From Candidatus Omnitrophota bacterium (GTDB taxonomy: Bacteria > Omnitrophota > Gorgyraeia > 2-02-FULL-51-18), in contig CAMDWQ010000009.1 in NCBI GenBank assembly GCA_945877765.1, positions 7,409-71,408 of the forward strand: a stretch of DNA of 64,000 bases. Reading direction: 5' to 3'. Under the pieces are notes generated by a model, which was not told the origin of the DNA, did no database searches, and worked only from the letters and a program-made list of their open reading frames with translations. How positions within the stretch are numbered: the stretch's first letter is position 1; each line of letters starts with the position of its first letter. The translations under genes were made by a program, and so were the position numbers. Below are positions 1 to 64,000 of this stretch, one piece after another.

Positions 1-833
1 CGCTGCGATCCGCAATCGTTACGACTCAAGCGATGCAAAAATTTCTGATGCGTCGGGGAAACATAATCATCAAATTCGCCGTGAATCATTAACAAAGGCC
101 CATGTTTTTTCCGAAGCAGTTTTTCAACGTCCACAAAACGTTTGTTGGATTTTTTTTGACAGTACCAAAATCCAAGGCTTGTAAATAAGTTGACTACCCA
201 AAAGGGATAATTTTCTCCAAAGAGATTGGGTTTGACTAATATCGGCGCCCATTTGCGGATATAGTCCCTAAAAATTTCTCTCATGGAGAAAAGACCATCG
301 GTAATGACACCAGCGACCAGCGGCTCACCCTCCGCGGCAGCAAAAGCAATGTCGGCGCCGCGCGAAACCCCGAAAAGCACAATTTTTGTTTTAGATTTAA
401 ACGCTGTTTTGACCCAAGCGATGACCATCCGCATTTTCTGTACGTCTTCCTCCGTGGGCCACTGCGAAAGAGAGTTTTTGCCCACATCGGAGGTATCCGC
501 AAGAAAATCGATGCTTAGGACATGAAAACCCAGATCAGGGAAAAAATAGGCATACTTTTCCCAGGACTCCTTTGCAGATCCCGAATCATGACAGAAAATG
601 ACAATTTTATCCGCGCCTGTCCTTTCCACGTGCACCGCGCTGACTTCATGGCCGCCTGAATCAAGAATGGAAATTTTTTCACCCGCGCTTGAGATAACCG
701 TGTCGTAAGCGGGCTTATATTTCAAACCAAGAAAAATATTCGCAATCATGCGGGTGTACTTGAAACCAGAATGCATGGAGTAAGCAATCGCCAAAACTAG
801 AGGAACTATGATTAATAAAAAGAGAGGGTTCAT
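1..833 (-). CDS. alpha/beta-fold hydrolase, 3'-truncated at the window edge; ATG at 833 and no stop before position 1
   Basis: Hand translation of the minus strand from 833 gives an uninterrupted MNPLFLLIIVPLVLAIAYSMHSGFKY...KIVLFGVSRGADIAFAAAEG...GPLLMIHGEFDDYVSPTHQKFL. The GVSRG nucleophile elbow (G-x-S-x-G) and an HGxxD-like motif fit esterase/dienelactone-hydrolase folds. It is absent from the ORF track, presumably because the stop codon lies outside the window. Confidence 0.55.
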   Translation of the reverse strand, partial: MNPLFLLIIVPLVLAIAYSMHSGFKYTRMIANIFLGLKYKPAYDTVISSAGEKISILDSGGHEVSAVHVERTGADKIVIFCHDSGSAKESWEKYAYFFPDLGFHVLSIDFLADTSDVGKNSLSQWPTEEDVQKMRMVIAWVKTAFKSKTKIVLFGVSRGADIAFAAAEGEPLVAGVITDGLFSMREIFRDYIRKWAPILVKPNLFGENYPFWVVNLFTSLGFWYCQKKSNKRFVDVEKLLRKKHGPLLMIHGEFDDYVSPTHQKFLHRLSRNDCGSQ

Positions 834-838
834 CGGTT

Positions 839-1567
839 TTATTTTTTCTTTCGAAGAATCTCTACAATCCAACCCGCCAAAATACTAAATTCAAAAAGAA
901 CCAAAAGCGGGACAGCCAGCATCAATTGGGTCGCCATATCCGGTCCCGGCGTTAGTACCGCTGCGGCGATAAAAATAAATACAATGATATGCCTCTGGTA
1001 CCTATTCAGGGTAGCAACATTTACCACGCCCGACGCAACAGCTGCCATGACGAATACCGGCAGGTTGAATGCAAAACCGAAAGCAAGCATCATGCCGCTT
1101 AGAAATCCAAGGTATTCATTAATGGAGACCAACGGCCTTAGAACCTCGGTCTGCTGGCCAATCAGAAAATGAAGCGTCATTGGCAAGACAGTTAAATAAC
1201 AGAAAAGTGCTCCCGCAAAAAATAAAAAAGAGCTAATAAAAACAACCGGCAATATTGCCTTCTTCTCGCGAGAATGCATCGCCGGAGAAAGAAAAAGCCA
1301 TAGCTGGCAAACCACCAGTGGGGATGCGATCAAAAGCCCAGCCAATAAAACAGCTTTAATTTTTGCCATAAAAGCATCTGCCGGTGAAAAAAAATAGGCC
1401 TGCCCAATCAGGGGCTGTATCGGCTTCATCAGGATCGCAAGAATTTCATCGGCAAAAAGGAAGCAAAACGAACCCGCGGCCGCGATCGCCGCTAGACAGA
1501 TAAGAAGACGCTTTCTAAATTCTTCGAGATGTCCCCCAAAGGAGAGTAGTTTTTGTGCATCTGGCAT
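839..1567 (-). CDS. tatC: twin-arginine translocase subunit TatC
   Basis: 242 aa polytopic membrane protein with the hallmark TatC motifs HLEEFRKRL near the N-terminus and LTPGPD. Confidence 0.85.
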   Translation of the reverse strand: MPDAQKLLSFGGHLEEFRKRLLICLAAIAAAGSFCFLFADEILAILMKPIQPLIGQAYFFSPADAFMAKIKAVLLAGLLIASPLVVCQLWLFLSPAMHSREKKAILPVVFISSFLFFAGALFCYLTVLPMTLHFLIGQQTEVLRPLVSINEYLGFLSGMMLAFGFAFNLPVFVMAAVASGVVNVATLNRYQRHIIVFIFIAAAVLTPGPDMATQLMLAVPLLVLFEFSILAGWIVEILRKKK

Positions 1568-1607
1568 AAACCTTATTGTATCATCGGTTTGACTTCCCAG
1601 ACCCCTT

Positions 1608-2597
1608 TTGTTAGTATCAAGCTCATCTATGATTAAAGCTTATGGACGCTTCTTCCTTTTTTTAATTCCAATCCTTGCCCTTTCGGTGGCGGTCTTGTTT
1701 TTACAGCTTAAAAACAATGAGCTTACAAAAATGAATCGGTCACTTCTTGCATCCAATAGCTCACTCCAGGCAAAAGCCCAGCAATTAAAATCAAAAAACA
1801 GGGTGCTATTTAAAACTCTGATCAAAAATGCGTCGTTGGTAAAGGGAATGAAGGGGCAGAAACAAGCCTTCCAAGAAACGATTGATTCCCTAAAAAAACA
1901 AGAGGAGGCAATTCAGTTTGAAATTACAAGATCCCAGGAAGAAATGAATACCGCTCTCGCAGAAAAAACCTATCTCGAAGACATGCTCATCCATAAAACT
2001 CGGCAGATTGAATCTTTGAAAATCCAAAATCCAGCGCCAGTTCAAAATACCGCTGATTTGAACCAAGCTACCGCGGCAGGCGCCGACATCAGCGCAAAAA
2101 TTAAGGAAAAAGAAAACCAAATCCGCACCCTGACCGAACAAAACCGTGCGCTTTCGACCAAAATGGACCGCTTGTATCAAGTCACTACCAGTGAAATTTC
2201 AGAAATCAACGTCGCCAAAATCGCTCTAGAAGATACAGTAACCGGCGCCAAAGACAAAATCAACCAAGAGTGGAATACAGTAAATCTAGGCTCTATTAGC
2301 ATCGATAAGAAGGGTCCGACTCCGCCTGTCGCCGCAGCGCCCGAAGCCGTCAAGAGCGGCCCTAAAACGTCAGGTAAAGTACTGGCGGTAAACGACAGTC
2401 ATGGGTTTGTTGTGGTGGACTTGGGGAAAATTGACAACTTAAGCATGGGCGCGAATCTTGAAATTCTACGCGAGGGAAAAAATATTGCTAGTTTAAGCGT
2501 GCTTGAAATCCGGGATGTAATGACCGCTTGCAATATCAAAAACTTGGAAACTGGCGAAAAGATCAGAGTTAATGATTTGGTTCGGGTTCAAAAATAG
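1608..2597 (+). CDS. coiled-coil protein with N-terminal TM anchor, hypothetical
   Basis: One N-terminal hydrophobic helix, then a long heptad-rich Q/K/E coiled-coil region and a small C-terminal beta-rich domain. I recognise no family. Its 3' end overlaps dxs convergently by 29 nt. Confidence 0.4.
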   Translation: MLVSSSSMIKAYGRFFLFLIPILALSVAVLFLQLKNNELTKMNRSLLASNSSLQAKAQQLKSKNRVLFKTLIKNASLVKGMKGQKQAFQETIDSLKKQEEAIQFEITRSQEEMNTALAEKTYLEDMLIHKTRQIESLKIQNPAPVQNTADLNQATAAGADISAKIKEKENQIRTLTEQNRALSTKMDRLYQVTTSEISEINVAKIALEDTVTGAKDKINQEWNTVNLGSISIDKKGPTPPVAAAPEAVKSGPKTSGKVLAVNDSHGFVVVDLGKIDNLSMGANLEILREGKNIASLSVLEIRDVMTACNIKNLETGEKIRVNDLVRVQK

Positions 2598-4476
2598 CTA
2601 AACTTTTTACAATTTCTTCCGCAATTTTCGGCGCCGTCAAACCCAGCTTACTCAAAAGAGACTCCCGTTTTCCGTGCTCGATAAATCGATCGGGAATTCC
2701 TAACGTTCTAATCTTGGGAACCGCTGATTCCTGCTGTTCAAACAATTCAAGAACGCCGTCCCCAAAACCACCGACAAGAGATCCTTCTTCAAGGGTGACC
2801 ACCAGTGATTTTCCTTTACTAAGACGCAAAATCAACGCTTCGTCTAAGGGCTTGGCAAAACGAGTGTTTATTACCGTCGCTTCAATGCCGCTTTTTTCAA
2901 GAATCCCAGCCGCTTCAAAAGCCGTATAGACTAGACTGCCATAGGCTAGGATCAACACATCCTTGCCCTCCCTCAAAATTTCTGATTTTCCCAATTGAAT
3001 CGCCGCGGGAATTACATTTTTAAGCGCCGATTCGCTTTCCTCGGAAACCGCCCCTCTGGGATACCGCACCGCGATAGGTCCCAAGAGATGCCCCTGGGCA
3101 AATTCCAACATCAGCTCAAATTCGCGGCCGTCCCGCGGAGCCATGAGCGTCATTCCAGGTATTTTTCTCAAATAGGAAATATCAAAAACGCCGTGATGCG
3201 TCGGCCCGTCTTCCCCCACAAGCCCGCCGCGATCAAGGCAAAAAACAACCGGCAGTCGTTGCAGCGCCACATCATGAATAATCTGGTCATGCGCCCGCTG
3301 TAAAAATGTGGAATAAATCGCCACAAACGGCCTCAAACCCGCCTCCGTCAATCCCGCCGCAAAAGAAACACCATGCTCCTCGGCTATTCCGACGTCAAAA
3401 AATCTATCGGGAAATTTTTTAGAAAATTCAATCAGTCCTGTCCCGTCACACATCGCCGCCGTGATCGCGACGATTTTTTTATTTTTATCCGCCAGTTGAA
3501 TCATTTTATCGCCGAAAACTTTGGTATAGGATTTTTGTTTGGCGCCCGGTTTCACTTCGCCGGTTTCGACGCAAAATGGAGTGGAGGCGTGCCATTTGGA
3601 CGGATCCGACTCAGCCACCGTATAACCTTTTCCTTTTTTGGTAATCACGTGCAGGAAAATAGGCCCTGGAATTTTTTTGACGTTTTCCAGGATTTCAATC
3701 ATCGACTCAATATTGTGCCCATCCAGCGGTCCAAAATAACGAAATCCCATTTCTTCAAAGAGAAGCCCCGGGACAAAAATATGCTTGATCCCCTCGTCAA
3801 TTTTTTTGGCTTTGGCCACCATCTGGCCGCCGACCTTTGGAATTTTTCGAATCCCCTCGACGATATCATGGCGAAGATGATTGTAAAAACCGCTGGAGAT
3901 AAATTTATTAAAGGACTTACTCAGCGCACCGACCGTCGGAGAAATGCTCATTTCATTATCATTTAAAATCACAATTAGGTTGTCTTTGACATGACCGGCG
4001 TGGTTGAGTGCCTCGAATGCCATCCCGCTCACCAGCGACGCATCTCCGATCACCGCAATGGCTCTGGCCTCTTTTTTTAAAATTCGGTTGCCTACGGCAA
4101 TGCCAAATGAAGTGGAAATGGAAGTCGCCGCATGACCCGTGGTAAAAGGATCATGCTCGCTTTCATCTTTATTGGAAAATCCGCTCATCCCGTCTTCTTG
4201 GCGAAATGTCTTAAACGCTTCTTTTCTGCCCGTGAGGATTTTATGCGCGTGAACTTGGTGCCCGACATCCCAGACAATCGTATCATGCGGCGTATTGAAA
4301 CAATAATGAAGTGCAATGGTCAGGTCTACAGCTCCTAGAGCCGCGCCCAAATGACCGCCGTTGGTCGAAACGACTTCAAGAATACATTCCCGTACTTCTT
4401 TGGCAAGCCCCGCCAAATCACTCTTGGGGAGTTTTTTAATATCGTCGGGATTTTTAATTCCGTTTAAAAAGGACAT
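2569..4476 (-). CDS. dxs: 1-deoxy-D-xylulose-5-phosphate synthase
   Basis: 635 aa with the N-terminal GGHLGAALGAVDLTIALHY...WDVGHQ(V)H(A)HKILTGR thiamine-diphosphate signature and transketolase-like middle and C-terminal domains. Confidence 0.95.
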   Translation of the reverse strand: MSFLNGIKNPDDIKKLPKSDLAGLAKEVRECILEVVSTNGGHLGAALGAVDLTIALHYCFNTPHDTIVWDVGHQVHAHKILTGRKEAFKTFRQEDGMSGFSNKDESEHDPFTTGHAATSISTSFGIAVGNRILKKEARAIAVIGDASLVSGMAFEALNHAGHVKDNLIVILNDNEMSISPTVGALSKSFNKFISSGFYNHLRHDIVEGIRKIPKVGGQMVAKAKKIDEGIKHIFVPGLLFEEMGFRYFGPLDGHNIESMIEILENVKKIPGPIFLHVITKKGKGYTVAESDPSKWHASTPFCVETGEVKPGAKQKSYTKVFGDKMIQLADKNKKIVAITAAMCDGTGLIEFSKKFPDRFFDVGIAEEHGVSFAAGLTEAGLRPFVAIYSTFLQRAHDQIIHDVALQRLPVVFCLDRGGLVGEDGPTHHGVFDISYLRKIPGMTLMAPRDGREFELMLEFAQGHLLGPIAVRYPRGAVSEESESALKNVIPAAIQLGKSEILREGKDVLILAYGSLVYTAFEAAGILEKSGIEATVINTRFAKPLDEALILRLSKGKSLVVTLEEGSLVGGFGDGVLELFEQQESAVPKIRTLGIPDRFIEHGKRESLLSKLGLTAPKIAEEIVKSLAIFEPEPNH

Positions 4477-5313
4477 CTATTTTTTTCTTTCCAGTACAAA
4501 ATCGGCTATTTCGGACAAAATCACACCCTTTTTACCTAATAACTTAAGCTCATTTTTGGCGCGCCGGTGAATTCCAGCCGCCTCCTCTCGGGCTTGTGTC
4601 AAACCCAGCAATTCAGCATACCCCTCCTCATCGAGGATGTCATCCACAATTTGGAACAAAAGTCCAAGTGCCTGTCCGTAGCGAAAAATCGAGCGGACCT
4701 GATCCGCATTTCCACCACCCAGGTAAACTCCCACCCGAGCCGACGCGGCAATCAAAGCACCTGATTTGTGAATATTAATGTATTCCATGATCGCAAGATT
4801 GGTCTTTTTATCTTGGTATTCAATATCCACCGCCTGACCACCCACCATCCCCGCAGAACCCACCGCCTCGGCGATAAAGCGTATCGTTTCAAGCTGTCTA
4901 TTTGAAAAATCCTTCGGTGTATTTTTCACCGGCTCACTCAAAATCCTAAACGCCAGCGTCAAAAGCGCATCCCCCGCCAAAACCGCCGTATCTTCGCCAA
5001 ACTTCACATGACAAGTCGGCTTCCCCCGCCTGAGTGCATCATCATCCATGCAGGGCAAATCATCATGAATGAGCGAATAACAATGAATGAGCTCCAGCGC
5101 ACAGGCTGCCGGCAACACGCGCCGCACATCCCCACCCACCGCCTCACAAGCCGCCAACGTCAAAACCGGCCGCACGCGCTTGCCCCCCGACATCACCGCA
5201 TACAGCATCGCCTCATGCAGTTTGCGTGCATGTGTCCCCGGCTTTGGAAGATATCCCAAAAGGGCATTATCAATTTTAATTGCTTGTTTTTTAAAATATA
5301 TCTCAATAGCCAT
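4477..5313 (-). CDS. ispA: farnesyl/geranyl diphosphate synthase (polyprenyl synthetase)
   Basis: First aspartate-rich motif LIHDDLPCMDDDALRRGKPT and second motif FQIVDDILD. Start placed at MAIEIYFKK; the 4 codons upstream in the ORF-track call run into a GC-rich repeat. The order xseB-ispA-dxs matches the classic arrangement. Confidence 0.85.
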   Translation of the reverse strand: MAIEIYFKKQAIKIDNALLGYLPKPGTHARKLHEAMLYAVMSGGKRVRPVLTLAACEAVGGDVRRVLPAACALELIHCYSLIHDDLPCMDDDALRRGKPTCHVKFGEDTAVLAGDALLTLAFRILSEPVKNTPKDFSNRQLETIRFIAEAVGSAGMVGGQAVDIEYQDKKTNLAIMEYINIHKSGALIAASARVGVYLGGGNADQVRSIFRYGQALGLLFQIVDDILDEEGYAELLGLTQAREEAAGIHRRAKNELKLLGKKGVILSEIADFVLERKK

Positions 5314-5380
5314 TAGTAGCCACAAATCCCGTTGTTTTCACCACTACCATCCCTCTCCCAAAAAAATGGCGCACTATGCG

Positions 5381-5475
5381 TTGTGTCCGCCGGGTGGCGC
5401 CGGAGGGGAGGCCTCCGCTGCGCGGAGTGAAAATTTACACGAGCACAGCGGAGTCCCGCAGGTGACAGGCCCCGG
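5381..5475. repeat. GC-rich structured repeat element, copy A, in the leader of ispA
   Basis: GGGTGGCGCCGGAGGGGAGGCCTCCGCTGCGCGGAGTGAAAATTTACACGAGCACAGCGGAGTCCCGCAGGTGACAGGCCC is about 95 % identical to 20125..20200. It contains several GC hairpins (CTCCGC/GCGGAG, GCGG/CCGC). Confidence 0.5.
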
Positions 5476-5496
5476 CGAACACTATACACACCGCAC

Positions 5497-5757
5497 TTAT
5501 TTATTCTTTTTCTTCGCCTTCCCGCCCTCATCTTCAAACACTTCCGTCTTAAACTTCCCCGCATTCGTCTTCACCAACACTTCAACTCTCTTCTGCGCCT
5601 CCGACAACCTCTTCGTACAAATATCCGCCATTTTGACGCCTTCTTCATACTGTTTGAGCGCCTGTTCCAACGACAATTCCCCGCTCTCCAGATTCTGCAC
5701 AATCGCTTCCAATTTTTTCAGCGCCGCTTCAAATTCCACTTCCTTAATTTCACTCAT
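5497..5757 (-). CDS. xseB: exodeoxyribonuclease VII small subunit
   Basis: 86 aa helical protein FEAALKKLEAIVQNLESGELSLEQALKQYEEG typical of XseB. It overlaps the xseA stop by 4 nt. Confidence 0.85.
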   Translation of the reverse strand: MSEIKEVEFEAALKKLEAIVQNLESGELSLEQALKQYEEGVKMADICTKRLSEAQKRVEVLVKTNAGKFKTEVFEDEGGKAKKKNK

Positions 5758-6977
5758 GCGTTGATCCCCTTTATTTGGCTGGTAAAAAATCCATCGCTTA
5801 GTTTTGTTTTTAAAAAATCACCTACTTTAATTTTTTTGACCGAGGTGACTATTTTTTCCTCAGGTAGTTTCATCGACACGCTAAAACCGCGTCGTAACAC
5901 GGCCAACGGCCCGAGCGCTTCCAATTTCCCAAAAAGCGCGTAAGTTTTTTCCTTTTTCAATGAAATAAAATTTTCAAACAACATCGCGGCCTGTCTTTTT
6001 AGCTCATCCAGCTTCTGAAATTGACCCTCAAAAATTGCCAGCGGGTCTTTTAGACTGCTGTTTTCCTTTAAAAGTTTGAGCTCTTGTCTTAATTCCCTAA
6101 TCCGGCCATTGATTCCCTGAAGCGAACGCAAGCGAAGCTCTTCCACCCTCTCAACCAACTCTTCTTTAAGCGGTAACACCAATTCCGCCGCTGCCGAGGG
6201 TGTCGCTGCACGCAAATCAGAAACAAAATCAGCAATCGTAAAATCCACTTCATGCCCAACCGCCGAGATCACGGGAATATGAGAATTAAAAATTGCCCGC
6301 GCGACAATTTCCTCATTAAACGCCCAGAGATCCTCCAAGCTTCCGCCGCCGCGCCCCACAATCAAAACATCGGCATTTTCCAAAGCGTTAAAATCATCGA
6401 TGGCTTCGGCAATGCTCTCAGCCGCAGCAGCCCCCTGCACCGCTACCGGATATATCAAAAGATGCGCGCCGGAAAATCGTCTTTCCAAAATATTCAAAAT
6501 ATCCCGAAGGGCCGCACCGTCAATCGAGGTCACAAGACCTATCGTTTTTGGCAGATACGGAATTGGTTTTTTGTGTGCCTCGTCAAAAAGACCTTCGTTT
6601 TTTAGCTTTTCAACCAGCTGTTGAAAGCGAAGCTGCAAAGCGCCAATGCCTTTAGGTTCAATCGCCTCAATCATCAGTTGATACTGCCCGCGGGGTGCGT
6701 ACACGCTAACGCGGGAGCGCACCAATACTTTCATGCCTTCCCCGGGCTCAAAACCTAAAGAAGCGTTCTCCCGACGAAACATGACGCACTGGATCTGGGC
6801 AGACTCATCTTTCAGCGAAAAATACATGTGGCCCGAGGTATGAAGTTTGAAATTAGTGATTTCACCTTCCACCCACACGTCGGAAAAACGGCCCTCAAGC
6901 GTAAAACGAATATCCCGCGTAAGATCAGAAACACTGTAAACGGTGCGGCCTGTTTTAAGTTCGTAAGTTTTAATCAA
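5754..6977 (-). CDS. xseA: exodeoxyribonuclease VII large subunit
   Basis: 407 aa with an N-terminal OB fold (VWVEGEITNFKLHTSGHMYFSLKD), a catalytic core and a C-terminal coiled coil. It sits immediately upstream of xseB. Confidence 0.9.
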   Translation of the reverse strand: MIKTYELKTGRTVYSVSDLTRDIRFTLEGRFSDVWVEGEITNFKLHTSGHMYFSLKDESAQIQCVMFRRENASLGFEPGEGMKVLVRSRVSVYAPRGQYQLMIEAIEPKGIGALQLRFQQLVEKLKNEGLFDEAHKKPIPYLPKTIGLVTSIDGAALRDILNILERRFSGAHLLIYPVAVQGAAAAESIAEAIDDFNALENADVLIVGRGGGSLEDLWAFNEEIVARAIFNSHIPVISAVGHEVDFTIADFVSDLRAATPSAAAELVLPLKEELVERVEELRLRSLQGINGRIRELRQELKLLKENSSLKDPLAIFEGQFQKLDELKRQAAMLFENFISLKKEKTYALFGKLEALGPLAVLRRGFSVSMKLPEEKIVTSVKKIKVGDFLKTKLSDGFFTSQIKGINA

Positions 6978-7096
6978 TCGGCTCTCTATTTATCCATAGG
7001 CATGCGTTTAAAAATAAGTTTTTGGAATTCTCCAACATGCTGTTGGAGAATTATTGAGTAACGGGGTCAGAGTGCCCCACCCAAAACACGCTGAGG

Positions 7097-7342
7097 TTAC
7101 TTGGCTAAAAGCTTTTCATAAAGAGCTTCGGGGGAAATATCAGCTCCGTTAGGCCAGCAAATCGTCCCTCCCTCAATGCGGGCCGACTTAAAATAATGCT
7201 TGTCTTTGAGTGGTATAAAAACAGTACCCTTATCGAGATATCTTGAAAAGTCGATATCACCCTTCACTCCATCGTCAAATGTAATATGATAAATATAATC
7301 GTCCACATATTTGATGGAGAGGACATCATTTAATTTCCACAT
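7097..7342 (-). CDS. DUF2442-family small protein
   Basis: 81 aa; the second gene of the widespread DUF4160/DUF2442 two-gene cassette. Confidence 0.55.
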
Positions 7343-7350
7343 AAGTCACC

Positions 7351-7611
7351 TCATTCCAAAGGAGTTATTTTTTTGATCTCTTTGCATGCCTTAGCCAGTT
7401 CCCAATCCTCTGCCAGCTCTGTTTGATGAAGATCGATCCATTCACGAATCAATTTTAACGCCGTACGGGAACCTAAATCGCCCAGTAGAATATTCCCGCG
7501 AAAATCCATTACCGCTTTCTTACCGCCAAATTCCGCATGAAAATGCGGCGGATTATGGTCATCATAAAACATTCGAATAACAACGCCAAAAAAGCGTGAT
7601 ATTTCAGGCAT
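7351..7611 (-). CDS. DUF4160-family small protein
   Basis: 86 aa with a DHNPPHFH motif; it forms a pair with the downstream DUF2442 gene. Confidence 0.55.
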   Translation of the reverse strand: MPEISRFFGVVIRMFYDDHNPPHFHAEFGGKKAVMDFRGNILLGDLGSRTALKLIREWIDLHQTELAEDWELAKACKEIKKITPLE

Positions 7612-7647
7612 TTTGACCCCTAAAATTTAAATTTAGCCACGTTCAAA

Positions 7648-7675
7648 GTATATCATCCTACCTAAATATTGACAA
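7648..7675 (-). promoter_or_regulatory. sigma70-like promoter candidate for the DUF4160/DUF2442 pair
   Basis: On the minus strand: TTGTCA, a 16-nt spacer, then TATACT, about 35 nt upstream of the ATG at 7611. Confidence 0.35.
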
Positions 7676-7877
7676 AAAAATCTGGTGGTGGCTATAGTGG
7701 TGTGAATTGTAATTAGAAGTGCAACAGGGTTGGGGTGTGGGTTTGGAAGTAGGTTGGAAGAAAAAAGCCCCATAGATCTTAAAGTACTGTTACTTTGTAG
7801 GTGTCGAACAAACAAAGAACAGGAGAGATCTATGGAGCAGGTTAAAGTGGTCAAGTCTTTCCCTAGCCACATCCACA

Positions 7878-7912
7878 TGATCCCCGATTAGAAAATTCGG
7901 GGATGACATTGA
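7878..7912. repeat. REP/MITE-like hairpin element, single unit
   Basis: catGATCCCCGAttagaaaatTCGGGGATgacat; an 8-bp perfect stem ATCCCCGA/TCGGGGAT. It belongs to the same family as the elements at 17865, 22436, 39944, 44018 and 46037. Confidence 0.7.
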
Positions 7913-7915
7913 ATA

Positions 7916-8707
7916 TTATTCTAATTTCCTATGCACTCTTTCAATCTTCACCGCTTTACCCGTGCTTTCGTCGACGGTGATGAGGGCACCGGAGAGACGC
8001 GCGTCATTTTGGGCGACTACTTTTTTGCCGCCGATTTGTGTCAGAAAACGGTCCATGATTTGATCTTTGTCAGCACCGATCACCGAGTCATAGGGTCCTG
8101 TCATTCCTAAATCGGTAAGGCAGGCAGTGCCTTTAGCAGAAACGCGCTCATCGGCTGTTTGCACATGCGTATGAGTGCCAACAACCGCCGCAACGCGTCC
8201 GTCCAGATACCAGGAAATCGCCATCTTTTCGCTGGTAGCCTCGGCATGCATATCCACCAGGATGATCCGAGCCCCCCGAGTCTGAACTTTTAGGATTTCT
8301 TCATCGGCAGAAAAAAATGGGGACAAAAAATGATAGCGCATGAAAACTTGGCCGGCGACATGGATCACACCAATCTTTACGCCCTTACACTCCACGACAG
8401 TGGAGCCGACACCGGGCAAGCCTTTGGGGAAATTGGCGGGTCGGACTAGCCGCGGGTCCGTCTGCATCAATTCTTCCACTTCTTTTCGCTTATCAAACGC
8501 GTGATCGCCCATCGTCAAGACGTCACAACCGGATTGAAAAAGGTCTTTGGCAACTCTGGCACTGACACCAGCACCGTCGGTGGAATTTTCAGCATTACAG
8601 ACAACAAAATCCACTTCGCCGCTTCTTTTCATCGCCGGAACAAAGCGTTCAATCGCTTTACGTCCTGGATCTCCGTACGTATCACCGATCATTAGAATTT
8701 TTAGCAT
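7916..8707 (-). CDS. ymdB: YmdB-like metallophosphoesterase (TIGR00282 family, 2',3'-cyclic-nucleotide phosphodiesterase-like)
   Basis: MLKILMIGDTYGDPG...VVCNAEN...GDHAFDKR...VDMHAE...GTHTHVQTAD are the calcineurin-fold metal-ligand motifs of YmdB. It lies downstream of rny as in Bacillus, here separated from it by inserted genes. Confidence 0.75.
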   Translation of the reverse strand: MLKILMIGDTYGDPGRKAIERFVPAMKRSGEVDFVVCNAENSTDGAGVSARVAKDLFQSGCDVLTMGDHAFDKRKEVEELMQTDPRLVRPANFPKGLPGVGSTVVECKGVKIGVIHVAGQVFMRYHFLSPFFSADEEILKVQTRGARIILVDMHAEATSEKMAISWYLDGRVAAVVGTHTHVQTADERVSAKGTACLTDLGMTGPYDSVIGADKDQIMDRFLTQIGGKKVVAQNDARLSGALITVDESTGKAVKIERVHRKLE

Positions 8708-8712
8708 TATCT

Positions 8713-9006
8713 TTAAGCCGATTTAAATACTTTACGCCCAAATTCAGCCTGGATTCGCTCGGCGATGAAAATTTTAATTAATGACTGATACGGCACATCT
8801 CTTTTATTTGCCAAAAGCTTGACTTCTTCCAGCATCGACTCTGTAAGCCTCAAAGAAATCGTTTTTACCGAGGGTTTAAGGTTGGGGAAAACCACTCTCT
8901 TGGCTTTCGACCAATCCAAGTAATCGGTCGAATCATGAGTCGCCCAAAAATTCCGCTCCTCATCTTCACTCTTAAACTTAGGGATTCTCTTTTTTATAAA
9001 GCTCAT
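8713..9006 (-). CDS. brnA: BrnA-family antitoxin (CopG/RHH-like)
   Basis: 97 aa; KAKRVVFPNLKPSVKTISLRLTESMLEEVKLLANKRDVPYQSLIKIFIAERI resembles the BrnA antitoxin family. It overlaps the upstream BrnT gene by 29 nt. Confidence 0.6.
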   Translation of the reverse strand: MSFIKKRIPKFKSEDEERNFWATHDSTDYLDWSKAKRVVFPNLKPSVKTISLRLTESMLEEVKLLANKRDVPYQSLIKIFIAERIQAEFGRKVFKSA

Positions 9007-9283
9007 ATACCCGCCTTTCTTTAGCGCTCATGGGTCGCGCAGAAATAACCCGAATTGAATTTTTTCTAACCGTAAATATTAGGTAAAGCTCTTTGCTCTC
9101 ATCTGTCCTTCCAAGCGCAAAGTACCTCATTTCCTGCTCCGAATGAATTTCATCCCACCCAATCCGCAAAGGACTGTTAAATAATACCTGCTCGCATTCC
9201 TGAGGACTAACGCGGTGCTTCTTCCAATTCTTCCCCGCGTTATGCTCATCCCAATCAAAACCTGTGTATTTGGATAAATCCAA
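8978..9283 (-). CDS. brnT: BrnT-family ribonuclease toxin (DUF497)
   Basis: 101 aa; FDWDEHNAGKNWKKHRVSPQECEQV...RYFALGRTDESKELYLIFTVRKNSIRVISARPMSAKERRVYE matches the BrnT signature (FEWDxxKxxxNxxKHGVSFEEA...IRIISARKAtkkErkiYE). Confidence 0.75.
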   Translation of the reverse strand: MDLSKYTGFDWDEHNAGKNWKKHRVSPQECEQVLFNSPLRIGWDEIHSEQEMRYFALGRTDESKELYLIFTVRKNSIRVISARPMSAKERRVYELYKKENP

Positions 9284-9336
9284 TGCGCCGATCCTTTGTG
9301 TATATATTGGTAATATACATTAAAATAGAAAGAATA

Positions 9337-9786
9337 TCAAGAAAGCTGCTGTTTATAGGTAAACCCACATTTGGGGCAATTCCGTCTTCCCAAAATTGTT
9401 CTTGCTACACCTCGATGATAATTTCTCACAGAAAATAAATCATAAATTTTTACAAGAAATACGCCACAATTGGGACATATTGCTAAAAGGGTGTATATTC
9501 CCACCCAAATAATAATCCAAACAGGTATAGCAATGATGTCGAAAAATTTAATGTTAAAAGAAATACCAACAAAAATAAGATTGACCCAAAAAAGCATCTT
9601 TAGCCGCTTTATAAACTTCTCGTATCTTACTAATTCTTTAGGTGGATGTACTAAATAGAAAAGAATAGGTCTCAAGAAATAAGCCGCTAAAAATATTGCC
9701 AAAGATACAGAAACTACTATGAAAACCGCGGAAATTATTTCAATGGATATTTTTGAATGAGTTAGAAAATTAAATATATCTCGCAT
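9337..9786 (-). CDS. small polytopic membrane protein with C-terminal zinc ribbon, hypothetical
   Basis: 149 aa with about 4 predicted TM helices and a C-terminal CPNCG...(28 aa)...CPKCG pair. Confidence 0.4.
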   Translation of the reverse strand: MRDIFNFLTHSKISIEIISAVFIVVSVSLAIFLAAYFLRPILFYLVHPPKELVRYEKFIKRLKMLFWVNLIFVGISFNIKFFDIIAIPVWIIIWVGIYTLLAICPNCGVFLVKIYDLFSVRNYHRGVARTILGRRNCPKCGFTYKQQLS

Positions 9787-9813
9787 ATAAATTTCAATCC
9801 GCCATTGCGAAAT

Positions 9814-11388
9814 CTATTTCGCCAAATCTTCGACACGTGTTTCACGGATGATAATCACTTTGATCTGCCCTGGATACTGGACATTTTCTTCAATTTTCTT
9901 AGAAATTTCACGGGCCAGCGCCGGCATCGATTTTTCATCCACACGGTCGGGGCGCACCAGCACACGCACTTCACGCCCGCCCTGAATTACGAATGATTTC
10001 TCAACTCCTGGGTATTCGTCGACAATTTTTTCTAGTTTTTCCAAGCGTTGTAGATAACTTTCCACACTTTCGCGGCGGGCTCCGGGACGAGAGGCACTGA
10101 CGGCATCAGCCGCTTGGGTCAGCATCGGCCAAATGGATTGCATCTCAATATCTTCGTGATGTGCTTCAATCGCGTGCACCACATCCGGATGTTCGCCGTA
10201 GCGGCGGGCCAATTCCCCGCCAATCAACGCGTGAGGGCCGTCCACATCGTGACTGACCGCTTTTCCCAGGTCATGCAAAAGGCCTGCGCGGCGAGCCAAC
10301 AGCGGATCGATTTTCATTTCACCAGCGATGACATTCATAATGTGCGCCACCTCAATGGAATGATTTAACACATTTTGGCCGTAGCTAGTCCTAAAACGAA
10401 GACGGCCCAGAAGTTTCACAATTTCAGGATGGACACTCGTGGAAATGTTGGCTTCTAAAAGCGCCTTCTCACCTTCTTCTTTTAGCACATTTTCCATATT
10501 TTTTTTCATCTTCTGAACCACTTCTTCGATGCGCGCGGGCTGGATCCGGCCATCCTTAATGAGTTCCTCCAACGAAAGACGCGCAATCTCGCGGCGGATG
10601 CCGTCAAACGCCGAAAGCGTGACCGCTTGGGGCGTCTCATCAATAATTAAGTCCACACCGGTTAATGTCTCAAAAGTTTTGATATTACGCCCATCCTTAC
10701 CGATGATGCGTCCCTTCATCTCTTCGCTGGGAAGCCCAACCACTGTCACCGTGGATTCCATGGTGTGCGCGGCGGCACACCGCTGCATCGCTAGGCTTAG
10801 TATCTTTTTTGCGTTTTTGTCAGCCAGCTCATGGGCTTGGGCCTCTATACCCACAATCAATTGACTGGTATCAGCACGCAGGTCAATCTCCATCCGCTTT
10901 AAAAATTGTTTCTTGGCTTCTTCGCTATCAAGCGCTGAAAGTTTTTTAAGCACTTCGCGCTCTTCCTCATAAAGTTTCTCAAGGTTTTTTTCCCTGTCAT
11001 TAATAATTTTTTCTTTGCTGGCAGCTTCTTGGAAGCGAAACAGGGTTTCTTTTTCCCTCTTTTCAATCAAATCCTCTTTCTGCTCCATCGTACTTTCCTT
11101 GTACTTAATCATCTTTTCAGAATTTTCAAAATTGCGGCGCGTTTCTGAAACCTTACTCTCAAACTCCGCCTGGACTTTGCCTAAATATGTTTTGGCTTCT
11201 TTGTCGGCTTTCTTGAGCGCATCCTCAGACTCACGTTTAGCCAGCGTGAGGATTTCACGCGCTTTGGACTCCGCGGTACGGATCAACCTTTCTGCATAGC
11301 GTTTACGCATAAAGTACCCGACGCCGAAGAAAACTGCGGATAAAAGAACCCCGCCCAACAACAATGCAAATATTAGATTTCCGTCCAC
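9814..11388 (-). CDS. rny: ribonuclease Y
   Basis: 524 aa with an N-terminal TM helix, a coiled coil, a KH domain (IIGKDGRNIKTFETLTGVDLIIDE) and an HD domain (LLHDLGKAV...HHEDIE). Confidence 0.9.
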   Translation of the reverse strand: MDGNLIFALLLGGVLLSAVFFGVGYFMRKRYAERLIRTAESKAREILTLAKRESEDALKKADKEAKTYLGKVQAEFESKVSETRRNFENSEKMIKYKESTMEQKEDLIEKREKETLFRFQEAASKEKIINDREKNLEKLYEEEREVLKKLSALDSEEAKKQFLKRMEIDLRADTSQLIVGIEAQAHELADKNAKKILSLAMQRCAAAHTMESTVTVVGLPSEEMKGRIIGKDGRNIKTFETLTGVDLIIDETPQAVTLSAFDGIRREIARLSLEELIKDGRIQPARIEEVVQKMKKNMENVLKEEGEKALLEANISTSVHPEIVKLLGRLRFRTSYGQNVLNHSIEVAHIMNVIAGEMKIDPLLARRAGLLHDLGKAVSHDVDGPHALIGGELARRYGEHPDVVHAIEAHHEDIEMQSIWPMLTQAADAVSASRPGARRESVESYLQRLEKLEKIVDEYPGVEKSFVIQGGREVRVLVRPDRVDEKSMPALAREISKKIEENVQYPGQIKVIIIRETRVEDLAK

Positions 11389-11421
11389 TTCACATCTCCC
11401 AAGAAATTGTCATTGCTAATT

Positions 11422-11982
11422 TTAATCCGTAATAACCTCATCCAACACCACATCATGAACTTCTTGCGGCAAATCCTTAATCATGACCTGAAAAGAGTAA
11501 GCCAAGCCTATTTTTTTTATTGTAGGATCTAGTCGGTCTAAAAACCGGTCATAGAACCCAGCGCCATGGCCAATCCGGTGATTTTTTTTATCAAATACAA
11601 CACCGGGCACGATCACACAAGTCGCCTGCGTGGGCGCCACTTCCTTACCCCGCGACGAGTCCGGCTCAAGGATGCCGCAAGCCCCGGGTTTCAAGTGACT
11701 ATTTCTGTCACTGATTTCGTAAAAAAAAAGTTTTTTCGTCTTTAAATCCGAACAAGGCACCGCCACGCGCTTACCTTCCGCCAGCGCCCTATCAATCATC
11801 GTGTGTGTATCCACTTCTTCGGGCATCGAGACAAAAAAGAACACCCACTTCGCTTTTTGAAACTCCTGACAGCTCCATAGCTTAGTCTCAACGACCTTAC
11901 TGCGCCGCGCACGGTCCTGGACACTCTGCGCCAGCAATCGCAACTGAACCGCTTGTCTTAAATCTTTTTTTGCTTCCATCAA
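11422..11982 (-). CDS. 5-formyltetrahydrofolate cyclo-ligase
   Basis: 186 aa; IVPGVVFDKKNHRIGHGAGFYDRFL is the 5-FCL signature. Confidence 0.8.
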   Translation of the reverse strand: MMEAKKDLRQAVQLRLLAQSVQDRARRSKVVETKLWSCQEFQKAKWVFFFVSMPEEVDTHTMIDRALAEGKRVAVPCSDLKTKKLFFYEISDRNSHLKPGACGILEPDSSRGKEVAPTQATCVIVPGVVFDKKNHRIGHGAGFYDRFLDRLDPTIKKIGLAYSFQVMIKDLPQEVHDVVLDEVITD

Positions 11983-11984
11983 TA

Positions 11985-12443
11985 TTATATATGAAACGTA
12001 GTCTGTAAAGACGTGGATTTTGTCTTTTTTAGGCGGCGCGCTTCGTCCAAAAGCTCTTTTAGAGTCACCCGCGAAAGGCCTTCCTGAAGAAGCGATTCAA
12101 ATTTCCGCCAAAAAATAAATCCCGCAATGGTCGTTTCCGTGCTGGTCGATACAGCGGGCGGTGACGCAACCGCTGAAAAAAACTTTTTTCCTTCGAGGGC
12201 ACAGAACAAATCCTCCAACGTGACCTCCGAAGGCTTGCGATCAAGCACATACCCCCCTTGAGGACCTCGCACGCTCTTGACCAGGCCGTTTTTCTTAAGC
12301 GCGTTTAAGATTTGTTCTAAATAAGGGGTCGAAATACTTTCCTGCCGGGCAATCTGCGAAACGGCAAGCGACCCCTCCCCAAAACGGCCGGCAAGTGCCA
12401 AAACCGCTTTTAGGCCGTAGAGGGTGCGGGTAGAAAATTTCAT
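11985..12443 (-). CDS. Rrf2-family transcriptional regulator (CymR/IscR-like; lacks the 3-Cys cluster)
   Basis: 152 aa with the N-terminal winged helix MKFSTRTLYGLKAVLALA...SLAVSQIARQESISTPYLEQILNALKKNGLVKSVRGPQGGYVL. There is only one Cys, so it is not an Fe-S IscR type. It is adjacent to the sulfur-assimilation island. Confidence 0.8.
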   Translation of the reverse strand: MKFSTRTLYGLKAVLALAGRFGEGSLAVSQIARQESISTPYLEQILNALKKNGLVKSVRGPQGGYVLDRKPSEVTLEDLFCALEGKKFFSAVASPPAVSTSTETTIAGFIFWRKFESLLQEGLSRVTLKELLDEARRLKKTKSTSLQTTFHI

Positions 12444-12444
12444 T

Positions 12445-12672
12445 TCAAGTTTTTAGCGAGACTCGAACTTTAATAATTTGAAGCTCTGCTTTCATCTCTT
12501 CCAGGCGTGTTAATATCTCGTCTTGTTTTCTCTCAATCACGCTCAATCGCGGAGAGATCGTATCGCTTAACTCTGCAGTCGTTGTCGTATCCTCTTCGGC
12601 GTGAACAGGAAGTGCAGCCAGGATTCCCAAACAAAAAGCTAAAACACCAAACCCAAGGAAGTATCGTTTCAT
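12445..12672 (-). CDS. small secreted protein, hypothetical
   Basis: 75 aa with a signal peptide MKRYFLGFGVLAFCLGILAALPVHA followed by an acidic/coiled segment. Confidence 0.3.
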   Translation of the reverse strand: MKRYFLGFGVLAFCLGILAALPVHAEEDTTTTAELSDTISPRLSVIERKQDEILTRLEEMKAELQIIKVRVSLKT

Positions 12673-12916
12673 GGTTTATTTTCCTTTTTTTTAAATATAC
12701 ATCCGTGAATGAAAAATGAAACTGCCAGCGTCCAACAACAGGCTCCGCATCCTGCCACAACGGCGAAGTCTCCCGACGGATACGGAATATGCTTTAGCCG
12801 AAACCATTGATCCGTATAGAAAGAAACCTGCCTATAAGCCATCGACGGCAAGAAAAGGAAGAAGAAAAAGACATATAACGCCTGAAATATCTTGAGCAAA
12901 GAATACGCCTAAAAAA

Positions 12917-13492
12917 CTATCGCGCGCTGCCCCCCGTCACCGGGTCTACTTTGATTCCGCGGGATTCCAGAAATTTGATGCCTTTTTCTAGATTTTTTTC
13001 GGTACCCTCAAGCTCTAGCATCATCTCGCCAATAGTTTCCGTGACGCGAGCGCGCCGTATGTTGGGCATGATGTCATATTTTTTAGCCATTAAAAACACC
13101 GCGGGCTCCTGGATCTGAGTCTGCGGAAAAACCAGCATCACGCGCTGGGTTGTTTTTTTGGATCCTGTAGCCTTTTTACGGCTAAGGATAGCGCCGCCGG
13201 CAATGGCTGGGATGATAGAAATATCATCGCCCTCTTTAAGCAAAGTTTCCTGTCCCTGTAAAAAACGAATATCTTCCTCGTTGACATACACATTCACAAA
13301 GCGGCGCAGTTTTCCTTCGGCATCGCAGAGACGTTCCTTGATACCCGGGTGATTTTTCTCAAGCTCTGCCAACATGCCATTAATGTCCTTGGCTTCACAT
13401 TGCACATCGCCCTGGTTATTGGTTAATTTCTGTAAAGGGGTGGGGATTCTTACTTTGACGGCCATATTGCCTCCTAGTGCCTTGTTTGCCAA
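12917..13492 (-). CDS. CysO/MoaD/ThiS-like sulfur-carrier protein with a ~90 aa C-terminal extension after the Gly-Gly
   Basis: Residues about 10-100, [14 protein letters not shown]...[37 protein letters not shown], align closely with M. tuberculosis CysO (RFVNIYVNDEDVRF...ILPAVAGG). The protein then continues AILSRKK...VMLVFPQ...MPNIRRARV...[10 protein letters not shown], a possibly NIL-like domain, and ends near a second GG. Confidence 0.7.
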
Positions 13493-14739
13493 ACATCGGC
13501 TTTGATGTGATTGAGATGCCTAATATTTTCTTCAAATGAACTCAGCGACGGTTTGATACGGTGCGGTTTACCGATATGGTCGCTCACGGCTTCTTGAGTC
13601 TTTAACCCATTACCGGTAATACAAATCACGCAAGATTCGTTTTTGTTAATGACACCATTTTCGATCAGTTTTTTTGCCGAGGCAACAGTGACGCCGCCTG
13701 CGGTCTCGGTAAATATCCCTTCCGTTCGCGCTAGAAGTTTAATCCCCTCGATAATTTCATCATCCGTGACGCTTTCACCTGACCCGCCGCTTTCCTTGAT
13801 TGTATCAATCGCGTAGATCCCATCCGCTGGATTGCCAATCGCCAGAGACTTGGCGATGGTTTTGGGTTTGACCGGCCGGATGATATCACTATTTTCTTTC
13901 ATGGCCGTCACCACCGGAGAGCAGCCCAAAGCTTGCGCCGCGTACATTTTTGTATCCACGGAGCTAATCAAGCCAAGTTTTTTAAATTCATTAAACGCTT
14001 TCCAAATTTTAGTCAAAAGAGAGCCGGAGGCAACTGGCACCACCACATGTTTCGGGGTGCGCCAGCCAAGCTGTTCCATGATTTCATAGCCGTAGGTCTT
14101 GGAACCTTCAGCGTAGTAGGGACGGATATTGACGTTCACAAACGCCCAGTGATACTTGGCGGCAATCTCAGCACAAAGACGGTTCACCTCATCATAATTT
14201 CCCTCAACCGCCACCAGATTCGGCGCATAAGCCAAGGCACCAATCACTTTTCCCAATTCCAAATCGGCGGGAATAAAAACAAAGCGGTTAAGACCTGCCC
14301 AAGCGGCATTCGCACTAACCGAGCCGGCAAGATTTCCGGTCGACGCACAAGCAACTGTTGTAAACCCAAGTTCTTTCGCACGCGTCAACGCCACCGCCAC
14401 CACACGATCTTTAAATGAAAGTGTAGGATGACAAACCGAATCATCTTTAATATAAAGTTCTTTCATTCCTAATTCACGAGCTAGATTTTCCGAGCGGATG
14501 AGTGGAGTAAAGCCCGCGTGATAGCCGACGGTTGGCTCACCCTCAATGGGCAAAAGCTCCCGATAACGCCAAAGACTCTTAGGACCCTTTTGAATTTTTT
14601 CGCGTGAGATGACGGATTTAATTTTATCGTAATCATAATCCACTTCCAGAGACCCAAAACAAAACTCGCAGACATAAATAGCCTCTGCTTTATAAACTCG
14701 GTGGCACTCGCGGCACTTCAGACCTTTGATATAACTCAT
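13474..14739 (-). CDS. threonine-synthase-family PLP enzyme (fold type II) with N-terminal Zn ribbon
   Basis: 421 aa with N-terminal CREC...CEFC, the PLP-lysine motif [15 protein letters not shown] and a Gly-rich loop. Its 3' end overlaps the CysO-like gene by 19 nt. Confidence 0.8.
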
Positions 14740-14821
14740 TTATTTTCCTAAGGTTAAGTAATATTTATCTCGGCTACAGAAAATTCAGTCTATCACTTCC
14801 AAATAGAGCTTGTCTAGCAGT

Positions 14822-15889
14822 TCAAAAATTCAAAAAAAGATCCTTCAAGTCCGGCTTTTTCTTCAAAAAACCTACCTGATACGCGTTCTGGGCCTGAGCC
14901 AAAACAGACTCCCGCATCTGATCGGTGGTAAATACCACCCGCTTCCATGCCATATCCAAAATAGTGGGGTCCATTTTTCTGCGCATGAATTTTTCAAATT
15001 GATTATTGAATAATTCTTTTGACTCTTTAGGATGTCCATTAATCCAGTCCGTCAGCTCGCGATGTGCCCTCAAGAAATTTCGTACTTGCTCCGGGTGCTG
15101 ATCTAAAAATTTTTTCCTTACAATGACAACCGTTGTTGCATACCGGCCTTTGGGCCACAACGACGACTCTTCCATGAATATTTTTGTCCCGCCTTGCTTC
15201 AAATAAATAGAAACCCACGGTTCTACGCTCCACGAAGCATCAATTTCCTTTTTAGAAAAAAGACTCAGCTGATCCGCGTTCGCCACCGGCAGCACATCCA
15301 CGTCGCCCCCTTTTTCACGAATTTTTAAATTTTGTGAAAGAAGCCACGAGCGCAATGCCACATCCTGCGTGTTCCCAAATTGAGGAGACGTTATTTTTTT
15401 CCCATGAAAATCCTGCGCCAATTGAATCCCCGCATCCTCCCGCACGACCAACGCTGCGCCGCCGCTGGCCGCTCCAGCAAGAATGCGAACCACCTCGCCG
15501 TTGGATTTCACATAACCATTCACCGCGGGGCTGGGCCCAACATACGCAATATCCAAGTGATTGGCAAACATCGCCTCAATCACCGAGGGTCCCGCATTAA
15601 ACACCGTCCACTCCACCGCGCCCTTCCCTAATTTTTGATCCCAAAATCCATTCGCCTGCCCCACCATCGCCTGCGCATGCGTGATATTGGAAAAAAACCC
15701 CGCCCGAATCTTTTCCGTCTTCTCCGCCGCCACTATCCCTGCGCCTATAAAACTGAAAGCGCTCGGAATTAGCACAAAGAATATTATTAGCACGCGGCGG
15801 GTGGCGCGGAGGGTGGGCGCCCATTGACCCGCAGGCCAAAGGAAGGCCGAGGACGCAATGGGCTCCCGCAGCGACAGGCCCTGCCGCAT
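14822..15889 (-). CDS. ABC transporter substrate-binding protein, NitT/TauT (SsuA/TauA/NMT1-like) family
   Basis: Periplasmic-binding-protein fold with a TM/signal segment VLIIFFVLIPSAFSFIGAGIVAA. The exact start is uncertain because the 5' end of the ORF runs through a GC-rich repeat (15785..15895); it may use a non-ATG start further downstream. Confidence 0.7.
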   Translation of the reverse strand: MRQGLSLREPIASSAFLWPAGQWAPTLRATRRVLIIFFVLIPSAFSFIGAGIVAAEKTEKIRAGFFSNITHAQAMVGQANGFWDQKLGKGAVEWTVFNAGPSVIEAMFANHLDIAYVGPSPAVNGYVKSNGEVVRILAGAASGGAALVVREDAGIQLAQDFHGKKITSPQFGNTQDVALRSWLLSQNLKIREKGGDVDVLPVANADQLSLFSKKEIDASWSVEPWVSIYLKQGGTKIFMEESSLWPKGRYATTVVIVRKKFLDQHPEQVRNFLRAHRELTDWINGHPKESKELFNNQFEKFMRRKMDPTILDMAWKRVVFTTDQMRESVLAQAQNAYQVGFLKKKPDLKDLFLNF

Positions 15890-15895
15890 CACCTT
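15785..15895. repeat. GC-rich structured element, divergent copy C, in the leader of the SBP gene
   Basis: GCGGGTGGCGCGGAGGGTGGGCGCCC...GGGCTCCCGCAGCGACAGGCCCTG shares the GGGTGGCGC-GGAGGG core and the CCCGCAG..GACAGGCCC tail with copies A and B. Confidence 0.3.
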
Positions 15896-15906
15896 CACTA
15901 TATTCT

Positions 15907-16698
15907 TCAACTCTTTTCCAGCCCCCAAAGTTTTCTAAACTTCCTCTCTAGACTCCCAAACACCAACATATCCATCACAATCCCAATCACAATAATCACG
16001 ATCATCACCGCCATCACCTGGCTCATATCATTCAACTCCCGCCCCACATTCAAAAGATGCCCCAACCCCAGCGTCGCAAACACAATTTCGGCTCCCATGA
16101 GCGCCCGCCATGCAAACGACCACCCCTGCTTGAGCCCTCCCACAATCGAAGGCAGCGCGGCAGGAAAAATCACATATAAAAACATATCAATGCCGCGAGC
16201 GCCCATATTCCGCCCGGCCCGCAAATACATTGGCTGAATATTTTTGACACCGCTATCGGTAGCAATCGTCACGGATAAAAGGGACCCCATGATGACAACA
16301 AAAATAATTGCTGCTTCGCTCAAACCAAACCACAAAATTGCCAGCGGCAGCCAGCAAATACTCGGCAGCGTCTGAATCCCCACAAAAAAACCGCCCAAGG
16401 TCTCGTCTAGCACCCTGATTTTCCCGATTACCAGGCCAATTGCCACGCCAATCACCACTGATATTCCATAACCTAAAAGTAATCTTTTCATCGTCACAAA
16501 AATAGCGGAAAAAAGAGTCTTGTCCTTATAAATCGAGATAAACGTCTCGCCCACCTGCGCCGGGGAGGGGAATAAATAAGACGGCCATAGCTTTAGATTG
16601 AATAAAAATAACCATAGAAAATAAAGCAGTGAATAAAAAATTACCTGCCTTATGATTTTTAGAAGCATACTGTCATGATAGAAAAAATTTCGGATCAT
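15907..16698 (-). CDS. ABC transporter permease (NitT/TauT family, SsuC/TauC-like)
   Basis: 263 aa with 6 TM helices and a BPD-transport inner-membrane-component fold. It sits between the ThiS-CysK fusion gene and the SBP gene. Confidence 0.8.
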   Translation of the reverse strand: MIRNFFYHDSMLLKIIRQVIFYSLLYFLWLFLFNLKLWPSYLFPSPAQVGETFISIYKDKTLFSAIFVTMKRLLLGYGISVVIGVAIGLVIGKIRVLDETLGGFFVGIQTLPSICWLPLAILWFGLSEAAIIFVVIMGSLLSVTIATDSGVKNIQPMYLRAGRNMGARGIDMFLYVIFPAALPSIVGGLKQGWSFAWRALMGAEIVFATLGLGHLLNVGRELNDMSQVMAVMIVIIVIGIVMDMLVFGSLERKFRKLWGLEKS

Positions 16699-16701
16699 AG
16701 G

Positions 16702-17847
16702 TTATATATTGAAATACGGCTCCAGACTTAAGTATCTTTCCCACGAGTCAGGAAACAGGACGACCACCTTTTTCCCCGCGCCCAGCATTTTGGCAATCTT
16801 CACTGCCCCAACACAAGCGGCTCCGCAAGAAATTCCCGCAAAAACCCCTTCTTCGCGCGAAAGCCTTTTGGCCATCTGGTAGGCTTCTTGATCCCCGACA
16901 GGAATAATTTCATCAATTAGGCTGCGATCCAAAACATCAGGGATAAACCCTGCGCCGATTCCCTGGATCATGTGCGGTCCGGGTTTTCCGCCGGATAATA
17001 CACTGGATGTTTTCGGCTCTACGGCGATAATGCGGGTCTTTGGATTGTGCTCTTTAAGCACCTTTCCCACACCCGTAATAGTCCCTCCGGTTCCGACGCC
17101 CGCAACAAACGCGTCCACTTGTCCGTCCATGTCGCGCAAAATTTCTTTAGCGGTTGTTTTTCGGTGCATCGCCGGATTATCCGGATTCTTAAACTGCTGA
17201 GGCATAAACGCGTCTTTTATCGTGGACACGATTTCCCGAGCACGTTCAACAGCGCCGGCCATTCCTTCTTTGGCTGACGTGAGCATCACTTCCGCACCAA
17301 AGCTTTCAAGAATTTGAATTCTCTCCTGGCTCATCCCGTCCGGCATCACTAAAATTACTTTATAACCTTTAACAGCACCCACAATCGCTAAGCCAATACC
17401 AGTGTTGCCGCTGGTAGGCTCAATGATCGTGGAACCCGGTTTTAAAAGACCTTTTTTCTCAGCCTGTTCCACCATGTTGAGCGCAATTCTGTCTTTGACA
17501 CTGGCGCCGGGATTAAACATTTCAAGCTTGGCATAAACACTGGCAGAATCTTTTTCGATGATTTTCGAAAGACGCACCATCGGTGTCTCTCCGATAAGAT
17601 CAAGAACGCTTTGGGCAATCGCGCCGCCGCCCATATAAAAAACAAATTCGACACGGTCCCCTGCCTGGATCTTTGTCGAATCGTATTCTAGTTTTTGCGG
17701 GATATTTTCATTGATCTCAACCGTGACAAGCTCCGGACGGACTTTCCATTTGAGCAAAATATCCGACACCGACAACCCTTTTTGAATTTGTTGTATTTTT
17801 CCGTTTAATTGGATTTGGATCATTTCTTTGGCTTCAGTGTTAGACAA
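16702..17847 (-). CDS. fusion protein: N-terminal ThiS/MoaD-like ubiquitin-fold domain ending in GGG, joined in-frame to cysteine synthase (CysK/CysM, PLP)
   Basis: Residues 9-74, MIQIQLNGKIQQIQKGLSVSDILLKWKVRPELVTVEINENIPQKLEYDSTKIQAGDRVEFVFYMGGG, form a ThiS-type domain with a terminal Gly-Gly. They are followed directly by a CysK core with the PLP lysine (MFNPGASVKDRIA), TSGNTG and the GTGGT loop. Confidence 0.8.
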   Translation of the reverse strand: MSNTEAKEMIQIQLNGKIQQIQKGLSVSDILLKWKVRPELVTVEINENIPQKLEYDSTKIQAGDRVEFVFYMGGGAIAQSVLDLIGETPMVRLSKIIEKDSASVYAKLEMFNPGASVKDRIALNMVEQAEKKGLLKPGSTIIEPTSGNTGIGLAIVGAVKGYKVILVMPDGMSQERIQILESFGAEVMLTSAKEGMAGAVERAREIVSTIKDAFMPQQFKNPDNPAMHRKTTAKEILRDMDGQVDAFVAGVGTGGTITGVGKVLKEHNPKTRIIAVEPKTSSVLSGGKPGPHMIQGIGAGFIPDVLDRSLIDEIIPVGDQEAYQMAKRLSREEGVFAGISCGAACVGAVKIAKMLGAGKKVVVLFPDSWERYLSLEPYFNI

Positions 17848-17864
17848 TTTACTCCCTCCCCATT

Positions 17865-17942
17865 GTCATTCCCGAGTGCTTTAATCGGGAATCAAACTTG
17901 GATTAGACATGATCCCCGAAAAAAAAATTCGGGGATGACATT
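17865..17942. repeat. REP/MITE-like hairpin elements, two units (TTCCCGA/TCGGGAA type and CCCCGA/TCGGGG type)
   Basis: GTCATTCCCGAgtgctttaATCGGGAATCA ... catGATCCCCGAaaaaaaaatTCGGGGATGACAtt. Confidence 0.7.
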
Positions 17943-17950
17943 TTAAGCTT

Positions 17951-18355
17951 TTAAACGATTTCTATTTCTTCCTCTATTATTTTTTCGTCTTTAATCTTAA
18001 ATGAACGTAAAATTGGTTTGTTTATATCCGACAGTGACACGATCAGATAACTCACATCAGGATAAAATGCCAGACGCACATCTTTCTGAGAAGGAGCCGC
18101 CTCACTTGCCACATGCGAATGAAAAATGCCCGTCATCTCTATTCCCATCTCTCTCATTTTCTTAAGAACTAAAAGCTGCTCTTTGGGGTCCATAAAATAG
18201 CTGATGCTTGATTCATCTAGATTTCTCATTGGGAAAAATTTAGAAGTAATTCTTTTTTTTAAATCCCCTCCAAGAATGCCGCAAGCCTCATTGGGGAACC
18301 CTGCTTTGGCATGCGCGATCATCGCCCCATAAATGGATTTAGAGAGGTGGATCAT
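17951..18355 (-). CDS. JAMM/MPN+ metalloprotease (Mec+/QbsD-like)
   Basis: 134 aa with E...HSHVASEAAPSQKDV (the JAMM motif HxHx7Sx2D). It sits next to the ThiS-CysK and CysO-like genes. Confidence 0.8.
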   Translation of the reverse strand: MIHLSKSIYGAMIAHAKAGFPNEACGILGGDLKKRITSKFFPMRNLDESSISYFMDPKEQLLVLKKMREMGIEMTGIFHSHVASEAAPSQKDVRLAFYPDVSYLIVSLSDINKPILRSFKIKDEKIIEEEIEIV

Positions 18356-19195
18356 TTAAATATTACTCCCTAAGTTTCTCTCTGCCGGTACTTGATCGAT
18401 GTTTTTATCCAAACCGTAATCAAGATCCAACTGCTCTTTAGCCACTTTATCAATCTCGTCTTTCAAGGAACCCATAATCTTTGTCTGCAGCATCAAAAGC
18501 TGCGGGTCCTGCTCAACGCGTGGGCGCGGAATCCGTACGGGATATTCTTTTTTAATTGTCCCGGGCCTTGCTGAGATTTCAAACACTCGGTCCGACAAAA
18601 ACGTCGCCTCGCGCACATTATGTGTCACAAAAAATATAGTCTTCTTCGTTTTTTGCCAAATCGTCTGCAACTCTTCCTGTAACAGTTGGCGGGTTTGCGC
18701 ATCCAGAGCCGCAAAAGGCTCATCCATCAAAAGAATTTTAGGATCCATCACTAGTGCCCTAGCAATCGCCGCCCGCTGGCGCATCCCGCCGGACAGCTCA
18801 TGCGGATAGGCATTTAAAAAACGAGTCAAATGGACCATCTTAAGCGCCTCAAATGCGCGCTGGTTTCTCTCCGCCAGAGAAACTTTCTGAAGTTTTAAAC
18901 CAAATTCCACATTTTCCTGCACCGTCAGCCAAGGAAAAAGCGCCGCCTCCTGAAACACCACCAGCCTGTCCTTGGAAGGACCGTCTACAATTTTAGAATC
19001 CACATACACTTCACCCGAATCCGGAAACTCAAGTCCTGCAATGAGCGATATCAGCGACGACTTCCCGCAGCCTGAGGGCCCAATCACACAAATAAACTCA
19101 CCCTCTTCAATTGAAAAATTAATATCCCGAAGCGCCTGCACCCGCTGGCCCTTCTGCTGAAAACTTTTATGGACTCGCTTTAAAGTGACTCGCAT
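18356..19195 (-). CDS. ABC transporter ATP-binding protein (SsuB/TauB/NrtD-like)
   Basis: Walker A GPSGCGKSS, signature LSGGMRQR and Walker B LLMDEPFAALD. Confidence 0.85.
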   Translation of the reverse strand: MRVTLKRVHKSFQQKGQRVQALRDINFSIEEGEFICVIGPSGCGKSSLISLIAGLEFPDSGEVYVDSKIVDGPSKDRLVVFQEAALFPWLTVQENVEFGLKLQKVSLAERNQRAFEALKMVHLTRFLNAYPHELSGGMRQRAAIARALVMDPKILLMDEPFAALDAQTRQLLQEELQTIWQKTKKTIFFVTHNVREATFLSDRVFEISARPGTIKKEYPVRIPRPRVEQDPQLLMLQTKIMGSLKDEIDKVAKEQLDLDYGLDKNIDQVPAERNLGSNI

Positions 19196-19204
19196 ATACT
19201 ATCC

Positions 19205-19345
19205 ATCCTTACTCTCTGCCTTTTCCCCTCCTTTCGAAGGAGGGGTGGTGCCGAAGGCGACGGGGTGGTTGACACGTTCAACAGCACGCGTAAAACCCTA
19301 CAACCCCACCGCCTCCGGCACCTCCCCTTCGTAAGGGGAGGAAAA
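19205..19345 (-). promoter_or_regulatory. GC-rich structured leader/terminator region with SD/anti-SD hairpins
   Basis: Minus-strand RNA: CCTCCCCTTacgAAGGGGAGG lies directly after the cysH stop. CCCCTCCTTcgaAAGGAGGGG lies about 25 nt before the ABC-ATPase start, followed by a free AAGGATGG SD. Confidence 0.3.
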
Positions 19346-19353
19346 TGTTTAGA

Positions 19354-20055
19354 TTATCGGTGTAACCCACATTCTTTGTTTTCCGGATTTTCCCACCACC
19401 AACGTCCCGCTCTCACATCCTCGCCTGGTTTGATCCCACGAGTACACGGTGCACAGCCAATGGACGGATACCCCAAATCATGCAGTCGGTTATAAGGCAC
19501 CTTATTAACTTTAATGTAATCCCACACTTGTTTTTCCGACCAGTCCGCCAGCGGATTAATTTTTAAAATTCCTCCGTGCGCCTCATCCACCTCAATTTTT
19601 TGTATCGCTGTACGGGTCACTGCTTGTTCACGGCGTAAACCCGTGATCCAAGCCTTCAATCCGGTAAGTGCCCGATTCAAAGGCTCGACTTTTCGAATCC
19701 CGCAGCACTCTTTGCGATTCTCCACCGACTCCCGAAAAGAAAAAAATCCTTTTTGCCTTTCGAGCTCCTCAATCTTCACACGGTCAGGAAAATAAGACTC
19801 AATCGTAATTCCGTATTTTGAACGAATTCGCTCCATCACCTCATACGTCTCTTCATTCAAGCGCCCAGTATCCAATGTAAATACCCGCGCCATAGGCTTA
19901 ATCTTGGACAGGAGGTCAATGACCACTACATCTTCCGCCCCAAACGAAGAAGCAAAAGCTACCTTATCCCCAAACTCTTTCAGCGCCCACCCCAGCACCA
20001 TCTCAGCCGGCTTTTTCTCAAACTCCCCATTCAATGCTGAAAAATCATATTGCAT
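19354..20055 (-). CDS. cysH: assimilatory adenylyl-sulfate (APS)-type reductase, thioredoxin-dependent
   Basis: PAPS-reductase fold, plus the CC...CxxC pattern (KECCGIRK, SIGCAPCT) and the C-terminal KECGLH, as I recall it from APS-specific Fe-S reductases. Start placed at MQYDFSAL; the 54 upstream codons of the ORF-track call are read-through of the GC-rich repeat B. Confidence 0.8.
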   Translation of the reverse strand: MQYDFSALNGEFEKKPAEMVLGWALKEFGDKVAFASSFGAEDVVVIDLLSKIKPMARVFTLDTGRLNEETYEVMERIRSKYGITIESYFPDRVKIEELERQKGFFSFRESVENRKECCGIRKVEPLNRALTGLKAWITGLRREQAVTRTAIQKIEVDEAHGGILKINPLADWSEKQVWDYIKVNKVPYNRLHDLGYPSIGCAPCTRGIKPGEDVRAGRWWWENPENKECGLHR

Positions 20056-20061
20056 AGCGTC

Positions 20062-20205
20062 TGCTCCCGCAACGGGTGGCGCCGGAGTTGCGCATATAAC
20101 GATAGGACATTGCTCCCGCAACGGGTGGCGCCGGAGGGGAGGCCTCCGCTGCGCGGAATGAAGAATTACATGAGCACAGCGGAGTCCCGCAGGTGACAGG
20201 CCCTG
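20062..20205. repeat. GC-rich structured repeat element, copy B, with an internal 24-nt tandem duplication; leader of cysH
   Basis: GCTCCCGCAACGGGTGGCGCCGGAG occurs twice, then GGGAGGCCTCCGCTGCGCGGAATGAAGAATTACATGAGCACAGCGGAGTCCCGCAGGTGACAGGCCC. This is near-identical to 5396..5470. Confidence 0.5.
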
Positions 20206-20222
20206 TTGCGAACACATCGCAC

Positions 20223-21503
20223 CTATATAGCACTCACATGCTCCACATTTTTCAAAATAATCCCGCCCCCGCGCACATCATGATCGCTGACCAGCACAAA
20301 TCGTCCCGTTTCCGGAATTTCATCAAACGTATCAAACGCAATCGGCTTCTTGGTCGAAAGAATGATCTCCGCCACTTCGTTTTTAGCCACCTCATGCGAA
20401 TTTTTTGAGATTTCTTCCAAGGTTGAGGAATTAATCACTTTTAAAATCGCCTCGACCACGCACTCGACTTCCTGAGTCGCGACTTTCAAAATATACTTTC
20501 CGCCTTTTTCCAAGTGCTTATTCCCCATCCAAAAAATATTCGCCGAAAACCGGTCAGACACCAAGGTCTTGTTGGATTTTAAGCATCCAATCTCCCCGCG
20601 CTCGACAAAAATTTGATCTTCCATGGTTAGACCTATCGACTCCCCAGCAACTACCGTCATGGGCATCGGCGCATTCCATTTTTCAATGGTTTTTACTTTG
20701 GTCGATTTTCCCGACGGCATGAAGATAATCTCATCCCCGATAGAGATCGTGCCCGATTCCAGACGTCCGGCAATAATACGCCGCTTATCAAATTTGTACA
20801 CATCCTGCACCGGAAAACGCGCCGCCAGCTTCGAGCGGTCATCATGTGTGGCAAAATTCTCCAACACTCCCAGGATCGATTCCCCCTGATACCAAGGCAT
20901 GTTGACGCTTTTTTGCACGACATTGTCCCCGTGATAAGCTGAGATCGGGATAAAAGTCCTCGGTTTCACGTTGATCGATGCCAAGTATTTCGTGTAAGTC
21001 GTCACCACGTCGTTAAAAACTTTCTCGGAATACTTCACTAGATCCATCTTATTGACCACAATAGCGATCTGCTTGATGCCTAAAAGCGAAAGAATATACG
21101 CGTGTCGTTGCGTCTGCTCCTGAATCCCTTCCTCCGCGTCAATCATGAGAAATGCCACATCGGCGTTGGAAGCACCCGAAATCATATTCTTTAAAAATTC
21201 CTTATGACCCGGCGCATCAATAACAACATAATTTCTTTTTTTGGTCCTAAAAAACATCTGTGCCACGTCAATCGTAATCCCTTGGTCGCGCTCTTCCTCG
21301 AGGCCGTCCAAAAGAAAAGCAAATTCAAACACTTTTCCCTGGTCTTCGCAGACTTTTTTGACATGAGCAATTTTATTGTCCGGGATGAAACCGGTCTCGC
21401 TTAGGAGGCGTCCCACCAGTGTCGACTTGCCGTGGTCCACATGGCCCACCATCACAAACTTTAATGTTTCCGTTGAGGTTAAATTTAAATCTAGAGTTTC
21501 CAT
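20223..21503 (-). CDS. cysN: sulfate adenylyltransferase large subunit (GTPase)
   Basis: G1 [10 protein letters not shown]3 DAPGH and NKMD, plus EF-Tu-like beta-barrel domains. The start overlaps the cysD stop. Confidence 0.85.
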
Positions 21504-22303
21504 TACATATATCCTTTGGTTCTAAGTTTCTGCATCGCGTAAGTGTCTTCTTGGTCCTGCGCCCGACCGGCCCGTTCGGAAGTCTTGCCTGCTTTAAGCT
21601 CGGCAATAATCTCATCCAAATTAGAAGCCTTGGAATCAATGGAAGCGGTGCAGGGTGCGCAACCCAAACTGCGGTACCGTTTGCCATTTTTTGAAAAATA
21701 AAGACTCACCACCGGAATATTTTCACGCTTGATATATTCCCATATATTCAATTCCGTCCAGTGAAGCAAGGGATGGATACGAATATGCGTATTTTCGTCA
21801 AAATTGGTTTTAAATTGGTCCCAGAGCTCTGGCGGCTGGTCCTTAAAATCCCACTCAAAGTTTTTATCACGAGGAGAAAAATAGCGCTCTTTGGCACGCG
21901 TAGATTCTTCGTCGCGGCGAATCCCCAGGATCAATCCTTTATAGTCATACTGTTCCATAATCTGGTGAAGCCCATTGGTCTTTAACGCCGTGCAGCAGTT
22001 AATACGCCCCAGCGTGTAATTCATGCCTTCGGCCAGCGCCTTTTTGTTCTGGCCAACAATCAGGTTTAAATCCCACTCTTTGGCATAGCGGTCGCGAAAC
22101 TCAATCATCTCAGGAATTTTGTAACTGGTATCAATGTGCACCAGCGGAATTGGCACGTGGCCATAGAACGCCTTTCGTGCCAGCCACAAGAGCACATTCG
22201 AATCTTTCCCAATCGACCATAGCATGGCCAACTTCTTAAATTTTTTCTGCGCTTCGCGTAAAATAAACACGGACTGATTTTCTAGCTTATCCAGATGATC
22301 CAT
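21503..22303 (-). CDS. cysD: sulfate adenylyltransferase small subunit
   Basis: 266 aa with a PAPS-reductase-like ATP pyrophosphatase fold ([17 protein letters not shown]) and the C-terminal G(R)AxDQE motif. Confidence 0.9.
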
Positions 22304-22435
22304 TTGAAGCTCTCGCCTTCCTTTAAATAGTAGTAAAATGGTGTTATACAGTACAACTAAATACTACCATACATTACTTAATTGGTCAAATATAAAAATA
22401 AAAAAAGACCATGAGTGATTAGTGACCCATTGACT

Positions 22436-22506
22436 GTCATCCCCGAAATCTTTAATCGGGGATCATGTATAGGTTTGATTCCCGATTAAAACTCTCGGGA
22501 ATGACG
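22436..22506. repeat. REP/MITE-like hairpin elements, two units
   Basis: GTCATCCCCGAaatctttaATCGGGGATCATg tataggtt TGATTCCCGAttaaaactcTCGGGAATGACgtg, inside a 430-bp AT-rich intergenic region. Confidence 0.7.
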
Positions 22507-22730
22507 TGATATTTTGATTTAATTCTGCTAAGTATTTTAAATAGTTACTTAGTGGGGGATTATGTATAAAATAAGTCGATTTTTAACTATTAAATCCCAA
22601 TTTATGCTATTTTAAAAGTTAATAGTGGGTTAAAATTCCCATACTAAGTTTACTTAATAACTATTATATATATTAAAAAATATGCAATTTTTTCAATTAT
22701 TAGGGTTGAATCGATTTTTCTATGGCTATT

Positions 22731-23828
22731 TTAGCCTTCAACGACGCTGGAGACGTCGAAATGAATACCGACGCTTTCAAGCTTGCGAATCATATCGGAT
22801 TTATCGACGCATTTCATGTAGGCTTCAGTGGGTGTGATTAAATCTGCTTTGATGTGCTCCAAAAGTGAGTCGTTGAGGAGTTTCATCCCTTGCTTGAGGC
22901 CTACCTGCATCGCGGAAGCAATTTGGTGCGTCTTGCCATCGCGAATATTGGCGCCAATAGCGAAGTTGGATACCAAGATTTCTAAGGCGGCCACACGTCC
23001 CGAAGTTTTCTTTTTGCACAACGTCTGAGCAATCACTCCTTTTAGAGAAACAGCAAGCATTGTTCGGATCTGCGCTTGCCGGTTACCGGGGAACTGATCG
23101 ATAATTCTGTCGACGGTGGAAGGCGCGGTACTCGTATGGAGCGTGGCAAAGACCAAGTGCCCTGTCTCGGCCGTTTCAAGAGCGATTTCAACCGTTTCTA
23201 AGTCTCTCATTTCACCCACGAGCACAATATCAGGATCTTCACGCAAACCCGCACGCAATGCGTTTTTAAAACTTTGTGTGTGTCGCCTCACCTCGCGCTG
23301 ATTGATGAGACATTTAATATTGGGATGGACAAACTCGATGGGGTCTTCAATGGTAATAATATGGCTGGTGCGATTACGGTTGATGTGGTCAATCATCGCC
23401 GCCAGTGTCGTGGACTTGCCGGAACCCGTGGGGCCGGTGACAACAACAAGGCCTTTCGTTAAATAGCAAAAGTTTAAAATGGATCGCGGGAGACCCAACG
23501 CATCCGTGGTATGAATCTTATCCGGAACTAAACGGCAAACGGTTCCCATCCCTTTATGGTCCTTGAAAAGATTGACACGGAAACGGCCGGTCCCTTGCAG
23601 GGCATAAGCAAAATCGGTGTCCCATTTCTCATGAACTTCATCCCAATTCATTTGGGGGGTAATTTCTTTAAGGTACTCCTCTATCTTTTCGGGTGTTGTC
23701 TCGTCATAACCTTCGACGGTTACCATTTCGCCGCTGACACGGAACATAGGCTTTACTTTGGCAGATAGATGCAAATCTGAAGCTCCAGCCTCAAGCATTT
23801 GATGAAATAGTTTATCTAACCAAGCCAT
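22731..23828 (-). CDS. pilT: type IV pilus retraction ATPase PilT
   Basis: 365 aa with Walker A GPTGSGKSTT, Asp/His boxes and the PilT/PilU family core. Confidence 0.85.
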   Translation of the reverse strand: MAWLDKLFHQMLEAGASDLHLSAKVKPMFRVSGEMVTVEGYDETTPEKIEEYLKEITPQMNWDEVHEKWDTDFAYALQGTGRFRVNLFKDHKGMGTVCRLVPDKIHTTDALGLPRSILNFCYLTKGLVVVTGPTGSGKSTTLAAMIDHINRNRTSHIITIEDPIEFVHPNIKCLINQREVRRHTQSFKNALRAGLREDPDIVLVGEMRDLETVEIALETAETGHLVFATLHTSTAPSTVDRIIDQFPGNRQAQIRTMLAVSLKGVIAQTLCKKKTSGRVAALEILVSNFAIGANIRDGKTHQIASAMQVGLKQGMKLLNDSLLEHIKADLITPTEAYMKCVDKSDMIRKLESVGIHFDVSSVVEG

Positions 23829-23977
23829 AATTTCTCCCTATATATTAGTTAATAACTCTTATCAAAAGTTATCATAAAAAAGCAATAATTTCAAGTGGGG
23901 AGTAAAAATAAATTGGGGGCTATCCGGACGTAAGATTGCTATGAATTTTGGCTTTTCGTCTGGTATAATTACATCCT

Positions 23978-25690
23978 GTGAATTCAAAATCCAGAAACGT
24001 CAGCGCTGGCTTTCCGGGCATCCGTGATTTTATCCTCCTGGGCATCGTCTGGACCCTCGCAATTTTTCTCGTCAACCCTACCGGCAACTTTCCTCTAAAT
24101 GATGACTGGATTTATGCCTTCACCGTCGAAAAATGCCTGCTGGAAGGAAAACTCCATTTTTTAAACTGGGCCTCAACGCGGGCTTATCCTCATGTTTTTA
24201 TCGGTATCATCAGCTGTTTCCTTTTTGGATTTTCTCAAGAGGTCTTGAGATTTTCGACAATCCTGTTGGGATTTGCGGGAATCTTGACGACCTACGCTTT
24301 ATTAAAGCAGGCCGAAGAGCCTAAACAAAAACAAACCATTCCTCTGTTGGGGGCACTTCTTTTGGCAGTGAATCCGATTTATTTGGAACTCTCCAATACT
24401 TTTATGACGGATGTGCCTTTTTATGTTGTATTTGTCACCTCCGTTTATTATTTTAGCCGCTTTTTAAAAAATAATTCAAACCGGGATCTGTGGTTGGGCA
24501 CGGGGTGGGCTTGCCTTGCGATCGCCTATCGACAATTTGGCATCGTTGCTCCTCTGGCATTTTCGGCCACTTTATTGTTCCGGAAAATAAAACCGAGAAG
24601 GAATATTTTGATGATCCTTGCGCCGGCTCTTTGCGCTATCGGGGTTTTTTGGTTCATCAATCAGTCTTACGGAGGAGTAGACCCAACAGCACCCATGAAA
24701 TACCACGGTTACTGGGACCACTTTTTAAGGCCGGACATCGCTGGAAACGCGCTCTATCTTCTAAAGATCTGTATCGCTTATTCAGGCCTCTTTTTTTTAC
24801 CGCTCCTGATTTTCATAACATCCAAAATAATCGCCCAATCTTCCGGCAATAAAATCATGCCCTCCTTGTTTATTTTATCGCTAGTGGCAGTGGCGGGAGT
24901 ATGGTGGGGAGCGGGCGGAGAAAATTGGATGCCCTTTGCCAAAAATATCGGAAATATCATGACACCTTGGGGCTTGGGGCCTTTTCCGCTAAAAGGAAAC
25001 GCCGGCGGTTTTTTTTCTTCGCTGGCTGCGCACCCGGTTTTTTGGTCGGGCGTGACGGTCTTTAGTTTTTTTGGGGCAGTTTTATTTTTATTTTTTTGTA
25101 TTCGAGCCGCTTGGCAAACTTTTTACCCTGTAAACGATGGCAAACCATCAGACGGAAATAGGCTATTTGCCGCACTAATGATGTTGATCTATTTTCTAAT
25201 TCTAGTTTTTTTTCCTCAGTTTTATGACCGGTATCTCCTTGTTTTCTTTCCTTCTGTTTTTATGATTCTGAGCCTGCAAACGGTAAATAACGCCGCACAA
25301 CCTTTAAAAAACGCTCGAAAAATTTCTTGGGTAGGTTTTTTAATTCTGGCGGTAATGGGTATTTTTTCTGTCGCGGGAACACATGATTATCTCTGGCTAA
25401 ACCGGACGCGATGGAAAGCGACTCAAGAACTCATGGAAAAGGAAAAAATTTCCCCCGATAGAATAGATGGTGGTTATGAATTTAATGGCCATTTTTTATA
25501 CCATGAGAAATATCAGCCGACGAATAAAACCTCCTGGTGGTGGGTGGATCGCGATGATTATGTGATCGCTCTTCGGCCCCTGAAAGAAAATGGATATGAG
25601 CACCTACGGTCCTATGAATACCCGAGGTGGTTGTTTCTGTCACCAGAACGTGTGCTGATTTTAAAAAAAATGGAGGCGGTTGACGCATGA
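23978..25690 (+). CDS. polytopic membrane protein, putative GT-C-fold (ArnT/PMT-like) glycosyltransferase
   Basis: 570 aa with at least 11 TM helices, an N-terminal loop with acidic residues (NDDWIY) and a C-terminal soluble domain. This is a general resemblance to GT39/GT83 architecture only. Confidence 0.45.
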   Translation: MNSKSRNVSAGFPGIRDFILLGIVWTLAIFLVNPTGNFPLNDDWIYAFTVEKCLLEGKLHFLNWASTRAYPHVFIGIISCFLFGFSQEVLRFSTILLGFAGILTTYALLKQAEEPKQKQTIPLLGALLLAVNPIYLELSNTFMTDVPFYVVFVTSVYYFSRFLKNNSNRDLWLGTGWACLAIAYRQFGIVAPLAFSATLLFRKIKPRRNILMILAPALCAIGVFWFINQSYGGVDPTAPMKYHGYWDHFLRPDIAGNALYLLKICIAYSGLFFLPLLIFITSKIIAQSSGNKIMPSLFILSLVAVAGVWWGAGGENWMPFAKNIGNIMTPWGLGPFPLKGNAGGFFSSLAAHPVFWSGVTVFSFFGAVLFLFFCIRAAWQTFYPVNDGKPSDGNRLFAALMMLIYFLILVFFPQFYDRYLLVFFPSVFMILSLQTVNNAAQPLKNARKISWVGFLILAVMGIFSVAGTHDYLWLNRTRWKATQELMEKEKISPDRIDGGYEFNGHFLYHEKYQPTNKTSWWWVDRDDYVIALRPLKENGYEHLRSYEYPRWLFLSPERVLILKKMEAVDA

Positions 25691-27291
25691 AATCTTCTGT
25701 TTTTTGGGATTGTCTGATGCTAAGCCTGGTGTGGATTGCCGACATCTGTCTGGTGAACCCTGCCTGAAATTTTCCGCTCAACGACGACTGGGCTTACGCA
25801 CTGCCGGTCAAAAGCCTACTAGAAGAAGGTGTCATCCGCATCCCCGGATGGGCTTCAATGTCCCTGTATTCACACATTTTTTTTGGCACCCTGGCAGGAA
25901 AATTATTTGGTTTTTAGTTTGACGCTCTCAGGGCCGTGACTCTGATTTTTGGCTTGGCGGGAGTAGGCGCCACTTATTTTATTTTAAAAGAAGTAGGATT
26001 ATCCCGCGGGGTTTGTTTGATCGGGTCGCTGACGTTGGCGCTAAATCCTATCTATTTCTCTCTTTCTTATACCTTCATGACGGATGTGCCGTTTTACACG
26101 GTCTTTGTTCTCTCGGCTTATTTCTTTCTGCGTTCTATTCGCACGGATTCAAGGCAGGCCGAGGCTCTGGGCGCCCTCATTTCTTGGGTCGCCATTGGTT
26201 ATCGGTAGTTTGGAATCATTGTGTCCGGATCCTACGCGGCGGCCCGTCTCTTACAAAAAGGATTGTCTGCCAAACAACGACTGCGCGCTTTCTATCCCTT
26301 TTTTGTTGGGATTATGGAGCTAGTGGTGATCCACACTCTTTTTAAATACACACACGGCGAAGTGGGAAACTATGTCGACCAAATTGAAATGATTTTATTT
26401 AAACCTTATGAGAGCCGTTTTTACAGCCACTTGTTTGAGGTGATCCTCTACTCGTTGGTTTACTTGGGTTTATTTCTGCTGCCGATGACCCTACTGAGTA
26501 ATTTTGGATGGATGTTTTTTATTCACTCTGGTGGCAGACTTTCAGATGCCGCTCACCGAGAACATGATTCTTTTTTTGGCATTGGGCCGATTGTTTTAAG
26601 ATCCAGTTATGCCTATGCTCCCTCTGCGAACTTGCTGCAAAAACCAGGGGAAATTCTATGGCTTTCATTGAGCGCCATTTTTTTTTGGATTCATCCTTCT
26701 ACTGGCGGCGTTATTTTCCACGCAAAGAAGGCTTGCCCAGGAAAATAGGACGCCCCAGCGGAGATCGGCTTTCCGGTTTATTTTCTTATGCTGTTTTCTT
26801 TACTTAGCATCCTTCATCGTTTTTCCCGTATTTTTTGACCGGTATGTCTTTCATTTTATTCCGTTTGTCATGATTCTTATTTTTTGGGGACAAGCCACCG
26901 GCGCGCCGGTGGTTAAATTTAGGATTTTTGAAAAAATAACTTTTGGGGGGGGTTATTGGCTATTTTTGCCTACTTTTCGGTGGCAGGTACCCACGACTAT
27001 CTTGCCTGGAACCGTGCGCGCTGGGAGGCTCTGCGGGATTTAACCCAAATAAGAAAAATACCCATCAATAAAATCGATGGTGGTTTTGAATTTAACCGCT
27101 GGCAGTCTTCGGTTAAATTTAAAGTTCATTATAATACACAACCGGATTGGCGAATAGGGGAGGACGACTATATCGTCGGTTTGTCACCCGCAAAAGGTTA
27201 CACCGAAATAGCCGAGGTTCCATTTCAGAAATGGCTTCCACCAGGAAAAGCAAGCATCCTCGTCATGAAAAAAGAGGAAACCGCGTAAATT
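25688..27291 (+). pseudogene. decayed tandem paralogue of the upstream GT-C-like membrane protein gene
   Basis: Fragments 25688.., 25936..26208, 26221..26748 and 26956..27288 are collinear with 23978..25690 (e.g. NPIYFSLSYTFMTDVPFYTVFVLSAYFF vs NPIYLELSNTFMTDVPFYVVFVTSVYYF; AGTHDYLAWNRARWEALRDL vs AGTHDYLWLNRTRWKATQEL). They are interrupted by in-frame stops (TGA at about 25765, TAG at about 25914 and 26206) and by frame shifts. Confidence 0.65.
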
Positions 27292-27294
27292 TTA

Positions 27295-28539
27295 TTAACG
27301 GATGTGTCTTGCGGTGCTGCGAAAACGGCGGCGGAAGCCAGCGGCAGGTCTAGGGCGTGCATTGCCTGCATTACCTGTAAAGCGTGAAAAAGACTCCCCT
27401 GGGATATCGGGGTGAGTTGAAATAGTCAAGGTGGTACGCATCAACTTTTCGATATCGCGAACATTACTGCCTTGATCTGGCGTCGCAAGCGATATGGCAC
27501 GCCCTTCATGTCCTGCGCGGCCCGTCCGGCCAATACGGTGGATGTAATTTTCACTATCTTCGGGAAGATCATAGTTGACGACCAGCTCAATTCCTTTGAC
27601 ATCAATACCGCGGGAGGCTATATCGGTGGCAATGAGTACGCGGTAACGGCCCAATTTAAAACCCTCTAGGGCTTCACGGCGCTGACCTAAAGATCGGTCC
27701 GAATGAATTTCGGCGGCAGTAAAATGCATATCGCGCAGAGCGCGCGTAATCTTGGCGGCACCCATTTTGGTGCGTGCAAATACCAACACACTGCCTTGAT
27801 ACTGCTGCAAAAGTTTAATCAAGAGTTGACGCTTGGATTCTTGACGGACAATAAAAATTTCCTGGATGATCTTTTCCGCGGCAGTGCCGGAACGAGCCAT
27901 TTCAATGCGTATCGGAAGCTTCATGTAAACCGTCGCAATTTTCAAAATCGCTTCGGGCATGGTAGCAGAAAACAAAAGGGTTTGGCGATCTTTGGGCATG
28001 TTGCGCATAATTCGTTCGATCTGAGGCGCAAATCCCATGTCCAGCATGCGGTCTGCTTCATCAAGGACAACCATCTTGATATCCTGCAAGCTCACTGTCT
28101 TCTGCTGGATGTGGTCCATAAACCGGCCGGGCGTGGCGATATAAATACGGGTGACGCTCTTTCTAACGGTTTGGATTTGCGTTCCCATGTTCATGCCGCC
28201 GATCAAAATAGCCGTGCGAATATTGTAGGGTTGGCAAACCTTACGGAGGGTCTCGTCCACCTGCACAGCCAATTCACGCGTAGGCACCAGCACAACTGCT
28301 TTAGCTGTAAGGTGTTGCGCAAGTCTTTGCACCATCGGGATACCGAAGGCCAGTGTTTTGCCAGTGCCTGTCTGGGCAATCCCGAGCATATCTTTACCTT
28401 CATTAGCGATGGGTATCGCTTTGTGTTGAATAGGAGTCGGCGTCTTAAACTTCATGCGTTCAAGAGTTTCGAGAATAGCAGGCGCAATGCCAAGGCCGTA
28501 GAAAGTTTGATGATTATTTTCAGTTGTCATGGAGGGCAT
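27295..28539 (-). CDS. DEAD-box ATP-dependent RNA helicase
   Basis: Q motif, GIAQTGTGKT, PTRELA, DEAD (VLDEADRML), SAT and HRIGRTGRAG, plus a basic R-rich C-terminal tail. Confidence 0.9.
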   Translation of the reverse strand: MPSMTTENNHQTFYGLGIAPAILETLERMKFKTPTPIQHKAIPIANEGKDMLGIAQTGTGKTLAFGIPMVQRLAQHLTAKAVVLVPTRELAVQVDETLRKVCQPYNIRTAILIGGMNMGTQIQTVRKSVTRIYIATPGRFMDHIQQKTVSLQDIKMVVLDEADRMLDMGFAPQIERIMRNMPKDRQTLLFSATMPEAILKIATVYMKLPIRIEMARSGTAAEKIIQEIFIVRQESKRQLLIKLLQQYQGSVLVFARTKMGAAKITRALRDMHFTAAEIHSDRSLGQRREALEGFKLGRYRVLIATDIASRGIDVKGIELVVNYDLPEDSENYIHRIGRTGRAGHEGRAISLATPDQGSNVRDIEKLMRTTLTISTHPDIPGESFSRFTGNAGNARPRPAAGFRRRFRSTARHIR

Positions 28540-28584
28540 TATAACTGTTTTTAAAAGAATAGGGGATTTATCTTTTTAGAGGCC

Positions 28585-29142
28585 TTAAAGCAAGCATTGT
28601 CTCTGTGCGGCATCAAGTTCCACCCACTGCCCAGGCTTTAAACTTGCCAACTTCAAGCCTCCATGAGCAACCCGTAAGAGCCGCAGCGTCGGAAAACCAA
28701 CGGCAGCCGTCATGCGCCGCACCTGGCGATTTTTGCCCTCGGTCAAGATTAGCTCAATCCAACTGGTAGGCACGCTCAAACGAAAACGAATGGGGACCGT
28801 CCGGGGAGAATATTGGGGGTCTTCCAGAAGCGCTGCTTGGCAAGGTTTTGTTTTCTGCCCCTGGAGCATCACTCCTTTTCGCAAATTTGAAACCGCCTGC
28901 TCTGTCGCCTTCCCCTCCACTTGAGCATGATACGTTTTGGAGTGTTCGTGGCGCGGATGAAGAAGGCGGTCATTCAACTCTTTTTCATCACTTAAAAGAA
29001 GAAGCCCCTCGCTGTCCCAGTCTAGACGGCCGATGGGGTACACATTTTTGGGGAAATTAAACTCCGCTAAAGTACAGTGATCTGATTCTTCCTTGGTAAA
29101 TTGAGAAAGTACGCCGTAGGGCTTATGAAACATTAAAATCAT
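28585..29142 (-). CDS. rluE: RsuA/RluE-family rRNA pseudouridine synthase
   Basis: 185 aa with the catalytic motif GRLDWDSEGLLLLS and no S4 domain, as in RluE. Confidence 0.7.
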   Translation of the reverse strand: MILMFHKPYGVLSQFTKEESDHCTLAEFNFPKNVYPIGRLDWDSEGLLLLSDEKELNDRLLHPRHEHSKTYHAQVEGKATEQAVSNLRKGVMLQGQKTKPCQAALLEDPQYSPRTVPIRFRLSVPTSWIELILTEGKNRQVRRMTAAVGFPTLRLLRVAHGGLKLASLKPGQWVELDAAQRQCLL

Positions 29143-29147
29143 CGGTG

Positions 29148-30092
29148 TTAACGAATCGCGTCTAACCAGGTTTGATTGGTAGGGAATTTTTCCAGCTGTT
29201 CGACAAGCGTTTTCGCGGCCTCGACGGTGCCGAGCTCGACCAAACGCCGGCGAATCTTGCGGATTTTTTCAAGCTCATCCGGCGGCAAAAGTAATTCTTC
29301 TTTGCGCGTGCCACTCTTTAAAATATCAATCGCCGGATAAATACGGCGGGTTGCTACGTCGCGTGAAAGAACGATTTCCATATTGCCCGTACCCTTAAAT
29401 TCTTCAAAAATATATTGGTCCATCCGGCTGCCCGTATCTATAAGAATCGTTGCCAAAATAGTGAGTGAGCCGCCATTTTCAATTTTACGTGCCGCGCCAA
29501 AAATTCGCCGCGGCACTTCCAGCGCCCGCGAGTCCATCCCCCCGGACAACGTGCGGCCGCTCGAAACTCTTTCGGCATTATGCACTCGCGCCAAGCGCGT
29601 CAGGGAATCAATCACAATCATGACATTTTTCCCAGTAGCGGCTTCATTCATGGCTTCTTTTAAGAGCGTATCGGCGATACGGATATGATTGTCGTAGGTC
29701 TGATCCGAAGAAGACCAGCGCACATCCGCGGCCACACTGCGGCGAAAATCAGTCACTTCTTCGGGCCTCTCATCGACCAAAAGACAATAAAGTTTGATTT
29801 CTGGAGCCACTTTCACAACCGCCTGGCAAATATGCCTTAGAAACGTAGTCTTGCCAGACCCCGGAGGTGCCACAATCAATCCGCGCTGACCCATCCCAAT
29901 CGGCGTAATCAGATCCATCGCCCTCATGGTGAATTCTTTGGATCCATCTTCGAGTTTAATACGGGGAGACGGGTCCACCGCCGTTCCCGCTAAGAATGGG
30001 TTGGGGGCTTCTACCGGCTGACGCATCATGGGACGCGTTGGCCTCTGCGGACGTCGCTGGAAATTACGGTCAAAATTTCTCATAGACCTCAT
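29148..30092 (-). CDS. rho: transcription termination factor Rho, lacking the N-terminal OB-fold RNA-binding domain
   Basis: 314 aa with Walker A GLIVAPPGSGKT, the Q and R loops and a C-terminal domain collinear with E. coli Rho residues about 150-419. The N-terminus is a 30-aa basic segment, MRSMRNFDRNFQRRPQRPTRP, instead of the about 130-aa NTD. There is a good RBS before the ATG and no upstream in-frame extension. Confidence 0.8.
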   Translation of the reverse strand: MRSMRNFDRNFQRRPQRPTRPMMRQPVEAPNPFLAGTAVDPSPRIKLEDGSKEFTMRAMDLITPIGMGQRGLIVAPPGSGKTTFLRHICQAVVKVAPEIKLYCLLVDERPEEVTDFRRSVAADVRWSSSDQTYDNHIRIADTLLKEAMNEAATGKNVMIVIDSLTRLARVHNAERVSSGRTLSGGMDSRALEVPRRIFGAARKIENGGSLTILATILIDTGSRMDQYIFEEFKGTGNMEIVLSRDVATRRIYPAIDILKSGTRKEELLLPPDELEKIRKIRRRLVELGTVEAAKTLVEQLEKFPTNQTWLDAIR

Positions 30093-30159
30093 TCTACCTT
30101 AAAGATAGCTCCTCGGTGTCCTGTTTCCCGAAACTTGAAGTGCAAATTATTATTTTAGA

Positions 30160-30396
30160 TTAACCATAAAATTCTTGTGGTTCCAAACCGAATCTTTCGC
30201 GAATAGCGCGCGTATAATTCCGATCGTACTCGCGCTTCATTGGAAGTGGGTAAGTTTGTTGTACGCCTGATTTGTCATAACCCACCAGTTGGAAAATATG
30301 AGATCCAGAACTGCCATCAGAAAGAATTACAATTTTGTGCTCCTTAAGAAGTTTTCTTAAGGCGGGAAGTTTTAGGGGTTTATCTTGCCTTGGCAA
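30160..30396 (-). CDS. HicA-like (YcfA family) toxin, putative
   Basis: 78 aa; GSSGSHIFQL...IRERFGL resembles the HicA G-S-H-h-h motif and C-terminal helix. Confidence 0.4.
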   Translation of the reverse strand: MPRQDKPLKLPALRKLLKEHKIVILSDGSSGSHIFQLVGYDKSGVQQTYPLPMKREYDRNYTRAIRERFGLEPQEFYG

Positions 30397-30748
30397 ATCG
30401 GCGGAATGAACCTAAATCATAAATAGGCGAGGATTTTAAAAGTTCGCGCAATTCATTGGTTTTGCCACTGATTAATTCGGCTACAAATTCAGTGTTGATC
30501 TTCTCGGCAACCATTTTCCAAAAACGCGCAGGGGCTGGATGATTAATAGCCGTTAGCATATTATTTTGAATAGCAAATTTTAACTGATGCTCAGTTAAGG
30601 CTTTCATCTCATCCGTTGCGCTTTTTCTGGATACTCCAACTCCCACTATATCTAGAGTTAAATTATGAGACACCCATTTCTTTCCATCCTTATATAAAGC
30701 AATGGTTAGTTTATTCTTAAAGTGGGTTTTTGAGAGAGTAGATTTCAT
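30380..30748 (-). CDS. HicB-like antitoxin, putative
   Basis: 122 aa with an N-terminal RNase-H-like HicB-type segment (LTIALYKDGKKWVSHNLTLDIVGVG). It overlaps the HicA-like gene by 17 nt. Confidence 0.35.
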   Translation of the reverse strand: MKSTLSKTHFKNKLTIALYKDGKKWVSHNLTLDIVGVGVSRKSATDEMKALTEHQLKFAIQNNMLTAINHPAPARFWKMVAEKINTEFVAELISGKTNELRELLKSSPIYDLGSFRRFAKAR

Positions 30749-30912
30749 ATTTGAAATTATGCCATACAGGAGCTGTTAACACAAGGGGGTGGAATTCATG
30801 ACGGGGCTGGCGCAGTGACGACGCGAAGGCTATCCATGCCGAAGCGAAGTACCGACTATACGGATAGTCGGCCAGGACCCGTTGCGACACATTACGCCAC
30901 CACACCTAAGCA

Positions 30913-31413
30913 CTAAGGTTTTTCGCTAAACAAATCCCCTTGGCTGCCTATGCGGACAATATCTTCGATTTTGATTTTAAGAAAAATAACACGGTTGGAA
31001 ATTTCTAACTCAAAATGTTTATGCCGCTTTCCTGTCTTCATTCCCTCAATGACGCGGTCTGCGGAAATTTGGATTAATTTTTTTTCAAATCCTTTGAGCA
31101 AAGTATCAAAAGCGGCTCCGCTCTCAATGAGCTCGGCAGATCCACTCATCCGGTAGCCTTCTAGATTTTCGACATCCATAAAAGCCATTGAAGCGCGCGG
31201 ATTAACACGCAGATTATCAACCGTCCTGGCAATCGCGTGATCCGCTAGATAAAAGTATTCGCCTTCAATTTTATAAAGAATCTTCGGTGCCGCGTGAGGC
31301 TCGCACTTTTTATCGGCAGTGGCGATGCTTAGGTAATAGCGGTTTCTTAATAATGAGATTATTTTATCAGGGATGATCATAGGACTTTTTTTCAAATTTA
31401 GAAAAAATTTCAT
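30913..31413 (-). CDS. PNPOx-like FMN-binding split-barrel protein
   Basis: 166 aa; YYLSIATADKKCEPHAAPKILYKIEGEYFYLADHA fits the pyridoxamine-5'-phosphate-oxidase-like superfamily. Confidence 0.45.
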   Translation of the reverse strand: MKFFLNLKKSPMIIPDKIISLLRNRYYLSIATADKKCEPHAAPKILYKIEGEYFYLADHAIARTVDNLRVNPRASMAFMDVENLEGYRMSGSAELIESGAAFDTLLKGFEKKLIQISADRVIEGMKTGKRHKHFELEISNRVIFLKIKIEDIVRIGSQGDLFSEKP

Positions 31414-34400
31414 ACGCGCAGGGAACGACGTAAAGCGTCAGTACGGTCGAAAACAAGACGCCGCCGACGATTGTCACCGCCATAGGCACCATGGTTTCAG
31501 AACCCGATCCCCGCGCTAGGGCAACCGGAATCGCCGCCACAATCGTAGCCACGGAAGTCATCAAAATCGGACGAAGACGAATGGGACAGGCCTCTAGAAG
31601 CGCTTCACGCACCCCTTTTCCATGACGCCGGCTCTCATTGGTAAAATCCACCAAAAGAATGGAATTTTTTTTGACAATTCCCATAAGAAGAATAATACCA
31701 ATCATGCTGTACAGATTAAGCGAATTACGGCTCAGCCAGAGAGCGACAAACGCTCCGGTGATACTAAAAGGCAAAGCCAGAAGAACCGTGACCGGGTGAA
31801 TGAAACTATTGAATTGAGTCGCCAGCACCATGTACGCCACAAACAAGCCCAAAAGAAGCGCAAATTTTAAGCTGTCCGAAGATTCCTTAAAAGCCTGGGA
31901 GCCGCCGGAGAAAACCGCATGATATCCGGAAGGTAAAACTTCCTGGCTAATTTTTTTGACCAGATCCAAAGCCTCCTGCTGCGAATGGCCCGGGGCAGGG
32001 TTGGCGTAAATGCTGATGGCTCGTTCGCGATTTTTACGCGTGATGGAAAATAAAGTGGGTTTTACTTCGGACGTCACCACAGAAGATAGGGGCACCACTT
32101 CCCCGCTTTGATTACGCACCCACACTTTTTGAATATCGCCCGGACTAGATCGGTCGGTATCGGCCAGACGTACACGCACGTCATAGCGCTTTCCGTGTTT
32201 AGTAAACTTACCATTACGCACGCCGCCCACGGTGGCGTTAATGGTATCGGCTATGGAATGAATGTTGACTCCGTGCTCCGCTGCTTTTTGGCGGTCAGGC
32301 CGCACCTGGACTTCCGGCATTCCCAGTTGATAATCCGTATCGACGTCGATCATAAGCCCCGAAGCTTTCATCCGCTCCATCAGAGTCGTGGCGGATTTTC
32401 CCAACTGCTCCCAATCCTGCCCTTGGATCGTAAACTCCACCGGAAACCCTCTTTTGGCTGAAAAGCCCGATAAAGACAGATCTTGCATCACCGCGCGCTG
32501 AACGCCGGGAATGGCGCCAAATTCTTTTCGAAGGGTCTGCATGAATTCAGCTTGAGTCACCCGATGGCCATTGACTACGGGCCGGTCATGAATCTGCTTC
32601 ATCGTGACAAAAAGCATGCCGGTATTGGTTTGTCCGCCGCCAAAACCACCGACCGCGCTATAGTACTTGGATGCCTCCTCCCGCTTCATGACAATCCCCT
32701 CGGCGATTTTCATCACTTCATTTGTTTTTTCAATCGACGAACCCAGCGGCAGAACAACGCGAGCCAAAAACCGGCTCTGATCCTGCGAGGGGACAAATTC
32801 TTTTTTCAAAACTGTCGTCAATGCCAGTGAGGCGATAAAAATTAACACAGAAACAATCAGTACCATGACACGGTGGCTTAAGAAAAAACCTAAAGAGCTC
32901 TTATAAGCAGAAGTTAAATTTTTCAAATGGCCGTCCACAAATTTACCCAGACGCGTCGTATGCCCGACATCCAAAAATTGCGAGCATCGCATCGGCGCTA
33001 TCGTGAGCGCTTCCAAAAGCGAAAAAGCCACAGCGACAGAGATTGTAATACCAAATTGATAAAAAAACTTCCCCACTGTCCCCTTCATAAAAATAACTGG
33101 GATAAAAATTGCCAAAATCGCAATCGTTGCCGCCAATGCCGCAAAAGTAATTTCGCGCGCACCCGTGATGGCCGCTTGCACGCGGTGGAGACCCTTTTCT
33201 TGGTAACGTGAAATATTTTCCAAGACCATGATGGCGTCATCCACCACAATCCCGATGACCAGAGACAGGCCCAGCATCGTAAATGTATTCAGCGTAAATC
33301 CGAGAAGGTGAATCACAAAAAACGTGCCAAAGACAGAGACGGGAATCGCCAAAAGCACGTTGAGCGTCGCACTCCACGAACCCAAGAAGAAAAAACAGAC
33401 CAGCGATGTCAAAATGACCGAGAAAATTAAGTTCCGGGTCAGCTCATGGACTGAATCTTTAATAAACTGCGTCGTATCAAATACAAAATTCAGATGCATC
33501 CCTTCGGGCAGGCGCGTCTGAACCTCTTTCATTTTTTTCTCTACCGCACGAGCAACCGCCACGGCATTACTGCCGCGCTGTTTGACGATGCCAAGCCCCA
33601 CCGCCGGGCGCCCGCCACTTCGAGAGATACGCCGTAAATCCTCGAGGCCATCCTCCACCACCGCCACGTCCTTGATTTTCATTTCGTTCCACACGGGCCC
33701 GCCGCGCACGCGCTGAGGAAGTATCATGTTCTCAAATTCTTGGGGGGTCTGGGCTTCCCCGTAAACGCGGACATTCATTTCCTGACTGCCGGTATCAATA
33801 TAACCGGAAGGAAGATTGGCATGTTGAGCGCTGATGCCGGCAAGTACATCCTCCACCGTGATCTCTTGTTCGCGCATTTTTTTAGCATCCAGCCAGATAC
33901 GAAGGCTGGGATTGATATAACCGCCAAGTCTCACCTCGCCGACGCCTGCGACAGTTGTAAATTCATTCTTTAGGCTCTCGCTAATGTAAAGCATGATGTC
34001 TTTCAGCGGACGGTCTCCTGAGACGGCCATCCAAAGAATGGGCTGGTCCTCGGGGTTGGATTTCGACACCACCGGCGTATCGATGTCTTGAGGGAGATTT
34101 CTTTGGGCTTGGGCAATTTTGGTTTGCACATCTTGAAGGGCCGCGTCGATATTGCGGTTTAAATCAAATTCGATCGTGATGTTGGCGTCTCCCTGACGGG
34201 AAACCGACGAGACTTCCTTAATTCCTTCGACACTCATCACCGCGTCTTCGATAATATCGGTGACTTCGGTTTCCATGACTTCGGGGGCCGCACCTTCCCA
34301 ATTGACCGAAACCGTCACCACGGGGAAATCGACATCCGGTAATTGGCTGACACCCAGCTCTTTAAAACCAATCCATCCAAAAACCAAGATGCCGATCATG

Positions 34401-34450
34401 AGCATCCAGGCAAATACGGGATTTTTAATAGATAGATCAGAGAGTGTCAT
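31367..34450 (-). CDS. RND efflux transporter, AcrB/HAE1 family
   Basis: 1027 aa with a 12-TM architecture, two large periplasmic loops and the AcrB-family TM4 motif (VIGIVVDDAIMVLENI). Confidence 0.9.
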   Translation of the reverse strand: MTLSDLSIKNPVFAWMLMIGILVFGWIGFKELGVSQLPDVDFPVVTVSVNWEGAAPEVMETEVTDIIEDAVMSVEGIKEVSSVSRQGDANITIEFDLNRNIDAALQDVQTKIAQAQRNLPQDIDTPVVSKSNPEDQPILWMAVSGDRPLKDIMLYISESLKNEFTTVAGVGEVRLGGYINPSLRIWLDAKKMREQEITVEDVLAGISAQHANLPSGYIDTGSQEMNVRVYGEAQTPQEFENMILPQRVRGGPVWNEMKIKDVAVVEDGLEDLRRISRSGGRPAVGLGIVKQRGSNAVAVARAVEKKMKEVQTRLPEGMHLNFVFDTTQFIKDSVHELTRNLIFSVILTSLVCFFFLGSWSATLNVLLAIPVSVFGTFFVIHLLGFTLNTFTMLGLSLVIGIVVDDAIMVLENISRYQEKGLHRVQAAITGAREITFAALAATIAILAIFIPVIFMKGTVGKFFYQFGITISVAVAFSLLEALTIAPMRCSQFLDVGHTTRLGKFVDGHLKNLTSAYKSSLGFFLSHRVMVLIVSVLIFIASLALTTVLKKEFVPSQDQSRFLARVVLPLGSSIEKTNEVMKIAEGIVMKREEASKYYSAVGGFGGGQTNTGMLFVTMKQIHDRPVVNGHRVTQAEFMQTLRKEFGAIPGVQRAVMQDLSLSGFSAKRGFPVEFTIQGQDWEQLGKSATTLMERMKASGLMIDVDTDYQLGMPEVQVRPDRQKAAEHGVNIHSIADTINATVGGVRNGKFTKHGKRYDVRVRLADTDRSSPGDIQKVWVRNQSGEVVPLSSVVTSEVKPTLFSITRKNRERAISIYANPAPGHSQQEALDLVKKISQEVLPSGYHAVFSGGSQAFKESSDSLKFALLLGLFVAYMVLATQFNSFIHPVTVLLALPFSITGAFVALWLSRNSLNLYSMIGIILLMGIVKKNSILLVDFTNESRRHGKGVREALLEACPIRLRPILMTSVATIVAAIPVALARGSGSETMVPMAVTIVGGVLFSTVLTLYVVPCAYEIFSKFEKKSYDHP

Positions 34451-34470
34451 GTTATTTCTTTGCTTCCTCT

Positions 34471-35844
34471 TTAGCCGGGCAGCGTGATGATCTCGCCCAC
34501 GGCTGATTTAAATTTCCAATAGCTTTCTTTCATCAAAAAGTAGGCATCATTATAGCGCACTTCCACGTCCTGGAGACGCCGCAGGGCATCCAACACATCC
34601 AGATTATTGACAAGGCTATGCCTATAGTCGGCAGAAACCAGTTTGTAATTACTTGTCGAAGCCTCGCGGGCTTTCCACAGCGCTCTTTCACGAAGACGCA
34701 TCGATCGCAAATCCTCCAAAGCATTTTGAATATCAAGCTCGGCCATCCGGCGTGATTGTTCCCATTCTAGGTGGCTAGTTTGGCGTGTGGATACAGCACT
34801 TTTAATATCTGCCATAGTTGTCCCCAACTCAAAAATAGGCACGTCCATCTGGACCGTCACGTCCCAATCACTGCCGGAAGAAAATCCTACACGGCGTGTG
34901 TAATAATTTCCCTCCGCTTTAATGGTGGGGAAAAGATCCGCCTGTGCGGCAATTACTTTTTTCTCAGAAACAATATAGGCTTGTTCATAAGCAGCGACGT
35001 CAGATCGCTGACGCGCCTTAAAATCAACCTGAGAAATCTCAAAAATCTCCTCTGGGATCTGCTCGTCAACCAATACACGCGCGCCCAGCGGCTGACCGAT
35101 ATAAAACGCGAAAAGATTTTTGGAAACAGCCAGTGCCGAGCGCGCCTCGATGAGCCCTGCCTCCAAGAGTCTTAAATCCGCCAGCCAAGTCTGCCTGTCC
35201 GTGCCTCGGAGACGACCAACCTTGATTTTGCGATTTAACTCCCGGAGGCGGTCAGCGCCAAGCCGGTGAGTTTTTGCAAGCGCACTGACATTTCGCTGGG
35301 CCTCCAGCACGGCATAGTAAGAGCTCATGACATCCACAAATAAAAGCTCCTTAGCCCGCTTCCACGCCAAGACCTGCTGTTTTTTGTCCGCTCCCGAGGC
35401 CTGCAAAGCCGCGATCTCACGAAAACCGCTAAACAATGGCTGAGTGAACGTAAATTTATTTTCCGGTGTCGTGCGGCGGCCGGTATTACTCACAGAGTCT
35501 GAGCTGCCTCCAACAGGATCACGAAAAGTTTCTGACATCACAAAATGCGCGGTGGGGAGAAAATAATTGAAGGAACGGTAAAATCGCGCCCGCGCCTGGT
35601 TGATATCTTCAAACGTGATGGCGACACTTTCGCTTTTTTTAAGCGCCAAGCGGTAAGCGTCTAAAAGCGTCAGTGATTGGATCGCTTCCGACCTGGTTTG
35701 GTTTAGCTCCGCTCTTTTTTGCTCCTGCTTTTTTGAAAAATTCCAGAAAGGAAATGCGTCGGCCGGGATGGTTGTAAAAAAAATACTTAATAAGCTAAGG
35801 GTGCCGATGGCTTTCAGATGGCGATTGAGGAAAAATTTTCTCAT
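34471..35844 (-). CDS. outer-membrane efflux protein, TolC/OprM-like (OMF)
   Basis: 457 aa with a signal peptide, two internally repeated halves rich in predicted coiled coil, and the RND gene immediately downstream. Confidence 0.7.
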   Translation of the reverse strand: MRKFFLNRHLKAIGTLSLLSIFFTTIPADAFPFWNFSKKQEQKRAELNQTRSEAIQSLTLLDAYRLALKKSESVAITFEDINQARARFYRSFNYFLPTAHFVMSETFRDPVGGSSDSVSNTGRRTTPENKFTFTQPLFSGFREIAALQASGADKKQQVLAWKRAKELLFVDVMSSYYAVLEAQRNVSALAKTHRLGADRLRELNRKIKVGRLRGTDRQTWLADLRLLEAGLIEARSALAVSKNLFAFYIGQPLGARVLVDEQIPEEIFEISQVDFKARQRSDVAAYEQAYIVSEKKVIAAQADLFPTIKAEGNYYTRRVGFSSGSDWDVTVQMDVPIFELGTTMADIKSAVSTRQTSHLEWEQSRRMAELDIQNALEDLRSMRLRERALWKAREASTSNYKLVSADYRHSLVNNLDVLDALRRLQDVEVRYNDAYFLMKESYWKFKSAVGEIITLPG

Positions 35845-35942
35845 GGTTTATTCATGTCTCGTCGTGGAGAGGGTGAGTATATCGCGTGAATTCATGCGCT
35901 GTCAAGCAAGCGCGCTAAAAAACAGTTCTATCGACTTAAAAA

Positions 35943-37349
35943 TTATTGCTTTTGATAAACGATAAACCCCGGCAAAGCCGAATCGCGGCCGGCAGGGCCA
36001 AACTGCGGCGGGTGCAGCCAGCCCATGTAGTCATTGCCTTCAGGAAAGGCGATTAGGCGCAAACGGGCAGGAAAGAAAGCGGCTAGGCGCTCTTCGGTGA
36101 GCGGATAACCTGCTATATTCCGGTCCATGACGGCATTCACGTCATGATAAAATTGACCCTCGGCAAACCAGTGAATGGGCGTCAACGTTGGAAAGTAAGT
36201 TTCCTGAGGATGCGCTTTAGCGTACTCGTAAGCCACGTTTGCCTGATTGATCTTCCCCGCCGGGCGCAGAATACCCGAAACGGCATACGCCGCCTGCGCC
36301 GCCGTCAGAAATAACATCAATAAAACCGTTATTTTTTTAAGGCCAAAAGGGCGCGCCGGCATCGCGGCGTTTTCTTGGCAAACCGAACCGAGCCACGCCA
36401 TCATCAAGCCTGTCAGCAGAAAATAATTGGTATAGCTCAAGGCATTGCGGGAACCTCCAATTTTGACAAAGCCAAGATAAGCCGCCGGAAGCATCAAAGC
36501 CGCCACCACTAAAAGGAGTATCCCTGGCGCCCGGCGCCATTTTTCTCGATGCCAAACCGCGATAAAAAAAACCGGTAAAATTAAAAGGTACTCCCGGATC
36601 AACTTGTCACAAAAAAGGAACAATGCCTGGATTCCCCCATTTTCTTTAAAGGGGTGATGGGCGGGAATTACCACGGTATTGAAAAATAAATTCTGGGCCC
36701 CAAAGACGGAGCCGAATAACAGTGTCCAAAAAATACCGTGGAATAAAAGAAACCCGCAATATCGAAAAAAAATCTTCCTGCCATCCGTTAGAAGAATGTA
36801 AATGGGAAGTGCTGCCACCAGAGGCGCCGCTACTAATTTGGACTCAACCGCCAAAACAGCCGTGGCGGCCGATAGGAATAAAGAAATCCAGCAATCGGGC
36901 TTTTTGCGAAAATACAGAAAAGCACAAGAGACCATGCCAAGGCCTAAAGTCGGCGCATCGACATGGACGTTGAAAGCCGCATTTTTGAGCGAGTACATCA
37001 TCAGAGTTAGAAAACAAAAACCAAAAAACAAAAGCCAGGCCCAGCGTCTATCGACGGCATGGGAAAATTTTCTTCCCCAAAAAATCCATCCCACGGGCAA
37101 TAGATAGAAAGTCAGCGCCAAAAAACAAGCGGCCCTCATTGCCGAGGCAGGTGTCGGAAAAAAAGTGGCCGGCAAATAAGCGATCACGGAGACGGGCCCG
37201 TAGAGGGTGTTGAGCGCGGGGCCGGAGTCTTTACCGTGATAAAGAGGAAGGCCGGCCGCCAGCACAAACGTTTTCTGAAGACGGTTCCAGTTGTGAATGT
37301 TATGAACGGAATTCAAAATTTGGGAAGCAAATAACAGGATCAGCGTCAT
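35943..37349 (-). CDS. polytopic membrane protein, putative GT-C-fold glycosyltransferase
   Basis: 468 aa with about 12 TM helices. It is not similar in sequence to the 23978 gene but has the same general architecture. Confidence 0.4.
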   Translation of the reverse strand: MTLILLFASQILNSVHNIHNWNRLQKTFVLAAGLPLYHGKDSGPALNTLYGPVSVIAYLPATFFPTPASAMRAACFLALTFYLLPVGWIFWGRKFSHAVDRRWAWLLFFGFCFLTLMMYSLKNAAFNVHVDAPTLGLGMVSCAFLYFRKKPDCWISLFLSAATAVLAVESKLVAAPLVAALPIYILLTDGRKIFFRYCGFLLFHGIFWTLLFGSVFGAQNLFFNTVVIPAHHPFKENGGIQALFLFCDKLIREYLLILPVFFIAVWHREKWRRAPGILLLVVAALMLPAAYLGFVKIGGSRNALSYTNYFLLTGLMMAWLGSVCQENAAMPARPFGLKKITVLLMLFLTAAQAAYAVSGILRPAGKINQANVAYEYAKAHPQETYFPTLTPIHWFAEGQFYHDVNAVMDRNIAGYPLTEERLAAFFPARLRLIAFPEGNDYMGWLHPPQFGPAGRDSALPGFIVYQKQ

Positions 37350-37483
37350 TGCCGTCGTCGGAAGCAGCGCCGCGCAAAGCCGGTCCCAGAAATCCAGGGA
37401 GCTTTGGCGGCGCCAGGTCCAAAAAGCCGCGGCGCAAGCAAAACTGTACGCCGCGATTAATAGGAGAGGCTTTAAAAGAATGA

Positions 37484-38056
37484 TTATTTATTCAACTTTG
37501 TAAATTTAGCGCCTTCAAGCGTCAGGTTATACATCAAGCCCGCCTGACCAAAAACAAATCCGACAATTGGCTCTTTGAGTTTGGCGGTATCTATTTCACC
37601 ACCCGCGCCAACGGTCACAACCGCGATAGAAGCATCCACACCGGCCTTCCAACCAGAGCTGCCGCGAAATTTCTCCAACGCGTCATTCTGTAGAAAAATA
37701 ACAATGATCGATTTTTTCTGCGCACCCAGCTGAAAACCGATAGAAGCCGCGGCTGTGCTGTAATAATCAGCCGTTTTTCCTTTAATTCTTAACGCTCCCT
37801 CACCGTATTCCCCGCCGATCCCAATACCCGCTTTGAGCACTGACGGAAATACCAAAACGCCTTTAGCGTCTTTAACTAATTTTTTCCCGCCCTTCACTTC
37901 GTCATAAAAACGCTCGAGTGTCGAGTCCACGCTGGCTTCGATTTCGGATGAAGATCCCGCCCACACGCTTTTGACATCCATGGACGTCAACACGGAAATA
38001 ATTGAAAAACTTAAAAGAATACTGCTTATTTTTTTTAACATTCCCATTTTCATCAA
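37484..38056 (-). CDS. SYLF/Ysc84 (DUF500) domain lipid-binding protein, secreted
   Basis: 190 aa with a signal peptide, then GVLVFPSVLKAGIGIGGEYGEGAL...GFQLGAQKKSIIVIF...SGWKAGVDASIAVVTVGAGGE typical of SYLF domains. Confidence 0.65.
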   Translation of the reverse strand: MMKMGMLKKISSILLSFSIISVLTSMDVKSVWAGSSSEIEASVDSTLERFYDEVKGGKKLVKDAKGVLVFPSVLKAGIGIGGEYGEGALRIKGKTADYYSTAAASIGFQLGAQKKSIIVIFLQNDALEKFRGSSGWKAGVDASIAVVTVGAGGEIDTAKLKEPIVGFVFGQAGLMYNLTLEGAKFTKLNK

Positions 38057-38084
38057 GTACCTCGTTTTTTGTATGTTTTATTCG

Positions 38085-38744
38085 TTAAGCGATGACGTCC
38101 GCGTAAATCTGAAATTCGTAATTTTTTACACTCGTTCCTGTTCTTACTTCCTGCATCGAAGAAATCAACGCATTTTTGAAATAAGACGAATGATTGATAG
38201 CCGCTACGAATTGAACCACGAAGGATTGCTTGGCTGCAAAACCCCTCAGCATGAGTTTATTGTTTTTGATGGAATGATTTTTAAAACGAATCCCCTCATG
38301 ATTCAAGCGGTCAATTTTGAGCAGCACAGGATTTGTCACCGCGGTGGAAATCTTCGGCGGTCTGGCTTCCCTGTTGGCCGCCTGCCATAAGAGCCCTAGG
38401 ATTAACAAGGCAGCAGCCAGCGCTGCCACACCAACAATCACCGCGATAAAATTTAAAACTCTGATCGATTTTTCTGAATCATCCTGCGTTTGTTGTATCG
38501 GACTTGCGGCCGTTATTTCTTCGATTAGCCGAGAAACCTCTGGAATAGGAAGCACGGCTTCTACGATAGGCAGGGATTCCACAACAATCGGCGCTTCCTC
38601 GATCCAAGGTTTGACTCGATTGACTGGCTGGGCAGTAGGCGTCGAAAAATCGGTCAGCGGATGAGTGGCCTTCTCCTGGGCGGCTTGGATGGGGTCAAAA
38701 ATATCTTTCAAGATCGAATCAGTTGTTTTTTTATTTTTTTTCAT
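38085..38744 (-). CDS. bitopic membrane protein with periplasmic alpha/beta domain, hypothetical (PilN/GspM-like topology)
   Basis: 219 aa with one central TM helix (VLNFIAVIVGVAALAAALLILGLLW). It is co-directional with, and overlaps by 4 nt, the upstream ParA-like gene. Confidence 0.3.
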   Translation of the reverse strand: MKKNKKTTDSILKDIFDPIQAAQEKATHPLTDFSTPTAQPVNRVKPWIEEAPIVVESLPIVEAVLPIPEVSRLIEEITAASPIQQTQDDSEKSIRVLNFIAVIVGVAALAAALLILGLLWQAANREARPPKISTAVTNPVLLKIDRLNHEGIRFKNHSIKNNKLMLRGFAAKQSFVVQFVAAINHSSYFKNALISSMQEVRTGTSVKNYEFQIYADVIA

Positions 38745-39886
38745 TGGAGAATAAACTTCGCCAGGACATTTTCCGCTTTGACGTTGAATAGCTGGTCGTC
38801 CTTTAAGATCACTTCACGAGCTAGGCTTCGATAATCGCGGGCGCCGCGCGCGGTGGGGTCATAAGTCAATACGGGCTCCCCATGCATCGCGGATTCTACC
38901 AGTTTGACATTCATATGAATGATACTTTCAAGCACCTGGTCTTTAAAATAATTGCGGATGGACTCAAGCATCTCACGGTTGACGCGGGCGCGTTTGTCAA
39001 AAAGTGTCGGCAAAATCAGCCCGTTTTTTAGCAAGGGATTTAATTTTTCCTGTATCGAGCGAATCGTCAAGAAAAGTTCCTTCATTCCCTCAATCGAAAA
39101 GTAATGTGTCTGGAGTGGAATAATCATCTCGTCCGATGCGGTCAGCGCGTTGACTGTAAGCGCGTTGAGAGCCGGCGGGCAATCAATGATCACATAGTGA
39201 AATGAATCTTTTACGGCCGCTAAATAATTGCGAAGAATATATTCCCAGTCTTTGCTTGCCGGGATTTCAACAGCCAACCCCGCTAAAAATTTGGAAGAAG
39301 GCAAAAGAGACACATGCGGTACTGCGGTTTTACGGATCAAGTCGAAGGGTGTGCGATTTTGATCTACAAAAATTGATTCGCGGAACACGTGGTACACCGT
39401 GCGCTCCTCGGGAGCCACACGCACCCCATAACCCAGCGTGGAATTGGCTTGTGCGTCGATATCGATTAAAAGAACCTCAAAACCCTGCTGGGCGAGCGCC
39501 GCCGAGAGATTGATTGCCGTCGTTGTCTTTCCACAACCTCCCTTTTGGTTGATCACCGAAAAAACACGGCCTCTTCTCTGAAAAAAATGTTCGTCGGCAA
39601 CAAATGGAATTTCAGGCTCGACCGGTGGACGGACTTTGGCTATTTTTTCTTTTTTTGCAGGTTTAGATCTTTTTCTGGCAACCGGTGCCGCCGCTACTTC
39701 TGGAGGAGGAGCCGCTGGTTGAGAAATTGCAGGTGCTGGTGCAGGCGTTGCTTGCGTCCGAGGCAAATTAGGGTTGGTAAACATCGGAGCCGGCGAATTT
39801 TTGGGAGCAGACGCCGGTGACCCAAAAAATTTCTTAAGAATATCGTTTTCAAAAATACTGGGCTTGGGTTCGGGTGTATCGGGCAT
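38741..39886 (-). CDS. ParA/MinD-family P-loop ATPase with proline/alanine-rich N-terminal extension
   Basis: Deviant Walker A KGGCGKTTTAINLSAALA preceded by an about 110-aa low-complexity segment (PAPAPAISQPAAPPPEVAAAPVARKRSKPAKKEK). Confidence 0.75.
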   Translation of the reverse strand: MPDTPEPKPSIFENDILKKFFGSPASAPKNSPAPMFTNPNLPRTQATPAPAPAISQPAAPPPEVAAAPVARKRSKPAKKEKIAKVRPPVEPEIPFVADEHFFQRRGRVFSVINQKGGCGKTTTAINLSAALAQQGFEVLLIDIDAQANSTLGYGVRVAPEERTVYHVFRESIFVDQNRTPFDLIRKTAVPHVSLLPSSKFLAGLAVEIPASKDWEYILRNYLAAVKDSFHYVIIDCPPALNALTVNALTASDEMIIPLQTHYFSIEGMKELFLTIRSIQEKLNPLLKNGLILPTLFDKRARVNREMLESIRNYFKDQVLESIIHMNVKLVESAMHGEPVLTYDPTARGARDYRSLAREVILKDDQLFNVKAENVLAKFILQ

Positions 39887-39943
39887 TAGCCTATTCCTTG
39901 ATTTGACCTCTCTAGGGCTAGACTAACACAAACCAACGCCAAC

Positions 39944-40014
39944 GTCATTCCCGAAAGTATTTATCGGGAATCAAACCTTAACATGATCCCCGATAAAAAA
40001 TTTCGGGGATGACA
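39944..40014. repeat. REP/MITE-like hairpin elements, two units
   Basis: GTCATTCCCGAaagtatttATCGGGAATCA aaccttaa CATGATCCCCGAtaaaaaattTCGGGGATGACA. Confidence 0.7.
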
Positions 40015-40058
40015 AGCGGTGTTATTCGTTCAGGAATGCTAAAGGGTTACGAAATTTC

Positions 40059-42170
40059 TTAGGGGTAAAACTTTTCACCTTTTTTCGCCAGATCACATAA
40101 ATAGACACAAGGCGCAAAGCGCTGGGGGTCGACTTCTTTTTGGAATCGTTCGAGATCTTTGACGATAGCTCCGATGCCGACAGAATCGGCATAGCGAAGC
40201 AGGCCCCCGCGAAAAGGCGGGAAACCGGTGCCCATGATCATGCCAATATCAACGGTGCCGGGAGAGTCGATGACTTTTTCTTCCAGACATCGAGCGGCCT
40301 CGTTGATCATGATGTAAATCATACGCTTCAGCGCGTCCTCATTGGACACTTTGGTTTTTAAAGCTGTTTTGAGCTCGGGATTGGGTGTCTTTTTACCGTT
40401 GTCATACACATAAAATCCTTTTTTTGATTTTTTCCCGAGAAGTCCTTTGGCTTTTACATCCTCTAAAACTTTAGCGACTTTCATGCGGTCGCCAAAAGCT
40501 TCCTGCAAAATATGAGCAACCTTGTAACCCACGTCAATTCCCACCTGATCCACGAGCTCTATGGGACCCATAGGCATGCCAAAATTTTCGGCAATCGCAT
40601 CGATATTCATCGAGGACATTCCCTCCTGCAAAAGATACGCGGCTTCATTCAGATAGGGCAGAAGAAGGCGGTTGACCAAAAATCCCGGCCTGTCCTCGGT
40701 CAAAATGACGGTCTTGCCCAGACGGCGCGCGAATTGCACGGTGCGTTCAATGGTTTCTTCCGAACTCTGTGCCGCACGAATCACTTCCACTAGCGGCATG
40801 CGGTTGACCGGATTAAAAAAGTGAAGGCCGATCACGCGCTCTGGATGGGTGCAAACTTCTGCCATTTTGGTCACCGGTAAAGACGAAGTATTGGAAGCCA
40901 AGATTACATTTTTATCCGTAAGCCCGTCGAGCTCTTTAAATACCCTCTGCTTAATCCCAAGATCTTCCACGACAGCTTCAATGATCATGCCACAGTTTTT
41001 TAGGCCTGCATTATCCAGTCCCACGGAAATCAAATTCATTTTTCGTTCAACTTCGTGTTTTTTGATCCTCCGGCGTCTTAAAGCGCTTTGAAAGATGCTC
41101 ATCGCTTCCTTCAGAGCGCCAGCGAGTGCTTTTTCGTTTAGATCTTTGACGCGCACGGGGATTTCTTTTTGACTGACCAGCTGGGCAATGCCGCCACCCA
41201 TGACGCCGGCACCGACCACACCGCATTTTTCGATGCCGTCGGATTTGATTTCAAGCTTCGTCCAGCGAAATTTTTTGTACTTCTCACTTAAGAAAAATAC
41301 TTTGATGAGATTTTTGGAAATGCCGGAAGTCCCAAGCTTTGAAAAATGTTCACTCTCCAGGCGGTAGACTTTTTTTCCTCGTTTGCCGTAAGTTTTTTGC
41401 AATAAAAGAATGATTTCAAACGGCGCGGGATACACTCCCTTAGTTTTACTGATCACGTCTTTTCGCGCTTGGTTAAACACGACCGAGCGGCCCATGGGCG
41501 TGTCTTCCAAAAACCACGTAATGAAATTTTTCTTTCTCGCAGGCCTGGGACAGCCTTTACGGACCATCACTTCGGCGAAGGCTATCGAATCTTTTAGGAG
41601 CGTCAATTCCGGGAACAACTTGTCCACCAAACCGGCCTTAAGAGCTTCTTCGGCAGACATCATGCGGCCCGTGATAATCGCCGGCAGTGCTTTCATGAGC
41701 CCGATGAGTCTGGGCAAACGGATGCTTCCGCCAAATCCAGGCAGGATGCCAAGATTGCTTTCGGGTAAACCGATTTTGACGTTGTAGGAAAAAGAAGCGG
41801 TGCGGTATTTGCAGGCAAGTGCTAATTCGTAGCCGCCTCCAAGACAAGCACCGTTGATCACGCAAAAGGTAGGGACTTTCAAATCTTCCAGCTTTTGGAA
41901 AACTTTCTTTCCCTCTTCAGCTTTGAAAAAGGCGTCTTCTTTGGTGCTAATCCCCTCAATCTCTTTGATATCCGCGCCCGCGATAAAAATACGTTTCTTA
42001 GCACTAGTAATGAGCAGTGCCTTCAGATCAGCTTGGGCGGAAACCTCATCCAACGTCAGGCTTAAATTTTTTAAATGCTCGGGTGTGAGGATATTGACCT
42101 CAGCATCCGGATGATCAAAAACTAAATTGCCGATACCGTTTTCAACCGAAAGTTTCCAGGCGCCGCTCAT
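40059..42170 (-). CDS. fadJ: fatty-acid oxidation complex alpha subunit (enoyl-CoA hydratase/3-hydroxyacyl-CoA dehydrogenase), FadJ/FadB type
   Basis: N-terminal crotonase fold, then NAD-binding VVGAGVMGGGIA and 3HCDH C-terminal domains. Start placed at MSGAWKL, an ATGA overlap with the thiolase stop. Confidence 0.85.
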   Translation of the reverse strand: MSGAWKLSVENGIGNLVFDHPDAEVNILTPEHLKNLSLTLDEVSAQADLKALLITSAKKRIFIAGADIKEIEGISTKEDAFFKAEEGKKVFQKLEDLKVPTFCVINGACLGGGYELALACKYRTASFSYNVKIGLPESNLGILPGFGGSIRLPRLIGLMKALPAIITGRMMSAEEALKAGLVDKLFPELTLLKDSIAFAEVMVRKGCPRPARKKNFITWFLEDTPMGRSVVFNQARKDVISKTKGVYPAPFEIILLLQKTYGKRGKKVYRLESEHFSKLGTSGISKNLIKVFFLSEKYKKFRWTKLEIKSDGIEKCGVVGAGVMGGGIAQLVSQKEIPVRVKDLNEKALAGALKEAMSIFQSALRRRRIKKHEVERKMNLISVGLDNAGLKNCGMIIEAVVEDLGIKQRVFKELDGLTDKNVILASNTSSLPVTKMAEVCTHPERVIGLHFFNPVNRMPLVEVIRAAQSSEETIERTVQFARRLGKTVILTEDRPGFLVNRLLLPYLNEAAYLLQEGMSSMNIDAIAENFGMPMGPIELVDQVGIDVGYKVAHILQEAFGDRMKVAKVLEDVKAKGLLGKKSKKGFYVYDNGKKTPNPELKTALKTKVSNEDALKRMIYIMINEAARCLEEKVIDSPGTVDIGMIMGTGFPPFRGGLLRYADSVGIGAIVKDLERFQKEVDPQRFAPCVYLCDLAKKGEKFYP

Positions 42171-43453
42171 CGATTTCTCTCCAGAAGGACTGCGCCGCCC
42201 TGGCCGCCGCCGATACACAGCGAGACGAGACCTCTTTCAAGGCCGCGACGTTTCATTTCTTTAAGACAGGTGAGGATAAGGCGAGCGCCGGTGACACCTA
42301 CTGGATGCCCTAGCGCAATGCCGCCGCCATTGACATTTAAAAGAGCGGGATTGATTTCGCCCATGGGTTGTCCCGATGGGAAAAACTTGGCGGCAAATTT
42401 TTTGCACGCCAGCGCTTCCACGGACGCCAGCACTTGCGCGGCGAACGCTTCATTAATTTCAAAAAGCCCGATATCGGACAAAGCCAGTCCCGTTTTTCTT
42501 AAAATTTTCTCGATGACAAATGCCGGCCCCAGGCCCATCTCGCTGGGCTCAAGCCCCACATAATCGTAAGCCGCTATTGTGCCAAGGATCTCATATCCCA
42601 ACGCCTTGGCCTTGTCTTCCTCCATCAAAAGAAGCGCGCACGCGCCGTCGGTGATCTGGGAAGAATTTCCGGCGGTGACAGTCCCCGAGTAGCGGTCAAA
42701 AATAGGTTTAAGTTTAGTGAGTGCTTCCATCGTCTGACCTTCGCGTGCGCCGTTGTCTTCGACGGCCGATTTATCAAAGGATGGCGGAATAAATACCGTC
42801 ATGATTTCTTCTTTTAATTTGGCACGGGAAGCGATGACCCGCTGGTGGCTTTCCAAAGCAAATTGATCCTGGCGCTCTCGTGAAATCGCAAATTTTTTGG
42901 CGACTACTTCGGCGGTCTGGCCCATGTTGAGGCCGCAGGTGGGATCCGTCAGCGCCATTTGCAGTGCCGCTTCAGGGGCAAAATGTTTGGGTCGGAATTG
43001 GGACATGACAGAAATTTTATCTAGGAGACTTTTTGCACGTTGGAGCTTCATAAAAATCTTCACGGCGGGTTTTGAAAAAACCAAAGGGGCATTGGACATC
43101 GACTCAGCGCCGCCGGCAATGACGACCTCATCCATCCCCACGGAGATTTTCTCCACCGCACTCGTGACCGCTTCAAAACCTGACGCACAGTTGCGGTTAA
43201 CGGTGTAAGCGCGTTTTGATTTGGGAATCCCTGCGTATAAGCTGATTACGCGCGCGACGTTGGCCGCGTCAATCGGTTGACCCACGCACCCAATAATGAC
43301 CTCATCGATGAGATGAGGATCAATCCCAGTTTTCTGTAATAGCTCTGTCACGCACAAAGCGCCAAGCTTCTGGGCAGGCATGTCCTCCAAAAGAGTCCAT
43401 GCTTTGATAAAAGGCGTACGCACACCATTCACAACGGCAATCTTTTTAATCAT
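42167..43453 (-). CDS. fadI: 3-ketoacyl-CoA thiolase (FadI/FadA type)
   Basis: 428 aa with the thiolase active-site Cys (NRNCASGFEA) and the C-terminal GHPVGVTGARL...CIGGGQG. Its length, and the order of thiolase upstream of the alpha subunit, favour the FadIJ type. Confidence 0.8.
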   Translation of the reverse strand: MIKKIAVVNGVRTPFIKAWTLLEDMPAQKLGALCVTELLQKTGIDPHLIDEVIIGCVGQPIDAANVARVISLYAGIPKSKRAYTVNRNCASGFEAVTSAVEKISVGMDEVVIAGGAESMSNAPLVFSKPAVKIFMKLQRAKSLLDKISVMSQFRPKHFAPEAALQMALTDPTCGLNMGQTAEVVAKKFAISRERQDQFALESHQRVIASRAKLKEEIMTVFIPPSFDKSAVEDNGAREGQTMEALTKLKPIFDRYSGTVTAGNSSQITDGACALLLMEEDKAKALGYEILGTIAAYDYVGLEPSEMGLGPAFVIEKILRKTGLALSDIGLFEINEAFAAQVLASVEALACKKFAAKFFPSGQPMGEINPALLNVNGGGIALGHPVGVTGARLILTCLKEMKRRGLERGLVSLCIGGGQGGAVLLERNR

Positions 43454-43552
43454 AAGAGCTCCATAACTGACAAGTATACACGCTTCCGATACGCAATTAA
43501 AGTCAATTATTGATAATTTTTGATTAATAAAATAGGTAAAAAATAAGACTTT

Positions 43553-43921
43553 TTAACGTGAGATGAGTTGATTTATTTTTAGAAGCAAATTCTGCATTTC
43601 AAAGGGCTTGGCGACCATGTAGTCGCATTTCTCAATAGCTGGATCGGCCTCCGAATCTGCCCCAAGAATTCCACTAAAGAGAATAATAGGAATTTTTCTA
43701 AACTTTTCATCTGATTTTAGCTTTTGGCAGACCGCCCAGCCATCAATCTTAGGAAGCATGATATCCATCAAAATAATGTCGGGAAGCGACTGGTGGACAT
43801 GTTCAAGTGCCTCGCCACCATCGTTGGCAGTAATGACCTCAAAACCAGACTTCCCCAGAAACTCTGCTAGGAGGGTGACCATCTCTACCTCGTCATCCAC
43901 CACTAGTATCTTTTTTTTCAT
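43553..43921 (-). CDS. stand-alone response-regulator receiver (CheY-like)
   Basis: 122 aa with DD at 9-10, the phospho-acceptor Asp in ILMDIML, and T/K motifs. Confidence 0.8.
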   Translation of the reverse strand: MKKKILVVDDEVEMVTLLAEFLGKSGFEVITANDGGEALEHVHQSLPDIILMDIMLPKIDGWAVCQKLKSDEKFRKIPIILFSGILGADSEADPAIEKCDYMVAKPFEMQNLLLKINQLISR

Positions 43922-44017
43922 TCAAATTTCTCCGCGTGACTCATCATGCCTTATCATAGATTATCATAATTTATCATAGATTACTATAGCTTGTGATTCC
44001 GTATAAAAAGTTAGTAC

Positions 44018-44049
44018 GATCCCCGATTAGAAATTTCGGGGATGACATG
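44018..44049. repeat. REP/MITE-like hairpin element, single unit
   Basis: cGATCCCCGAttagaaatTTCGGGGATGACAt, near-identical to the unit at 7878. Confidence 0.7.
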
Positions 44050-44086
44050 GTGGGAGGGTATTAAAGGATTCTATAAATAAATTTAT

Positions 44087-45925
44087 TTAGGAAGTCTGAT
44101 TGTGGTCTGAGATTTCAGAAATAAAAATGTCGCCGAATTCCTGGAGTTTTTTGTCCCCTACGCCGCTAATCTGCCTAAATTCGATAGCGTTTGCGGGTAA
44201 ATCGCGTGCCATTTGGCGCAAAGCCACATCGGAAAAAACAATATAGGCGGGGACGTTTTTTTCGTCCGCCAATTTTTTCCTCAAGCGGCGCAGTCGTTCA
44301 AAAAGTGCTTCATCGCAAACAATTTCACCGGACTTCTGCGCTCTGGGTGCTGTCGATGGTGAAGCTGTCTCTGGTGGCGGCAATAACTGTTGTGTCAACA
44401 CTACCGGCTGGTCCGAGCTTAAAACATTCATCCCCTCTTCCGTCAATTCCAACACACTGAATTTTTCGGCTCGCTGAGTCAATAAGCCTAGACGGACCAA
44501 TTCGCGGCCGATGGCGGACCACTCCCGCTTATGGCGTTCTTTGCCTATCCCATAGGTAGAGATGGCATCGTGCTTCCAGCGGCGAATTTTTTCGGTATTG
44601 GCACCGGTCAGTACTTCGACCACATGATTTAAGCCGACGCTAAAACCGCCCTTTTCACGGATACGAAAAACACAGGATAAAAATTTCTTCGCCAGCACCG
44701 TGCCGTCAAATGTTGATCGCGGGGAAAGACAATTGTCACACCCGCCGCAATTAGCAACGGACGTCTCTTCGCCAAAATAACCCAAGAGTGCCGTACGCCG
44801 GCAGGAGCTGGTCTCCGCATAATGTAAAATCTGGCGTAATTGCTCCCGCGCAATATCCCGCTCACGCGCTGCCGATTTCTGCTCAATAAATTGAGCGTAC
44901 TTGACCGTATCGCCCGCTCCAAAAAGAAGCAAACACTCCGCCGGCAGCCCGTCTCGTCCGGCGCGCCCTGTCTCCTGGTAGTAACCCTCGATGTTTTTTG
45001 GCAAATCATAGTGAATCACAAAACGCACATTGGATTTATGAATCCCCATCCCAAAAGCGATCGTGGCACAGACCACACGCGCTTCGTCGCGCAAAAACAA
45101 TTCTTGATTCTTACTGCGCTCCTCCGTACCCAACCCCGCGTGATAGGGTTTGGCGTCAATCCCCTGCTGGCTCAAACGCTCCGCCAACTCCTCGACCGAG
45201 CGACGGCTCTGGCAATAAATAATCCCGCTGTCCTGTGGGTGACTTTTTAAATAGTGATAAACTTGCTCATAAGCTTTCTGCTTAGCCAAAACCCGGTAAG
45301 TCAAATTGGGCCGGTTAAAACTCGCCACATAAATTGCCGGATTTTTTAGATGAAGCTGACGGACAATATCCTCTTTGACACGACCTGTTGCCGTAGCTGT
45401 CAGCGCCAAAAGGGGCACCTCGGGAAAAGCCTCCCGCAATTCGGCCAGGCGCCTGTACTCCGGACGGAAATCATGACCCCATTCACTAATACAATGCGCC
45501 TCATCGACCGCAATCAAGGTCACTTTCCAGCGCCGCAACTTTTCGACAAAACCCGGGAGCATGAGCCGCTCCGGCGCCGCATACAAAAGGCGGTATTCTC
45601 CCCGGTCCAATTTTTCCAACCGCTCCTTAGATTCAGCGGCATCCAGCGATGAATTTAAAAAAGTAGCGGGGATCCCGCTTGTCTCCATCGCATCCACCTG
45701 GTCTTTCATCAGTGAAATAAGAGGGGAAACGACCAGCGTCAGCCCGGAGCGCGCTAGTGCCGGCAATTGATAGCACAGCGACTTCCCGCCGCCCGTCGGC
45801 AATAAAGCAAACACATCCCGCCCCGACAGTGAGTCTTCAATGATTTCTCTCTGCAGAGGCCGAAACGAGCTAAAGCCAAAACTATGCTTTAAAATTTTTA
45901 ACAAATCGGTAGTTTGTGTCTTCAT
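44087..45925 (-). CDS. recQ: ATP-dependent DNA helicase RecQ
   Basis: DEAH-box helicase core (PTGGGKSLCYQ, DEAHC), an RQC zinc-binding region (CRR...CGGCDNC) and a C-terminal HRDC domain. Start taken at MKTQTTDL. Confidence 0.9.
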   Translation of the reverse strand: MKTQTTDLLKILKHSFGFSSFRPLQREIIEDSLSGRDVFALLPTGGGKSLCYQLPALARSGLTLVVSPLISLMKDQVDAMETSGIPATFLNSSLDAAESKERLEKLDRGEYRLLYAAPERLMLPGFVEKLRRWKVTLIAVDEAHCISEWGHDFRPEYRRLAELREAFPEVPLLALTATATGRVKEDIVRQLHLKNPAIYVASFNRPNLTYRVLAKQKAYEQVYHYLKSHPQDSGIIYCQSRRSVEELAERLSQQGIDAKPYHAGLGTEERSKNQELFLRDEARVVCATIAFGMGIHKSNVRFVIHYDLPKNIEGYYQETGRAGRDGLPAECLLLFGAGDTVKYAQFIEQKSAARERDIAREQLRQILHYAETSSCRRTALLGYFGEETSVANCGGCDNCLSPRSTFDGTVLAKKFLSCVFRIREKGGFSVGLNHVVEVLTGANTEKIRRWKHDAISTYGIGKERHKREWSAIGRELVRLGLLTQRAEKFSVLELTEEGMNVLSSDQPVVLTQQLLPPPETASPSTAPRAQKSGEIVCDEALFERLRRLRKKLADEKNVPAYIVFSDVALRQMARDLPANAIEFRQISGVGDKKLQEFGDIFISEISDHNQTS

Positions 45926-46036
45926 TGCTTCCTTAATATTTTCAACCCTCACTATACTTGACGACGGCACCCCTCTTTTTCGTCATAAAAATATCAAACT
46001 TTTTTAATCGATTAATGCCGCCTAGTGTCGTCGCAA

Positions 46037-46296
46037 CGTCATTCCCGAACACCACGCAGTGTCATCCCCGAAATTATTTATCGGGGATCATACATCACCC
46101 CACAGTGTCATCCCCGAAATTGTTTATCGGGGATCATACATCACCCCCACAGTGTCATCCCCGAAATTGTTTATCGGGGATCATACGCAGATTTGATTCC
46201 CGATTAAAACTCTCGGGAATGACGTAGGTGTTAGAGATCATACCTTAGTTTGATTCCCGATTAAAGCTCTCGGGAATGACGTTGTGGAATGACATT
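46037..46296. repeat. tandem array of REP/MITE-like hairpin units (about 6 units, both subtypes)
   Basis: Three near-identical about 46-nt units, acagtGTCATCCCCGAaattgtttATCGGGGATCATacatcaccc, flanked by TTCCCGA/TCGGGAA-type units. The 'spacers' are only about 11 nt and identical to one another. Confidence 0.75.
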
Positions 46297-47397
46297 AGAG
46301 AGAAGCGGTTGGGCTAATTCTGGGTTTTCGAGCAAATTACCGTAATAAAAAACCACACAGCTGCGGGGCTTGGCTTCTTCACAGGCGCTGAATTGCTGTT
46401 GGAAAACTTCGGGCGTCTTCAAAAATTTGTAAGTACCGACCGCGATATTCACTTTTTTTAAATCCACGGTATTTCGAACAGCATCTTCTAGTTGTTTTTT
46501 AAACTCGTCTAAATTATTTCCGTAGCACATGAGCGTCACAAAATCGACGAGATTAGTCTGAAGCCACGCCCGCCAGTCCTGAAAAGATTCTAGCGACGCG
46601 CGTGAGTAAGACATAAGCCCCGTCGTAGAAACTTGAATATTAGGACGAATCGAGCGCGCTTTCCGGACAATACGGCGGACAAGACCCGTCACTTGCGCGT
46701 ATTTCCATTGTTTCCAGGCGGGGCTGTCTTCGCTGATTTGATAGATCCCCGTCGACTGCTTAAAACGATCCATGTTCCGCTGGGTGTAACCATAGGAGGG
46801 GTGAACATCCGGATAGCGGATGTAATCCAGTTGGATGCCATCCAATGCGGGATAGGCCCGCACGACTTCCCCCACAATCTTGGAAAGCGTATCCTGCACC
46901 CGCAAATCACCCGGCTCCAAAAAATATTGATTATCAATTTTGTAATCCGCGAGTGTCTTTTTTTCCTGGAGATTGCGCGTGAGAATCTCTGGGCCGTATT
47001 TTTTTAAAAGCGGCGCCTCCTCATTGGTGCTCAAGCTTAAAAGGTTCATCCAGGCATGGACTTGGATTCCGTGGGTATGTGCCTTTTTGATGAGTAACGA
47101 AAAAGGATCTTCACCGACTTTTTTAAAACAACTCTCGTAAGGCGTGGAATCCGCTAAGGCTGAGGGAAACCAAGCGCGGTTGGAACGATAAATTTGGACA
47201 AAAAGGACCTGAATCCGCGCCTTTTTGGCGAAATCAACCAGCACCTCGATCGACTGCCGGTCCGAAAGAACCAAAGGGTTCTCAATCGCCGAGACAAAAA
47301 GACCCCGGCGCGGAACTTCACTTCCCTGCGCCGGAGCCAGAAATAAAAATAGAAAGAAAAAAAGAAAAGCGAGGGTACTAGCGGCTGACTCTTTCAA
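46261..47397 (-). CDS. putative lipoprotein of the glycoside-hydrolase-like GHL10 (DUF187/YngK-like) family
   Basis: 378 aa with a hydrophobic signal peptide, and a TIM-barrel-like segment GLFVSAIEN...LFVQIY...HGIQVHAWMNL reminiscent of GHL10. The stop codon falls inside the REP array. Confidence 0.5.
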   Translation of the reverse strand: MKESAASTLAFLFFFLFLFLAPAQGSEVPRRGLFVSAIENPLVLSDRQSIEVLVDFAKKARIQVLFVQIYRSNRAWFPSALADSTPYESCFKKVGEDPFSLLIKKAHTHGIQVHAWMNLLSLSTNEEAPLLKKYGPEILTRNLQEKKTLADYKIDNQYFLEPGDLRVQDTLSKIVGEVVRAYPALDGIQLDYIRYPDVHPSYGYTQRNMDRFKQSTGIYQISEDSPAWKQWKYAQVTGLVRRIVRKARSIRPNIQVSTTGLMSYSRASLESFQDWRAWLQTNLVDFVTLMCYGNNLDEFKKQLEDAVRNTVDLKKVNIAVGTYKFLKTPEVFQQQFSACEEAKPRSCVVFYYGNLLENPELAQPLLSNVIPQRHSREL

Positions 47398-47653
47398 TCA
47401 TCGCCGCCTGCTTGTGGTCTTCCCCGAGCCAGATTCGTAATTTGTCGTTGCGTTTATAATCGCTGATCATGCCCTGTTTGACAACCACACGGTAATCGCG
47501 GTTACCGATCGTATTCTTGAGCACATTGCGGATCACCAACGTATTTTTGGTGTAATCAATCGTCCCCACGCGGCCCTCCAAATCCGGTTCATCCGCCCAG
47601 GCAAAAGACGTCAAAAGTAAAAACCCCGCCAAGAATAATAAATATTTTTTCAT
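47378..47653 (-). CDS. small secreted protein, hypothetical
   Basis: About 91 aa starting at MKKYLLFLAGFLLLTSFAWA (signal peptide). The upstream part of the ORF-track call overlaps the GT2 gene. Confidence 0.3.
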   Translation of the reverse strand: MKKYLLFLAGFLLLTSFAWADEPDLEGRVGTIDYTKNTLVIRNVLKNTIGNRDYRVVVKQGMISDYKRNDKLRIWLGEDHKQAAMIERVSR

Positions 47654-48600
47654 CGGGCTTCCTTTATTTTGGGTAAAAATAAAATGTTCTTGAGCACAAT
47701 ATAGCACAAAAAGCGGACGAGCGCGAAGGGTCGGGTCAGCGTTTCCAGCAGCACCGTCCACTGCCGCTCATCTAGTTTTTTCCCAAACGCCAAAGCTTTG
47801 GAAAGCTGTCTTTGTCTTTCTGCCTTTTGTCCCGGGTTACCTTCGCTCCTATTTTTTATCTCCAAGGACTGATGGAGCCTGAGCAAAAACCCGTGCAATT
47901 TCCACAAAACTTTTTTATCCGCGCGGCCAAAACCATGACTTAATCGGTGAATACGCCAACGGCACAAAAACTCAGGGATCATGTAAAAGGACGTCCGCAA
48001 ACTCAGATGAGCCAGGATCCACCAGTCCTTGTTGGAACGCATTGTTTCTAGCGGCGGTATTCCGTCCAAGAGTTCTTTTCGAACAATAAAATGAGAAAAC
48101 GAAGCCACAGGATTGCGTTTTAAAAAAACAGAAAAAAGATCCACCGGACGCCCCATCGGGATCCCCGCCGCATTCGCCAACTCATAAATTTTCCAATAGA
48201 TGACTCCTCGAAACCAACCAAAGGGCCTGTAGCGGGAAAAAACCACACCGACTTCCTGATTTTCTTCCAAGATTTTCATTTTTTTTTCAAGATTCCGCGG
48301 ATGCCAAACGTCATCCGACTCCAAAAAAGCCACCACTTCTCCACGGGCGTGCTTTAAAGCTTCCCGGTAGGTGCTAGCCAAGCCAAGATTTCGGCAGCCC
48401 TCATGCGTCAAGACGCGCATCTTGCCAGGATACTGTGATGCGTAGTCTCTTAAAAAATCCAGCGATCCGTCGGTAGAGCCGTCATCGACAACAAGCAGTT
48501 CAAAATCGCGGTACGTCTGGGCCATCACCGAGTCGAGTGCTTGGCCAACATAGCGGCGGTAATTATAGCTAGGTAGGATGACGCTGACAGACGGGTTCAT
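47650..48600 (-). CDS. family-2 glycosyltransferase
   Basis: VSVILPSYNYRRYVGQALDSVMAQTYRDFELLVVDDGSTDGS and a DxD-type ESDD motif. Confidence 0.85.
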   Translation of the reverse strand: MNPSVSVILPSYNYRRYVGQALDSVMAQTYRDFELLVVDDGSTDGSLDFLRDYASQYPGKMRVLTHEGCRNLGLASTYREALKHARGEVVAFLESDDVWHPRNLEKKMKILEENQEVGVVFSRYRPFGWFRGVIYWKIYELANAAGIPMGRPVDLFSVFLKRNPVASFSHFIVRKELLDGIPPLETMRSNKDWWILAHLSLRTSFYMIPEFLCRWRIHRLSHGFGRADKKVLWKLHGFLLRLHQSLEIKNRSEGNPGQKAERQRQLSKALAFGKKLDERQWTVLLETLTRPFALVRFLCYIVLKNILFLPKIKEAR

Positions 48601-49607
48601 CGGAAAGCCATGCCTCTTCTCTTAAAAAATCCGGATAAGGAAAAAATAAAGCCCGACATCATCCCCAAAAACATCACTTGGGAATCCACTAATTTTAAAA
48701 CCGCCGCTTTTATCTGAAATACAACTCCCCGCCCCCGCATCCCTTCCAAAAATGGCAGCCAATGAATATAAAATAAGCTGACAAGAATAAACGCCGCCCC
48801 CGCCAAGGGCAATGAATGAAAAACCAGAGCACCCAAACCGCAAATAAACGCCCCAGCCGCCCCCGCCATCGCCGCCGTCTGACCCAGTGACGCGTGAGAA
48901 AAGCTCCTTTTCTTACAAATCTGCCCAAATCCCCCATAGCGTACAAACATCAGCGAAAATAAAAACGGAATGACGAAATCATTTTTTAAAAGGCTTCTCA
49001 TCGTGTACTTTTTTAAATGATCCACTTCCAGTGTGTGGTCCAGGATCACTTTTTTATCACGTCGGGCAAACCGAATCCCCGCCTCAGAGTCACTCACCAG
49101 ACTCCCAAAAGGCTGGGTGATAGGTCTAAAAAAAATCATTTCCTCTCTTCGGACAGCCCACAGCGATCCATAGAGAAAAGAGGACTCCGAGGGCTGCTTC
49201 AAAAAAACATGTCGCATGTAGAAATTTTTGTAATCCGAAAAAAAGGAGCCTGTGGGTTTGTCCGAGGAAAGGATTCCGGTCAAAGCATGAACCGCAGGGT
49301 CCTGAAAATTTCTTAGAATTTTTTCAAAAGTATCGGGGCGCACACACACATCCGCATCAACAAAAACTAAAATGGGATACCGCGCGGCCCTCGCCCCCGC
49401 AAATCGCGGCTCCATGGGTCCTGAGCGCAGCGCCACGGGAATAATTTGACAGGGAAAACCCGCGGCGATTTCACGCGTTGCATCCGTCGAAGCATCATCG
49501 ACAACTAGGACTTCCCCCGGAGCGGCCGAGGAAGCAAAGATTGCCTCAAGACTTGCTTTCATTGTCCCCTGCATATTTCGGGCTGGGATGATGACTGAAA
49601 AACTCAT
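48597..49607 (-). CDS. family-2 glycosyltransferase with C-terminal TM helices
   Basis: FSVIIPARNMQGTMKASLEAIFASSAAPGEVLVVDDASTDAT, a DAD motif and about 4 C-terminal TM helices. Confidence 0.8.
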   Translation of the reverse strand: MSFSVIIPARNMQGTMKASLEAIFASSAAPGEVLVVDDASTDATREIAAGFPCQIIPVALRSGPMEPRFAGARAARYPILVFVDADVCVRPDTFEKILRNFQDPAVHALTGILSSDKPTGSFFSDYKNFYMRHVFLKQPSESSFLYGSLWAVRREEMIFFRPITQPFGSLVSDSEAGIRFARRDKKVILDHTLEVDHLKKYTMRSLLKNDFVIPFLFSLMFVRYGGFGQICKKRSFSHASLGQTAAMAGAAGAFICGLGALVFHSLPLAGAAFILVSLFYIHWLPFLEGMRGRGVVFQIKAAVLKLVDSQVMFLGMMSGFIFSLSGFFKRRGMAFR

Positions 49608-51022
49608 GCGCTTTCCGCCGTCCATTCTTCCAGGTGCGCCTTTTCGGTATTGACGCTCCAGACATCCTGCGGATTTTTCCCCATATAATTACGTGCCGCA
49701 TATAAACCAGTCAAAATCGCGTGATCGCTGTTGTCATAGCGAAAAAGCCCCTCGCGGCCCATGAGACTTAAGTTTTCGATGTTCTCCACAAAATTGCGGA
49801 TGGTGTTTAGATGTTTTTGGTACTCAGGGCTGTAAACCGGATAGACGTTGGCAATTTTTACCACAAATCCTTTGACGTACCGCGCGGGGGCAACCAGCCC
49901 CATCTCTTCAAGTTCCATCAGAGCCAATTGAATCATATCCTCATTTGAAAAATTCCAAAGGCCCTCGCCTTCATTCACAAAATATTCGACCCCCAGCGTC
50001 GTCCAGTCGGGGTTTGAGACCATCTCCATGCTCCAATTTTTATAATTTTGAATGCGGCCGGCCCTGATGCCGGGAGAATGCACGTAAATCCAGTTGTCCG
50101 GGAAAATATTTTTTTGGTCAAAAATGAGATTCACGACCATGAAACTGCGAAATTTGAGTTGACGCGAAGCTTCGAGCACTTCTGGGGGAGGCAGCGGCTT
50201 CATTTTTTGAATTAAAAGGGTGATGGGGATGCTTGAAAAAAGATGACTGACGGGATTGACGCGCAATTCCCCGCCTGGGCCCGCGGCGGTCACCTCCGTG
50301 ATCCGGTTGCCTTCCCGGCGAATCTCCTCGGCGCGGCAATTCATGAGAAATTCGGTGCCGCTTTCTTCACATAAGTTTTTCCACCGGTCGCAAAAAAGTC
50401 CGGGACCTAGCCGCGGATACAGAAATTCTTCGCTGAGAGTTTTGGGGGTGGGGCCGAAACTGCCAAAAGCTTTAAGAACCGCTTTCCCCAAAGAGAGACT
50501 TTGAATTCTCTGCACGGCCCAATCACTGGAAAGCTCACGGCAGGGAATCCCCCACACCTTTTCGGTATAGGTTTTAAAAAAAATCTCATACAGTCTTTTA
50601 CCAAAGCGGCGAGTCATCCACCCTTCGAAATGGCTGTCATCCCCAGCCTTTGACCACCGGGAGAATAAATAACTGGCTAGACAGCGGACGCTCTCGGTAA
50701 ATCCTAACGTTGTCGTGGCATTTAAAAGATTGAGCGGGTAATTAAAAAACCGGTCGCGGTAATAGATCCGTGATTTACGCTTAACCAGCAAAAGATCCGG
50801 CCCCAGAATACGGCGCCAGAGCTCGTTGACTTCACGGCTTTTGGAAATAAAACGATGACCGCCGATATCAAACAACGAGCCTTCAAATTCAAGCGTGCGG
50901 CACAACCCACCCGCCTGCTCGTTTTTGTCCATTACCAGGGGTTGGATGCCGTTGGCACAAAGTTCGTGAGCACAGGCCAACCCTGCCGGACCTGCACCTA
51001 AGATTAAAGGATTGGATTTCAA
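49604..51022 (-). CDS. FAD/NAD(P)-binding oxidoreductase (amine-oxidase/phytoene-desaturase-like fold)
   Basis: N-terminal dinucleotide motif ILGAGPAGLACAHEL...VMDKNEQAGGLCRT in a 472-aa protein. Confidence 0.7.
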   Translation of the reverse strand: MKSNPLILGAGPAGLACAHELCANGIQPLVMDKNEQAGGLCRTLEFEGSLFDIGGHRFISKSREVNELWRRILGPDLLLVKRKSRIYYRDRFFNYPLNLLNATTTLGFTESVRCLASYLFSRWSKAGDDSHFEGWMTRRFGKRLYEIFFKTYTEKVWGIPCRELSSDWAVQRIQSLSLGKAVLKAFGSFGPTPKTLSEEFLYPRLGPGLFCDRWKNLCEESGTEFLMNCRAEEIRREGNRITEVTAAGPGGELRVNPVSHLFSSIPITLLIQKMKPLPPPEVLEASRQLKFRSFMVVNLIFDQKNIFPDNWIYVHSPGIRAGRIQNYKNWSMEMVSNPDWTTLGVEYFVNEGEGLWNFSNEDMIQLALMELEEMGLVAPARYVKGFVVKIANVYPVYSPEYQKHLNTIRNFVENIENLSLMGREGLFRYDNSDHAILTGLYAARNYMGKNPQDVWSVNTEKAHLEEWTAESA

Positions 51023-51089
51023 AAGGTTTCTCCCGCTTCAACTTATCCCAAAGCAAAATCCTCCGCAACACATTTTACTGCGCGGGGTC

Positions 51090-54000
51090 TTAGGCGGCTT
51101 GCTCGGCCATGCGGGCGGTCATGTTGTAGGCACTGACGATATTAGCCACATTCAAGCAGTGAATGGCCAGTCGTTGGACGATGTCGGGGGTGAGTCCCAC
51201 GCCTTGCACGAAATTCAAGAATTCGACTGGGGCCGCGGCGGAGACGTCAGACCCCAGGGCCTGGAAAATTTCTCTTAACCGTTGCTGGTTACGTGGATGC
51301 TTTATTCCCTCTTTTCCTATTTCCGCTTCCGCGATTAATCCATGAATCAAAGCATCGAAATTGAGAAAACCTCTTTGGGTGGGGACCTGAATAATCAGAT
51401 GGAGCCTGTCTTGGCTAAGAATACGAATATTTTTAGGGTCCATCGCCTCCAACGAAGCGCTCTTCATCGATTTAATATTTGATGGAGCTTTTTTCAAAAT
51501 AAATGTCTGTGAAGGATACAGCGCCTCTGCGCGGTCCATAATTTTTTTCCTATTTTTTGGCGTGATTCCAACGATCTGAAAATAGACGTTGAATTTAGTT
51601 GCCTTGTGCATGGCGTTCACGAGCGCGTGGGTAAAAAGCTCATCCGTGGGTAATTTTTTTTGACTCATAAGTCCTTTGAGATTGATAATCAAAAATTTAG
51701 ACTCAGGCGTGATTAGAGATTCGGTGAGACTCCGGACTTTGTTGGTTTGCTCGGCGAGTTTGTTCTTTAGCTCCAGCTGAGAAAGAAGCTCGTCTTGGGA
51801 GAGCATCAACGTCGCGTCTATATTTTGACCTTTACGATTTCTTGTGATGATGGCTTTGTAATTCCTCAAGACAACCTCCATAGAGTCTTCAAAATAAAGA
51901 CGGAGAATCTTGGCATCATGGTCCAAAGTGAATCGCAGGGTCTGGTCTCCTATCACGAGGCTTCCTTCCACAAAATCACGGCGAGCACTAATAATGGCTT
52001 GGGCGGCGAAAACGAGCCTGTCGTGACGTTCAATGGTGCCGTTGGCATAAATGGTTGGTGCGAATTGCATGGTCGCCTTTAGCGCCCCCAAATGACGGGT
52101 AGGAGCTTCGGATGCCAACCGTGCCGCGTCTCGATATTCAACATACGATGATGTGCCTATTCCCCTGCCTTCAAATGTTAAAGGTATGCTGTGATATTCC
52201 CAAAATGAGAAATCCTTTACCTCTTTATTTACAAACGTGCCACGGGGATGATACTCCTCTATTTCTGGAAAAGCGGTATCTAGGACTTCCATCTTCTGCA
52301 AATGTCTCTCCTGGCGGTTGAACTGAATTCTGATGACTATCGGGAGTCTATAATTCCTCTTATTCCCATGGTCTAAAGCATTTCTTAACATCTCTTTGAG
52401 GATATAAGTTGCCCCGAAAGCGGAGTGGTCACCCGGGTTTTCTTTTATCAAAATATCTTCTATTGCCCTTGCAAGATAATAGAAGCGCGAAGACTCCGCA
52501 TCGTGCCCACTAAGCCTAGAGCGATCTTCTATGTGAGAAAGATCAATCCATAGCGGCTGCTCATTTTTAATGGCATCACTTAAAGCCTCTTTATCGACCG
52601 GCGATGACAGATCTATTTTTATTAATTTCGTATTTCTTGCCACATATTCTAATAGTGCCTTAGAGGACGTCTGTTCTTCCCTCTTTTTTTTGTCATACTC
52701 CACTAGCCTTGTTTGAATACTAAAATTACTTTTTGTCAAAAGTTTATCCCGCACGATGATTGGAAGCTGTACGCTGTCATCAGGCACTACAAAACGTAGA
52801 TTAACCTTACCCCCTTCAATCTTCGTAAAAAGCATTGTGATTTGTTCTAAAATAGGGGTCTTTCCCCGGATTGCGATTGTATCTTTTGGGGTGGGGTGAT
52901 TTTCAAGAAGTATCCGTGAAACTTTATTCCAATCAGGACTTTCTGGTCCATTGGAAGTCTGAACCACAATGTAATTACCAGCCGCATTGATCTTGTCCAC
53001 ACGGACCTGCACCAAGTTGTGACTTTCTTGATCATAGACCCATATTAACTCGCCTTCATTGGCAGGCATCCAAATCGGTGTGGTTGCCAACCGGGCACCA
53101 TTCGGATCCCCGCTGAGGCTTTGCTCATCGGTTGCTGCAACACGTGACCCTTGGCCTGCGGGGCTCTCTCGGGATAGATGTTCTAGCGCAACAGCGACGT
53201 CGTTCGTCACAACAACAGCTGCTGTTGGGTATAACTTAAGAAAGTTTTTAAGTAATGTTGCTCTTTCGTCGTCATCCGTAATTCGGTTGATCCTAGCCAA
53301 CTCTTGATTAGCTGCGGAAGAAACATCTGCCAAATCAGGGTAGCTAGGATACAGATCAATGCTGGTGATCGTACCTCCCAAATTTAGAAGTGTGGGCAAT
53401 AGCGGTGAATTTCTTCCTATGGATCCAACCTGAGCAGTTGACTTGCTAAGATTCGCAGATAGAGCCGCCTTTAATGCGTAGTGATACAACATTTTAAACA
53501 ATGCGTGTCCTTTATAATCATCCGATCTTGCTAGTGAGGCATTGCCCAATATTCTCTGCTGTTCATCCATAATGATTATTATCCCCACAAAATATGCTAT
53601 CAACTTTCCTTTATCATCACGAATCACAAAACTAATAGAACTAGGCCTACTAGCCAATTCTGCAATGCGTAAGGGTTCCATTCCCGTCGGCGGAAGACTC
53701 TGGATTTCTTCTGCTTTGAGAATATTTTTTCCCCCTACTCTCTCTAGGACCAAATCATGCTTTTCTCCATCTTTTACTATGCTAAATCGGTGAGGGAGTA
53801 GCCCTGTGAATGCATTGTCTATCAGAGATTGATCGTTCTGGAAACATATCATCTCAATCTCATTGACGTATTTCCTGAATTTATCACCGTAACCTGCATA
53901 CCTATCGTTATCTGCATACTTATAAAGAGCATCATTATCCGCTAAAAACCTTTCCATAATATTCAAGGCTGCATCTACATTCGTATTACCGATAGGGTAT

Positions 54001-57000
54001 CTAGCCACCAGACGGGTTGAAGAGCTACGATCAGGCAGAGCCATGATATTTCTCTGAATACTTAGATCAGCTATAACCCCATTGTCTTGGCTAATAAATA
54101 AACTCACCCCAAGATTTCTTTTAATTTTGCGTGCTATGGATACTATTCTTCCCGCCGGGTTCATGTCTGATATAGATTGATGATCGAAATTAACCAATCT
54201 GGCTGTTTCTTCCTCTGAGATTGCCAACCGCGCGCCGACCAAATCGTGTTGAGCGTCTTCCCCGTTTGTCCGAATCTTTTTGAGACTGGTCAGAAACAAA
54301 AATCTCTTCTCTGGTGGGATCGTACGCATCACTGATTCTGCGATAGACAACACTCTGGCTCGATAGTCACTATCCATGTCATTGAGCGCTAACAAAAGAC
54401 TATCCAAAACCACGGGTGTCCGATATTTAGCCAAATCATGAAGGCGTTGCCTCACCAATTCGGTCACGTGCAATTCATCCGGCCCGTGAGCTAATTCCTT
54501 TAATAGGTACAGCAATTCCCGTGGCTCAACATTCGATCTGAGCGAGTTGGACAGCCGCATCGACCGTGGTAATACTTGAATTAGCTGATAGTCTTCCAGG
54601 CTCCGGCCATTGGGGCTAGTTCGCATGCTTGAGTCGATTGTCCTTTGATTTATAAAAAAATCCTTGTTTTGGCCAAAGCCATAATTAGACTCATCCGCAT
54701 GGATCGTTTGCCAGGCTAGCAGGTATCCGCCCGTAAGAGGAATACTCTCATTCACCATTCGAAGCCTATCCCTCGTATCTTTCACCGGTCCCATGTCAGG
54801 CACGATCACCAGAGACGGCCTAGTCTCTTCCGAAGCATAAGACAGACCTCCGGGCTTGAGAAAATCAACAACCTCCACCGAAAACTGGGCCGGTGGAATT
54901 CCAAGCTCGACAGCCGCCCGATCAAGAAGTGCGGCCTTTTCCCGCTCCTCTGGAAGCAAAAGAAATCTTATGCTCTTTTCCGAAAGCGCAAGACCCAAAG
55001 CCAGTAAGCCAGCACCCTTGCCGCCGCCAAGAATTAGCACTTCTTTCGTTGTTGCTTCTGGTAATTTGAGAATAGTTTCCAATGCTTCTCCTCTTGAAAA
55101 GTTGGCATCGTCATCAAATTCGAATATTTCTAATTTGTCCACCCCAACCACTTTCCGAATTTTTTCAATATATTCTTTGCCAATCACATCTATAGGCTTC
55201 ATCACTTCTGCGACTTTTTTTAGATACTCAGCCATCATTGATTCACGTAATTCGTTGAGTCTCGCATCAAGACTTTCAATCCTCTGGACTATTTTTTTAG
55301 CTTTTGTGAGCACTTCAGCTTCATTTTGATATCTTTCAAGCTCAGGGATAGAATTTGCAATTTGAACTCCCTCTTCACGTGCCGCCGTAACCTGCTGGCC
55401 AAAAAGCAAAATATTTTGATTGGATACGTCACGAAGAGAGATCTGCTGCCAGCTTGAAAGATTACGTAACGCATCATTTTGTGAGGAAGTCATTCTTTCT
55501 AGATGACGGCTTGTAAGATGACTCACGAGCATGATGACTTCTGCTTTTACATCCTCCCATTGGGCTGTTTTAAACCAGTAAGCACGGCCAACTTTATAAT
55601 CTAAATGCCACTCAATCGTATCTAATAAATAAGCAAGAAAAACACTTGCTCTTAATGGAACTTCAAGCTCGTGGTTGACCGGTAATCCTCTGTCTTCAAC
55701 TGGAATTAAATAGTCAGCGTTCTTGACGGCAATAAAGTCACCGAATGCCGTTGGTTCATTCGCATAATAACGAATGGAAAAACCATTTCTCATAAAAGGA
55801 TCTGGGATTGACGTAGAAGTAACATAAGCGCCTTCAGGCTTAAGCATTTGCTTAATTGAGGCTACCCATATATCTAAAATCAAAAATTTCATCTCAACTA
55901 AAGGCAGTCCCGCGAAAGAAGGCAAGGTTTCATCTATAACACTATTGGACATAATCAAATCAAACGATCCAGTCATATCACTTAGCGAGGATTGAATAAA
56001 ATTTACTTTTAAGATAAGTGCTTTTTTTAAATCATCGGCACCCGCCCAAACTGAAAGTTCATTTCTCATGCCTTCAAACATCCCATCAGACAGGTCGATC
56101 ACCGTCAATGATTGCATCTTCGGTAATGCGATCAATATAGAAATGATTTCTTTAGCATTTTTACCAGGTCCTATAAGAAGAAGATCTCCCGTTTGGATAG
56201 GATGACGATAGGGCTCCTTAAGATCCGAAAGGAGGTTGGTAATCTGAAGCGCAAATGTATTTTCAAGGCTTTCTTCTTCCGCCAACCGCGCGCCACCCTT
56301 ATTCCGAATACTGGCTTGCTCACTCGACAAATCAAGATCCGCGCGAACAAAAAATTTATCGACAAGTGCTTCTACGACTAAATTTTCAGATTCAGAAAAC
56401 ACACCCCACTGGCTTCCACCAACAAAAGACTGTAAGAAAGGAAGTGATTTTGGAAACCAGACCGTTGCCTCTCCTGATGGGCTAACGATCATCTCAGGTG
56501 CTCCGCTATAGGAAATCTCTGTTATATCAACGGTTGATGGGTAAAGATTTCCATTGGGGTGAAAATGCATCCCAAATACCAACGGGTTATTCTTGGCCGG
56601 TTCGAAGAGGCAACCAATAAAATCACTTTCACTTCTAATCACCGTGCCCTTCCACTCGCCTCTTAGATTGAAATAAAAGTTGGTTTGAGCGGATGTTGCT
56701 GTTTCCGTTTCATCAACCATATCCAAAGCCCACGATTGTGCATTGAAATAAAATGAGCTTCTTCGCTCCAGAGGAAGGTGATTCACAGCATCACCAAGTC
56801 CGTAATGCCTAAACAAATCTCCGGGTGTGGTTTCGATCCCTGGGTTTTCAGGTATTAGATCTAATCCAAAAAATTGCTCCTGAGAGATACTGATCTTTTC
56901 TAACATAGTAGGTATTGAGTATTTCATTATGAGCTCATCTCTATAATTCTTAAAATATCCATTACGAAGATTGAAAGTAAAAATACGCGCACTCTTGTCA

Positions 57001-60000
57001 TCAAGACTCAATCGTGCTTTATCATCTATCCTATAGATCTCATACAAAGAATTAAAACTCAGAAAGCTGAGTTGTCTCCGCTGGGCATTAATAGCGTCAA
57101 TAATGGGGGTATGACGAAGAATAAGTTCTCTTAATCTGTTAACCTTCTCTTGCGAATCACTTATCAACAAAACTGACTCTGTCTCTTCTGTGTCGATTGG
57201 AATCGCAGAGGCCAGCCGGGCGCCTATATCACCGGACACAGTTGAGTGGAGACCTGATTCGGCATCGCTGTCTTTTTTCCTGAGGATCTCATAAATCACC
57301 CAGTCTTGATAATTTCTAAAAGAGATACGCTCTCTTTGGTGAACCTCAAAACCGCCAAATGCTTGGGTCAGTGACTCTAAGGTAGGGATGGCATACTCAA
57401 TGAATTTGAAATCGGTTAGAACCTCTTCATGAGAAGTATCCAGCGTCGTAATAATAATCCGTCCATTTTTAGCCAAGTGCCCAAGGATGTTTGGGATCAA
57501 TTTATCCGGATTCATGTGTCCATAAGAATCTGCAAGCAGAATAACGTCAAACGGATCCCCTAAATCAAAGGGATCTTCGGCGCTCTGCTGTAGGACGGGG
57601 ACGCGTCTGATTTGCGTAAAAAGCGCTTGCCGCCTATTCAGCTCGATTGCATGCACCACATGCCCTGGCGGCTCTTCCATCAATTCTTTTTCGATAATGC
57701 CGGGGCCGGATCCTATGGATAATATTCTGAGTTTTTTATTCTGCCCTGCAGTGATAATCGCCTTCAGCTTATCTCGATAGGATCTGTCTATGACCGATGG
57801 ACTAATTGCATCCCTATTGAAGAATGCTTTTCCATCAGAATTATACCGATTATATAATTCATTTTTGTTTGACGGTGATTCCGCCAACCGCGCGGCGACC
57901 TGATCCGTCAGCGCTTTCTGAGCCTCCAACACCCGGCGCAGCGTTTCCTTTAAATCAGGATTCATAGCGTCCGAGATCTGAGGGCTAAACATCCCCAACA
58001 CTCCCACTCGCTTGCCTTCGGAGTCATAGAAACGCAGTTTGGCAGTATCTACGATTATCGGCTTATCTCCGCTCTCGTTCCGCTCCGGTTTAAGGAGAGG
58101 TTCGCCACGTTCTTTTTGCAAAGCTTCCAAATCAACATCTGTGTATTGATTGGCTAGATCCAGTGGATTTTTTTCAACATAAGTTTTCCCGACCCAATCT
58201 TTTTTATCGCCATTGGTGCCATCCGACCTTCTCATCGCATCAAGAAAAGCCTGATTGATGTAAATAATGACTTGGCTTGAGGGATCCGCGAGTTCGTCAT
58301 AATAGGTGACGAAAACAGGGTGAGCTGCATCGTCAAATTGTTTGAAATCTGCTTTAAGCGGTGTCCCAAGCACGGGCTCCTTTTCTTTTTCTTTAATCCT
58401 CCTGAGAATATTAGCTTGATCCGTCTGACGCAACAACGCCTGCAGTTTCGGAATCCTATTCTTCCAAGCCACTGACCTCAGAAATGACGGCATATCCGAG
58501 TGAAAAAGACTTAACATCGCCTCGTAAATATACGGATCGCCCACCGTATACTCCGCGGCAAAATAGTTTCTAATGAACCCTCCGGGACTTTGTTCTCTCG
58601 AGTCCGCATCACCAAATTCATCAATTTTTTGGGCCAGAACATTCAATAATGGGGCCGGTGGGAAATCTATCGGTAGGATGACTGCAGATTCACCCGCAGC
58701 AGAGGCTTGGAAGGTTAGCTCGATGAAATCTCCAACGGTCTGCTGGTAATGAACAGATTTTGCTTGGACATCTTTTCTCTGTTTAAGAATTTTTAGAAAA
58801 GCTTCAATAAACGAGGCTCTGGTATCTAAATCATCATCTCGCAAGATTACATCTATATCTCTAGAGGCTCTGCTGACAGAGGGCGCATTGGCGATCCACT
58901 TCCACTCTCCTGTGTCATCCTTGCCGAACCCGCGCTCTTCCATATGGGCATACCCGGTACGCAAATATCTGGCACTTCCTCCGATCCGTGCGTGCTTATC
59001 AGCTTGTTGGATCAACTGCTCAAGAAGGCGTAGATTAATTTCCCTATTTTCGGGATCAAAAAGCCGCTCGTCCGTAGGTGAAAATGTTTCGCTTGCAGGC
59101 TTTCCGGATCGGCCGAAGGTGGGAGCGGTAGAGGCCAACCGCGCGGCGGAAGCACTAGAATTAAGATCTATCCCATGAATGGAAAATGTGGCTGTTGAAT
59201 TTGCGGCGTCTTCTTTGACGGTAATCGCACGGCCTAGGGCATTGGCACTGGTAGAAATTGGTGAATTGTTGACAAGGTCGACAACGGGTTTCTGCCGCTG
59301 GAACCATGGTTGATGCCAAGGACTAGTCACATCGACATTCAAAAGTCCCTGATCATTGGAATGAAATCGAAGTTGTATTCGTTCCTTTTTGCTCGAATGA
59401 CCAAGCGCAGCAGCCAAAAGCAACTCCAGCATTGTTTTTAGTTGCTTGAATTGACTTGGCTGACCATTGATGAGCATTGACTCCATCCCACCGTAGTCAA
59501 TGTCAATACGCCCCCGGTCTATTGGCTTAAGTCTTAAATCATCCTCAATTCTTGCAATTAGGCTAGCAAGCGTGATGGGCGAGCGCAGCTTCGATCTAAG
59601 CTCATTCAAGATAGGTTTATTTTTTTTATTTCTGATGGTTTTTAAAAAAAGTTTTATTTTTTTCTCGGACCTTGCCTTTTTAAAAATTTCCTCTATTTTT
59701 TTTAATTCAGTTGACGTTGGATGATCAAATATTTCTTCGTAAAGCGGCATAGCGTCTTGAATATTATTCGCTAAGCCCGCCGCTTCTCCGGTCAATTGAT
59801 CGATATAAAATTCAAATGGCGTCAAATAACTGTCCTTTTGCACATCCACCTCTTGGGTGGGGTATATAAATCCGTCATCAATAATCCGAATATTTTTTAA
59901 ATCAACGCGCCGCCCATCGTACACCCCGGAATTGATCAAGTGCGGGTCCGCATCAAGAAACCCTTTTTCCATCAACGATCTCTGGTGTTGGCCAAAGAGA

Positions 60001-63000
60001 CGGATGTCTTGAGCGCTAATTTTATTTTTAAGAAGATTATTCAAAATACCTACGCTTCTTTGAACAACCACACGTCGTGTGCCTCCGTCCATTTGCCAAT
60101 CCAAATCATAAGAAATGAGCGTTATCTTTTTTTGTCGTAAACTGGCGGCAAGCTCTTTTCTGGATTTGCCATTCAAAGGAAATGAGATGTAAGAGAATCC
60201 CCCGATTTTCCTAAATTCCTCTGCCTTGATGTCCTTCCATTCGATTTTTACCACGAAAGATCTGCCTTTTTCACCTTGAAGAGATTTAGCGGCAAAAACA
60301 ATGTAATCCCCGCCCTGCCCAAGGTAGTTGAGCCCTTCAGGCACTCTGGAAAGAGATACTTTTTTTTGTTTTCTTGGTGCAACAAGAACCTCTCCAAACC
60401 ATCTGCGAAGCATCGCGGTATCTACACCAGCAAGAGCTTTCTGCAGCCCTTCGATGATTGCTTGGGCTTGCCTTGGGTCAGAGGGGGCATTGGCTGGATC
60501 AGACCAACTTACCTCCGCCAACCTCGCCCCGGCGCCCTTTTCATTTCCACCAAACTTTTTAGGAATGGGGACCGAGACCATTCGCCTTTTTTTTGGATCT
60601 TTTCCAACCCTGTAGGTGTGTTCAAAAGATCTTACTGTCGGTTTCTGTCCATCATGATCCACGCGAAGACTATAAATACCTCGGTTTTGGTTGACCGCAC
60701 TGGCATCTAGGACAAACTGCAGGTATTGATTGCCTTTCAAGGATACGTTATTCAGAATTGCGGCCATCGCTGAGGACGTTCTTTTTGGGTTAATGAACAG
60801 GTGTAAATTTTGGGCAGGCACTATTTTGTGTAAAACTCCTGGCAGAACGTCTCCGGAAACCACGATTGGAGAGAGCTTCTTATTTTCTCTTCTTAGTGAT
60901 TTGACAAACTTGCTTAAATGCTCAAAACTTTGCTTTTTCAGCCGCACCATATCTCTAGAAGCACCGTTAAGTTTCATTTTTTTCGGATCTGTTCTGTCTG
61001 ACCACACATCCTCCTGGTACCAATCAGAGCCCTTAACATCTCCTCTTGGGCTATTGGCATGTATCAGCACGATATCGGCTTCATCGTCAGAGGTTGTCTC
61101 AAAACGGACTATTGTCGATAAATGCATCAGCACTTCCCGCAGTTGATTTTGCAGACGCTCCCGTGGTAGCCCTCGATGCATTGATTCGTTTTGAATCAAC
61201 AATTCTAGATCCACTCCTTGATTGTGCTCCTTATTATTATCAGATATGTCCATTTTACCAACAGGTTCATTCCCGCTAACATGCGCCGCCTCATGATCCG
61301 CTAAGACCATATGAACATTTTCAGGAGCTTGGTTCATCAGGTACAAAATAGCCAAATGCGCCCTGAAGCTATTCCAGTAGTTGGCGTCGGTCATACGAAT
61401 GGAGGGGTGCAGAATATCGCCCACGAAAAATATTTTTGCCTTACCCGATAAGATGTCGTCCAAGATTGGGATGATTCTGGCTTTAAGACTCTGCGATTGG
61501 CCATGAATATCCCCGATAAATAGGGAATACTCGGAATCAGCCTGAGAGACACTTCTTAGGGCTTTGCCTTGGTGTTGGGTCACACTTGGAAACTCACCAA
61601 TTTCAATGGCTTCGGCAGTGGTTGCCGCGTCTTTTAAAATTTGAAGGGCTTTTTTAAGATCAAGTGAGGAGTGGCCGTTGGCATCCAATTTTTCAGGCGT
61701 GAGAAGTAGGAGGAGTTCATTTCTTGTTTCATCCCTATCTGCCAACCGAGTCCCGGAAGAACGAGCAGTCAAAATTGCCCTGCTCTTGAGAATGGGCTGT
61801 TCAAGGTCATTCAAGTCGAGCTCATAATCATAGCCAAGGCGGTCGTGAAGAAGGCGCACCATGCGGCCAGCAATCGAGAACCTAGATTTAAGCCATACAA
61901 AATGGTCCCCACGCGCCTTACGCCGGGCCTCGATGGTCTTGTCCGCGTGTACGTAAAGCGTGCGCGCCATGGGACGCAGTGATCGAAAAAGCGGTGCCGA
62001 AGAGGAACCCACCACCACGAAGAACGTATCCCGATTAGCCTCCAAAGAAATAGTGTGGATCCCATTCAATTCGTCATGGAGTGGCGCGGCATCAATCTGG
62101 ATAGTTTTCCATCCGAAATTGGTAAGCCTCTTCATCCGGAAGATTATTTCTCGCACAGTAGACATTTGCATGTCGATATGAATGATAAAGTCTTCAAAAA
62201 AACCTAGCGGCATGTAATAAATACCGGGGAAATTTAAAATAAAAAACTGAAAAAGCGAAAAAATCTGCCACACGAAGCCCTTGTGGTACAACCAGTCCGT
62301 CTCAATGACACGCGCAGGCACAAACTTGACATTCTCTCCTTCTTTGCCAAAATGATCGGCAAGATTCTTGGCAAAGGTCGACTTTCCTGAGCCTGGAACA
62401 CCGTCAATGATCAAGAGCCGGTAAACACCATTCCTAACCTCCTCAGGCGTCGGGCGAAGAGCATCGTAAATAGCCGGATAGGTGTCTGCTACAAACTCGA
62501 ACTTCTCCTGTTGTTTCACACCTTGGAATTGTGAAGCGGTGTTTTCCGCCAGCCGGGCGCCCTCGCTATGTGATTTTAAGGCGATCTGGGCCGCTCTTTC
62601 AATAGCGCCTCTACCCAACCTGGAGTACCGTTCTTGTTTTTCTTCATCTTCAGTTGCAGAAAAAAGAATTCCATATATTTGACCTAAGGCCAACAGAATG
62701 GGTCTCGAATTTTGAGGATCAATTCCGACTGCTTTTTCGTAAGCAGTGATGGCCTCCTCAAAGCGCCCTTGAGCAGCATAAACGTTGCCTAAGACTCCCC
62801 AACCACCGTGTGATAGTGGATTCCATTCCAAGCCGATGTTAAGAAGCATTTCGGCTGAGGCATACACTTTTGCCTCATAATACCGCAAGGCATTTTCAAA
62901 AAAAAGGATATGCGCAAAAGAAGCGCGCTCCACTCTCCAAAAATCTTCAAACAACTCAATAAAATATCCCACATCTTTAAACTTCAAATCATTATCGATG

Positions 63001-63998
63001 ACTTCCGTATGATCTAGAATACCCGCAATGTTGCTTGCCAAAAATGCGGACCCCTTCATATTGTCAGGAATATCTATCCGAGGGTCGTCCAAAACTCTAT
63101 CCATTTGAATCATCGAATCACTTGAACCTTTAAAGACCCCTGTTTGTTCTAATATCGCCCGCAAAGTGCGGTAATGCATCGCACCGCCGATATGAAGCAG
63201 CCGAAGCCAGCTGAGTCCCGGAGGTAACGCCAGAGGATCCGTATGACTGACTATCTGGAAAAGCTTCTGGCCCATCATCTTCCCTTGCACCACATCTCCC
63301 AAGAGAATATGAATCTGCGTCAGATAGCGCGAAACAATGATCGTATTTAGCAGCTCCTCATCCAATCCTATGGCTTTTAAATCCTTGCCGTACCTTTTTT
63401 TAATCCCTTCAATGACCTCTCGGTAGGATGGGTCCGGAGAATAATACAACACGAGCGGTTCGTGAATAGTGGGGCTATCATCAGAGTCCACCCAAAGAAT
63501 TTTATTTTCCTTCAAATCATTTATTTGTGAAGGACTCAGCGACAAACTTTCAAAAAGATCCTCTGCATTCATATCCTGTGCGTCCGGATCCTTATCCCCC
63601 CACCGAGCCATCAGCGGATTCTCTCCGTACAAAAGTATTCTTTCTGTTTTTTGGGACGCTGCTTCAAAATCCACGCCCATAAAATAACTACGCATCCGAT
63701 GCATTGCGTATCGCGTTGCCCTTGAAGCATTGACTCCATACAAGCGAGGCCAATCGCTTTCAGTCGAAAAAGGCATCATTTTATTTGCTTCTAAAAGAAT
63801 TGTTCCCCAGAGCTCATTTTTCTGAGCAACTGCAGACCCGCTCCCATCTTGCGCGAAACGCTTCACTGCTAGAGGGGGCAGCTCAATGCTCGCGGCGAAT
63901 ACACCTTGAAATAAATCGTTTAGTTCCTTATCGGTGAGCGCTCTTAAACCATGATGTTCGCCAACTGCATGATAAACATTGGCGAGAGTAACTCCCAC
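51090..63998 (-). CDS. giant multidomain protein of at least 4302 aa, N-terminus outside the window (reading frame open to the window edge; first in-window codon is GTG)
   Basis: Recognisable modules from the N-terminus: TPR repeats (AITAYEKAVGIDPQN); a P-loop GVPGSGKST; a calcineurin-like phosphoesterase (FIGDIHGQ...FVGDILH...LADHEAAH); a class-I SAM-MTase (ILSIGSGPGII...VILLADSYGHM...NGRIIITT); a second Rossmann/MTase-like domain (LLLIGPGKNAKEI...FDLIMSN...LKPEGAY); a third (VLILGGGKGAGLLAL...LKPGG); a GHKL/RsbW-like N-box (LKEMLRNALDHG); and at least 10 occurrences of the [GA]ARLA[SE] signature. Confidence 0.8.
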   Translation of the reverse strand: MGVTLANVYHAVGEHHGLRALTDKELNDLFQGVFAASIELPPLAVKRFAQDGSGSAVAQKNELWGTILLEANKMMPFSTESDWPRLYGVNASRATRYAMHRMRSYFMGVDFEAASQKTERILLYGENPLMARWGDKDPDAQDMNAEDLFESLSLSPSQINDLKENKILWVDSDDSPTIHEPLVLYYSPDPSYREVIEGIKKRYGKDLKAIGLDEELLNTIIVSRYLTQIHILLGDVVQGKMMGQKLFQIVSHTDPLALPPGLSWLRLLHIGGAMHYRTLRAILEQTGVFKGSSDSMIQMDRVLDDPRIDIPDNMKGSAFLASNIAGILDHTEVIDNDLKFKDVGYFIELFEDFWRVERASFAHILFFENALRYYEAKVYASAEMLLNIGLEWNPLSHGGWGVLGNVYAAQGRFEEAITAYEKAVGIDPQNSRPILLALGQIYGILFSATEDEEKQERYSRLGRGAIERAAQIALKSHSEGARLAENTASQFQGVKQQEKFEFVADTYPAIYDALRPTPEEVRNGVYRLLIIDGVPGSGKSTFAKNLADHFGKEGENVKFVPARVIETDWLYHKGFVWQIFSLFQFFILNFPGIYYMPLGFFEDFIIHIDMQMSTVREIIFRMKRLTNFGWKTIQIDAAPLHDELNGIHTISLEANRDTFFVVVGSSSAPLFRSLRPMARTLYVHADKTIEARRKARGDHFVWLKSRFSIAGRMVRLLHDRLGYDYELDLNDLEQPILKSRAILTARSSGTRLADRDETRNELLLLLTPEKLDANGHSSLDLKKALQILKDAATTAEAIEIGEFPSVTQHQGKALRSVSQADSEYSLFIGDIHGQSQSLKARIIPILDDILSGKAKIFFVGDILHPSIRMTDANYWNSFRAHLAILYLMNQAPENVHMVLADHEAAHVSGNEPVGKMDISDNNKEHNQGVDLELLIQNESMHRGLPRERLQNQLREVLMHLSTIVRFETTSDDEADIVLIHANSPRGDVKGSDWYQEDVWSDRTDPKKMKLNGASRDMVRLKKQSFEHLSKFVKSLRRENKKLSPIVVSGDVLPGVLHKIVPAQNLHLFINPKRTSSAMAAILNNVSLKGNQYLQFVLDASAVNQNRGIYSLRVDHDGQKPTVRSFEHTYRVGKDPKKRRMVSVPIPKKFGGNEKGAGARLAEVSWSDPANAPSDPRQAQAIIEGLQKALAGVDTAMLRRWFGEVLVAPRKQKKVSLSRVPEGLNYLGQGGDYIVFAAKSLQGEKGRSFVVKIEWKDIKAEEFRKIGGFSYISFPLNGKSRKELAASLRQKKITLISYDLDWQMDGGTRRVVVQRSVGILNNLLKNKISAQDIRLFGQHQRSLMEKGFLDADPHLINSGVYDGRRVDLKNIRIIDDGFIYPTQEVDVQKDSYLTPFEFYIDQLTGEAAGLANNIQDAMPLYEEIFDHPTSTELKKIEEIFKKARSEKKIKLFLKTIRNKKNKPILNELRSKLRSPITLASLIARIEDDLRLKPIDRGRIDIDYGGMESMLINGQPSQFKQLKTMLELLLAAALGHSSKKERIQLRFHSNDQGLLNVDVTSPWHQPWFQRQKPVVDLVNNSPISTSANALGRAITVKEDAANSTATFSIHGIDLNSSASAARLASTAPTFGRSGKPASETFSPTDERLFDPENREINLRLLEQLIQQADKHARIGGSARYLRTGYAHMEERGFGKDDTGEWKWIANAPSVSRASRDIDVILRDDDLDTRASFIEAFLKILKQRKDVQAKSVHYQQTVGDFIELTFQASAAGESAVILPIDFPPAPLLNVLAQKIDEFGDADSREQSPGGFIRNYFAAEYTVGDPYIYEAMLSLFHSDMPSFLRSVAWKNRIPKLQALLRQTDQANILRRIKEKEKEPVLGTPLKADFKQFDDAAHPVFVTYYDELADPSSQVIIYINQAFLDAMRRSDGTNGDKKDWVGKTYVEKNPLDLANQYTDVDLEALQKERGEPLLKPERNESGDKPIIVDTAKLRFYDSEGKRVGVLGMFSPQISDAMNPDLKETLRRVLEAQKALTDQVAARLAESPSNKNELYNRYNSDGKAFFNRDAISPSVIDRSYRDKLKAIITAGQNKKLRILSIGSGPGIIEKELMEEPPGHVVHAIELNRRQALFTQIRRVPVLQQSAEDPFDLGDPFDVILLADSYGHMNPDKLIPNILGHLAKNGRIIITTLDTSHEEVLTDFKFIEYAIPTLESLTQAFGGFEVHQRERISFRNYQDWVIYEILRKKDSDAESGLHSTVSGDIGARLASAIPIDTEETESVLLISDSQEKVNRLRELILRHTPIIDAINAQRRQLSFLSFNSLYEIYRIDDKARLSLDDKSARIFTFNLRNGYFKNYRDELIMKYSIPTMLEKISISQEQFFGLDLIPENPGIETTPGDLFRHYGLGDAVNHLPLERRSSFYFNAQSWALDMVDETETATSAQTNFYFNLRGEWKGTVIRSESDFIGCLFEPAKNNPLVFGMHFHPNGNLYPSTVDITEISYSGAPEMIVSPSGEATVWFPKSLPFLQSFVGGSQWGVFSESENLVVEALVDKFFVRADLDLSSEQASIRNKGGARLAEEESLENTFALQITNLLSDLKEPYRHPIQTGDLLLIGPGKNAKEIISILIALPKMQSLTVIDLSDGMFEGMRNELSVWAGADDLKKALILKVNFIQSSLSDMTGSFDLIMSNSVIDETLPSFAGLPLVEMKFLILDIWVASIKQMLKPEGAYVTSTSIPDPFMRNGFSIRYYANEPTAFGDFIAVKNADYLIPVEDRGLPVNHELEVPLRASVFLAYLLDTIEWHLDYKVGRAYWFKTAQWEDVKAEVIMLVSHLTSRHLERMTSSQNDALRNLSSWQQISLRDVSNQNILLFGQQVTAAREEGVQIANSIPELERYQNEAEVLTKAKKIVQRIESLDARLNELRESMMAEYLKKVAEVMKPIDVIGKEYIEKIRKVVGVDKLEIFEFDDDANFSRGEALETILKLPEATTKEVLILGGGKGAGLLALGLALSEKSIRFLLLPEEREKAALLDRAAVELGIPPAQFSVEVVDFLKPGGLSYASEETRPSLVIVPDMGPVKDTRDRLRMVNESIPLTGGYLLAWQTIHADESNYGFGQNKDFFINQRTIDSSMRTSPNGRSLEDYQLIQVLPRSMRLSNSLRSNVEPRELLYLLKELAHGPDELHVTELVRQRLHDLAKYRTPVVLDSLLLALNDMDSDYRARVLSIAESVMRTIPPEKRFLFLTSLKKIRTNGEDAQHDLVGARLAISEEETARLVNFDHQSISDMNPAGRIVSIARKIKRNLGVSLFISQDNGVIADLSIQRNIMALPDRSSSTRLVARYPIGNTNVDAALNIMERFLADNDALYKYADNDRYAGYGDKFRKYVNEIEMICFQNDQSLIDNAFTGLLPHRFSIVKDGEKHDLVLERVGGKNILKAEEIQSLPPTGMEPLRIAELASRPSSISFVIRDDKGKLIAYFVGIIIIMDEQQRILGNASLARSDDYKGHALFKMLYHYALKAALSANLSKSTAQVGSIGRNSPLLPTLLNLGGTITSIDLYPSYPDLADVSSAANQELARINRITDDDERATLLKNFLKLYPTAAVVVTNDVAVALEHLSRESPAGQGSRVAATDEQSLSGDPNGARLATTPIWMPANEGELIWVYDQESHNLVQVRVDKINAAGNYIVVQTSNGPESPDWNKVSRILLENHPTPKDTIAIRGKTPILEQITMLFTKIEGGKVNLRFVVPDDSVQLPIIVRDKLLTKSNFSIQTRLVEYDKKKREEQTSSKALLEYVARNTKLIKIDLSSPVDKEALSDAIKNEQPLWIDLSHIEDRSRLSGHDAESSRFYYLARAIEDILIKENPGDHSAFGATYILKEMLRNALDHGNKRNYRLPIVIRIQFNRQERHLQKMEVLDTAFPEIEEYHPRGTFVNKEVKDFSFWEYHSIPLTFEGRGIGTSSYVEYRDAARLASEAPTRHLGALKATMQFAPTIYANGTIERHDRLVFAAQAIISARRDFVEGSLVIGDQTLRFTLDHDAKILRLYFEDSMEVVLRNYKAIITRNRKGQNIDATLMLSQDELLSQLELKNKLAEQTNKVRSLTESLITPESKFLIINLKGLMSQKKLPTDELFTHALVNAMHKATKFNVYFQIVGITPKNRKKIMDRAEALYPSQTFILKKAPSNIKSMKSASLEAMDPKNIRILSQDRLHLIIQVPTQRGFLNFDALIHGLIAEAEIGKEGIKHPRNQQRLREIFQALGSDVSAAAPVEFLNFVQGVGLTPDIVQRLAIHCLNVANIVSAYNMTARMAEQAA

Positions 63999-64000
63999 CC

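Follow-up and report, generated by a model that had tools for sequence, protein, structure and literature searches.

An interspersed palindromic repeat between genes of an Omnitrophota bacterium, with a core shared by at least two phyla

Introduction

The 64,000-nt stretch of a Candidatus Omnitrophota genome analysed here (hereafter the window) contains a GC-rich element that recurs upstream of ispA, cysH and the gene of a sulfonate-type substrate-binding protein (SBP, SsuA). Two of these genes belong to a sulfur assimilation cluster, and the initial annotation, made from the sequence alone, left two readings side by side: a cis-regulatory RNA, possibly of the sulfur regulon, or a GC-rich mobile repeat that preferentially lands in leaders. 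The question raised by this locus is therefore whether the element controls particular genes or is an insertion that lies beside them, and what kind of element it would be in the latter case.

Results

Copies of the element in the window

A covariance model run with all filters off detected only three strong copies in the 64 kb, all of them on the minus strand and, as first described, in the same orientation relative to the downstream gene. Copy A (5378..5487, 81.8 bits) and copy B (20109..20218, 76.6 bits) are joined in the repeat family D4 and share 95 % identity over 82 nt (5391-5472 versus 20122-20203); a 35-mer of their core occurs exactly twice in the window, against 0 expected (100 shuffles), which bears out the near identity originally noticed. 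The diverged third copy reported before the SBP gene is equally real: copy C (15785..15896, 59.9 bits, E = 1.5e-13) belongs to a subfamily with a different terminal hairpin (P2), a close relative of which is present in locus L129, yet it is clearly homologous and aligns with the other copies via two conserved boxes. In copy A, the hairpin spans 5482-5383 and comprises the 5′ conserved box GGGGCCTGTCACCTGCGGGA (5473-5454), P2 (5453-5413) and the 3′ conserved box GCCTCCCCTCCGGCGCCACCC (5412-5392). The family core can be written as GGG(U)CCUGUC-R-CUGCGGGA ... variable hairpin ... CCCUCC(G)GCGCCACCC. Since a stem flanking the core belongs to the element, the repeat unit measures about 100-110 nt, rather than the ~80 nt first proposed.

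A candidate fourth copy, degenerate and also on the minus strand (~30789..30905), was picked up by a half-site scan and direct reading. It keeps GCAACGGGTCCTG on its 5′ side and GCGCCAGCCCC on its 3′ side and is similar to copy B in the 5′ flank; its score (9 bits, E = 2.1) is not significant alone. Copy B is further marked by an exact 26-nt duplicate of its 3′ end (CTCCGGCGCCACCCGTTGCGGGAGCA, repeat family D18, minus strand). The two units (20062..20087 and 20111-20136) lie 49 nt apart start to start with 23 nt between them, so that the duplication described earlier is genuine but is neither 24 nt long nor strictly tandem.

The window also contains a second, unrelated repeat family, made of ~45-nt hairpin units in both orientations (TGTCATCCCCGAAATTATTTATCGGGGATCAT; variant GTCATTCCCGA...TCGGGAATC), which resembles the Neisseria dRS3/NIME repeats in form only. 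These units are found at 7875-7921, 17854-17953, 22425-22519, 39933-40027 and 44014-44060, and an array of about five of them occupies 46050-46282. Small toxin-antitoxin-like pairs (DUF4160/DUF2442 and BrnT/CopG; 7097-7878 and 8713-9283, minus strand) lie upstream of xseA, the domain calls being precomputed Pfam matches on the corresponding public contigs. A giant ORF of at least 4302 aa (51090-63998, minus strand) runs off the end of the window.

Position between genes, reading frames and translation signals

All four window copies, including the decayed candidate, are intercistronic, each being located between two co-directional minus-strand genes and beginning 0-10 nt after the upstream stop codon. 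Copy A separates xseB (stop codon 5497-5499) from ispA (start 5313), which is followed by dxs; copy B directly follows the cysN stop codon (TAG, 20223-20225) and precedes cysH; copy C lies between an ssuC-like permease gene (stop codon 15907-15909) and ssuA. The junctions are abrupt, the stop codon TAA being followed by GTGCGG at copy A and TAG by GTGCGA at copy B. The candidate fourth copy lies between a PNPOx-like gene (30913-31413) and an ORF of 122 aa (30380-30748). This location right after an upstream stop codon identifies the copies as intercistronic inserts and not, as had been assumed, as 5′ leaders of transcription units. The supposed preference for leaders is not demonstrated: the copies lie in short spacers after stop codons, and these spacers are perhaps the sole tolerated sites, in which case no preference would be involved.

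The sulfur cluster around copies B and C (ssu-type ABC transporter, cysH, cysN) also includes an ORF (16702-17847, minus strand) in which a ThiS-like sulfur-carrier domain (aa 12-75) is joined to CysK (aa 83-376), either by a true fusion or because the ORF listing merged two adjacent genes.

Several reading frames run through the element. An ORF at 5313-5564 crosses copy A. The match to the CysH family covers a 287-aa ORF only from residue 55 onwards, and that to the SBP (SsuA) family a 368-aa ORF only from about residue 59-74. The spurious ORFs and N-terminal extensions suspected at the outset are thus confirmed, and the ORFs crossing the window copies are artefacts. The same phenomenon is visible in public protein sets, where four proteins (P0001-P0004) read through the element. 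P0001 reads through that of copy C, and the paralogous signal-peptide ORFs P0002 and P0003 contain its translation in frame; it has also given SsuA and a TPR protein false N-terminal extensions. Such ORFs, which we located at L127 (2677-3111), L128 (8257-9036) and L129 (569-1165), are probably mis-annotations.

The 3′ strand of the outer stem of copy B contains GGGAG; a second GGGAG, contributed by the 26-nt duplicate and unpaired, lies 8 nt before the probable ATG of cysH (20055-20053). For ssuA, the probable GTG start codon would sit in the 3′ strand of the outer stem of copy C, and the start codon downstream of the element in L129 is preceded by a GGAG located in the element's 3′ flank. This suggests that cysH and ssuA have their ribosome-binding region or start codon in element-derived sequence and that the operons accommodated the insertions. 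Downstream of copy A (5313-5372, minus strand), GGGAGAGGG is immediately followed by an ATG. This opens an ORF of 15 codons whose TGA comes just after the start codon of ispA, possibly a short coupling ORF made by the insertion.

One imperfect hairpin with covarying stems

All variants of the family fit one long imperfect hairpin. From the outside inwards, it is composed of a variable outer stem, a GGGG:CCCC helix, a 3-nt bulge UCC (GCC in the window type), the pairs UG:CA and a U.C mismatch, followed by a C-R-C:G-Y-G helix, a pyrimidine-rich 3x3 loop UGC/UCC, a GGGA:UCCC helix, a second 3-nt bulge (GAC or GCC) and P2. This terminal hairpin is free in both sequence and length and tolerates large insertions or extra hairpins, as in L131b. 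The window copies are predicted to form hairpins of -46 to -58 kcal/mol, the fold of copy A reaching -58.4 kcal/mol (z = -5.5).

In an alignment of 38 copies, standard pairs make up 82 % of the cells, and sliding the partners by 1-3 columns lowers this share to 46-60 %. Many copies share descent, so that independent events are fewer than cells. None of 500 shuffles reached the observed covariation score, and 29 copies gave the same picture. The base of P2 is paired in 100 % of cases, with compensatory changes at all four pairs. In the outer stem, 26 copies have G-C and 10 have C-G at the innermost of the variable pairs. Three versions of the C-R-C:G-Y-G helix were observed, namely CGC:GCG, CAC:GUG (three type III copies) and CGU:ACG (the copy of L167). 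Helices that are invariant carry no evidence for or against structure. Even copies A and B, which differ at four positions, owe two of these differences to one compensatory change from G-C to A-U. The bulges and mismatches stay constant while the stems show compensatory changes, although the 3x3 loop is closed to GGA:UCC in L143b. The alignment for compensatory changes proposed in the initial annotation thus shows that the stems covary, and the fold is maintained by compensatory change and is under selection.

Read on the mRNA-sense, C-rich strand, 49 non-Watson-Crick cells of the core are A.C and one is G.U. An A.C on this strand corresponds to G.U or G.T on the other one, which by itself would favour the opposite, G-rich strand as the one that folds. 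Predicted folding energies, too, lean towards the antisense strand, with a mean advantage of 3.2 kcal/mol (23 copies versus 13), possibly as an effect of base composition. The G.U pairs of P2, however, are almost evenly divided (12 on the sense strand versus 15 on the antisense strand, in copies that are not independent), and U.G pairs on the mRNA-sense strand occur in the outer stems of the window copies, so that both strands remain candidates.

Two additional pairings were considered and rejected. In a pseudoknot, box 1 (GGGUCC) would pair with GGACCC, the segment that follows P2; this would need a zero-length loop, is broken in L127, L128, L144, L158b and L160, and is missing from type III copies. 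A local hairpin formed by boxes 1 and 2 is not conserved in window-type or type III copies.

Members of the family in other genomes

A pattern of two boxes (CTGCGGGA N30-60 GCGCCACCC) turned out to be too unspecific, around 22 or more specified bases being needed; in a genome collection, the matches listed for it were only chance matches in high-GC genomes. In JGI metagenomes, a strict three-box pattern gave no matches, and a relaxed one recovered the family, with 37 loci corresponding to 24 true members and 13 chance matches. Translated frames of the element, used as a protein query, led via four proteins to three further loci in ENA. The covariance model, applied to the same loci, found more copies, 38-41 in total; as a control of its specificity, the best score was at most 21 bits in 0.78 Mb of unrelated genomes pre-selected for two of the boxes. 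The core boxes are absent from PLSDB plasmids and IMG/VR viral contigs, and a full-text literature search for the literal box sequences found no paper.

Further copies are present in contigs of the same metagenome sample set as the window, and other Omnitrophota carry the family, since the GroEL gene adjoining the copy of L136 is annotated as Omnitrophota. Many copies are carried by an uncultured gammaproteobacterium of about 40 % GC, with 14 contigs bearing near-identical copies in the metagenome Ga0164242. Its assignment is based on FtsH, YidC, GuaB/GuaA and DnaN of the E. coli type, whose best named relatives are Gammaproteobacteria and Legionellaceae. Contigs of 66-73 % GC are further carriers, and overall the same core is found across at least two phyla and from 37 to 73 % GC.

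Outside the window, the neighbours of the element are groEL, tig, guaB/guaA, dnaN, murA, yidC, ftsH and an lpxL-like gene. In the window lineage, all six interpretable copies are sense to the upstream gene, those of L127 and L128, antisense inside paralogous predicted ORFs, being ambiguous. Outside this lineage, single copies are sense to the nearest gene about seven times versus six times antisense, according to heuristic ORF calls. The gammaproteobacterial loci additionally contain six convergent pairs, each combining a type I copy with one of type II or III, an arrangement that is found nowhere in the window. At one end of the contig of L143 (3740-4255), the native ftsH promoter flank around such an element pair is duplicated in inverted orientation over at least 77 nt; the pair of this locus may not be genuine sequence but a fold-back artefact of the assembly at a palindromic repeat.

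With housekeeping genes as neighbours in either orientation, the link to sulfur metabolism rests on one gene cluster. Copies of random orientation with no covariation had been expected of a selfish repeat; the orientation is indeed random outside the window lineage, but the stems do covary. Taken together, this indicates that the fold matters to the element itself and not to a particular gene.

Empty and filled orthologous sites

The spacer between xseB and ispA measures 183 nt in the window. It measures 6, 6 and 4 nt in relatives whose IspA is 73-74 % identical, 1 nt in one at 71 % IspA identity and 38 nt in one at 68 %; the element is absent from this junction in all five closest relatives sampled (spacers of 1-38 nt), and the 3′ part of the 38-nt spacer still aligns with the window sequence just upstream of ispA. 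The closest relatives being without the element, copy A was gained by insertion and is not an ancestral regulator of ispA. Only one of the six relatives holds a member of the family at this junction: in this genome (IspA 70 % identical), the 122-nt spacer contains a diverged copy that keeps the outer stem, GGGUCCUGUCG, GGGA:UCCC and CGCCACCC. A target-site duplication is not definable here, the relatives being too diverged for an informative comparison of filled and empty xseB-ispA sites.

A similar situation is encountered in the gammaproteobacterial carrier, which has at least 500 nt upstream of ftsH, holding two copies of the element, whereas in a relative with an 89 % identical FtsH the spacer between rlmE (ftsJ) and ftsH is 107 nt long and no copy occurs in 9 kb. 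The filled/empty polymorphism between related genomes that is expected of miniature inverted-repeat elements (MITEs) is thus observed in both the Omnitrophota and the gammaproteobacterial lineage.

The exact IspA protein of the window is also encoded by ENA metagenome contigs and by the NCBI metagenome-assembled genome (MAG) GCA_947444795.1, its closest named homologues being those of Candidatus Omnitrophota/Omnitrophica (57-64 % identity). In this MAG, the contig CANFBX010000020.1 (L178) begins inside copy A, at GGCGCCACCCGGCGG (positions 1-24), which indicates that the assembly broke at the repeat.

Searches for known RNA families, terminators and mobility genes

No Rfam family matches the window at the gathering threshold, and E-value scans of copies A and C and of those in L137 and L160 returned only generic miRNA/snoRNA hairpin models, far below the gathering score. 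The Rfam search, suggested in the initial annotation as a means to identify a known riboswitch class, thus matches none. A simple terminator scan called no site at any copy; seven consecutive U follow copy A at about 20 nt from its stem, and copies B and C have no U-run.

Transposases, RAYTs and recombinases were found neither among the ORFs near the copies nor among ten other ORFs of the window, and we saw no autonomous parent element and no copy with a gene in place of P2. In a comparison by hand, we could fit the element to none of the HDV-like, hammerhead, hairpin and twister ribozymes, nor to a k-turn, the base of SRP/4.5S RNA or tRNA-like acceptor ends. A likeness of the 5′ arm (GGGGTCTGACGCT...) to the Tn3 inverted repeat is a coincidence, given that the arms differ and that there is neither a 5-bp target-site duplication nor a TAAG domain.

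Discussion

A probable mobile palindromic repeat

The element is a multi-copy insertion present in at least two phyla and tied to no gene class. We consider it probable, at roughly 60 %, that it belongs to the mobile DNA repeats of the REP/MITE/Correia-ERIC kind, being about 100-110 bp long, non-autonomous and spread horizontally. The mobile alternative of the initial annotation is supported on account of the presence or absence of the element at orthologous sites in two phyla, its copy number, the decayed copy and the assembly breaks, whereas its cis-regulatory alternative conflicts with the lack of any Rfam match, the xseB-ispA junctions that are empty in five relatives, the unrelated neighbours and the occurrence of both orientations. 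The element is not a gene-specific sensor.

By analogy with REP-RAYT systems, the ends of IS200/IS605 and attC-IntI, the constant asymmetric bulges and mismatches would most likely form, once one strand has folded into the long imperfect hairpin, a recognition surface for an enzyme acting in trans, which would move or copy the folded element. New copies would land in short spacers just 3′ of stop codons; in the window genome they would then be transcribed within operon mRNAs, where the very stable hairpin may uncouple the neighbouring genes, probably as a passive stabiliser or a processing site. At cysH and ssuA, the operons would have accommodated the insertions through start signals supplied by the element itself. 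Some observations sit less easily with a mobile repeat. Neither a transposase nor an autonomous parent was found among the ORFs checked, and no target-site duplication was definable. The complementary flanks of the core are unusual for classical MITEs, the six interpretable copies of the window lineage are uniformly sense, and a core that is identical across phyla and from 37 to 73 % GC is unusual for REPs and could point to a cellular function.

Alternative readings

Alternatively, the element could be an intercistronic RNA adopted by its hosts, with a core bound or cut by a host factor such as RNase III, RNase E, Rho or a ribosomal component; it would then set the relative expression or 3′-end stability of operon genes, mobility being just its route of spread. 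Such a role would fit the position of the six sense copies directly after stop codons, the stability of the hairpins (z down to -5.5), the invariance of the core regardless of genome GC, the Shine-Dalgarno and start-codon signals within the element, and C-rich boxes with CCUCC that could pair with Shine-Dalgarno sequences. We nevertheless consider it unlikely, the orientation being random in the other carriers, a decayed copy being tolerated and the closest relatives lacking the element at the same junction; moreover, the A.C mismatches fall on the mRNA-sense strand, and the terminator signature is absent at the copies. Ordinary intrinsic terminators or attenuators that are alike by chance would account for GC-rich hairpins after stop codons and for the U-run of copy A, but this reading is highly improbable: besides the negative terminator scan and the missing U-runs of copies B and C, convergence cannot explain 95 % identity over 82 nt or the sharing of 20-nt boxes between phyla. 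A sulfur-regulon riboswitch or other cis-regulatory RNA, suggested by a structured and conserved core and by the two of three intact copies that stand beside cysH and ssuA, is the least credible reading and is largely refuted by the census of contexts. Copy A precedes ispA and the fourth copy follows a PNPOx-like gene; elsewhere the element adjoins unrelated genes, from groEL and tig to ftsH, in either orientation and not, as expected of a riboswitch, one gene class in sense; conservation at orthologous sites is likewise lacking, and 95 % identical copies within one genome are unfit for independent ancient leaders.

The core might instead be a catalytic or self-processing RNA or DNA, for instance a new self-cleaving ribozyme carried by a retroelement-like or rolling-circle-like repeat. 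Conserved junctions combined with covarying stems and a free terminal hairpin are the usual signature of small ribozymes and would explain why unpaired nucleotides are invariant, and the element is multi-copy, occurs in more than one phylum and matches no known family. This appears very unlikely to us, as we could fit neither a pseudoknot nor a known catalytic core, saw no reverse transcriptase or Rep gene nearby, and find the evidence on the folding strand divided; moreover, most of the invariant nucleotides are pyrimidine mismatches of a rod-like fold, more reminiscent of a site bound by a protein. A bolder version of the mobile reading would make the conserved asymmetric core the active site, or the recognition module, of an undescribed class of mobile elements that crosses phyla, moved by a hairpin-specific enzyme or by its own catalytic RNA or DNA; this is at present a tentative proposal with the odds clearly against it.

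Implications

Small palindromic repeats are usually private to one genus. A core that is retained base for base across at least two phyla and 37-73 % GC, within covarying stems, argues for horizontal spread combined with a strong constraint exerted by a partner, and finding this partner would define either a new mobilisation system or a new hairpin-binding host factor. If the idea of a mobile class that crosses phyla is correct, the element would represent a new family of structured nucleic acids and not another lineage-specific REP. Omnitrophota have been reported to depend on host cells, and a transfer of the element between host-dependent Omnitrophota and Gammaproteobacteria partners is conceivable. 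The insertions separate genes that are otherwise tightly coupled, for instance xseB and ispA, with 1-6 nt between them in most relatives; cysH and ssuA, with start signals that now appear to lie in the element, offer a compact example of a selfish insertion built into operon expression. On the practical side, the element produces false ORFs and N-terminal extensions, already present in public protein sets, and interrupts the assembly of MAGs; gene calling in Omnitrophota and other uncultured lineages would benefit from a model of it.

Comparison with known systems

The integron attC sites are imperfect hairpins in which extrahelical bases are conserved and the terminal structure varies; they are located after stop codons and mostly in one orientation, a description that also applies to the element. 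However, the R″ (RYYYAAC) and R′ (GTTRRRY) boxes of attC are absent, the outer stem differs from copy to copy (only copy B has GCAAC...GTTGC), the flanking genes are housekeeping genes and not cassettes, and the internal sequence is conserved, whereas only the structure is conserved in attC sites. Rickettsia palindromic elements (RPE) can lie in frame within ORFs, as the element does in the predicted proteins P0002 and P0003, and Neisseria REP2 supplies a ribosome-binding site to the downstream gene, comparable to the translation signals of copy B and L129; neither shows sequence similarity to the element, and their taxonomic range is different.

The resemblance to IS200/IS605 and the small non-autonomous derivatives of such elements, including PATEs, lies in the subterminal imperfect hairpins, which are recognised as single-stranded DNA, with an expected strand bias (PMC6006769). 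The ends of IS200/IS605 are nevertheless two separate hairpins, whereas the element is one rod; no TnpA/TnpB gene was found nearby, the copies have no conserved flanking target tetranucleotide, and the HEARO model of Rfam does not match the element.

Correia elements (CREE) are processed by RNase III. Like these and the other MITEs of the ERIC, RUP and BOX types, which are 100-150 bp long, the element forms a long hairpin, lies between genes, is co-transcribed and can contribute or alter expression signals (PMC3184786). Those MITEs, in contrast, have terminal inverted repeats matching a transposase family, with target-site duplications (TA for Correia), and are confined to a genus or family. 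The element spans phyla, neither a parent IS nor a target-site duplication was found for it, the flanks of its core are complementary to each other and are not direct repeats, and its conserved part is the asymmetric interior and not the termini.

With REPs and REPINs, finally, the element shares the form of intergenic, GC-rich, imperfect palindromes in many copies per genome, perhaps the inverted doublets, for which the convergent pairs of the gammaproteobacterial carrier are candidates, and, by analogy, a folded single strand with conserved unpaired bases that governs function (PMC3116915, PMC3733652). REPs are defined as palindromes of 20-40 nt with a GTAG or CGTC tag (PMC3733652), whereas the element is 80-110 nt long and neither tag is present at the foot of the hairpin on either strand of the consensus. 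REP families are also typically lineage-specific and tied to their own RAYT, while the element has a freely variable terminal hairpin, no RAYT in the ORFs scanned, which come from 64 kb and short contigs, and a core that is identical across phyla. It is best filed with the interspersed palindromic repeats, among which it is set apart by this cross-phylum core, matching no family in the libraries searched.

Follow-up and report, generated by a model that had tools for sequence, protein, structure and literature searches.

CGTC-tagged REPs (Di Nocera et al. 2013, PMC3733652) carry a CGTC or TGTC tag, an 8- to 9-bp stem whose first bases are almost always AT, and a 3-nt tail with the consensus CCA. 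They mostly form tags-outward dimers and are frequently heterodimers. Their sites are between genes that are unidirectional or convergent, and in other genomes most such REPs are found downstream of ORFs (PMC3733652). Members include dRS3 of Neisseria and RPE-4 and RPE-6 of Rickettsia, and the families CGTC-1 to CGTC-4 have loops of 4 to 5 nt. The phyla covered were Proteobacteria, Chlorobi, Bacteroidetes, Spirochaetes and Thermotogae. The same study reported that CGTC REPs never flank a RAYT gene, including in genomes that have RAYTs (PMC3733652).

The NTS, CGTCATTCCCGCGMAVGCGGGAATCYRG, is the oriented form of dRS3 (Chenal et al. 2025, Nat Commun, PMC11893778). SsnA is a 94-aa single-domain GIY-YIG nuclease that binds the NTS only as ssDNA and cuts a few nucleotides upstream; in N. 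meningitidis, the three bases before the palindrome are the main determinant of cleavage. The C just after the palindrome matters most for binding. Cleavage does not depend on loop identity and tolerates a missing or longer loop. SsnA showed no binding to RNA. Across phyla, ssnA genes are flanked by Ssn-related motifs (SRM), and 19% of SRM-rich genomes are without an SsnA homolog (PMC11893778). NTS and SRM repeats occur as hundreds of intergenic copies in many phyla. Chenal et al. raised the analogy with insertion sequences, and mobility was not demonstrated (PMC11893778). In the literature, binding and cleavage have been demonstrated only for the Neisseria and Wolbachia enzymes, with short-loop motifs.

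We analyzed a 64-kb stretch of DNA from an uncultured PVC-group bacterium (the window). At six intergenic loci, it contained 13 complete hairpin units together with 2 half-units, against about 0.1 expected by chance. These units are likely to be long-loop members of the CGTC-tagged REP/SRM family, with an Ssn GIY-YIG ssDNA nuclease as their partner. The family is already described and is cross-phylum. What is new here is a subfamily with a 9-nt loop that lies outside both published sequence definitions. The initial annotation had recognized a dispersed REP-like family of intergenic palindromes at six loci, arranged singly, in pairs and as an array, and this description was borne out.

The pattern CCCCGA-N(6-14)-TCGGGG matched 8 times in the window and TCCCGA-N(6-14)-TCGGGA 5 times, against 0.07 and 0.03 expected from shuffles. 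An nhmmer profile made from the units retrieved exactly the 13 full units in the window, with a weak match to a half-unit at 46037-46049. The half-unit remnant at 46287-46294 was identified by reading the sequence, separately from the profile result.

Each unit is oriented. It consists of GTC, an 8-bp arm (ATCCCCGA or ATTCCCGA), a 9-nt loop, the complementary arm and C. The stem (ATYCCCGA) is 8 bp long and perfect in 13 of 13 units. GTC lies directly 5' of the palindrome, and C directly 3' of it (tails CAT, CAA or CGT), in all 13. The symmetric form first given to the units, with loops of 8 to 10 nt, needs correction on both counts, as one side carries GTC and the other C and the loops are all 9 nt long. 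Type A reads, on the tagged strand, (T)GTC-ATCCCCGA-N9-TCGGGGAT-CAT, with a CGT tail in one unit, and type B reads (C/T)GTC-ATTCCCGA-N9-TCGGGAAT-CAAA. Each of the three pairs contains one A and one B unit, inverted so that the GTCAT tags face outward (tags-outward, HH). Folding energies as ssDNA were -7.7 to -8.2 kcal/mol for single units. For doublets, which form either two hairpins or a single long, imperfect one, they were -17 to -21.6 kcal/mol.

The first locus lies between the YmdB and DUF4160 genes. The window sequence at 7878-7912 is CATGATCCCCGATTAGAAAATTCGGGGATGACAT. It contains a single type-A unit on the minus strand at 7880-7907, GTC-ATCCCCGA-ATTTTCTAA-TCGGGGAT followed by C, which starts 8 nt past the YmdB stop codon and folds at -8.2 kcal/mol. 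An 81-aa ORF at 7633-7878 (minus strand) has its ATG within the hairpin tail and is without a Pfam match or gene call. A 10-bp tandem duplication, TAAAGTGGTC, at approximately 7853 interrupts this ORF in a sibling sample. The ORF is probably not a gene.

Three loci contain HH doublets. The doublet at 17865-17939 has a type-B unit at 17865-17892 (plus) and a type-A unit at 17912-17939 (minus). It occupies the 103-nt gap between the JAB and ThiS-PALP genes, which are functionally linked and appear to form an operon, and it ends 17 nt before the next start codon. The doublet at 22436-22505 has a type-A unit at 22436-22463 (plus) and a type-B unit at 22478-22505 (minus). It lies between the PilT and PAPS reductase genes and folds as one long hairpin at -18.5 kcal/mol. 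The doublet at 39944-40013 has a type-B unit at 39944-39971 (plus) and a type-A unit at 39986-40013 (minus). It lies between the FadJ gene and a ParA-like gene, and its fold is -21.6 kcal/mol.

The fifth locus, between the RecQ and response regulator genes, contains a single type-A unit at 44019-44046 (minus), 40 nt past the RecQ stop codon. In the same intergenic region, a short tandem repeat of TTATCATAGA (3.3 copies, 43951-43983) adjoins the hairpin.

The sixth locus, between the GHL10 and RecQ genes, is an array in which three tandem type-A units face two type-B units, with a half-unit (tag plus 5' arm) at each outer edge. The left half-unit, GTCATTCCCGAA, is at 46038-46049 (plus) and contains the tag, the 5' arm and the first loop base. 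The type-A units are at 46061-46088, 46107-46134 and 46154-46181 (together 46061-46181, plus), with a period of 46 to 47 nt. Tandem Repeats Finder reported a three-copy array with a 46-nt period at 46050-46186. The first type-B unit (46196-46223, minus) forms a further HH dimer with the third type-A unit, and the second (46253-46280, minus) overlaps the 3' end of the GHL10 gene. The right half-unit remnant, GTCATTCC, is at 46287-46294 (minus), within the GHL10 coding sequence. The array overlaps the last 34 nt of GHL10, so the repeat sequence encodes its C terminus, ...NVIPQRHSREL*. For annotation, the hairpin elements account for this odd GHL10 C terminus and for the spurious 81-aa ORF.

The window belongs to the 74.8-kb ENA metagenome contig ERZ27280294 k141_787946. 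Nearly all genes in the window are on the minus strand. The GC skew of the plus strand is negative throughout, so the minus strand is probably the leading strand. The genes on either side of each of the six loci are co-directional and on the minus strand. None of the loci lies between convergent genes, so that of an earlier description of the sites as convergent or co-directional only the second half stands. The gaps to the upstream stop codon are, in order, 8, 11, 225, 45, 40 and -34 nt. Both single units are on the sense strand relative to the genes.

The window also contains a second, unrelated set of long GC-rich palindromic repeats in intergenic regions, at 19196-19353 and at 5391-5472 and 20122-20203, with a further copy at 6275-6402 of L121, a near-identical MAG contig that overlaps the left end of the window. 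In this set, a 128-nt element shares 94% identity with a copy that lies outside the window, and the two members of an 82-nt pair share 95%. For the four intergenic regions that contain these repeats (158 to 172 nt), RNA minimum free energies are -72 to -81 kcal/mol, and Rfam returned no match to any of them. A giant ORF at 51090-64000 (minus) continues past the window end and is annotated with 5,489 aa on the full contig. The organism encodes DUF1571.

The units share several features with the NTS and SRM. GTC lies directly 5' of an AT-initiated, C-rich palindrome (arm ATTCCCGC in the NTS; ATTCCCGA or ATCCCCGA here), and C lies directly 3' of it. In other genomes, the same kind of unit is present on both sides of a small GIY-YIG gene. 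Judged by sequence, the window subfamily keeps both of the experimentally critical positions, GTC and C. It differs from the NTS in its loop, which is 9 nt long with its own conserved consensus, against 3 to 4 nt in the NTS. It differs from SRM in its tail, which is CAT or CAA rather than CYR, and in its host, a PVC-group bacterium. The published SRM motif, HGTCWYN(0-2)YYVSBRHN(0-5)WNVSBRGN(0-2)RNCYNB, had 0 matches in the window. It misses the units because their loop is 2 nt too long and their tail is CAT or CAA, not CYN; type-B units fail also because of the inner stem. When the motif was relaxed to a loop of up to 9 nt and a tail of RNC, it matched 8 of 8 type-A units. The type-B units still failed, and there was one chance match in coding sequence (33235-33266).

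The likeness to CGTC REPs is also close. The units have the CGTC or TGTC tag (TGTC in type A; CGTC or TGTC in type B), an 8-bp stem beginning with AT and a 3-nt tail. HH dimers prevail, heterodimers are present, the units sit between unidirectional genes with occasional overlap of a gene end, and there is no link to a transposase. The difference is again in the loop, which is 9 nt in 13 of 13 units, against 4 to 5 nt. The PVC group, Elusimicrobia, Nitrospirota and others seen here are outside the phyla of PMC3733652. Identity of the unit sequence with the CGTC/SRM family is a matter of observation.

The family is not restricted to the window, as a local duplication would be. A seventh copy is present at 12473-12543 of L121, approximately 7 kb past the left end of the window. 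The closest relative genome, with a RecQ 84% identical, contains a 92%-identical doublet elsewhere (L047); the next named RecQ matches were from Omnitrophica. The RecQ-response regulator intergenic region is 33 bp without a hairpin in this relative, against 165 bp with the hairpin in the window. Insertion boundaries cannot be defined downstream of RecQ, because the intergenic region of the relative is not alignable there. The TTATCATAGA tandem repeat is likewise absent from the 33-bp region of the relative. Upstream of RecQ in the relative (L204, 4850-4905), a different perfect palindrome with 22-bp arms, GGGGACATCATACTTAATTG...CAATTAAGTATGATGTCCCC, replaces the array. These differences indicate turnover of hairpin elements. 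Same-species contigs from sibling samples (99.9% identical) had no hairpin polymorphism and only the 10-bp duplication nearby.

We scanned 185,579 species-representative genomes for the exact type-A unit, GTCATCCCCGA-N(8-10)-TCGGGGATC. It was retrieved from at least 119 stretches in more than 15 phyla; simple arithmetic gives approximately 3 matches by chance. The matches listed include Omnitrophota, Elusimicrobia, Nitrospirota, Desulfuromonadales/Geobacter, Planctomycetes and Leptospiraceae. They also include Zetaproteobacteria, Coxiellaceae, Colwellia, Ignavibacteria, Calditrichaeota, Firestonebacteria and others. Among the matches listed, 81 pairs were tags-outward, 14 tags-inward (TT) and 10 tandem (HT). 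The usual arrangement among them is an A unit, a spacer with a median of 25 nt, and an inverted ATTCCCGA or ATTCCCGC unit. ATCCCCGA with ATTCCCGA or ATTCCCGC is the dominant heterodimer in this set (46 of the 81 tags-outward dimers). The two arm variants had earlier been read as a sign of active diversification. The dominance of the A plus B heterodimer across phyla instead makes the pairing a conserved design, not local diversification.

GTC follows a T or a C in 90% of units among the matches listed. The common tail in other phyla is CCA in the same set, and the window tails are CAT and CAA. The 9-nt loop of type-A units keeps the consensus R-T-G-Y-T-T-T-T-R across phyla (loci L002 to L120), and the window loops are AT-shifted relative to it.

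One junction recurs. A half-unit, GTCATYCCCGARTGC, is followed by approximately 10 C-rich nucleotides and a full unit, as at both ends of the window array. It is also present in L037, L052, L053, L065, L072, L075, L088 and L118. Across phyla it was found at 16 of 294 units (14 outside the window array), against 2 in a downstream control. The junction hints at a footprint of copying that acts at the tag and 5' arm.

In Elusimicrobia and relatives, hairpins tend to lie just upstream of type-IV-pilin-like genes with the N-terminal GFTLIELLVVVLIIGILAA (L005, L012, L017, L048, L079, L092, L104, L107, L112 and L113). These pilin-like genes are the largest recurrent ORF cluster near the hairpins among the matches listed. 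The exact type-A unit was also retrieved from IMG/VR, in 13 stretches (L210 to L222) from 11 distinct viral contigs, one of which carries it in four places. These stretches may be prophage or host flanks or true phage DNA.

Two hairpin loci among the matches listed, L009 and L037, encode a small GIY-YIG protein, and an hmmsearch with the nuclease profile on the genome hairpin loci matched only these two in that set. L009 is from Omnitrophota. It encodes a 92-aa protein that matches Pfam PF01541 (E = 7.6e-17), and its gene has an A plus B doublet upstream and a B-type unit downstream. L037 is from Mariprofundaceae, and its gene has 9-nt-loop units on its flanks. The L009 protein family has 7,996 database matches, and the best 120 of the 7,996 are 68 to 80% identical to the L009 protein. 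C-terminal extensions in the family are often translated hairpin sequence (...DWIPD...). Only sub-threshold NCBIfam matches to the family were found, and PDB matches were only to distant UPF0213 GIY-YIG proteins. Its assignment as Ssn-type is putative, and rests on the PF01541 match, the protein size and the SRM-flanked architecture.

In a reciprocal test, we sought units within 400 bp of the gene in 80 metagenomic loci that encode relatives of the L009 protein. Units were present at 76 of the 80: both sides of the gene had them in 58 loci and only one side in 18. The other 4 had none. Within 400 bp of the gene there were 3.0 units per kb, compared with 0.10 per kb at greater distances and 0 after shuffling. 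The nearest unit had its tag outward at 60 of 68 loci on the upstream side and at 57 of 66 on the downstream side. When palindromes were detected without a flank requirement, 114 of 123 had GTC...C on exactly one strand. The association of this unit type with ssn genes in other genomes is likewise a matter of observation.

Long-loop units (8 to 12 nt, mostly 9) with ATYCCCGA/C stems were present at 10 of the 80 metagenomic nuclease loci. Flanking units that combine a 9-nt loop with an ATYCCCGA stem are present at the nuclease gene in L009, L037, L127, L131, L138, L144, L164, L167, L187 and L190. In a neighbor-joining tree, which is weak for proteins of approximately 90 aa, the long-loop loci are scattered. 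Loop length would therefore not be tied to one enzyme clade, which agrees with the published dispensability of the loop (PMC11893778).

The units could instead be mainly RNA elements, that is, terminators or 3' stabilizers that protect the upstream genes against exonucleases. Their position suits such a role, since five of the six loci start no more than 45 nt downstream of a stop codon or overlap it, both singletons are on the sense strand, and such REPs lie mostly downstream of ORFs elsewhere. No unit is followed by a T/U run, and one doublet lies 17 nt upstream of a start codon in the 103-nt gap between functionally linked genes. Intrinsic termination, which the initial annotation had suggested, was rejected on this lack of a T run. 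Terminator and promoter scans, which allow loops only up to 8 nt, flagged no unit, and Rfam at gathering thresholds gave no match. An RNA role also leaves unexplained the strand-specific GTC...C flanks, the cross-phylum identity and the bracketing of ssn genes, and SsnA does not bind RNA (PMC11893778). We regard a mainly RNA role as quite unlikely; the units may have a secondary effect on mRNA 3' ends. A further proposal was that they are REPINs mobilized by a RAYT (an IS200/IS605-type Y1 transposase) encoded elsewhere in the genome. The resemblance to REPINs and BIMEs is real: these too are short, oriented and palindromic, lie at intergenic sites and form inverted doublets that can fold into a single long hairpin. 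RAYT systems likewise have a single-copy gene bracketed by repeats, with ssDNA hairpin recognition proposed. Their tag is GTAG, however, and that of the units is (C/T)GTC; REPs with the CGTC tag are reported never to lie beside RAYT genes (PMC3733652). The gene bracketed by the units encodes a GIY-YIG nuclease rather than an HUH/Y1 enzyme, Pfam annotation of the window gave no Y1_Tnp and no other transposase, and ORF clustering near the hairpins gave no recurrent transposase family among the matches listed. RAYT-REP families are also largely species-specific, whereas the type-A unit is identical across phyla. Mobilization by a RAYT is thus highly improbable.

The units may also be orphan relics of the SRM family in a lineage that has lost the nuclease, and be inert or merely recombinogenic palindromes. 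There is no ssn gene in the 64-kb window or in the approximately 9 kb of L121 past its left end, and 19% of SRM-rich genomes are without an SsnA homolog (PMC11893778). The lineage-specific tail (CAT or CAA rather than CCA) and the AT-shifted loop could be drift. The perfect stems in 13 of 13 units and the invariant GTC and C argue for recent activity or selection, however, and the element content differs from that of a relative with an 84%-identical RecQ. We consider this reading unlikely. Two other candidates were rejected. The doublets are inverted repeats, as in a MITE of a DDE insertion sequence, but none of the flanks, all of which were inspected, has a direct duplication. The array is not a CRISPR array, as the sequence between units is itself repeated (95% identity) and does not consist of unique spacers.

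We therefore return to the units as long-loop members of the CGTC-tagged REP/SRM family with an Ssn partner. Each unit would be an oriented ssDNA hairpin, whose tagged strand folds when it becomes single-stranded during replication, DNA uptake or repair. The folded strand would then be bound by a single-domain GIY-YIG nuclease of approximately 95 aa from the Ssn family, which would nick the tagged strand a few nucleotides 5' of the GTC tag. The A plus B doublets look like gene-less derivatives of an ssn cassette, because elsewhere the ssn gene is bracketed by units in the same tags-outward architecture. Any effect on transcripts would be a secondary one. The genome of the window would encode an Ssn enzyme able to cut units with a 9-nt loop, and the units may have spread through Ssn or otherwise.

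Three observations count against this reading. The partner enzyme is putative, as hmmsearch with the profile found no Ssn-like ORF in the window or in the approximately 9 kb of L121 past its left end. A GIY-YIG regular expression had no match in the window ORFs, and Pfam annotation of the window gave no GIY-YIG gene. The published SRM motif matches none of the units. The conserved R-T-G-Y-T-T-T-T-R loop is not explained by a model in which Ssn alone acts and ignores the loop.

The ssn cassette (GTCAT-hairpin, GIY-YIG gene of approximately 95 aa, hairpin-ATGAC) may itself be an autonomous mobile element, and the doublets non-autonomous derivatives that are still spreading. We hold this to be possible but doubtful. 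It is consistent with the identical unit in more than 15 phyla among the matches listed, with nucleases that are 68 to 80% identical (best 120 of 7,996), and with the half-unit plus full-unit junctions (16 of 294 units against 2 in the control). If true, it would be a mobile element that uses a GIY-YIG ssDNA nickase, not a transposase of any known class.

Both the SRM motif and the CGTC-REP definition cap the loop length, so they miss the long-loop subfamily completely. Surveys based on the two definitions undercount Ssn-associated repeats in the PVC group, Elusimicrobia, Nitrospirota, Desulfuromonadales and others. The long-loop units add candidates to the catalogue of natural Ssn target sites, and Ssn enzymes are under development as site-specific ssDNA cutters. 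The clean gene-less HH doublets, which mirror the ssn cassette, sharpen the question of how these repeats multiply.

Follow-up and report, generated by a model that had tools for sequence, protein, structure and literature searches.

A ThiS-type sulfur-carrier domain and a complete cysteine synthase are joined in frame in the 64-kb stretch of Omnitrophota DNA analysed here (the window). The ThiS::CysK fusion is real, and it is common in several uncultured bacterial phyla. We consider it probable that the protein is a precursor (a proprotein) in a pathway that leads from sulfate to cysteine and homocysteine by way of protein thiocarboxylates; every step of this pathway we infer from sequence. 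The fusion adds a new variation to an already known mode of cysteine synthesis; it does not constitute a new principle or a new kind of system. The features on which the analysis draws are collected in Table 1.

Table 1. Features of the sulfate-assimilation cluster and of the ThiS::CysK fusion, in window coordinates.
Feature	Coordinates	Strand	Basis and remarks
Rrf2-family regulator	11985..12443	-	closes the conserved cluster; conserved in 39 loci
Second carrier: CysO/MoaD-like domain ending IIPAIAGG, in-frame NIL fusion (MoaD::NIL)	12917..13492	-	ThiS profile at residues 14-100, NIL at 117-182
ThrC-like PLP enzyme with N-terminal Cys4 ribbon	13474..14739	-	PALP and TIGR00260
NMT1/sulfonate-type substrate-binding protein	14822..15928	-	Pfam
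ABC transporter permease	15907..16698	-	Pfam
ThiS::CysK fusion	16702..17847	-	381 aa; Pfam and NCBIfam; identical protein P0001; 31 fused homologue clusters
CysK domain (type-A O-acetylserine sulfhydrylase-like)	16705..17622	-	residues 76-381; TIGR01139, PDB 2egu/2q3b, invariant columns
Gly73-Gly74-Gly75, predicted site of JAMM cleavage and E1 activation	17623..17631	-	no variation among the fused and split relatives examined
ThiS-type beta-grasp sulfur-carrier domain	17623..17847	-	residues 1-75, ending VEFVFYMGGG; PF02597, TIGR01683, PDB, AlphaFold
Stand-alone JAMM/MPN+ metalloprotease	17951..18355	-	134 aa; PF14464, E 3.7e-22; predicted maturase and cysteine-releasing hydrolase
ABC transporter ATPase	18356..19195	-	Pfam
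APS/PAPS reductase	19354..20217	-	PF01507, E 5e-50
CysN-like GTPase subunit of ATP sulfurylase	20223..21503	-	GTP_EFTU and GTP-eEF1A_C
CysD-like ATP sulfurylase small subunit	21503..22303	-	PAPS_reduct family; conserved operon position

The fusion is encoded by a single, uninterrupted reading frame that begins with TTG, preceded at 5 nt by the Shine-Dalgarno sequence GGAGGGAG, and both of its domains score above curated cutoffs. This confirms the in-frame joining reported by the initial annotation, which did not give the strand. Pfam ThiS (PF02597) is covered over its whole length by residues 12-75 (E 1.2e-8, 35.8 bits, cutoff 22.5), and NCBIfam TIGR01683 (thiS) scores 51.7 bits (cutoff 37.45); the concern that a profile search might fail to recognise the N-terminal domain as ThiS-like was not borne out. 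The domain also matches solved ThiS structures, 2k5p (E 1.1e-8) and Bacillus subtilis ThiS 1tyg_B (E 2e-4), and both alignments stop exactly at the GGG, in agreement with the annotated end of the carrier. An AlphaFold model places a beta-grasp at residues 9-70 with block-mean pLDDT values of 70-92. These matches place the fused carrier in the ThiS family and not in the CysO/MoaD family.

A complete CysK follows directly, as annotated. Pfam PALP (PF00291) spans residues 82-367 (E 1e-79), TIGR01139 (cysK) scores 443.6 bits (cutoff 350.95), and the best PDB matches are 2egu (E 1e-115) and M. tuberculosis CysK1, 2q3b. For the carrier and the enzyme alike, the sequence matches to solved structures are enough to fix the fold. 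K118 (nt 17494-17496), within SVKDR, is the PLP lysine; it is invariant in the homologue alignment together with the TSGNTG and GTGGT loops. CysM models fall below their cutoffs on this domain (TIGR01138, 297 against 394.2; NF008735, 295 against 413). By its profile scores and structural matches the PLP domain is a canonical CysK, unlike the CysM enzymes that are known to use CysO-COSH, and it might need no sulfur donor other than free sulfide.

The junction between the domains reads ...DRVEFVFYMGGG(73-75)-AIAQSVLDLIGETPMVRL... As translated, the protein has a peptide bond between Gly75 and the CysK residue Ala76 and hence no free C-terminal Gly-Gly; only proteolysis can produce one on this carrier.

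A frameshift in sequencing or assembly that joined two genes, or a CysK made from an internal start, might produce the same appearance, and two observations favour such an explanation: close relatives carry split versions that are one indel apart, and one database record (P0277, 315 aa) is called from an internal start. We nonetheless give the artefact practically no credence. The same in-frame junction is found in 31 further protein clusters from independent samples, at 74-89% identity, and the database search for ThiS-PALP fusions that the initial annotation proposed showed the fused form at about 61 of the 80 loci taken from species-representative genomes, mostly Omnitrophota. When these genomes are counted together with dozens of metagenome assemblies of independent origin, the junction recurs at 38-89% identity, which rules out the sequencing error or frameshift that had been named as a possible refutation. 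An internal start was likewise ruled out: neither Met72 nor Met90 is preceded by a Shine-Dalgarno sequence in the window, while the TTG has a strong one, and Met72 belongs to the conserved residues of ThiS and occurs in stand-alone ThiS as well. Two groups of database matches were set aside. HMMER matches of about 600-700 aa that might have been triple fusions of the form X-ThiS-CysK are tandem PALP-PALP proteins, and a protein of 2415 aa in which 19 stretches matched belongs to the Cwp8-type repeat proteins and is no poly-ThiS. The fusion had been described as unusual and uncharacterised. The former is overstated, the fusion being the majority form of its operon family across several candidate phyla; the latter stands, in that a literature search under several names found no paper on a ThiS-CysK fusion.

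Comparison of fused and split relatives favours release of the carrier. No fused or split relative examined departs from the GGG, while the stretch between it and the first motif of CysK differs in sequence and in length, from 1 to 21 residues, a pattern expected of a cleavage site followed by a disposable tether. In about 19 relatives the two genes are split. Every ThiS tail read among these (all but that of locus L057) extends 1-27 residues beyond the GGG and none stops at GG, indicating that processing would be needed in the split state too. Where they are split, the reading frames share 1 or 4 nt and are translationally coupled, and with so short an overlap a single indel toggles between the fused and split forms. 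The two forms are interleaved on the CysK tree, with at least nine switches, implying functional equivalence.

A candidate protease is encoded next to the fusion. The initial annotation placed a JAMM gene about 100 nt upstream, and its end indeed lies 103 nt from the fusion reading frame. The zinc motif read from its translation, E23...H79-S-H81-x7-S89-x2-D92, is intact by the published definition (E...H-x-H-x7-S-x2-D; PMC5925218). The protein matches 2kks (E 3e-34) and PfJAMM1 5lda (E 9e-11) in the PDB; a desampylase model scores 79.7 bits on it, below cutoff. JAMM genes are present in 35 of the 36 loci that have at least 8.5 kb of upstream flank. The 103-nt spacer was considered as a riboswitch-like leader and rejected, since its sequence is one copy of a REP-like palindrome that recurs in the window. 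This palindrome spacer is absent from relatives.

Of the two readings offered by the initial annotation, release of the carrier by the JAMM protein is well supported by these sequence comparisons. Substrate channelling by an uncleaved fusion is unsupported. Activation by an E1, in which adenylation is followed by thiocarboxylate formation, requires a free C-terminal carboxylate (PMC3227635), which an internal Gly-Ala peptide bond cannot supply. Also, the AlphaFold model of the whole protein (pTM 0.66), in which pLDDT is below 50 at junction residues 71-75, is uninformative on docking and contains no confident interdomain packing at the junction.

The fusion lies within a sulfate-assimilation operon comprising CysD, CysN, APS/PAPS reductase, an ABC transporter, JAMM, ThiS::CysK, the ThrC-like enzyme, MoaD::NIL and Rrf2. 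The listed APS/PAPS reductase frame is probably too long at its N-terminus, judging from homologues of 237-248 aa. Neither an E1 nor a sulfite reductase was found in the 64-kb window (Pfam on all reading frames of 110 aa or more; tblastn queries with the E1 and sulfite reductase of type B), nor in any of 14 well-flanked loci of the same lineage (type A). In this lineage the proposed activation step would depend on an E1 gene outside the observed DNA. A divergent (type-B) operon contains PAPS reductase, PiT, JAMM, siroheme genes, ThiS::CysK, sulfite reductase, the ThrC-like gene, MoaD and a ThiF E1. The sulfite reductase gene directly adjoins the fusion in this type, and the E1 (PF00899) is present in 26/26 well-flanked loci. 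The E1 of these related operons is ThiF-only and has no rhodanese domain.

A second pairing of a carrier with a PLP enzyme accompanies the first. The ThrC-like gene stands beside a MoaD carrier in 64 loci, and by analogy its product is a candidate MetM-type thiocarboxylate-dependent homocysteine synthase. The window's MoaD::NIL, whose true start is likely the ATG of MAVKVRIP at nt 13465, matches M. tuberculosis CysO (3dwg_C) with E 2.7e-20. The NIL fusion occurs in 21/21 type-A loci where the carrier was found; in general the carrier is fused to NIL, bears a tail of 1-10 aa, or (in locus L081) is fused to the E1 itself. Read from these sequences, the second carrier obeys the same blocked-tail rule as ThiS.

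In the proposed pathway, the neighbouring JAMM would cut at the invariant Gly-Gly(-Gly), yielding a ThiS carrier of about 8 kDa with a free C-terminal glycine and a CysK of about 33 kDa. The scissile bond is predicted to follow G74 or G75, so that the carrier would end in ...VEFVFYMGG(G) and CysK would begin with the peptide AIAQSVLDLIGETPMVR. A ThiF/MoeB-type E1, encoded in the operon of divergent relatives and here presumably somewhere beyond the window, would adenylate the carrier, and sulfide from sulfite reduction would turn the adenylate into ThiS-COSH. CysK would form the PLP-aminoacrylate from O-acetyl- or O-phosphoserine, with the thiocarboxylate tail as nucleophile; an S-to-N acyl shift would follow, and hydrolysis of ThiS-Cys by the same JAMM would release cysteine. 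Homocysteine would be made likewise by a parallel pair, MoaD::NIL with its CysO-like domain and the ThrC-like enzyme. From the conserved fusion and the translational coupling we infer that CysK is the cognate partner of ThiS. The fusion would guarantee that carrier and CysK are co-expressed in equal amounts, and it may hold both partners inactive until cut.

The fusion might instead be permanent, with ThiS serving as a docking or regulatory module that recruits sulfite reductase or E1 to CysK or gates its active site, free sulfide as the substrate, and the JAMM protein acting on MoaD only. The profile assignment of CysK to the free-sulfide type fits such a role, as do the lack of an E1 in the window and type-A loci, the position of the type-B sulfite reductase gene and the wide use of beta-grasp domains as adaptors (PMC1949818). 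We regard it as quite unlikely, as it leaves unexplained why an invariant GGG adjoins an unconstrained tether of variable length, why the fused genes interconvert freely with split genes that encode a separate ThiS protein, and why each split ThiS tail read carries an activatable GG with a removable extension; the AlphaFold model, with no confident packing between the domains, also speaks against it. Another possibility is that the JAMM-released carrier serves some other sulfur transfer, such as thiazole (thiamine) synthesis or tRNA thiolation, and is linked to CysK only in that cysteine or sulfide is the upstream source of sulfur. Iyer et al. interpreted operon links between ThiS and cysteine synthase in Chlorobi in this way, the carrier is of the ThiS and not the CysO/MoaD family, and CysK enzymes normally use free sulfide. 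This, too, appears unlikely: among the recurrent neighbours at 80 loci there is no thiG, thiH, thiF, thiI or tRNA-thiolation gene, and the neighbours are instead genes for sulfate activation and reduction, siroheme genes, E1, JAMM and the second pair of carrier and PLP enzyme. The fusion is specifically to CysK, the split genes are translationally coupled, and known carrier-enzyme fusions such as MoaD-MoaE unite cognate partners.

The closest parallel to the precursor that we favour is MoaD-MoaE, in which an N-terminal beta-grasp GG carrier is likewise in frame with the enzyme that uses it, with the GG at the junction and a stand-alone JAMM/MPN+ protein. DRJAMM cleaves the natural MoaD-MoaE fusion of Deinococcus radiodurans (DR2607), exposing the glycine (PMC8832034), HvJAMM1 of Haloferax volcanii cleaves SAMP1-MoaE (PMC4443979), and M. 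tuberculosis MoaX requires a cut after Gly82 (PMC4326299). For MoaD-MoaE, Gly-Gly cleavage is required for activity and cutting by JAMM has been shown, whereas cleavage of ThiS::CysK is predicted. MoaD-MoaE also differs in serving molybdopterin synthesis, in having MoaE and not a PLP enzyme as partner, and in its MoaD-type carrier. The Deinococcus JAMM gene is not adjacent to MoaD-MoaE and the protease for M. tuberculosis MoaX is unidentified, whereas the window's JAMM gene adjoins the fusion.

In gene order (JAMM, carrier, cysteine synthase) the window resembles the Mec+-CysO-CysM system of M. tuberculosis, whose chemistry, including MoeZR, has been described (PMC3227635). There a protein thiocarboxylate is the sulfide donor and the JAMM protein frees cysteine from the carrier, as is proposed here, and the E1 (MoeZR) is encoded elsewhere in the genome, as would also be required for the window. 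In structure 3DWG the tail of CysO lies in the active-site cleft of CysM. CysO is nevertheless a separate protein of the MoaD family with a free GG, while the window's carrier is fused and of the ThiS family; CysM forms a distinct O-phosphoserine-specific clade, while the window's enzyme scores as CysK; and a rhodanese domain is present in MoeZR but absent from the E1 of related operons. The CysO-like protein of the window is the other carrier, MoaD::NIL, and it lies beside the ThrC-like gene and not beside a cysteine synthase.

[quoted passage not shown] The HcyS/HcyD/HcyF/MetY operon and class 4e of Iyer, Burroughs and Aravind (2006) share with the window a blocked GG, an operon JAMM, neighbours for sulfate transport, activation and reduction, and an E1 without rhodanese; Iyer et al. 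2006 had predicted operons of this class (their Table 1, rows 4c-4e). The block in HcyS is a single residue as against a 306-aa CysK here, and that system has one carrier with MetY (fold-type I) as consumer, as against two carriers and a fold-type II CysK. QbsD similarly trims QbsE (PMC5925218), and the pattern of the JAMM-matured carrier class (HcyS/HcyD, QbsE/QbsD, CxnE/CxnF, MetO/Mec), a GG with extra residues and a JAMM alongside, is found in ThiS::CysK as well. In the Streptomyces MetO/MetM/Mec/MoeZ system (Hasebe et al. 2024, as summarised in a GapMind 2026 preprint), the ThrC-homologous MetM uses the carrier thiocarboxylate and Mec matures the carrier. The likeness concerns the ThrC-like enzyme and MoaD (12917-14739), not ThiS::CysK, and is drawn from the preprint's description; within that description a NIL fusion like that of the window's MoaD does not appear for MetO.

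We also entertain, with considerable doubt, a broader role in which the one small JAMM protein would be a general deubiquitinase-like maturase of ThiS::CysK, MoaD::NIL and, in one lineage, MoaD::E1. Uncleaved ThiS::CysK would then be zymogen-like, in the manner of covalently linked SAMP1-MoaE, which is inactive, and cleavage would be a regulated switch to protected, protein-bound sulfide assimilation. Eukaryotic ubiquitin-ribosomal protein and polyubiquitin precursors are linear fusions ending in Gly-Gly-X that are freed by a deubiquitinase-type protease; in these the partner is not an enzyme that uses the ubiquitin-like protein, the deubiquitinases are mostly cysteine proteases, and the function is protein tagging. 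If the broader role were true, the system would be a bacterial counterpart of ubiquitin-fusion processing in amino-acid biosynthesis, and a CysK-type enzyme would accept a protein thiocarboxylate.

On the precursor reading, JAMM, ThiS::CysK and E1 would make up a compact three-gene system in which a bacterial JAMM protein would free a folded 33-kDa enzyme from a ubiquitin-like domain and a canonical CysK would act on a protein thiocarboxylate. The design in which a carrier is fused to its enzyme would thereby extend from molybdopterin synthase to amino-acid biosynthesis. Public databases label these fusion proteins only "cysteine synthase A", and the internal start of one record cuts the carrier domain off, so that the pathway will be overlooked in metabolic reconstructions. 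Should the model be right, Omnitrophota and several other uncultured phyla would make cysteine and homocysteine via protein-bound thiocarboxylates and not via free sulfide.

The initial annotation described an in-frame fusion of a ThiS-type sulfur carrier to cysteine synthase (ThiS::CysK), and profile searches bear this out, since both halves of a single ORF exceed curated thresholds. PF02597 matches residues 12-75 over the full length of the profile and TIGR01683 scores 51.7 bits (cutoff 37.45), confirming that the N-terminal domain is ThiS-like, while PF00291 spans residues 82-367 and TIGR01139 scores 443.6 bits (cutoff 350.95). The gene begins at a TTG codon with GGAGGGAG 5 nt upstream. The junction reads ...VEFVFYM-G73-G74-G75-A76-IAQSVLDLIGETPMVRL, and the PLP lysine of the enzyme half is K118, within SVKDR. 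Alignments of the carrier half to two solved ThiS structures, 2k5p (E 1e-8) and B. subtilis ThiS 1tyg_B (E 2e-4), both end exactly at GGG; the structures closest to the enzyme half are canonical CysK (2egu; M. tuberculosis CysK1, 2q3b) and not CysM. AlphaFold models the beta-grasp and CysK core confidently, but pTM is 0.66 and pLDDT falls below 50 at residues 71-75, which fits a flexible tail; the model is uninformative on docking.

A sequencing or assembly artefact is ruled out by the recurrence of the fusion. In a large protein collection, 31 other clusters from independent assemblies (74-89% identity) are also fused, and unfused CysK proteins of 308 aa that are 80-87% identical occur alongside them. 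When residues 1-125 served as the query of an exhaustive HMMER search, a second lineage of fusions emerged, more divergent at 43-52% identity. Scanning species-representative genomes gave 80 loci, with the two genes fused in frame in about 61 and split in about 19, so the architecture, at first thought unusual, is not rare. Most of these loci are from Omnitrophota; other labels are Saganbacteria, Margulisiibacteriota, Zixibacteria, Caldisericota, Sumerlaeota, Dictyoglomaceae, WOR-1 and Eisenbacteria, and many records carry the submitter label "uncultured Planctomycetia". The fused proteins are named simply "cysteine synthase A" in public records. One member of a fused cluster (P0277, OGW71331.1, Omnitrophica bacterium GWA2_41_15) is listed at 315 aa from an internal start call that drops the ThiS domain, an example of annotation hiding the fusion.

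Features of the window and of homologous loci
Feature	Position	Strand	Remarks
ThiS::CysK	16702-17847	minus	381 aa
JAMM (MPN+ metalloprotease) gene	17951-18355		134 aa; ends 103 nt upstream of fusion gene
Second carrier, MoaD::NIL	12917-13492	minus	CysO-like; M. tuberculosis CysO 3dwg_C, E 2.7e-20
MoaD::NIL homologue, L002	12396-12914		18 other type-A loci also have one
MoaD::NIL homologue, L005	14303-14821		
ThrC-like enzyme	13474-14739	minus	N-terminal Cys4 ribbon; above thrC equivalog cutoff
REP-like palindromic intergenic element	17865-17893	plus	
REP-like element	22477-22505	minus	
REP-like element	46195-46223	minus	
REP-like element	46252-46280	minus	
REP-like element	39948-39970		
Giant ORF	51090-63998	minus	>4302 aa; runs past window end
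ORF	1608-2597	plus	
ORF	35943-37349	minus	
ORF	26221-26748	plus	
ORF	9337-9786	minus	

The operon of the window, all on the minus strand, begins with CysD, CysN, APS/PAPS reductase and an ABC ATPase, continues with JAMM, ThiS::CysK, an ABC permease and a substrate-binding protein, and ends with the ThrC-like PLP enzyme, MoaD::NIL and an Rrf2 regulator. Clustering of neighbouring ORFs across all loci defined two operon types, a class predicted by Iyer, Burroughs and Aravind (2006, Table 1, rows 4c-4e). Type A has the gene order of the window. In type B the order is Rrf2, PAPS reductase, PiT, JAMM, siroheme genes (HemA, C, B, L, CobA/HemD), ThiS::CysK, a small NIR_SIR sulfite reductase, ThrC-like enzyme, stand-alone MoaD and a ThiF-only E1 (adenylating enzyme) of 271 aa, the last in 26/26 well-flanked loci. 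Neither E1 nor sulfite reductase was found in any of 14 well-flanked type-A loci or in the whole window. In a comparison of type-A loci (the window, L002, L004, L005, L007, L010, L012-L014, L016, L018, L020-L022 and L026), ThiF E1, sulfite reductase and siroheme genes, always present in type B, were consistently missing; these operons have CysDN and, mostly, a sulfonate-type ABC transporter instead. In M. tuberculosis the MoeZR gene likewise lies away from mec-cysO-cysM. The work on MoeZR demonstrates only its sulfuration of CysO (PMC3227635). Elsewhere in the window, Pfam recognizes only a short TPR stretch (residues ~370-442) and one methyltransferase domain (residues ~2072-2203) in the giant ORF, and no family at E ≤ 1e-3 in the four other tabulated ORFs (149-468 aa).

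The JAMM gene reported about 100 nt upstream is indeed there, with a complete motif (E23/H79-x-H81-x7-S89-x2-D92), and of the 36 loci whose upstream DNA extends for 8.5 kb or more, 35 have JAMM. One copy of a REP-like element (GTCATTCCCGAG..TTTAATCGGGAATC; at least five copies in the window, none expected by chance) and a ATCCCCGAA-T9-TTCGGGGAT hairpin fill the intervening gap, which folds at -35.8 kcal/mol (z -2.9). Because the two genes overlap in relatives, this is a local insertion within the operon.

The GGG is invariant among the relatives. Between it and the first CysK motif lie 1 to 21 residues of freely varying sequence, a pattern that makes the junction resemble a cleavage site. GG is blocked in split genes too: the ThiS tails read at the split loci (all but that of L057) extend 1-27 residues beyond GGG (YQ, S, MV, DLHS and SPSDKEA, for example), and none ends GG-stop. 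In split loci the CysK start overlaps the ThiS stop, either by 4 nt (ATGA type) or by a single nucleotide, and one indel would switch one state to the other. Fused and split forms interleave in a neighbour-joining tree of the CysK domain, with at least nine switches by parsimony, a count that is approximate because the topology is crude; the two forms appear to be equivalent.

Of the two readings offered initially, processing by JAMM is favoured by these sequence patterns: the invariant GGG, the variable tether, the extended split tails and the conserved protease. Covalent substrate channelling by an uncleaved protein fails on chemistry, because thiocarboxylate formation needs a free C-terminal carboxylate that an E1 can adenylate (PMC3227635). 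The most likely mechanism, each step of which we infer, is that JAMM would cut at Gly-Gly(-Gly) to give free ThiS and CysK; an E1 would adenylate ThiS; sulfide from sulfite reduction would yield the thiocarboxylate ThiS-COSH; CysK would join this to PLP-aminoacrylate; and JAMM would then free cysteine. We know of no CysK that accepts a protein thiocarboxylate, and the enzyme half here is CysK-type. Since the carrier belongs to the ThiS family, the system lies outside the M. tuberculosis CysO-CysM family in the strict sense. The pathway class is already known, and so is the design in which JAMM cuts a carrier from the partner enzyme to which it is fused. Experiments offer precedents for the processing of carrier precursors by JAMM: DRJAMM cleaves a natural Deinococcus MoaD-MoaE fusion (PMC8832034), MoaX is active only once cleaved after Gly82 (PMC4326299), HvJAMM1 cleaves SAMP1-MoaE (PMC4443979), QbsD trims QbsE (PMC5925218) and, according to the GapMind preprint, Mec matures MetO, the carrier that serves the ThrC-like enzyme MetM. 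The suggestion that the ThiS-cysteine synthase architecture is uncharacterised holds for the searchable literature and three comparative surveys, in which no description of it was found; subscription-only papers may differ.

The second carrier behaves like ThiS, its GG being mostly followed by an extension or a partner. In 21 of 21 type-A loci where it was found, its end (IIPAIAGG) is followed in frame by the NIL domain; type-B MoaD stands alone with 0-10 residues past GG, which is free in only 6 of 30. In L081 (Dictyoglomaceae MAG JBNARO010000004.1) a MoaD-type carrier is followed in frame by its own E1, of the ThiF type, the 271 aa after GG being the whole enzyme. This locus adds a third kind of fusion between carrier and partner to the operon family. 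Elsewhere, NIL domains occur in methionine ABC transporters and in the NIL-ferredoxin homocysteine system found in methanogens, and by analogy with these the released domain may be a methionine/homocysteine-sensing or sulfur-handling module. The pairing of the ThrC-like enzyme with a GG carrier, conserved in 64 loci, suggests that its annotation as threonine synthase is wrong and that it is a homocysteine synthase of the MetM type.

What the first reader, a model, noticed from the sequence alone, without database searches (positions are those of the whole stretch)
51090..63998. Giant (>12.9 kb, incomplete) gene encoding a modular protein with kinase-like P-loop, calcineurin-like phosphatase, at least three methyltransferase-like domains, TPR repeats and a GHKL-kinase-like box
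A single uninterrupted frame of 4302 codons runs off the window edge. The domain repertoire is atypical for adhesin-type giant proteins and looks like a string of enzymatic modules. These are nucleotide-dependent, phosphoester-hydrolysing, methyl-transferring and possibly Ser/Thr-kinase-like, together with protein-interaction repeats. The gene is immediately upstream of, and co-directional with, an FAD oxidoreductase, two GT2 glycosyltransferases, a small secreted protein and a GHL10 lipoprotein. The product may be a giant cell-surface or secreted effector or assembly platform with associated glycan machinery. Giant enzymatic genes are known from some ultra-small or host-dependent bacterial lineages, but this particular module set is not one I recognise.
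Basis: partly seen in the sequence, partly recalled or inferred. Interest (0 to 1): 0.85.

Follow-up and report, generated by a model that had tools for sequence, protein, structure and literature searches.

The report
Giant multi-enzyme polyprotein with JAMM protease
A reading frame of more than 4,300 codons in a Verrucomicrobiota chromosome encodes at least eleven unrelated enzyme-like modules separated by ten copies of one five-residue linker (G-A-R-L-A), and one module is a JAMM-type metalloprotease, so it looks like a bacterial polyprotein that cuts itself into separate enzymes, which gives a testable answer to whether and where giant bacterial proteins are cleaved.

Summary
The ORF is real: 51090-63998 (-), 4302 sense codons, N-terminus beyond the window. 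Profile searches support TPR, a P-loop, a calcineurin-like phosphatase and two SAM-methyltransferases. The third MTase and the GHKL box rest on short motifs only.

- Ten copies of [GA][AT]RLA (about 0.04-0.3 expected), found nowhere else in six frames, split the protein into 11 mutually unrelated segments of 224-686 aa.

Its only detectable relatives are rare, deeply divergent modules inside other giant proteins, two of them named Omnitrophota. Several of these carry their own recurring linker (RSE[LM]R 10x and 14x, [AS]SPL, SSPV) that brackets the JAMM module. Cysteine is about 14-fold depleted. Most full-length relatives start with Sec-type signal peptides.

Best reading (about 0.5): an exported polyprotein processed at a private linker motif by its own JAMM module. 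Cleavage itself is inferred, not shown. I found no description of this arrangement in the literature I could search.

The parts
51090..63998 (-). Giant ORF, 4302 codons plus stop; the N-terminus lies beyond the window edge
62547..62561 (-). Linker motif 1, GARLA (aa 480-484)
61740..61754 (-). Linker motif 2, GTRLA (aa 749-753)
60516..60530 (-). Linker motif 3, GARLA (aa 1157-1161)
59133..59147 (-). Linker motif 4, AARLA (aa 1618-1622)
57882..57896 (-). Linker motif 5, AARLA (aa 2035-2039)
57210..57224 (-). Linker motif 6, GARLA (aa 2259-2263); N-terminal boundary of the JAMM module
56280..56294 (-). Linker motif 7, GARLA (aa 2569-2573); C-terminal boundary of the JAMM module
54222..54236 (-). 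Linker motif 8, GARLA (aa 3255-3259)
53085..53099 (-). Linker motif 9, GARLA (aa 3634-3638)
52113..52127 (-). Linker motif 10, AARLA (aa 3958-3962)
62673..62891 (-). TPR repeats (aa ~370-442) at the end of segment 1
61752..62558 (-). Segment 2 (aa 481-749): P-loop NTPase/kinase-like, Walker A GVPGSGKST at aa 533-541
61035..61523 (-). Calcineurin-like metallophosphoesterase core (aa 826-988) in segment 3
59871..60323 (-). Protein-kinase-like motif series in segment 4 (G-loop LGQGGDYIVF aa 1226, VVK Lys1251, DxxxxN aa 1351-1356, DDG aa 1374-1376). Motif-level evidence only.
   Evidence: no profile hit; AF2 on the single sequence failed
57390..57785 (-). Class I SAM-methyltransferase (aa 2072-2203) in segment 6
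56292..57221 (-). Segment 7 (aa 2260-2569): JAMM/MPN+ metalloprotease module with an N-terminal helical/beta extension; the only such module in the window
56526..56567 (-). JAMM catalytic motif HFHPNGNLYPSTVD (H2478, H2480, S2488, D2491); the matching invariant Glu is E2411 in LPLER
55710..56246 (-). Second SAM-methyltransferase-like module (aa ~2585-2763), shared with P0012, P0015, P0016, P0017 and P0018
53166..53786 (-). Module of unknown function in segment 9 (aa 3405-3611), homologous to P0004 aa 4729-4935, where it is also bracketed by that protein's own motif
52155..52394 (-). GHKL-like N-box (EMLRNALDH) and GRGIG in segment 10; unconfirmed
49604..51022 (-). Downstream FAD/amine-oxidase-like oxidoreductase, 67 bp after the giant gene's stop; probably co-transcribed

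Best explanation
The gene encodes a giant precursor, a polyprotein, made of at least eleven autonomous modules. They include TPR, a P-loop kinase-like module, a metallophosphatase, a protein-kinase-like module, two SAM-methyltransferases, a JAMM metalloprotease and several unknowns. The modules are joined by exposed linkers that all carry the same peptide, [GA][AT]RLA.

The single JAMM/MPN+ module (aa 2260-2569) recognises this private motif. By analogy with how JAMM enzymes hold the extended C-terminal tail of ubiquitin-like substrates, it would cut at or just after the motif and release the modules as separate proteins.

The precursor is probably exported. Its ATP- and SAM-dependent modules would then act in a compartment that has those cofactors, possibly another cell.

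Shown: the ORF, the motif and its statistics, the modularity, the JAMM fold and catalytic residues, and the same architecture with different motifs in distant relatives. Inferred: cleavage itself, the protease-site pairing, the cleavage position, export of this particular protein, and the target.
For: 1. Motif frequency. Ten [GA][AT]RLA occur against about 0.04 in shuffles (0.19 expected for ARLA, 0.29 for [AT]RLA), and none occurs elsewhere in six frames of the 64 kb. Spacing is 224-686 aa.
2. Independent segments. The 11 segments are not paralogous, and no Pfam hit straddles a motif.
3. Linker character. The 12 residues on each side of the motifs are depleted in order-promoting residues (0.21 against 0.34, resampling P<5e-5). 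The termini of the segment-7 model have pLDDT below 50.
4. Segment 7 is a JAMM protease.
   - E152, H219, H221, S229 and D232 are the only invariant columns in 13 sequences that are 17-44% identical.
   - AF2 gives pLDDT 85.2 and pTM 0.85.
5. Relatives. An exhaustive HMMER search of 1.84 billion representatives finds 18 relatives of the query (segments 7 and 8). The 13 that match the JAMM module are mostly 1-5 kaa proteins, each with exactly one JAMM module.
6. Private motifs in relatives.
   - P0002 has RSE[LM]R 10 times against 0.01 expected; P0004 has RSELR-like 14 times against 0.04; P0011 has [AS]SPL 6 times against 0.2; P0019 has [AS]SP[VI] 5 times against 0.05.
   - In the window protein, P0002, P0004, P0011 and P0019 the JAMM module is bracketed on both sides by that protein's own motif. 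The module starts 1-5 residues after the motif.
   - So the motif belongs to the host protein, not to the module, as cleavage sites match the protease in viral polyproteins.
7. Peptide-level selection. In P0002 and P0004 the motif codons vary freely among synonyms.
8. The motif is absent from the flanks of those giant genes.
9. Export. Cysteine is 0.07% here and 0.03-0.08% in P0002, P0004 and P0013, against 0.96% in the window's other ORFs. Nine full-length relatives begin with signal peptides that have AxA-type sites (read).
Against: - No experiment or proteomic datum shows cleavage.
- Characterised JAMM enzymes cut after the Gly-Gly tail of a ubiquitin-like domain. No beta-grasp domain or GG precedes the motifs here.
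- The relatives were found through the JAMM module, so 'all relatives have JAMM' is circular.
- P0018 has a recurring [DN]AAM motif but no JAMM module.
- P0005, P0007 and P0009 have the JAMM module but no crisp recurring motif.
- The motif regexes for the relatives were written after looking at the sequences.
- Pfam Prok-JAB scores only 12.1 bits against a cutoff of 25, and the A1 profile against PDB gives only sub-threshold JAMM hits (E 0.04-0.7).
- The N-terminus of this protein is unknown, so export is extrapolated.
- In this gene the Arg and Leu codons of the motif are unusually uniform (CGG 9 of 10, TTG 8 of 10). A purely peptide-level signal does not predict that.
Confidence: 0.5

Rival explanations
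1. The protein stays in one piece as a giant multi-enzyme scaffold. The recurring motif is a conserved hinge or a docking peptide, for example for the protein's own TPR domain, a chaperone or a secretion factor. The JAMM module acts on other substrates, as an isopeptidase or deubiquitinase-like effector.
For: - A TPR domain, a typical binder of short peptides, sits in segment 1.
- Known JAMM enzymes act on ubiquitin-like tails, not on ARLA-like sequences (family knowledge; hit list).
- P0018 has a recurring motif without a JAMM module.
- Multi-enzyme giant proteins of Omnitrophota are described without any evidence of processing.
Against: - P0002 and P0004 show no TPR hit in Pfam yet have even more motif copies.
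- A hinge does not need five fixed residues, nor a different fixed sequence in each protein.
- The motif brackets modules exactly, and the next module begins 1-5 residues later.
Confidence: 0.2
2. The protein is cut at the motifs, but by a different protease: one encoded elsewhere, a periplasmic one, or one belonging to a target cell. The JAMM module is simply one of the released effectors.
For: - P0018 has a motif but no JAMM module.
- MARTX and large clostridial toxins show that interdomain processing after Leu before a small residue is done by a cysteine protease (recalled knowledge), and ARL|A would fit such a site.
- The N-terminal part of this protein is unseen and could hold another protease.
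Against: - No other peptidase domain is detected in the visible 4302 aa.
- Only 3 cysteines exist, and none sits in a recognisable protease context.
- A host or prey protease would not explain why each protein has its own motif.
- Each of the 13 relatives that match the module carries exactly one JAMM module, bracketed by the motif.
Confidence: 0.15
3. The repeat is a nucleotide-level signal: microhomology for shuffling or insertion of module cassettes, an RNA processing site, or internal translation starts at the TTG inside the motif that yield separate proteins without proteolysis.
For: - The motif is the top DNA direct-repeat family in the gene, about 17 nt, GGCGCGCGGTTGGCGGA.
- Arg is CGG in 9 of 10 copies (background 0.18, P 1.7e-6), and Leu is TTG in 8 of 10 (background 0.24, P 3e-4).
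- TTG can serve as a start codon.
Against: - The Gly and Ala wobble positions inside the motif vary.
- In P0002 and P0004 the equivalent motifs use many synonymous codons, including CTC and CTT, which cannot start translation.
- No Shine-Dalgarno-like sequence precedes the TTG.
- The conserved unit is in frame in all ten copies and never occurs in another frame or strand.
Confidence: 0.05
4. The long frame is an assembly chimera or a non-functional relic.
For: The source contig is absent from every collection searched, so no independent assembly could be compared. GC is about 4 points below that of the neighbours.
Against: - 4302 codons without a stop (P about 1e-114), against 252 and 351 stops in the other frames.
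- Profile hits and homologous modules are spread along the whole frame.
- The same in-frame motif occurs from aa 480 to aa 3958.
- There are no long repeats.
Confidence: 0.02

Closest known systems
Multi-enzyme giant proteins of Omnitrophota ('class 1' of Nielsen & Lui 2026, bioRxiv 10.64898/2026.06.07.730766; see also West-Roberts et al. 2023, bioRxiv 10.1101/2023.11.21.568195)
   Same: - A PVC-group bacterium, with one huge ORF tiled by many different enzyme domains.
- The reported co-occurring set (methyltransferase, HATPase, GNAT, HAD) resembles the repertoire here.
- Two JAMM-module relatives are annotated as Candidatus Omnitrophota hypothetical proteins.
   Different: - Those papers describe no recurring linker motif and no JAB/MPN module.
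- West-Roberts et al. state that cleavage points are unknown and propose C39 or S8 peptidases.
- The present protein is from Verrucomicrobiota, is at least 4.3 kaa rather than 10 kaa or more, and shows no TM helices in the visible part.
MARTX and large clostridial toxins (autoprocessing multi-effector toxins)
   Same: - One secreted precursor carries several unrelated effector enzymes joined by unstructured linkers and is cut by a protease domain embedded in the same chain.
- Their cleavage is after Leu before a small residue (recalled knowledge), which resembles ARL|A.
   Different: - Their protease is an InsP6-activated cysteine protease (C80), not a JAMM metalloprotease.
- They have glycine-rich A/B/C repeats and RTX/T1SS features, none of which is detected here.
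- Their sites are loosely defined, not a fixed five-residue motif.
Viral polyproteins (for example picornavirus 3C or alphavirus nsP2 processing)
   Same: Many functional proteins are made as one chain and separated at repeated short sites whose sequence matches the specificity of a protease embedded in the chain. Sites differ between lineages along with the protease.
   Different: - Here the context is cellular and chromosomal: neighbours are RecQ, FadAB and RND efflux genes.
- There is no relative in viral contigs, phages or plasmids.
- The protease class is different.
JAMM/MPN+ peptidases acting on linear fusions or conjugates (PfJAMM1/HvJAMM1, Rpn11, Caldiarchaeum Rpn11-like, CBASS Cap3, BilC)
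   Same: The catalytic signature E...HxHx7Sx2D and the MPN fold. These enzymes cut a peptide or isopeptide bond right after an extended C-terminal tail held in a groove.
   Different: - About 18% sequence identity or less to the best structural hits, and below the Pfam threshold.
- A 150-residue N-terminal extension.
- The module sits inside a giant chain.
- The presumed site is not Gly-Gly after a beta-grasp domain.
Polyvalent proteins of phages and conjugative elements (Iyer et al. 2017, PMC5512222)
   Same: Up to 15 unrelated enzymatic domains in one polypeptide, with embedded peptidases proposed to release them.
   Different: - Those are on mobile elements and use zincin-like MPTase. Their JAB domains are RadC-type and are predicted to act on nucleic acids.
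- No fixed linker motif is described.
- The gene here is chromosomal and has no PHROG or PADLOC affinity.

Membership tests
JAMM/MPN+ metalloprotease (segment 7) | Catalytic signature Glu ... His-x-His-x7-Ser-x2-Asp | tested here: met
   E2411, H2478, H2480, S2488 and D2491 are the only invariant columns among 13 homologues
JAMM/MPN+ metalloprotease (segment 7) | MPN fold | tested here: met
JAMM/MPN+ metalloprotease (segment 7) | Reaches the curated sequence-profile threshold (Pfam Prok-JAB or JAB) | tested here: not met
   Prok-JAB E 0.19, 12.1 bits against a cutoff of 25. The A1 profile against PDB gives only sub-threshold JAMM hits. It is a divergent, unmodelled branch.
JAMM/MPN+ metalloprotease (segment 7) | Substrate is the Gly-Gly tail of a ubiquitin-like beta-grasp domain | tested here: not met
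   The motifs are [GA][AT]RLA. No GG and no detected Ubl domain precedes them. Applies to the presumed substrate only.
JAMM/MPN+ metalloprotease (segment 7) | Zn-dependent peptidase activity | not testable with these tools
   Needs biochemistry
MARTX / large clostridial toxin | C80 cysteine protease domain, glycine-rich repeats, RTX repeats | tested here: not met
   No such Pfam or NCBIfam hits. Only 3 Cys in 4302 aa. The N-terminus is unseen.
Adhesin-type giant protein | Long tandem arrays of Ig-like, cadherin or similar repeats | tested here: not met
   No paralogy between segments. No DNA repeats longer than about 29 nt.
Polyvalent protein of a mobile element | Encoded on a phage, plasmid or conjugative element | tested here: not met
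   Housekeeping neighbours. No phage, plasmid or viral relatives. No significant PHROG hits.
Omnitrophota-type multi-enzyme giant protein | Many distinct enzyme families tile one polypeptide, with none dominating | tested here: met
   TPR, P-loop, Metallophos, two MTases and JAMM, each occurring once or twice. Compare.
Omnitrophota-type multi-enzyme giant protein | Length 10 kaa or more, and a TM helix or signal peptide | tested here: inconclusive
   The ORF is truncated by the window at 4302 aa and the N-terminus is unknown. The source contig was not found in any collection.
Calcineurin-like metallophosphoesterase (segment 3) | Pfam gathering score and the GDxHG / GDxxD-H / GNHE motifs | tested here: met
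   25.6 bits against 21.5. GDIHG at aa 829 and GDILH at aa 860. The third motif is degenerate (ADHE, aa 900).
Class I SAM-methyltransferase (segment 6) | Pfam gathering score | tested here: met
   Methyltransf_23, 43 bits against 27
GHKL ATPase/kinase (segment 10) | N, G1 and G2 boxes, and a profile match | tested here: not met
   An N-box and a G2-like GRGIG are present and G1 is absent. No Pfam, NCBIfam or PDB hit even at E 5-10.

The most novel reading that the evidence does not exclude
This would be a previously undescribed class of bacterial, chromosomally encoded, exported polyproteins in the PVC group (Verrucomicrobiota and Omnitrophota). Ten or more unrelated enzymes are translated as one chain and released by an embedded, highly divergent JAMM metalloprotease. 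The protease cuts at a short recognition motif that is private to each protein and has changed during evolution (GARLA, RSELR, ASPL, SSPV). That is a cellular counterpart of viral polyprotein processing, and the first concrete 'cleavage code' for giant bacterial proteins.
Probability: 0.4. Interest if true: 0.9.

Novelty: new variant of a known kind. Interest (0 to 1): 0.78.

Why it matters
Giant genes of PVC bacteria are a current puzzle. The open question, stated explicitly in the literature, is whether their products work as one chain or are cut, and where.

This gene supplies a candidate protease, a JAMM module with intact catalytic residues. It also supplies ten candidate sites with a fixed sequence, and independent relatives with the same layout but different motifs. 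A peptide-cleavage assay and N-terminomics can test the idea directly.

If it holds:
- The enzymology of JAMM proteases would extend beyond ubiquitin-like tails.
- The motifs would give a rule for splitting giant 'dark' proteins into units for structure prediction.
- Polyprotein expression would be shown to be a cellular strategy, not only a viral one.

The modules themselves are almost all without detectable relatives among billions of proteins, so they are also a source of new enzyme families.

Tried and rejected
**Searches that found nothing or failed**
- The whole-protein homologue search timed out.
- Word-index searches with aa 1-1157, aa 3250-4302 and the JAMM alignment found nothing except a TPR protein.
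- The source contig and close relatives were not found in GTDB species genomes, JGI metagenomes or the gene-position index, so the N-terminus could not be recovered.
- The A1 alignment was too divergent for a locus search. The narrower A3 alignment only re-found P0013.
- The afdb50 fold library was unavailable.
- The literature search found no description of JAMM polyproteins or of these motifs.

**Analyses that gave no usable result**
- AF2 on segment 4 without an alignment failed (pLDDT 34.6), so the protein-kinase-like reading rests on motifs only.
- A GNAT assignment for segment 9, made by eye, was dropped because no PDB or profile support appeared.
- Homology of the C-terminal module with the C-termini of relatives was rejected (hhalign probability 0.2).

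**Hypotheses rejected**
- A defence-system or phage origin: PADLOC and PHROGs gave only generic P-loop, MTase and JAB-motif hits, and there were no phage, plasmid or viral matches.
- Synteny of a giant gene with RecQ in relatives: absent in 80 loci.
- Stand-alone JAMM-module proteins: P0006 and P0010 are fragments, one from a frameshifted nanopore contig and one from a 1-kb contig.
- tRNA genes in the window: none.
Full report
**1. The observation**

The minus-strand frame 51090..63998 is open for 4302 sense codons and ends in TAA. Its first codon lies two bases from the window edge, so the true start is outside the window. With the local composition a stop is expected every 17 codons or so, giving P(no stop) of about 1e-114. 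The other two frames of that strand hold 252 and 351 stops. The gene contains no long DNA repeats that could drive a misassembly.

Its GC content (44.7%) is about 4 points below that of the 7 kb downstream. Downstream and co-directional lie an FAD/amine-oxidase-like gene, two GT2 genes, a small secreted protein and a GHL10 protein. The first follows after 67 bp, with no terminator-like site and with a GGGAG before its start.

The rest of the window is ordinary chromosome: RNase Y, a PilT-like ATPase, a DEAD helicase, an RND efflux pump, FadB/FadA and RecQ. RecQ's best relatives (68% identity and below) are Verrucomicrobiota MAGs.

**2. The domain claims**

- Supported by profiles:
  - TPR, aa 400-442.
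  - A Walker-A P-loop, marginal: KTI12 scores 23.4 against a cutoff of 22 on the isolated segment.
  - A calcineurin-like phosphoesterase: 25.6 against 21.5, with GDIHG, GDILH and ADHE.
  - One SAM-methyltransferase: Methyltransf_23, 43 bits.
- Supported only with homologues: a second methyltransferase-like module (aa ~2585-2763). A profile built with five homologues hits SAM-MTase structures (2pxx, E 2e-4), and PADLOC mad2 matches at 1.3e-5.
- Motif-level only:
  - A third MTase (one GxGxG).
  - The GHKL box: N-box plus GRGIG, no G1 box, no profile hit, no PDB hit.
  - A protein-kinase-like motif series in segment 4: G-loop, VVK, DxxxxN and DDG in the right order and spacing. No profile supports it, and single-sequence AF2 failed (pLDDT 34.6).

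**3.

- The translation contains ten copies of [GA][AT]RLA, at aa 480, 749, 1157, 1618, 2035, 2259, 2569, 3255, 3634 and 3958.
- Composition predicts 0.19 copies of ARLA and 0.29 of [AT]RLA. Shuffles give 0.04 for the five-residue pattern, and none of 2000 shuffles reaches ten.
- The pattern occurs nowhere else in any of the six frames of the 64 kb.
- It cuts the protein into 11 segments of 224-686 aa that are not related to one another (best inter-segment BLASTP E 0.05). No Pfam hit crosses a motif.
- The 12 residues on either side are poor in order-promoting residues (0.21 against 0.34, resampling P<5e-5).
- The repeat finder independently returned the motif as the top direct-repeat family of the gene.

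**4. The JAMM module**

Segment 7 (aa 2260-2569) carries HFHPNGNLYPSTVD, an exact HxHx7Sx2D. Pfam sees it only faintly (Prok-JAB, E 0.19).

An exhaustive HMMER scan of 1.84 billion representative proteins, queried with aa 2240-3270, returned only 18 hits. The 13 that match segment 7 are mostly giant proteins of 1-5 kaa. In the alignment of these 13 modules, which are 17-44% identical to each other, the only invariant columns are E152, H219, H221, S229 and D232. That is the full JAMM/MPN+ catalytic set.

**5. The relatives have the same layout with different motifs**

| Protein | Length (aa) | Recurring motif | Copies | Shuffle mean |
|---|---|---|---|---|
| P0002 | 3676 | RSE[LM]R | 10 | 0.01 |
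| P0004 | 5232 | RSELR-like | 14 | 0.04 |
| P0011 | 5046 | [AS]SPL | 6 | 0.2 |
| P0019 | 1085 | [AS]SP[VI] | 5 | 0.05 |
| P0018 | 2348 | [DN]AAM-like | 5 | 0.05 |

(. The regexes were written post hoc, but unbiased k-mer counts already give P of 1e-10 to 1e-17 for P0002 and P0004.)

- In the window protein, P0002, P0004, P0011 and P0019 the JAMM module is bracketed on both sides by the host protein's own motif. The conserved core starts 1-5 residues after the upstream motif. A spacer of 0-14 residues precedes the downstream one.
- A second shared module (segment 9, matching P0004 aa 4729-4935) is likewise bracketed by RSELR-type motifs in P0004.
- The motif therefore belongs to the host chain, not to the module.
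- In P0002 and P0004 the motif codons are freely synonymous, which is the signature of selection on the peptide. The motif is absent from the flanks of those genes.
- Two relatives are annotated as hypothetical proteins of Candidatus Omnitrophota. Their loci are chromosomal and have unrelated neighbours.
- Nothing similar is found in viral contigs, phages or plasmids.

**6. Export**

- The window protein has 3 Cys in 4302 residues (0.07%), against 0.96% over 26 other ORFs of the window. P0002, P0004 and P0013 are equally depleted, at 0.03-0.08%.
- Nine relatives with intact N-termini begin with a basic stretch, a hydrophobic stretch and an AxA-type site, for example ...DDAWA|QP and ...LPVWA|GE (read).
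- Export of the window protein itself is an extrapolation, because its N-terminus is unseen.
- The P-loop, kinase-like and methyltransferase modules need ATP or SAM. If the chain leaves the cytoplasm they should act where those cofactors exist, possibly in another cell. This step is inference.

**7. Mechanism proposed**

The chain is a polyprotein. The JAMM module binds the exposed linker in an extended conformation, as JAMM enzymes bind the ...LRLRGG tail of ubiquitin-like substrates, and hydrolyses the bond at or just after the motif. This would leave each downstream module with an almost flush N-terminus and each upstream module with a short flexible tail.

The site and the protease specificity have diverged together between lineages, as in viral polyproteins. 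Confidence is about 0.5.

Weak points:
- No cleavage data exist.
- The presumed site is not canonical for JAMM.
- Ascertainment is biased, because the relatives were found through the module.
- P0018 has a motif without a JAMM module.
- P0005, P0007 and P0009 have the module without a crisp motif.

**8. An unexplained detail**

In this gene only, the motif is also uniform at the nucleotide level. Arg is CGG in 9 of 10 copies (background 0.18, P 1.7e-6) and Leu is TTG in 8 of 10 (background 0.24, P 3e-4), while the Gly and Ala wobble bases vary.

Recent spread or gene conversion of linkers, microhomology used in module shuffling, or an RNA-level role are all possible. Internal initiation at TTG is unlikely, since no SD precedes it and relatives use CTC and CTT there.

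**9. Comparison with what is known**

- **Architecture.** The nearest described objects are the multi-enzyme giant proteins of Omnitrophota. The published accounts mention no linker motif and no JAB module, and they state that cleavage points are unknown.
- **Function.** The nearest analogues are MARTX-type autoprocessing multi-effector toxins and viral polyproteins. Membership in MARTX, adhesins and polyvalent proteins was tested and not met.
- **The protease.** It meets the catalytic-motif and fold criteria of JAMM/MPN+ but not the curated sequence threshold or the Gly-Gly substrate rule.
- **Literature.** Searches found no description of this arrangement. That is absence within the library searched, not proof of novelty.

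**10. Verdict**

I rate it a new variant of a known kind (autoprocessing multi-module precursors and multi-enzyme giant proteins), with a substantial chance of being a new class. Interest is 0.78.

Noticed in passing
window 51090-63998, the ten motif sites: The linker motif is also uniform at the nucleotide level: about 17 nt, GGCGCGCGGTTGGCGGA, with Arg as CGG in 9 of 10 copies and Leu as TTG in 8 of 10. This is unlike the freely synonymous motifs of relatives P0002 and P0004. Cause unknown.
   Followed up: partly
window 46261-47397 (-): The GHL10 protein has a signal peptide (…FLFLFLAPAQG|SEV) but no lipobox cysteine, so it is probably secreted or periplasmic rather than a lipoprotein.
   Followed up: partly
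window 47378-47761 (-): The listed 127-aa ORF overlaps the upstream GT2 gene. The likely true start is the Met at 47656, giving a protein of about 91 aa with a clear signal peptide (MKKYLLFLAGFLLLTSFAWA|DEP) and no family match.
   Followed up: partly
window 51090-63998 against 44087-51022: The giant gene has 44.7% GC, against 48.9% in the seven kb downstream and 46.6% for the whole window. This may reflect foreign origin or different constraints.
   Followed up: no
window 51093-51100; C-termini of P0002, P0003, P0004, P0005, P0007 and P0009: These giant proteins all end in two small residues (…EQAA here; ESAA, KTAA, GTAA, LIAA, ALSA, LAFA in the relatives). Yet the C-terminal modules are not detectably homologous to the one here (hhalign probability 0.2). 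This may be a C-terminal signal or degron.
   Followed up: partly
L081 (P0004) aa 3047/3067, 4071/4091, 4699/4719: Three doubled RSELR motifs lie 20 residues apart with a conserved spacer (…GQKS[VI]L…). If both sites are cut, this would release short spacer peptides.
   Followed up: no
P0018 (2348 aa) and P0013 / L085: P0018 and P0013 share an N-terminal domain and a [DN]AAM-type recurring motif, but only P0013 carries the JAMM module. This suggests trans-processing or a different role for the motif.
   Followed up: partly
L087 301-5925: The short JAMM-module hit P0006 sits in a run of nine small same-strand ORFs on a nanopore contig. This is most likely one giant gene broken by frameshift errors, so such genes are probably under-counted in error-prone assemblies.
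   Followed up: no
window 23978-25690 (+) and L081 25529-27499: A PMT_2 (dolichyl-phosphate-mannose-type) glycosyltransferase lies in this window and also near the P0004 giant gene, and a GT2 lies next to P0002. Coincidence was not excluded.
   Followed up: no
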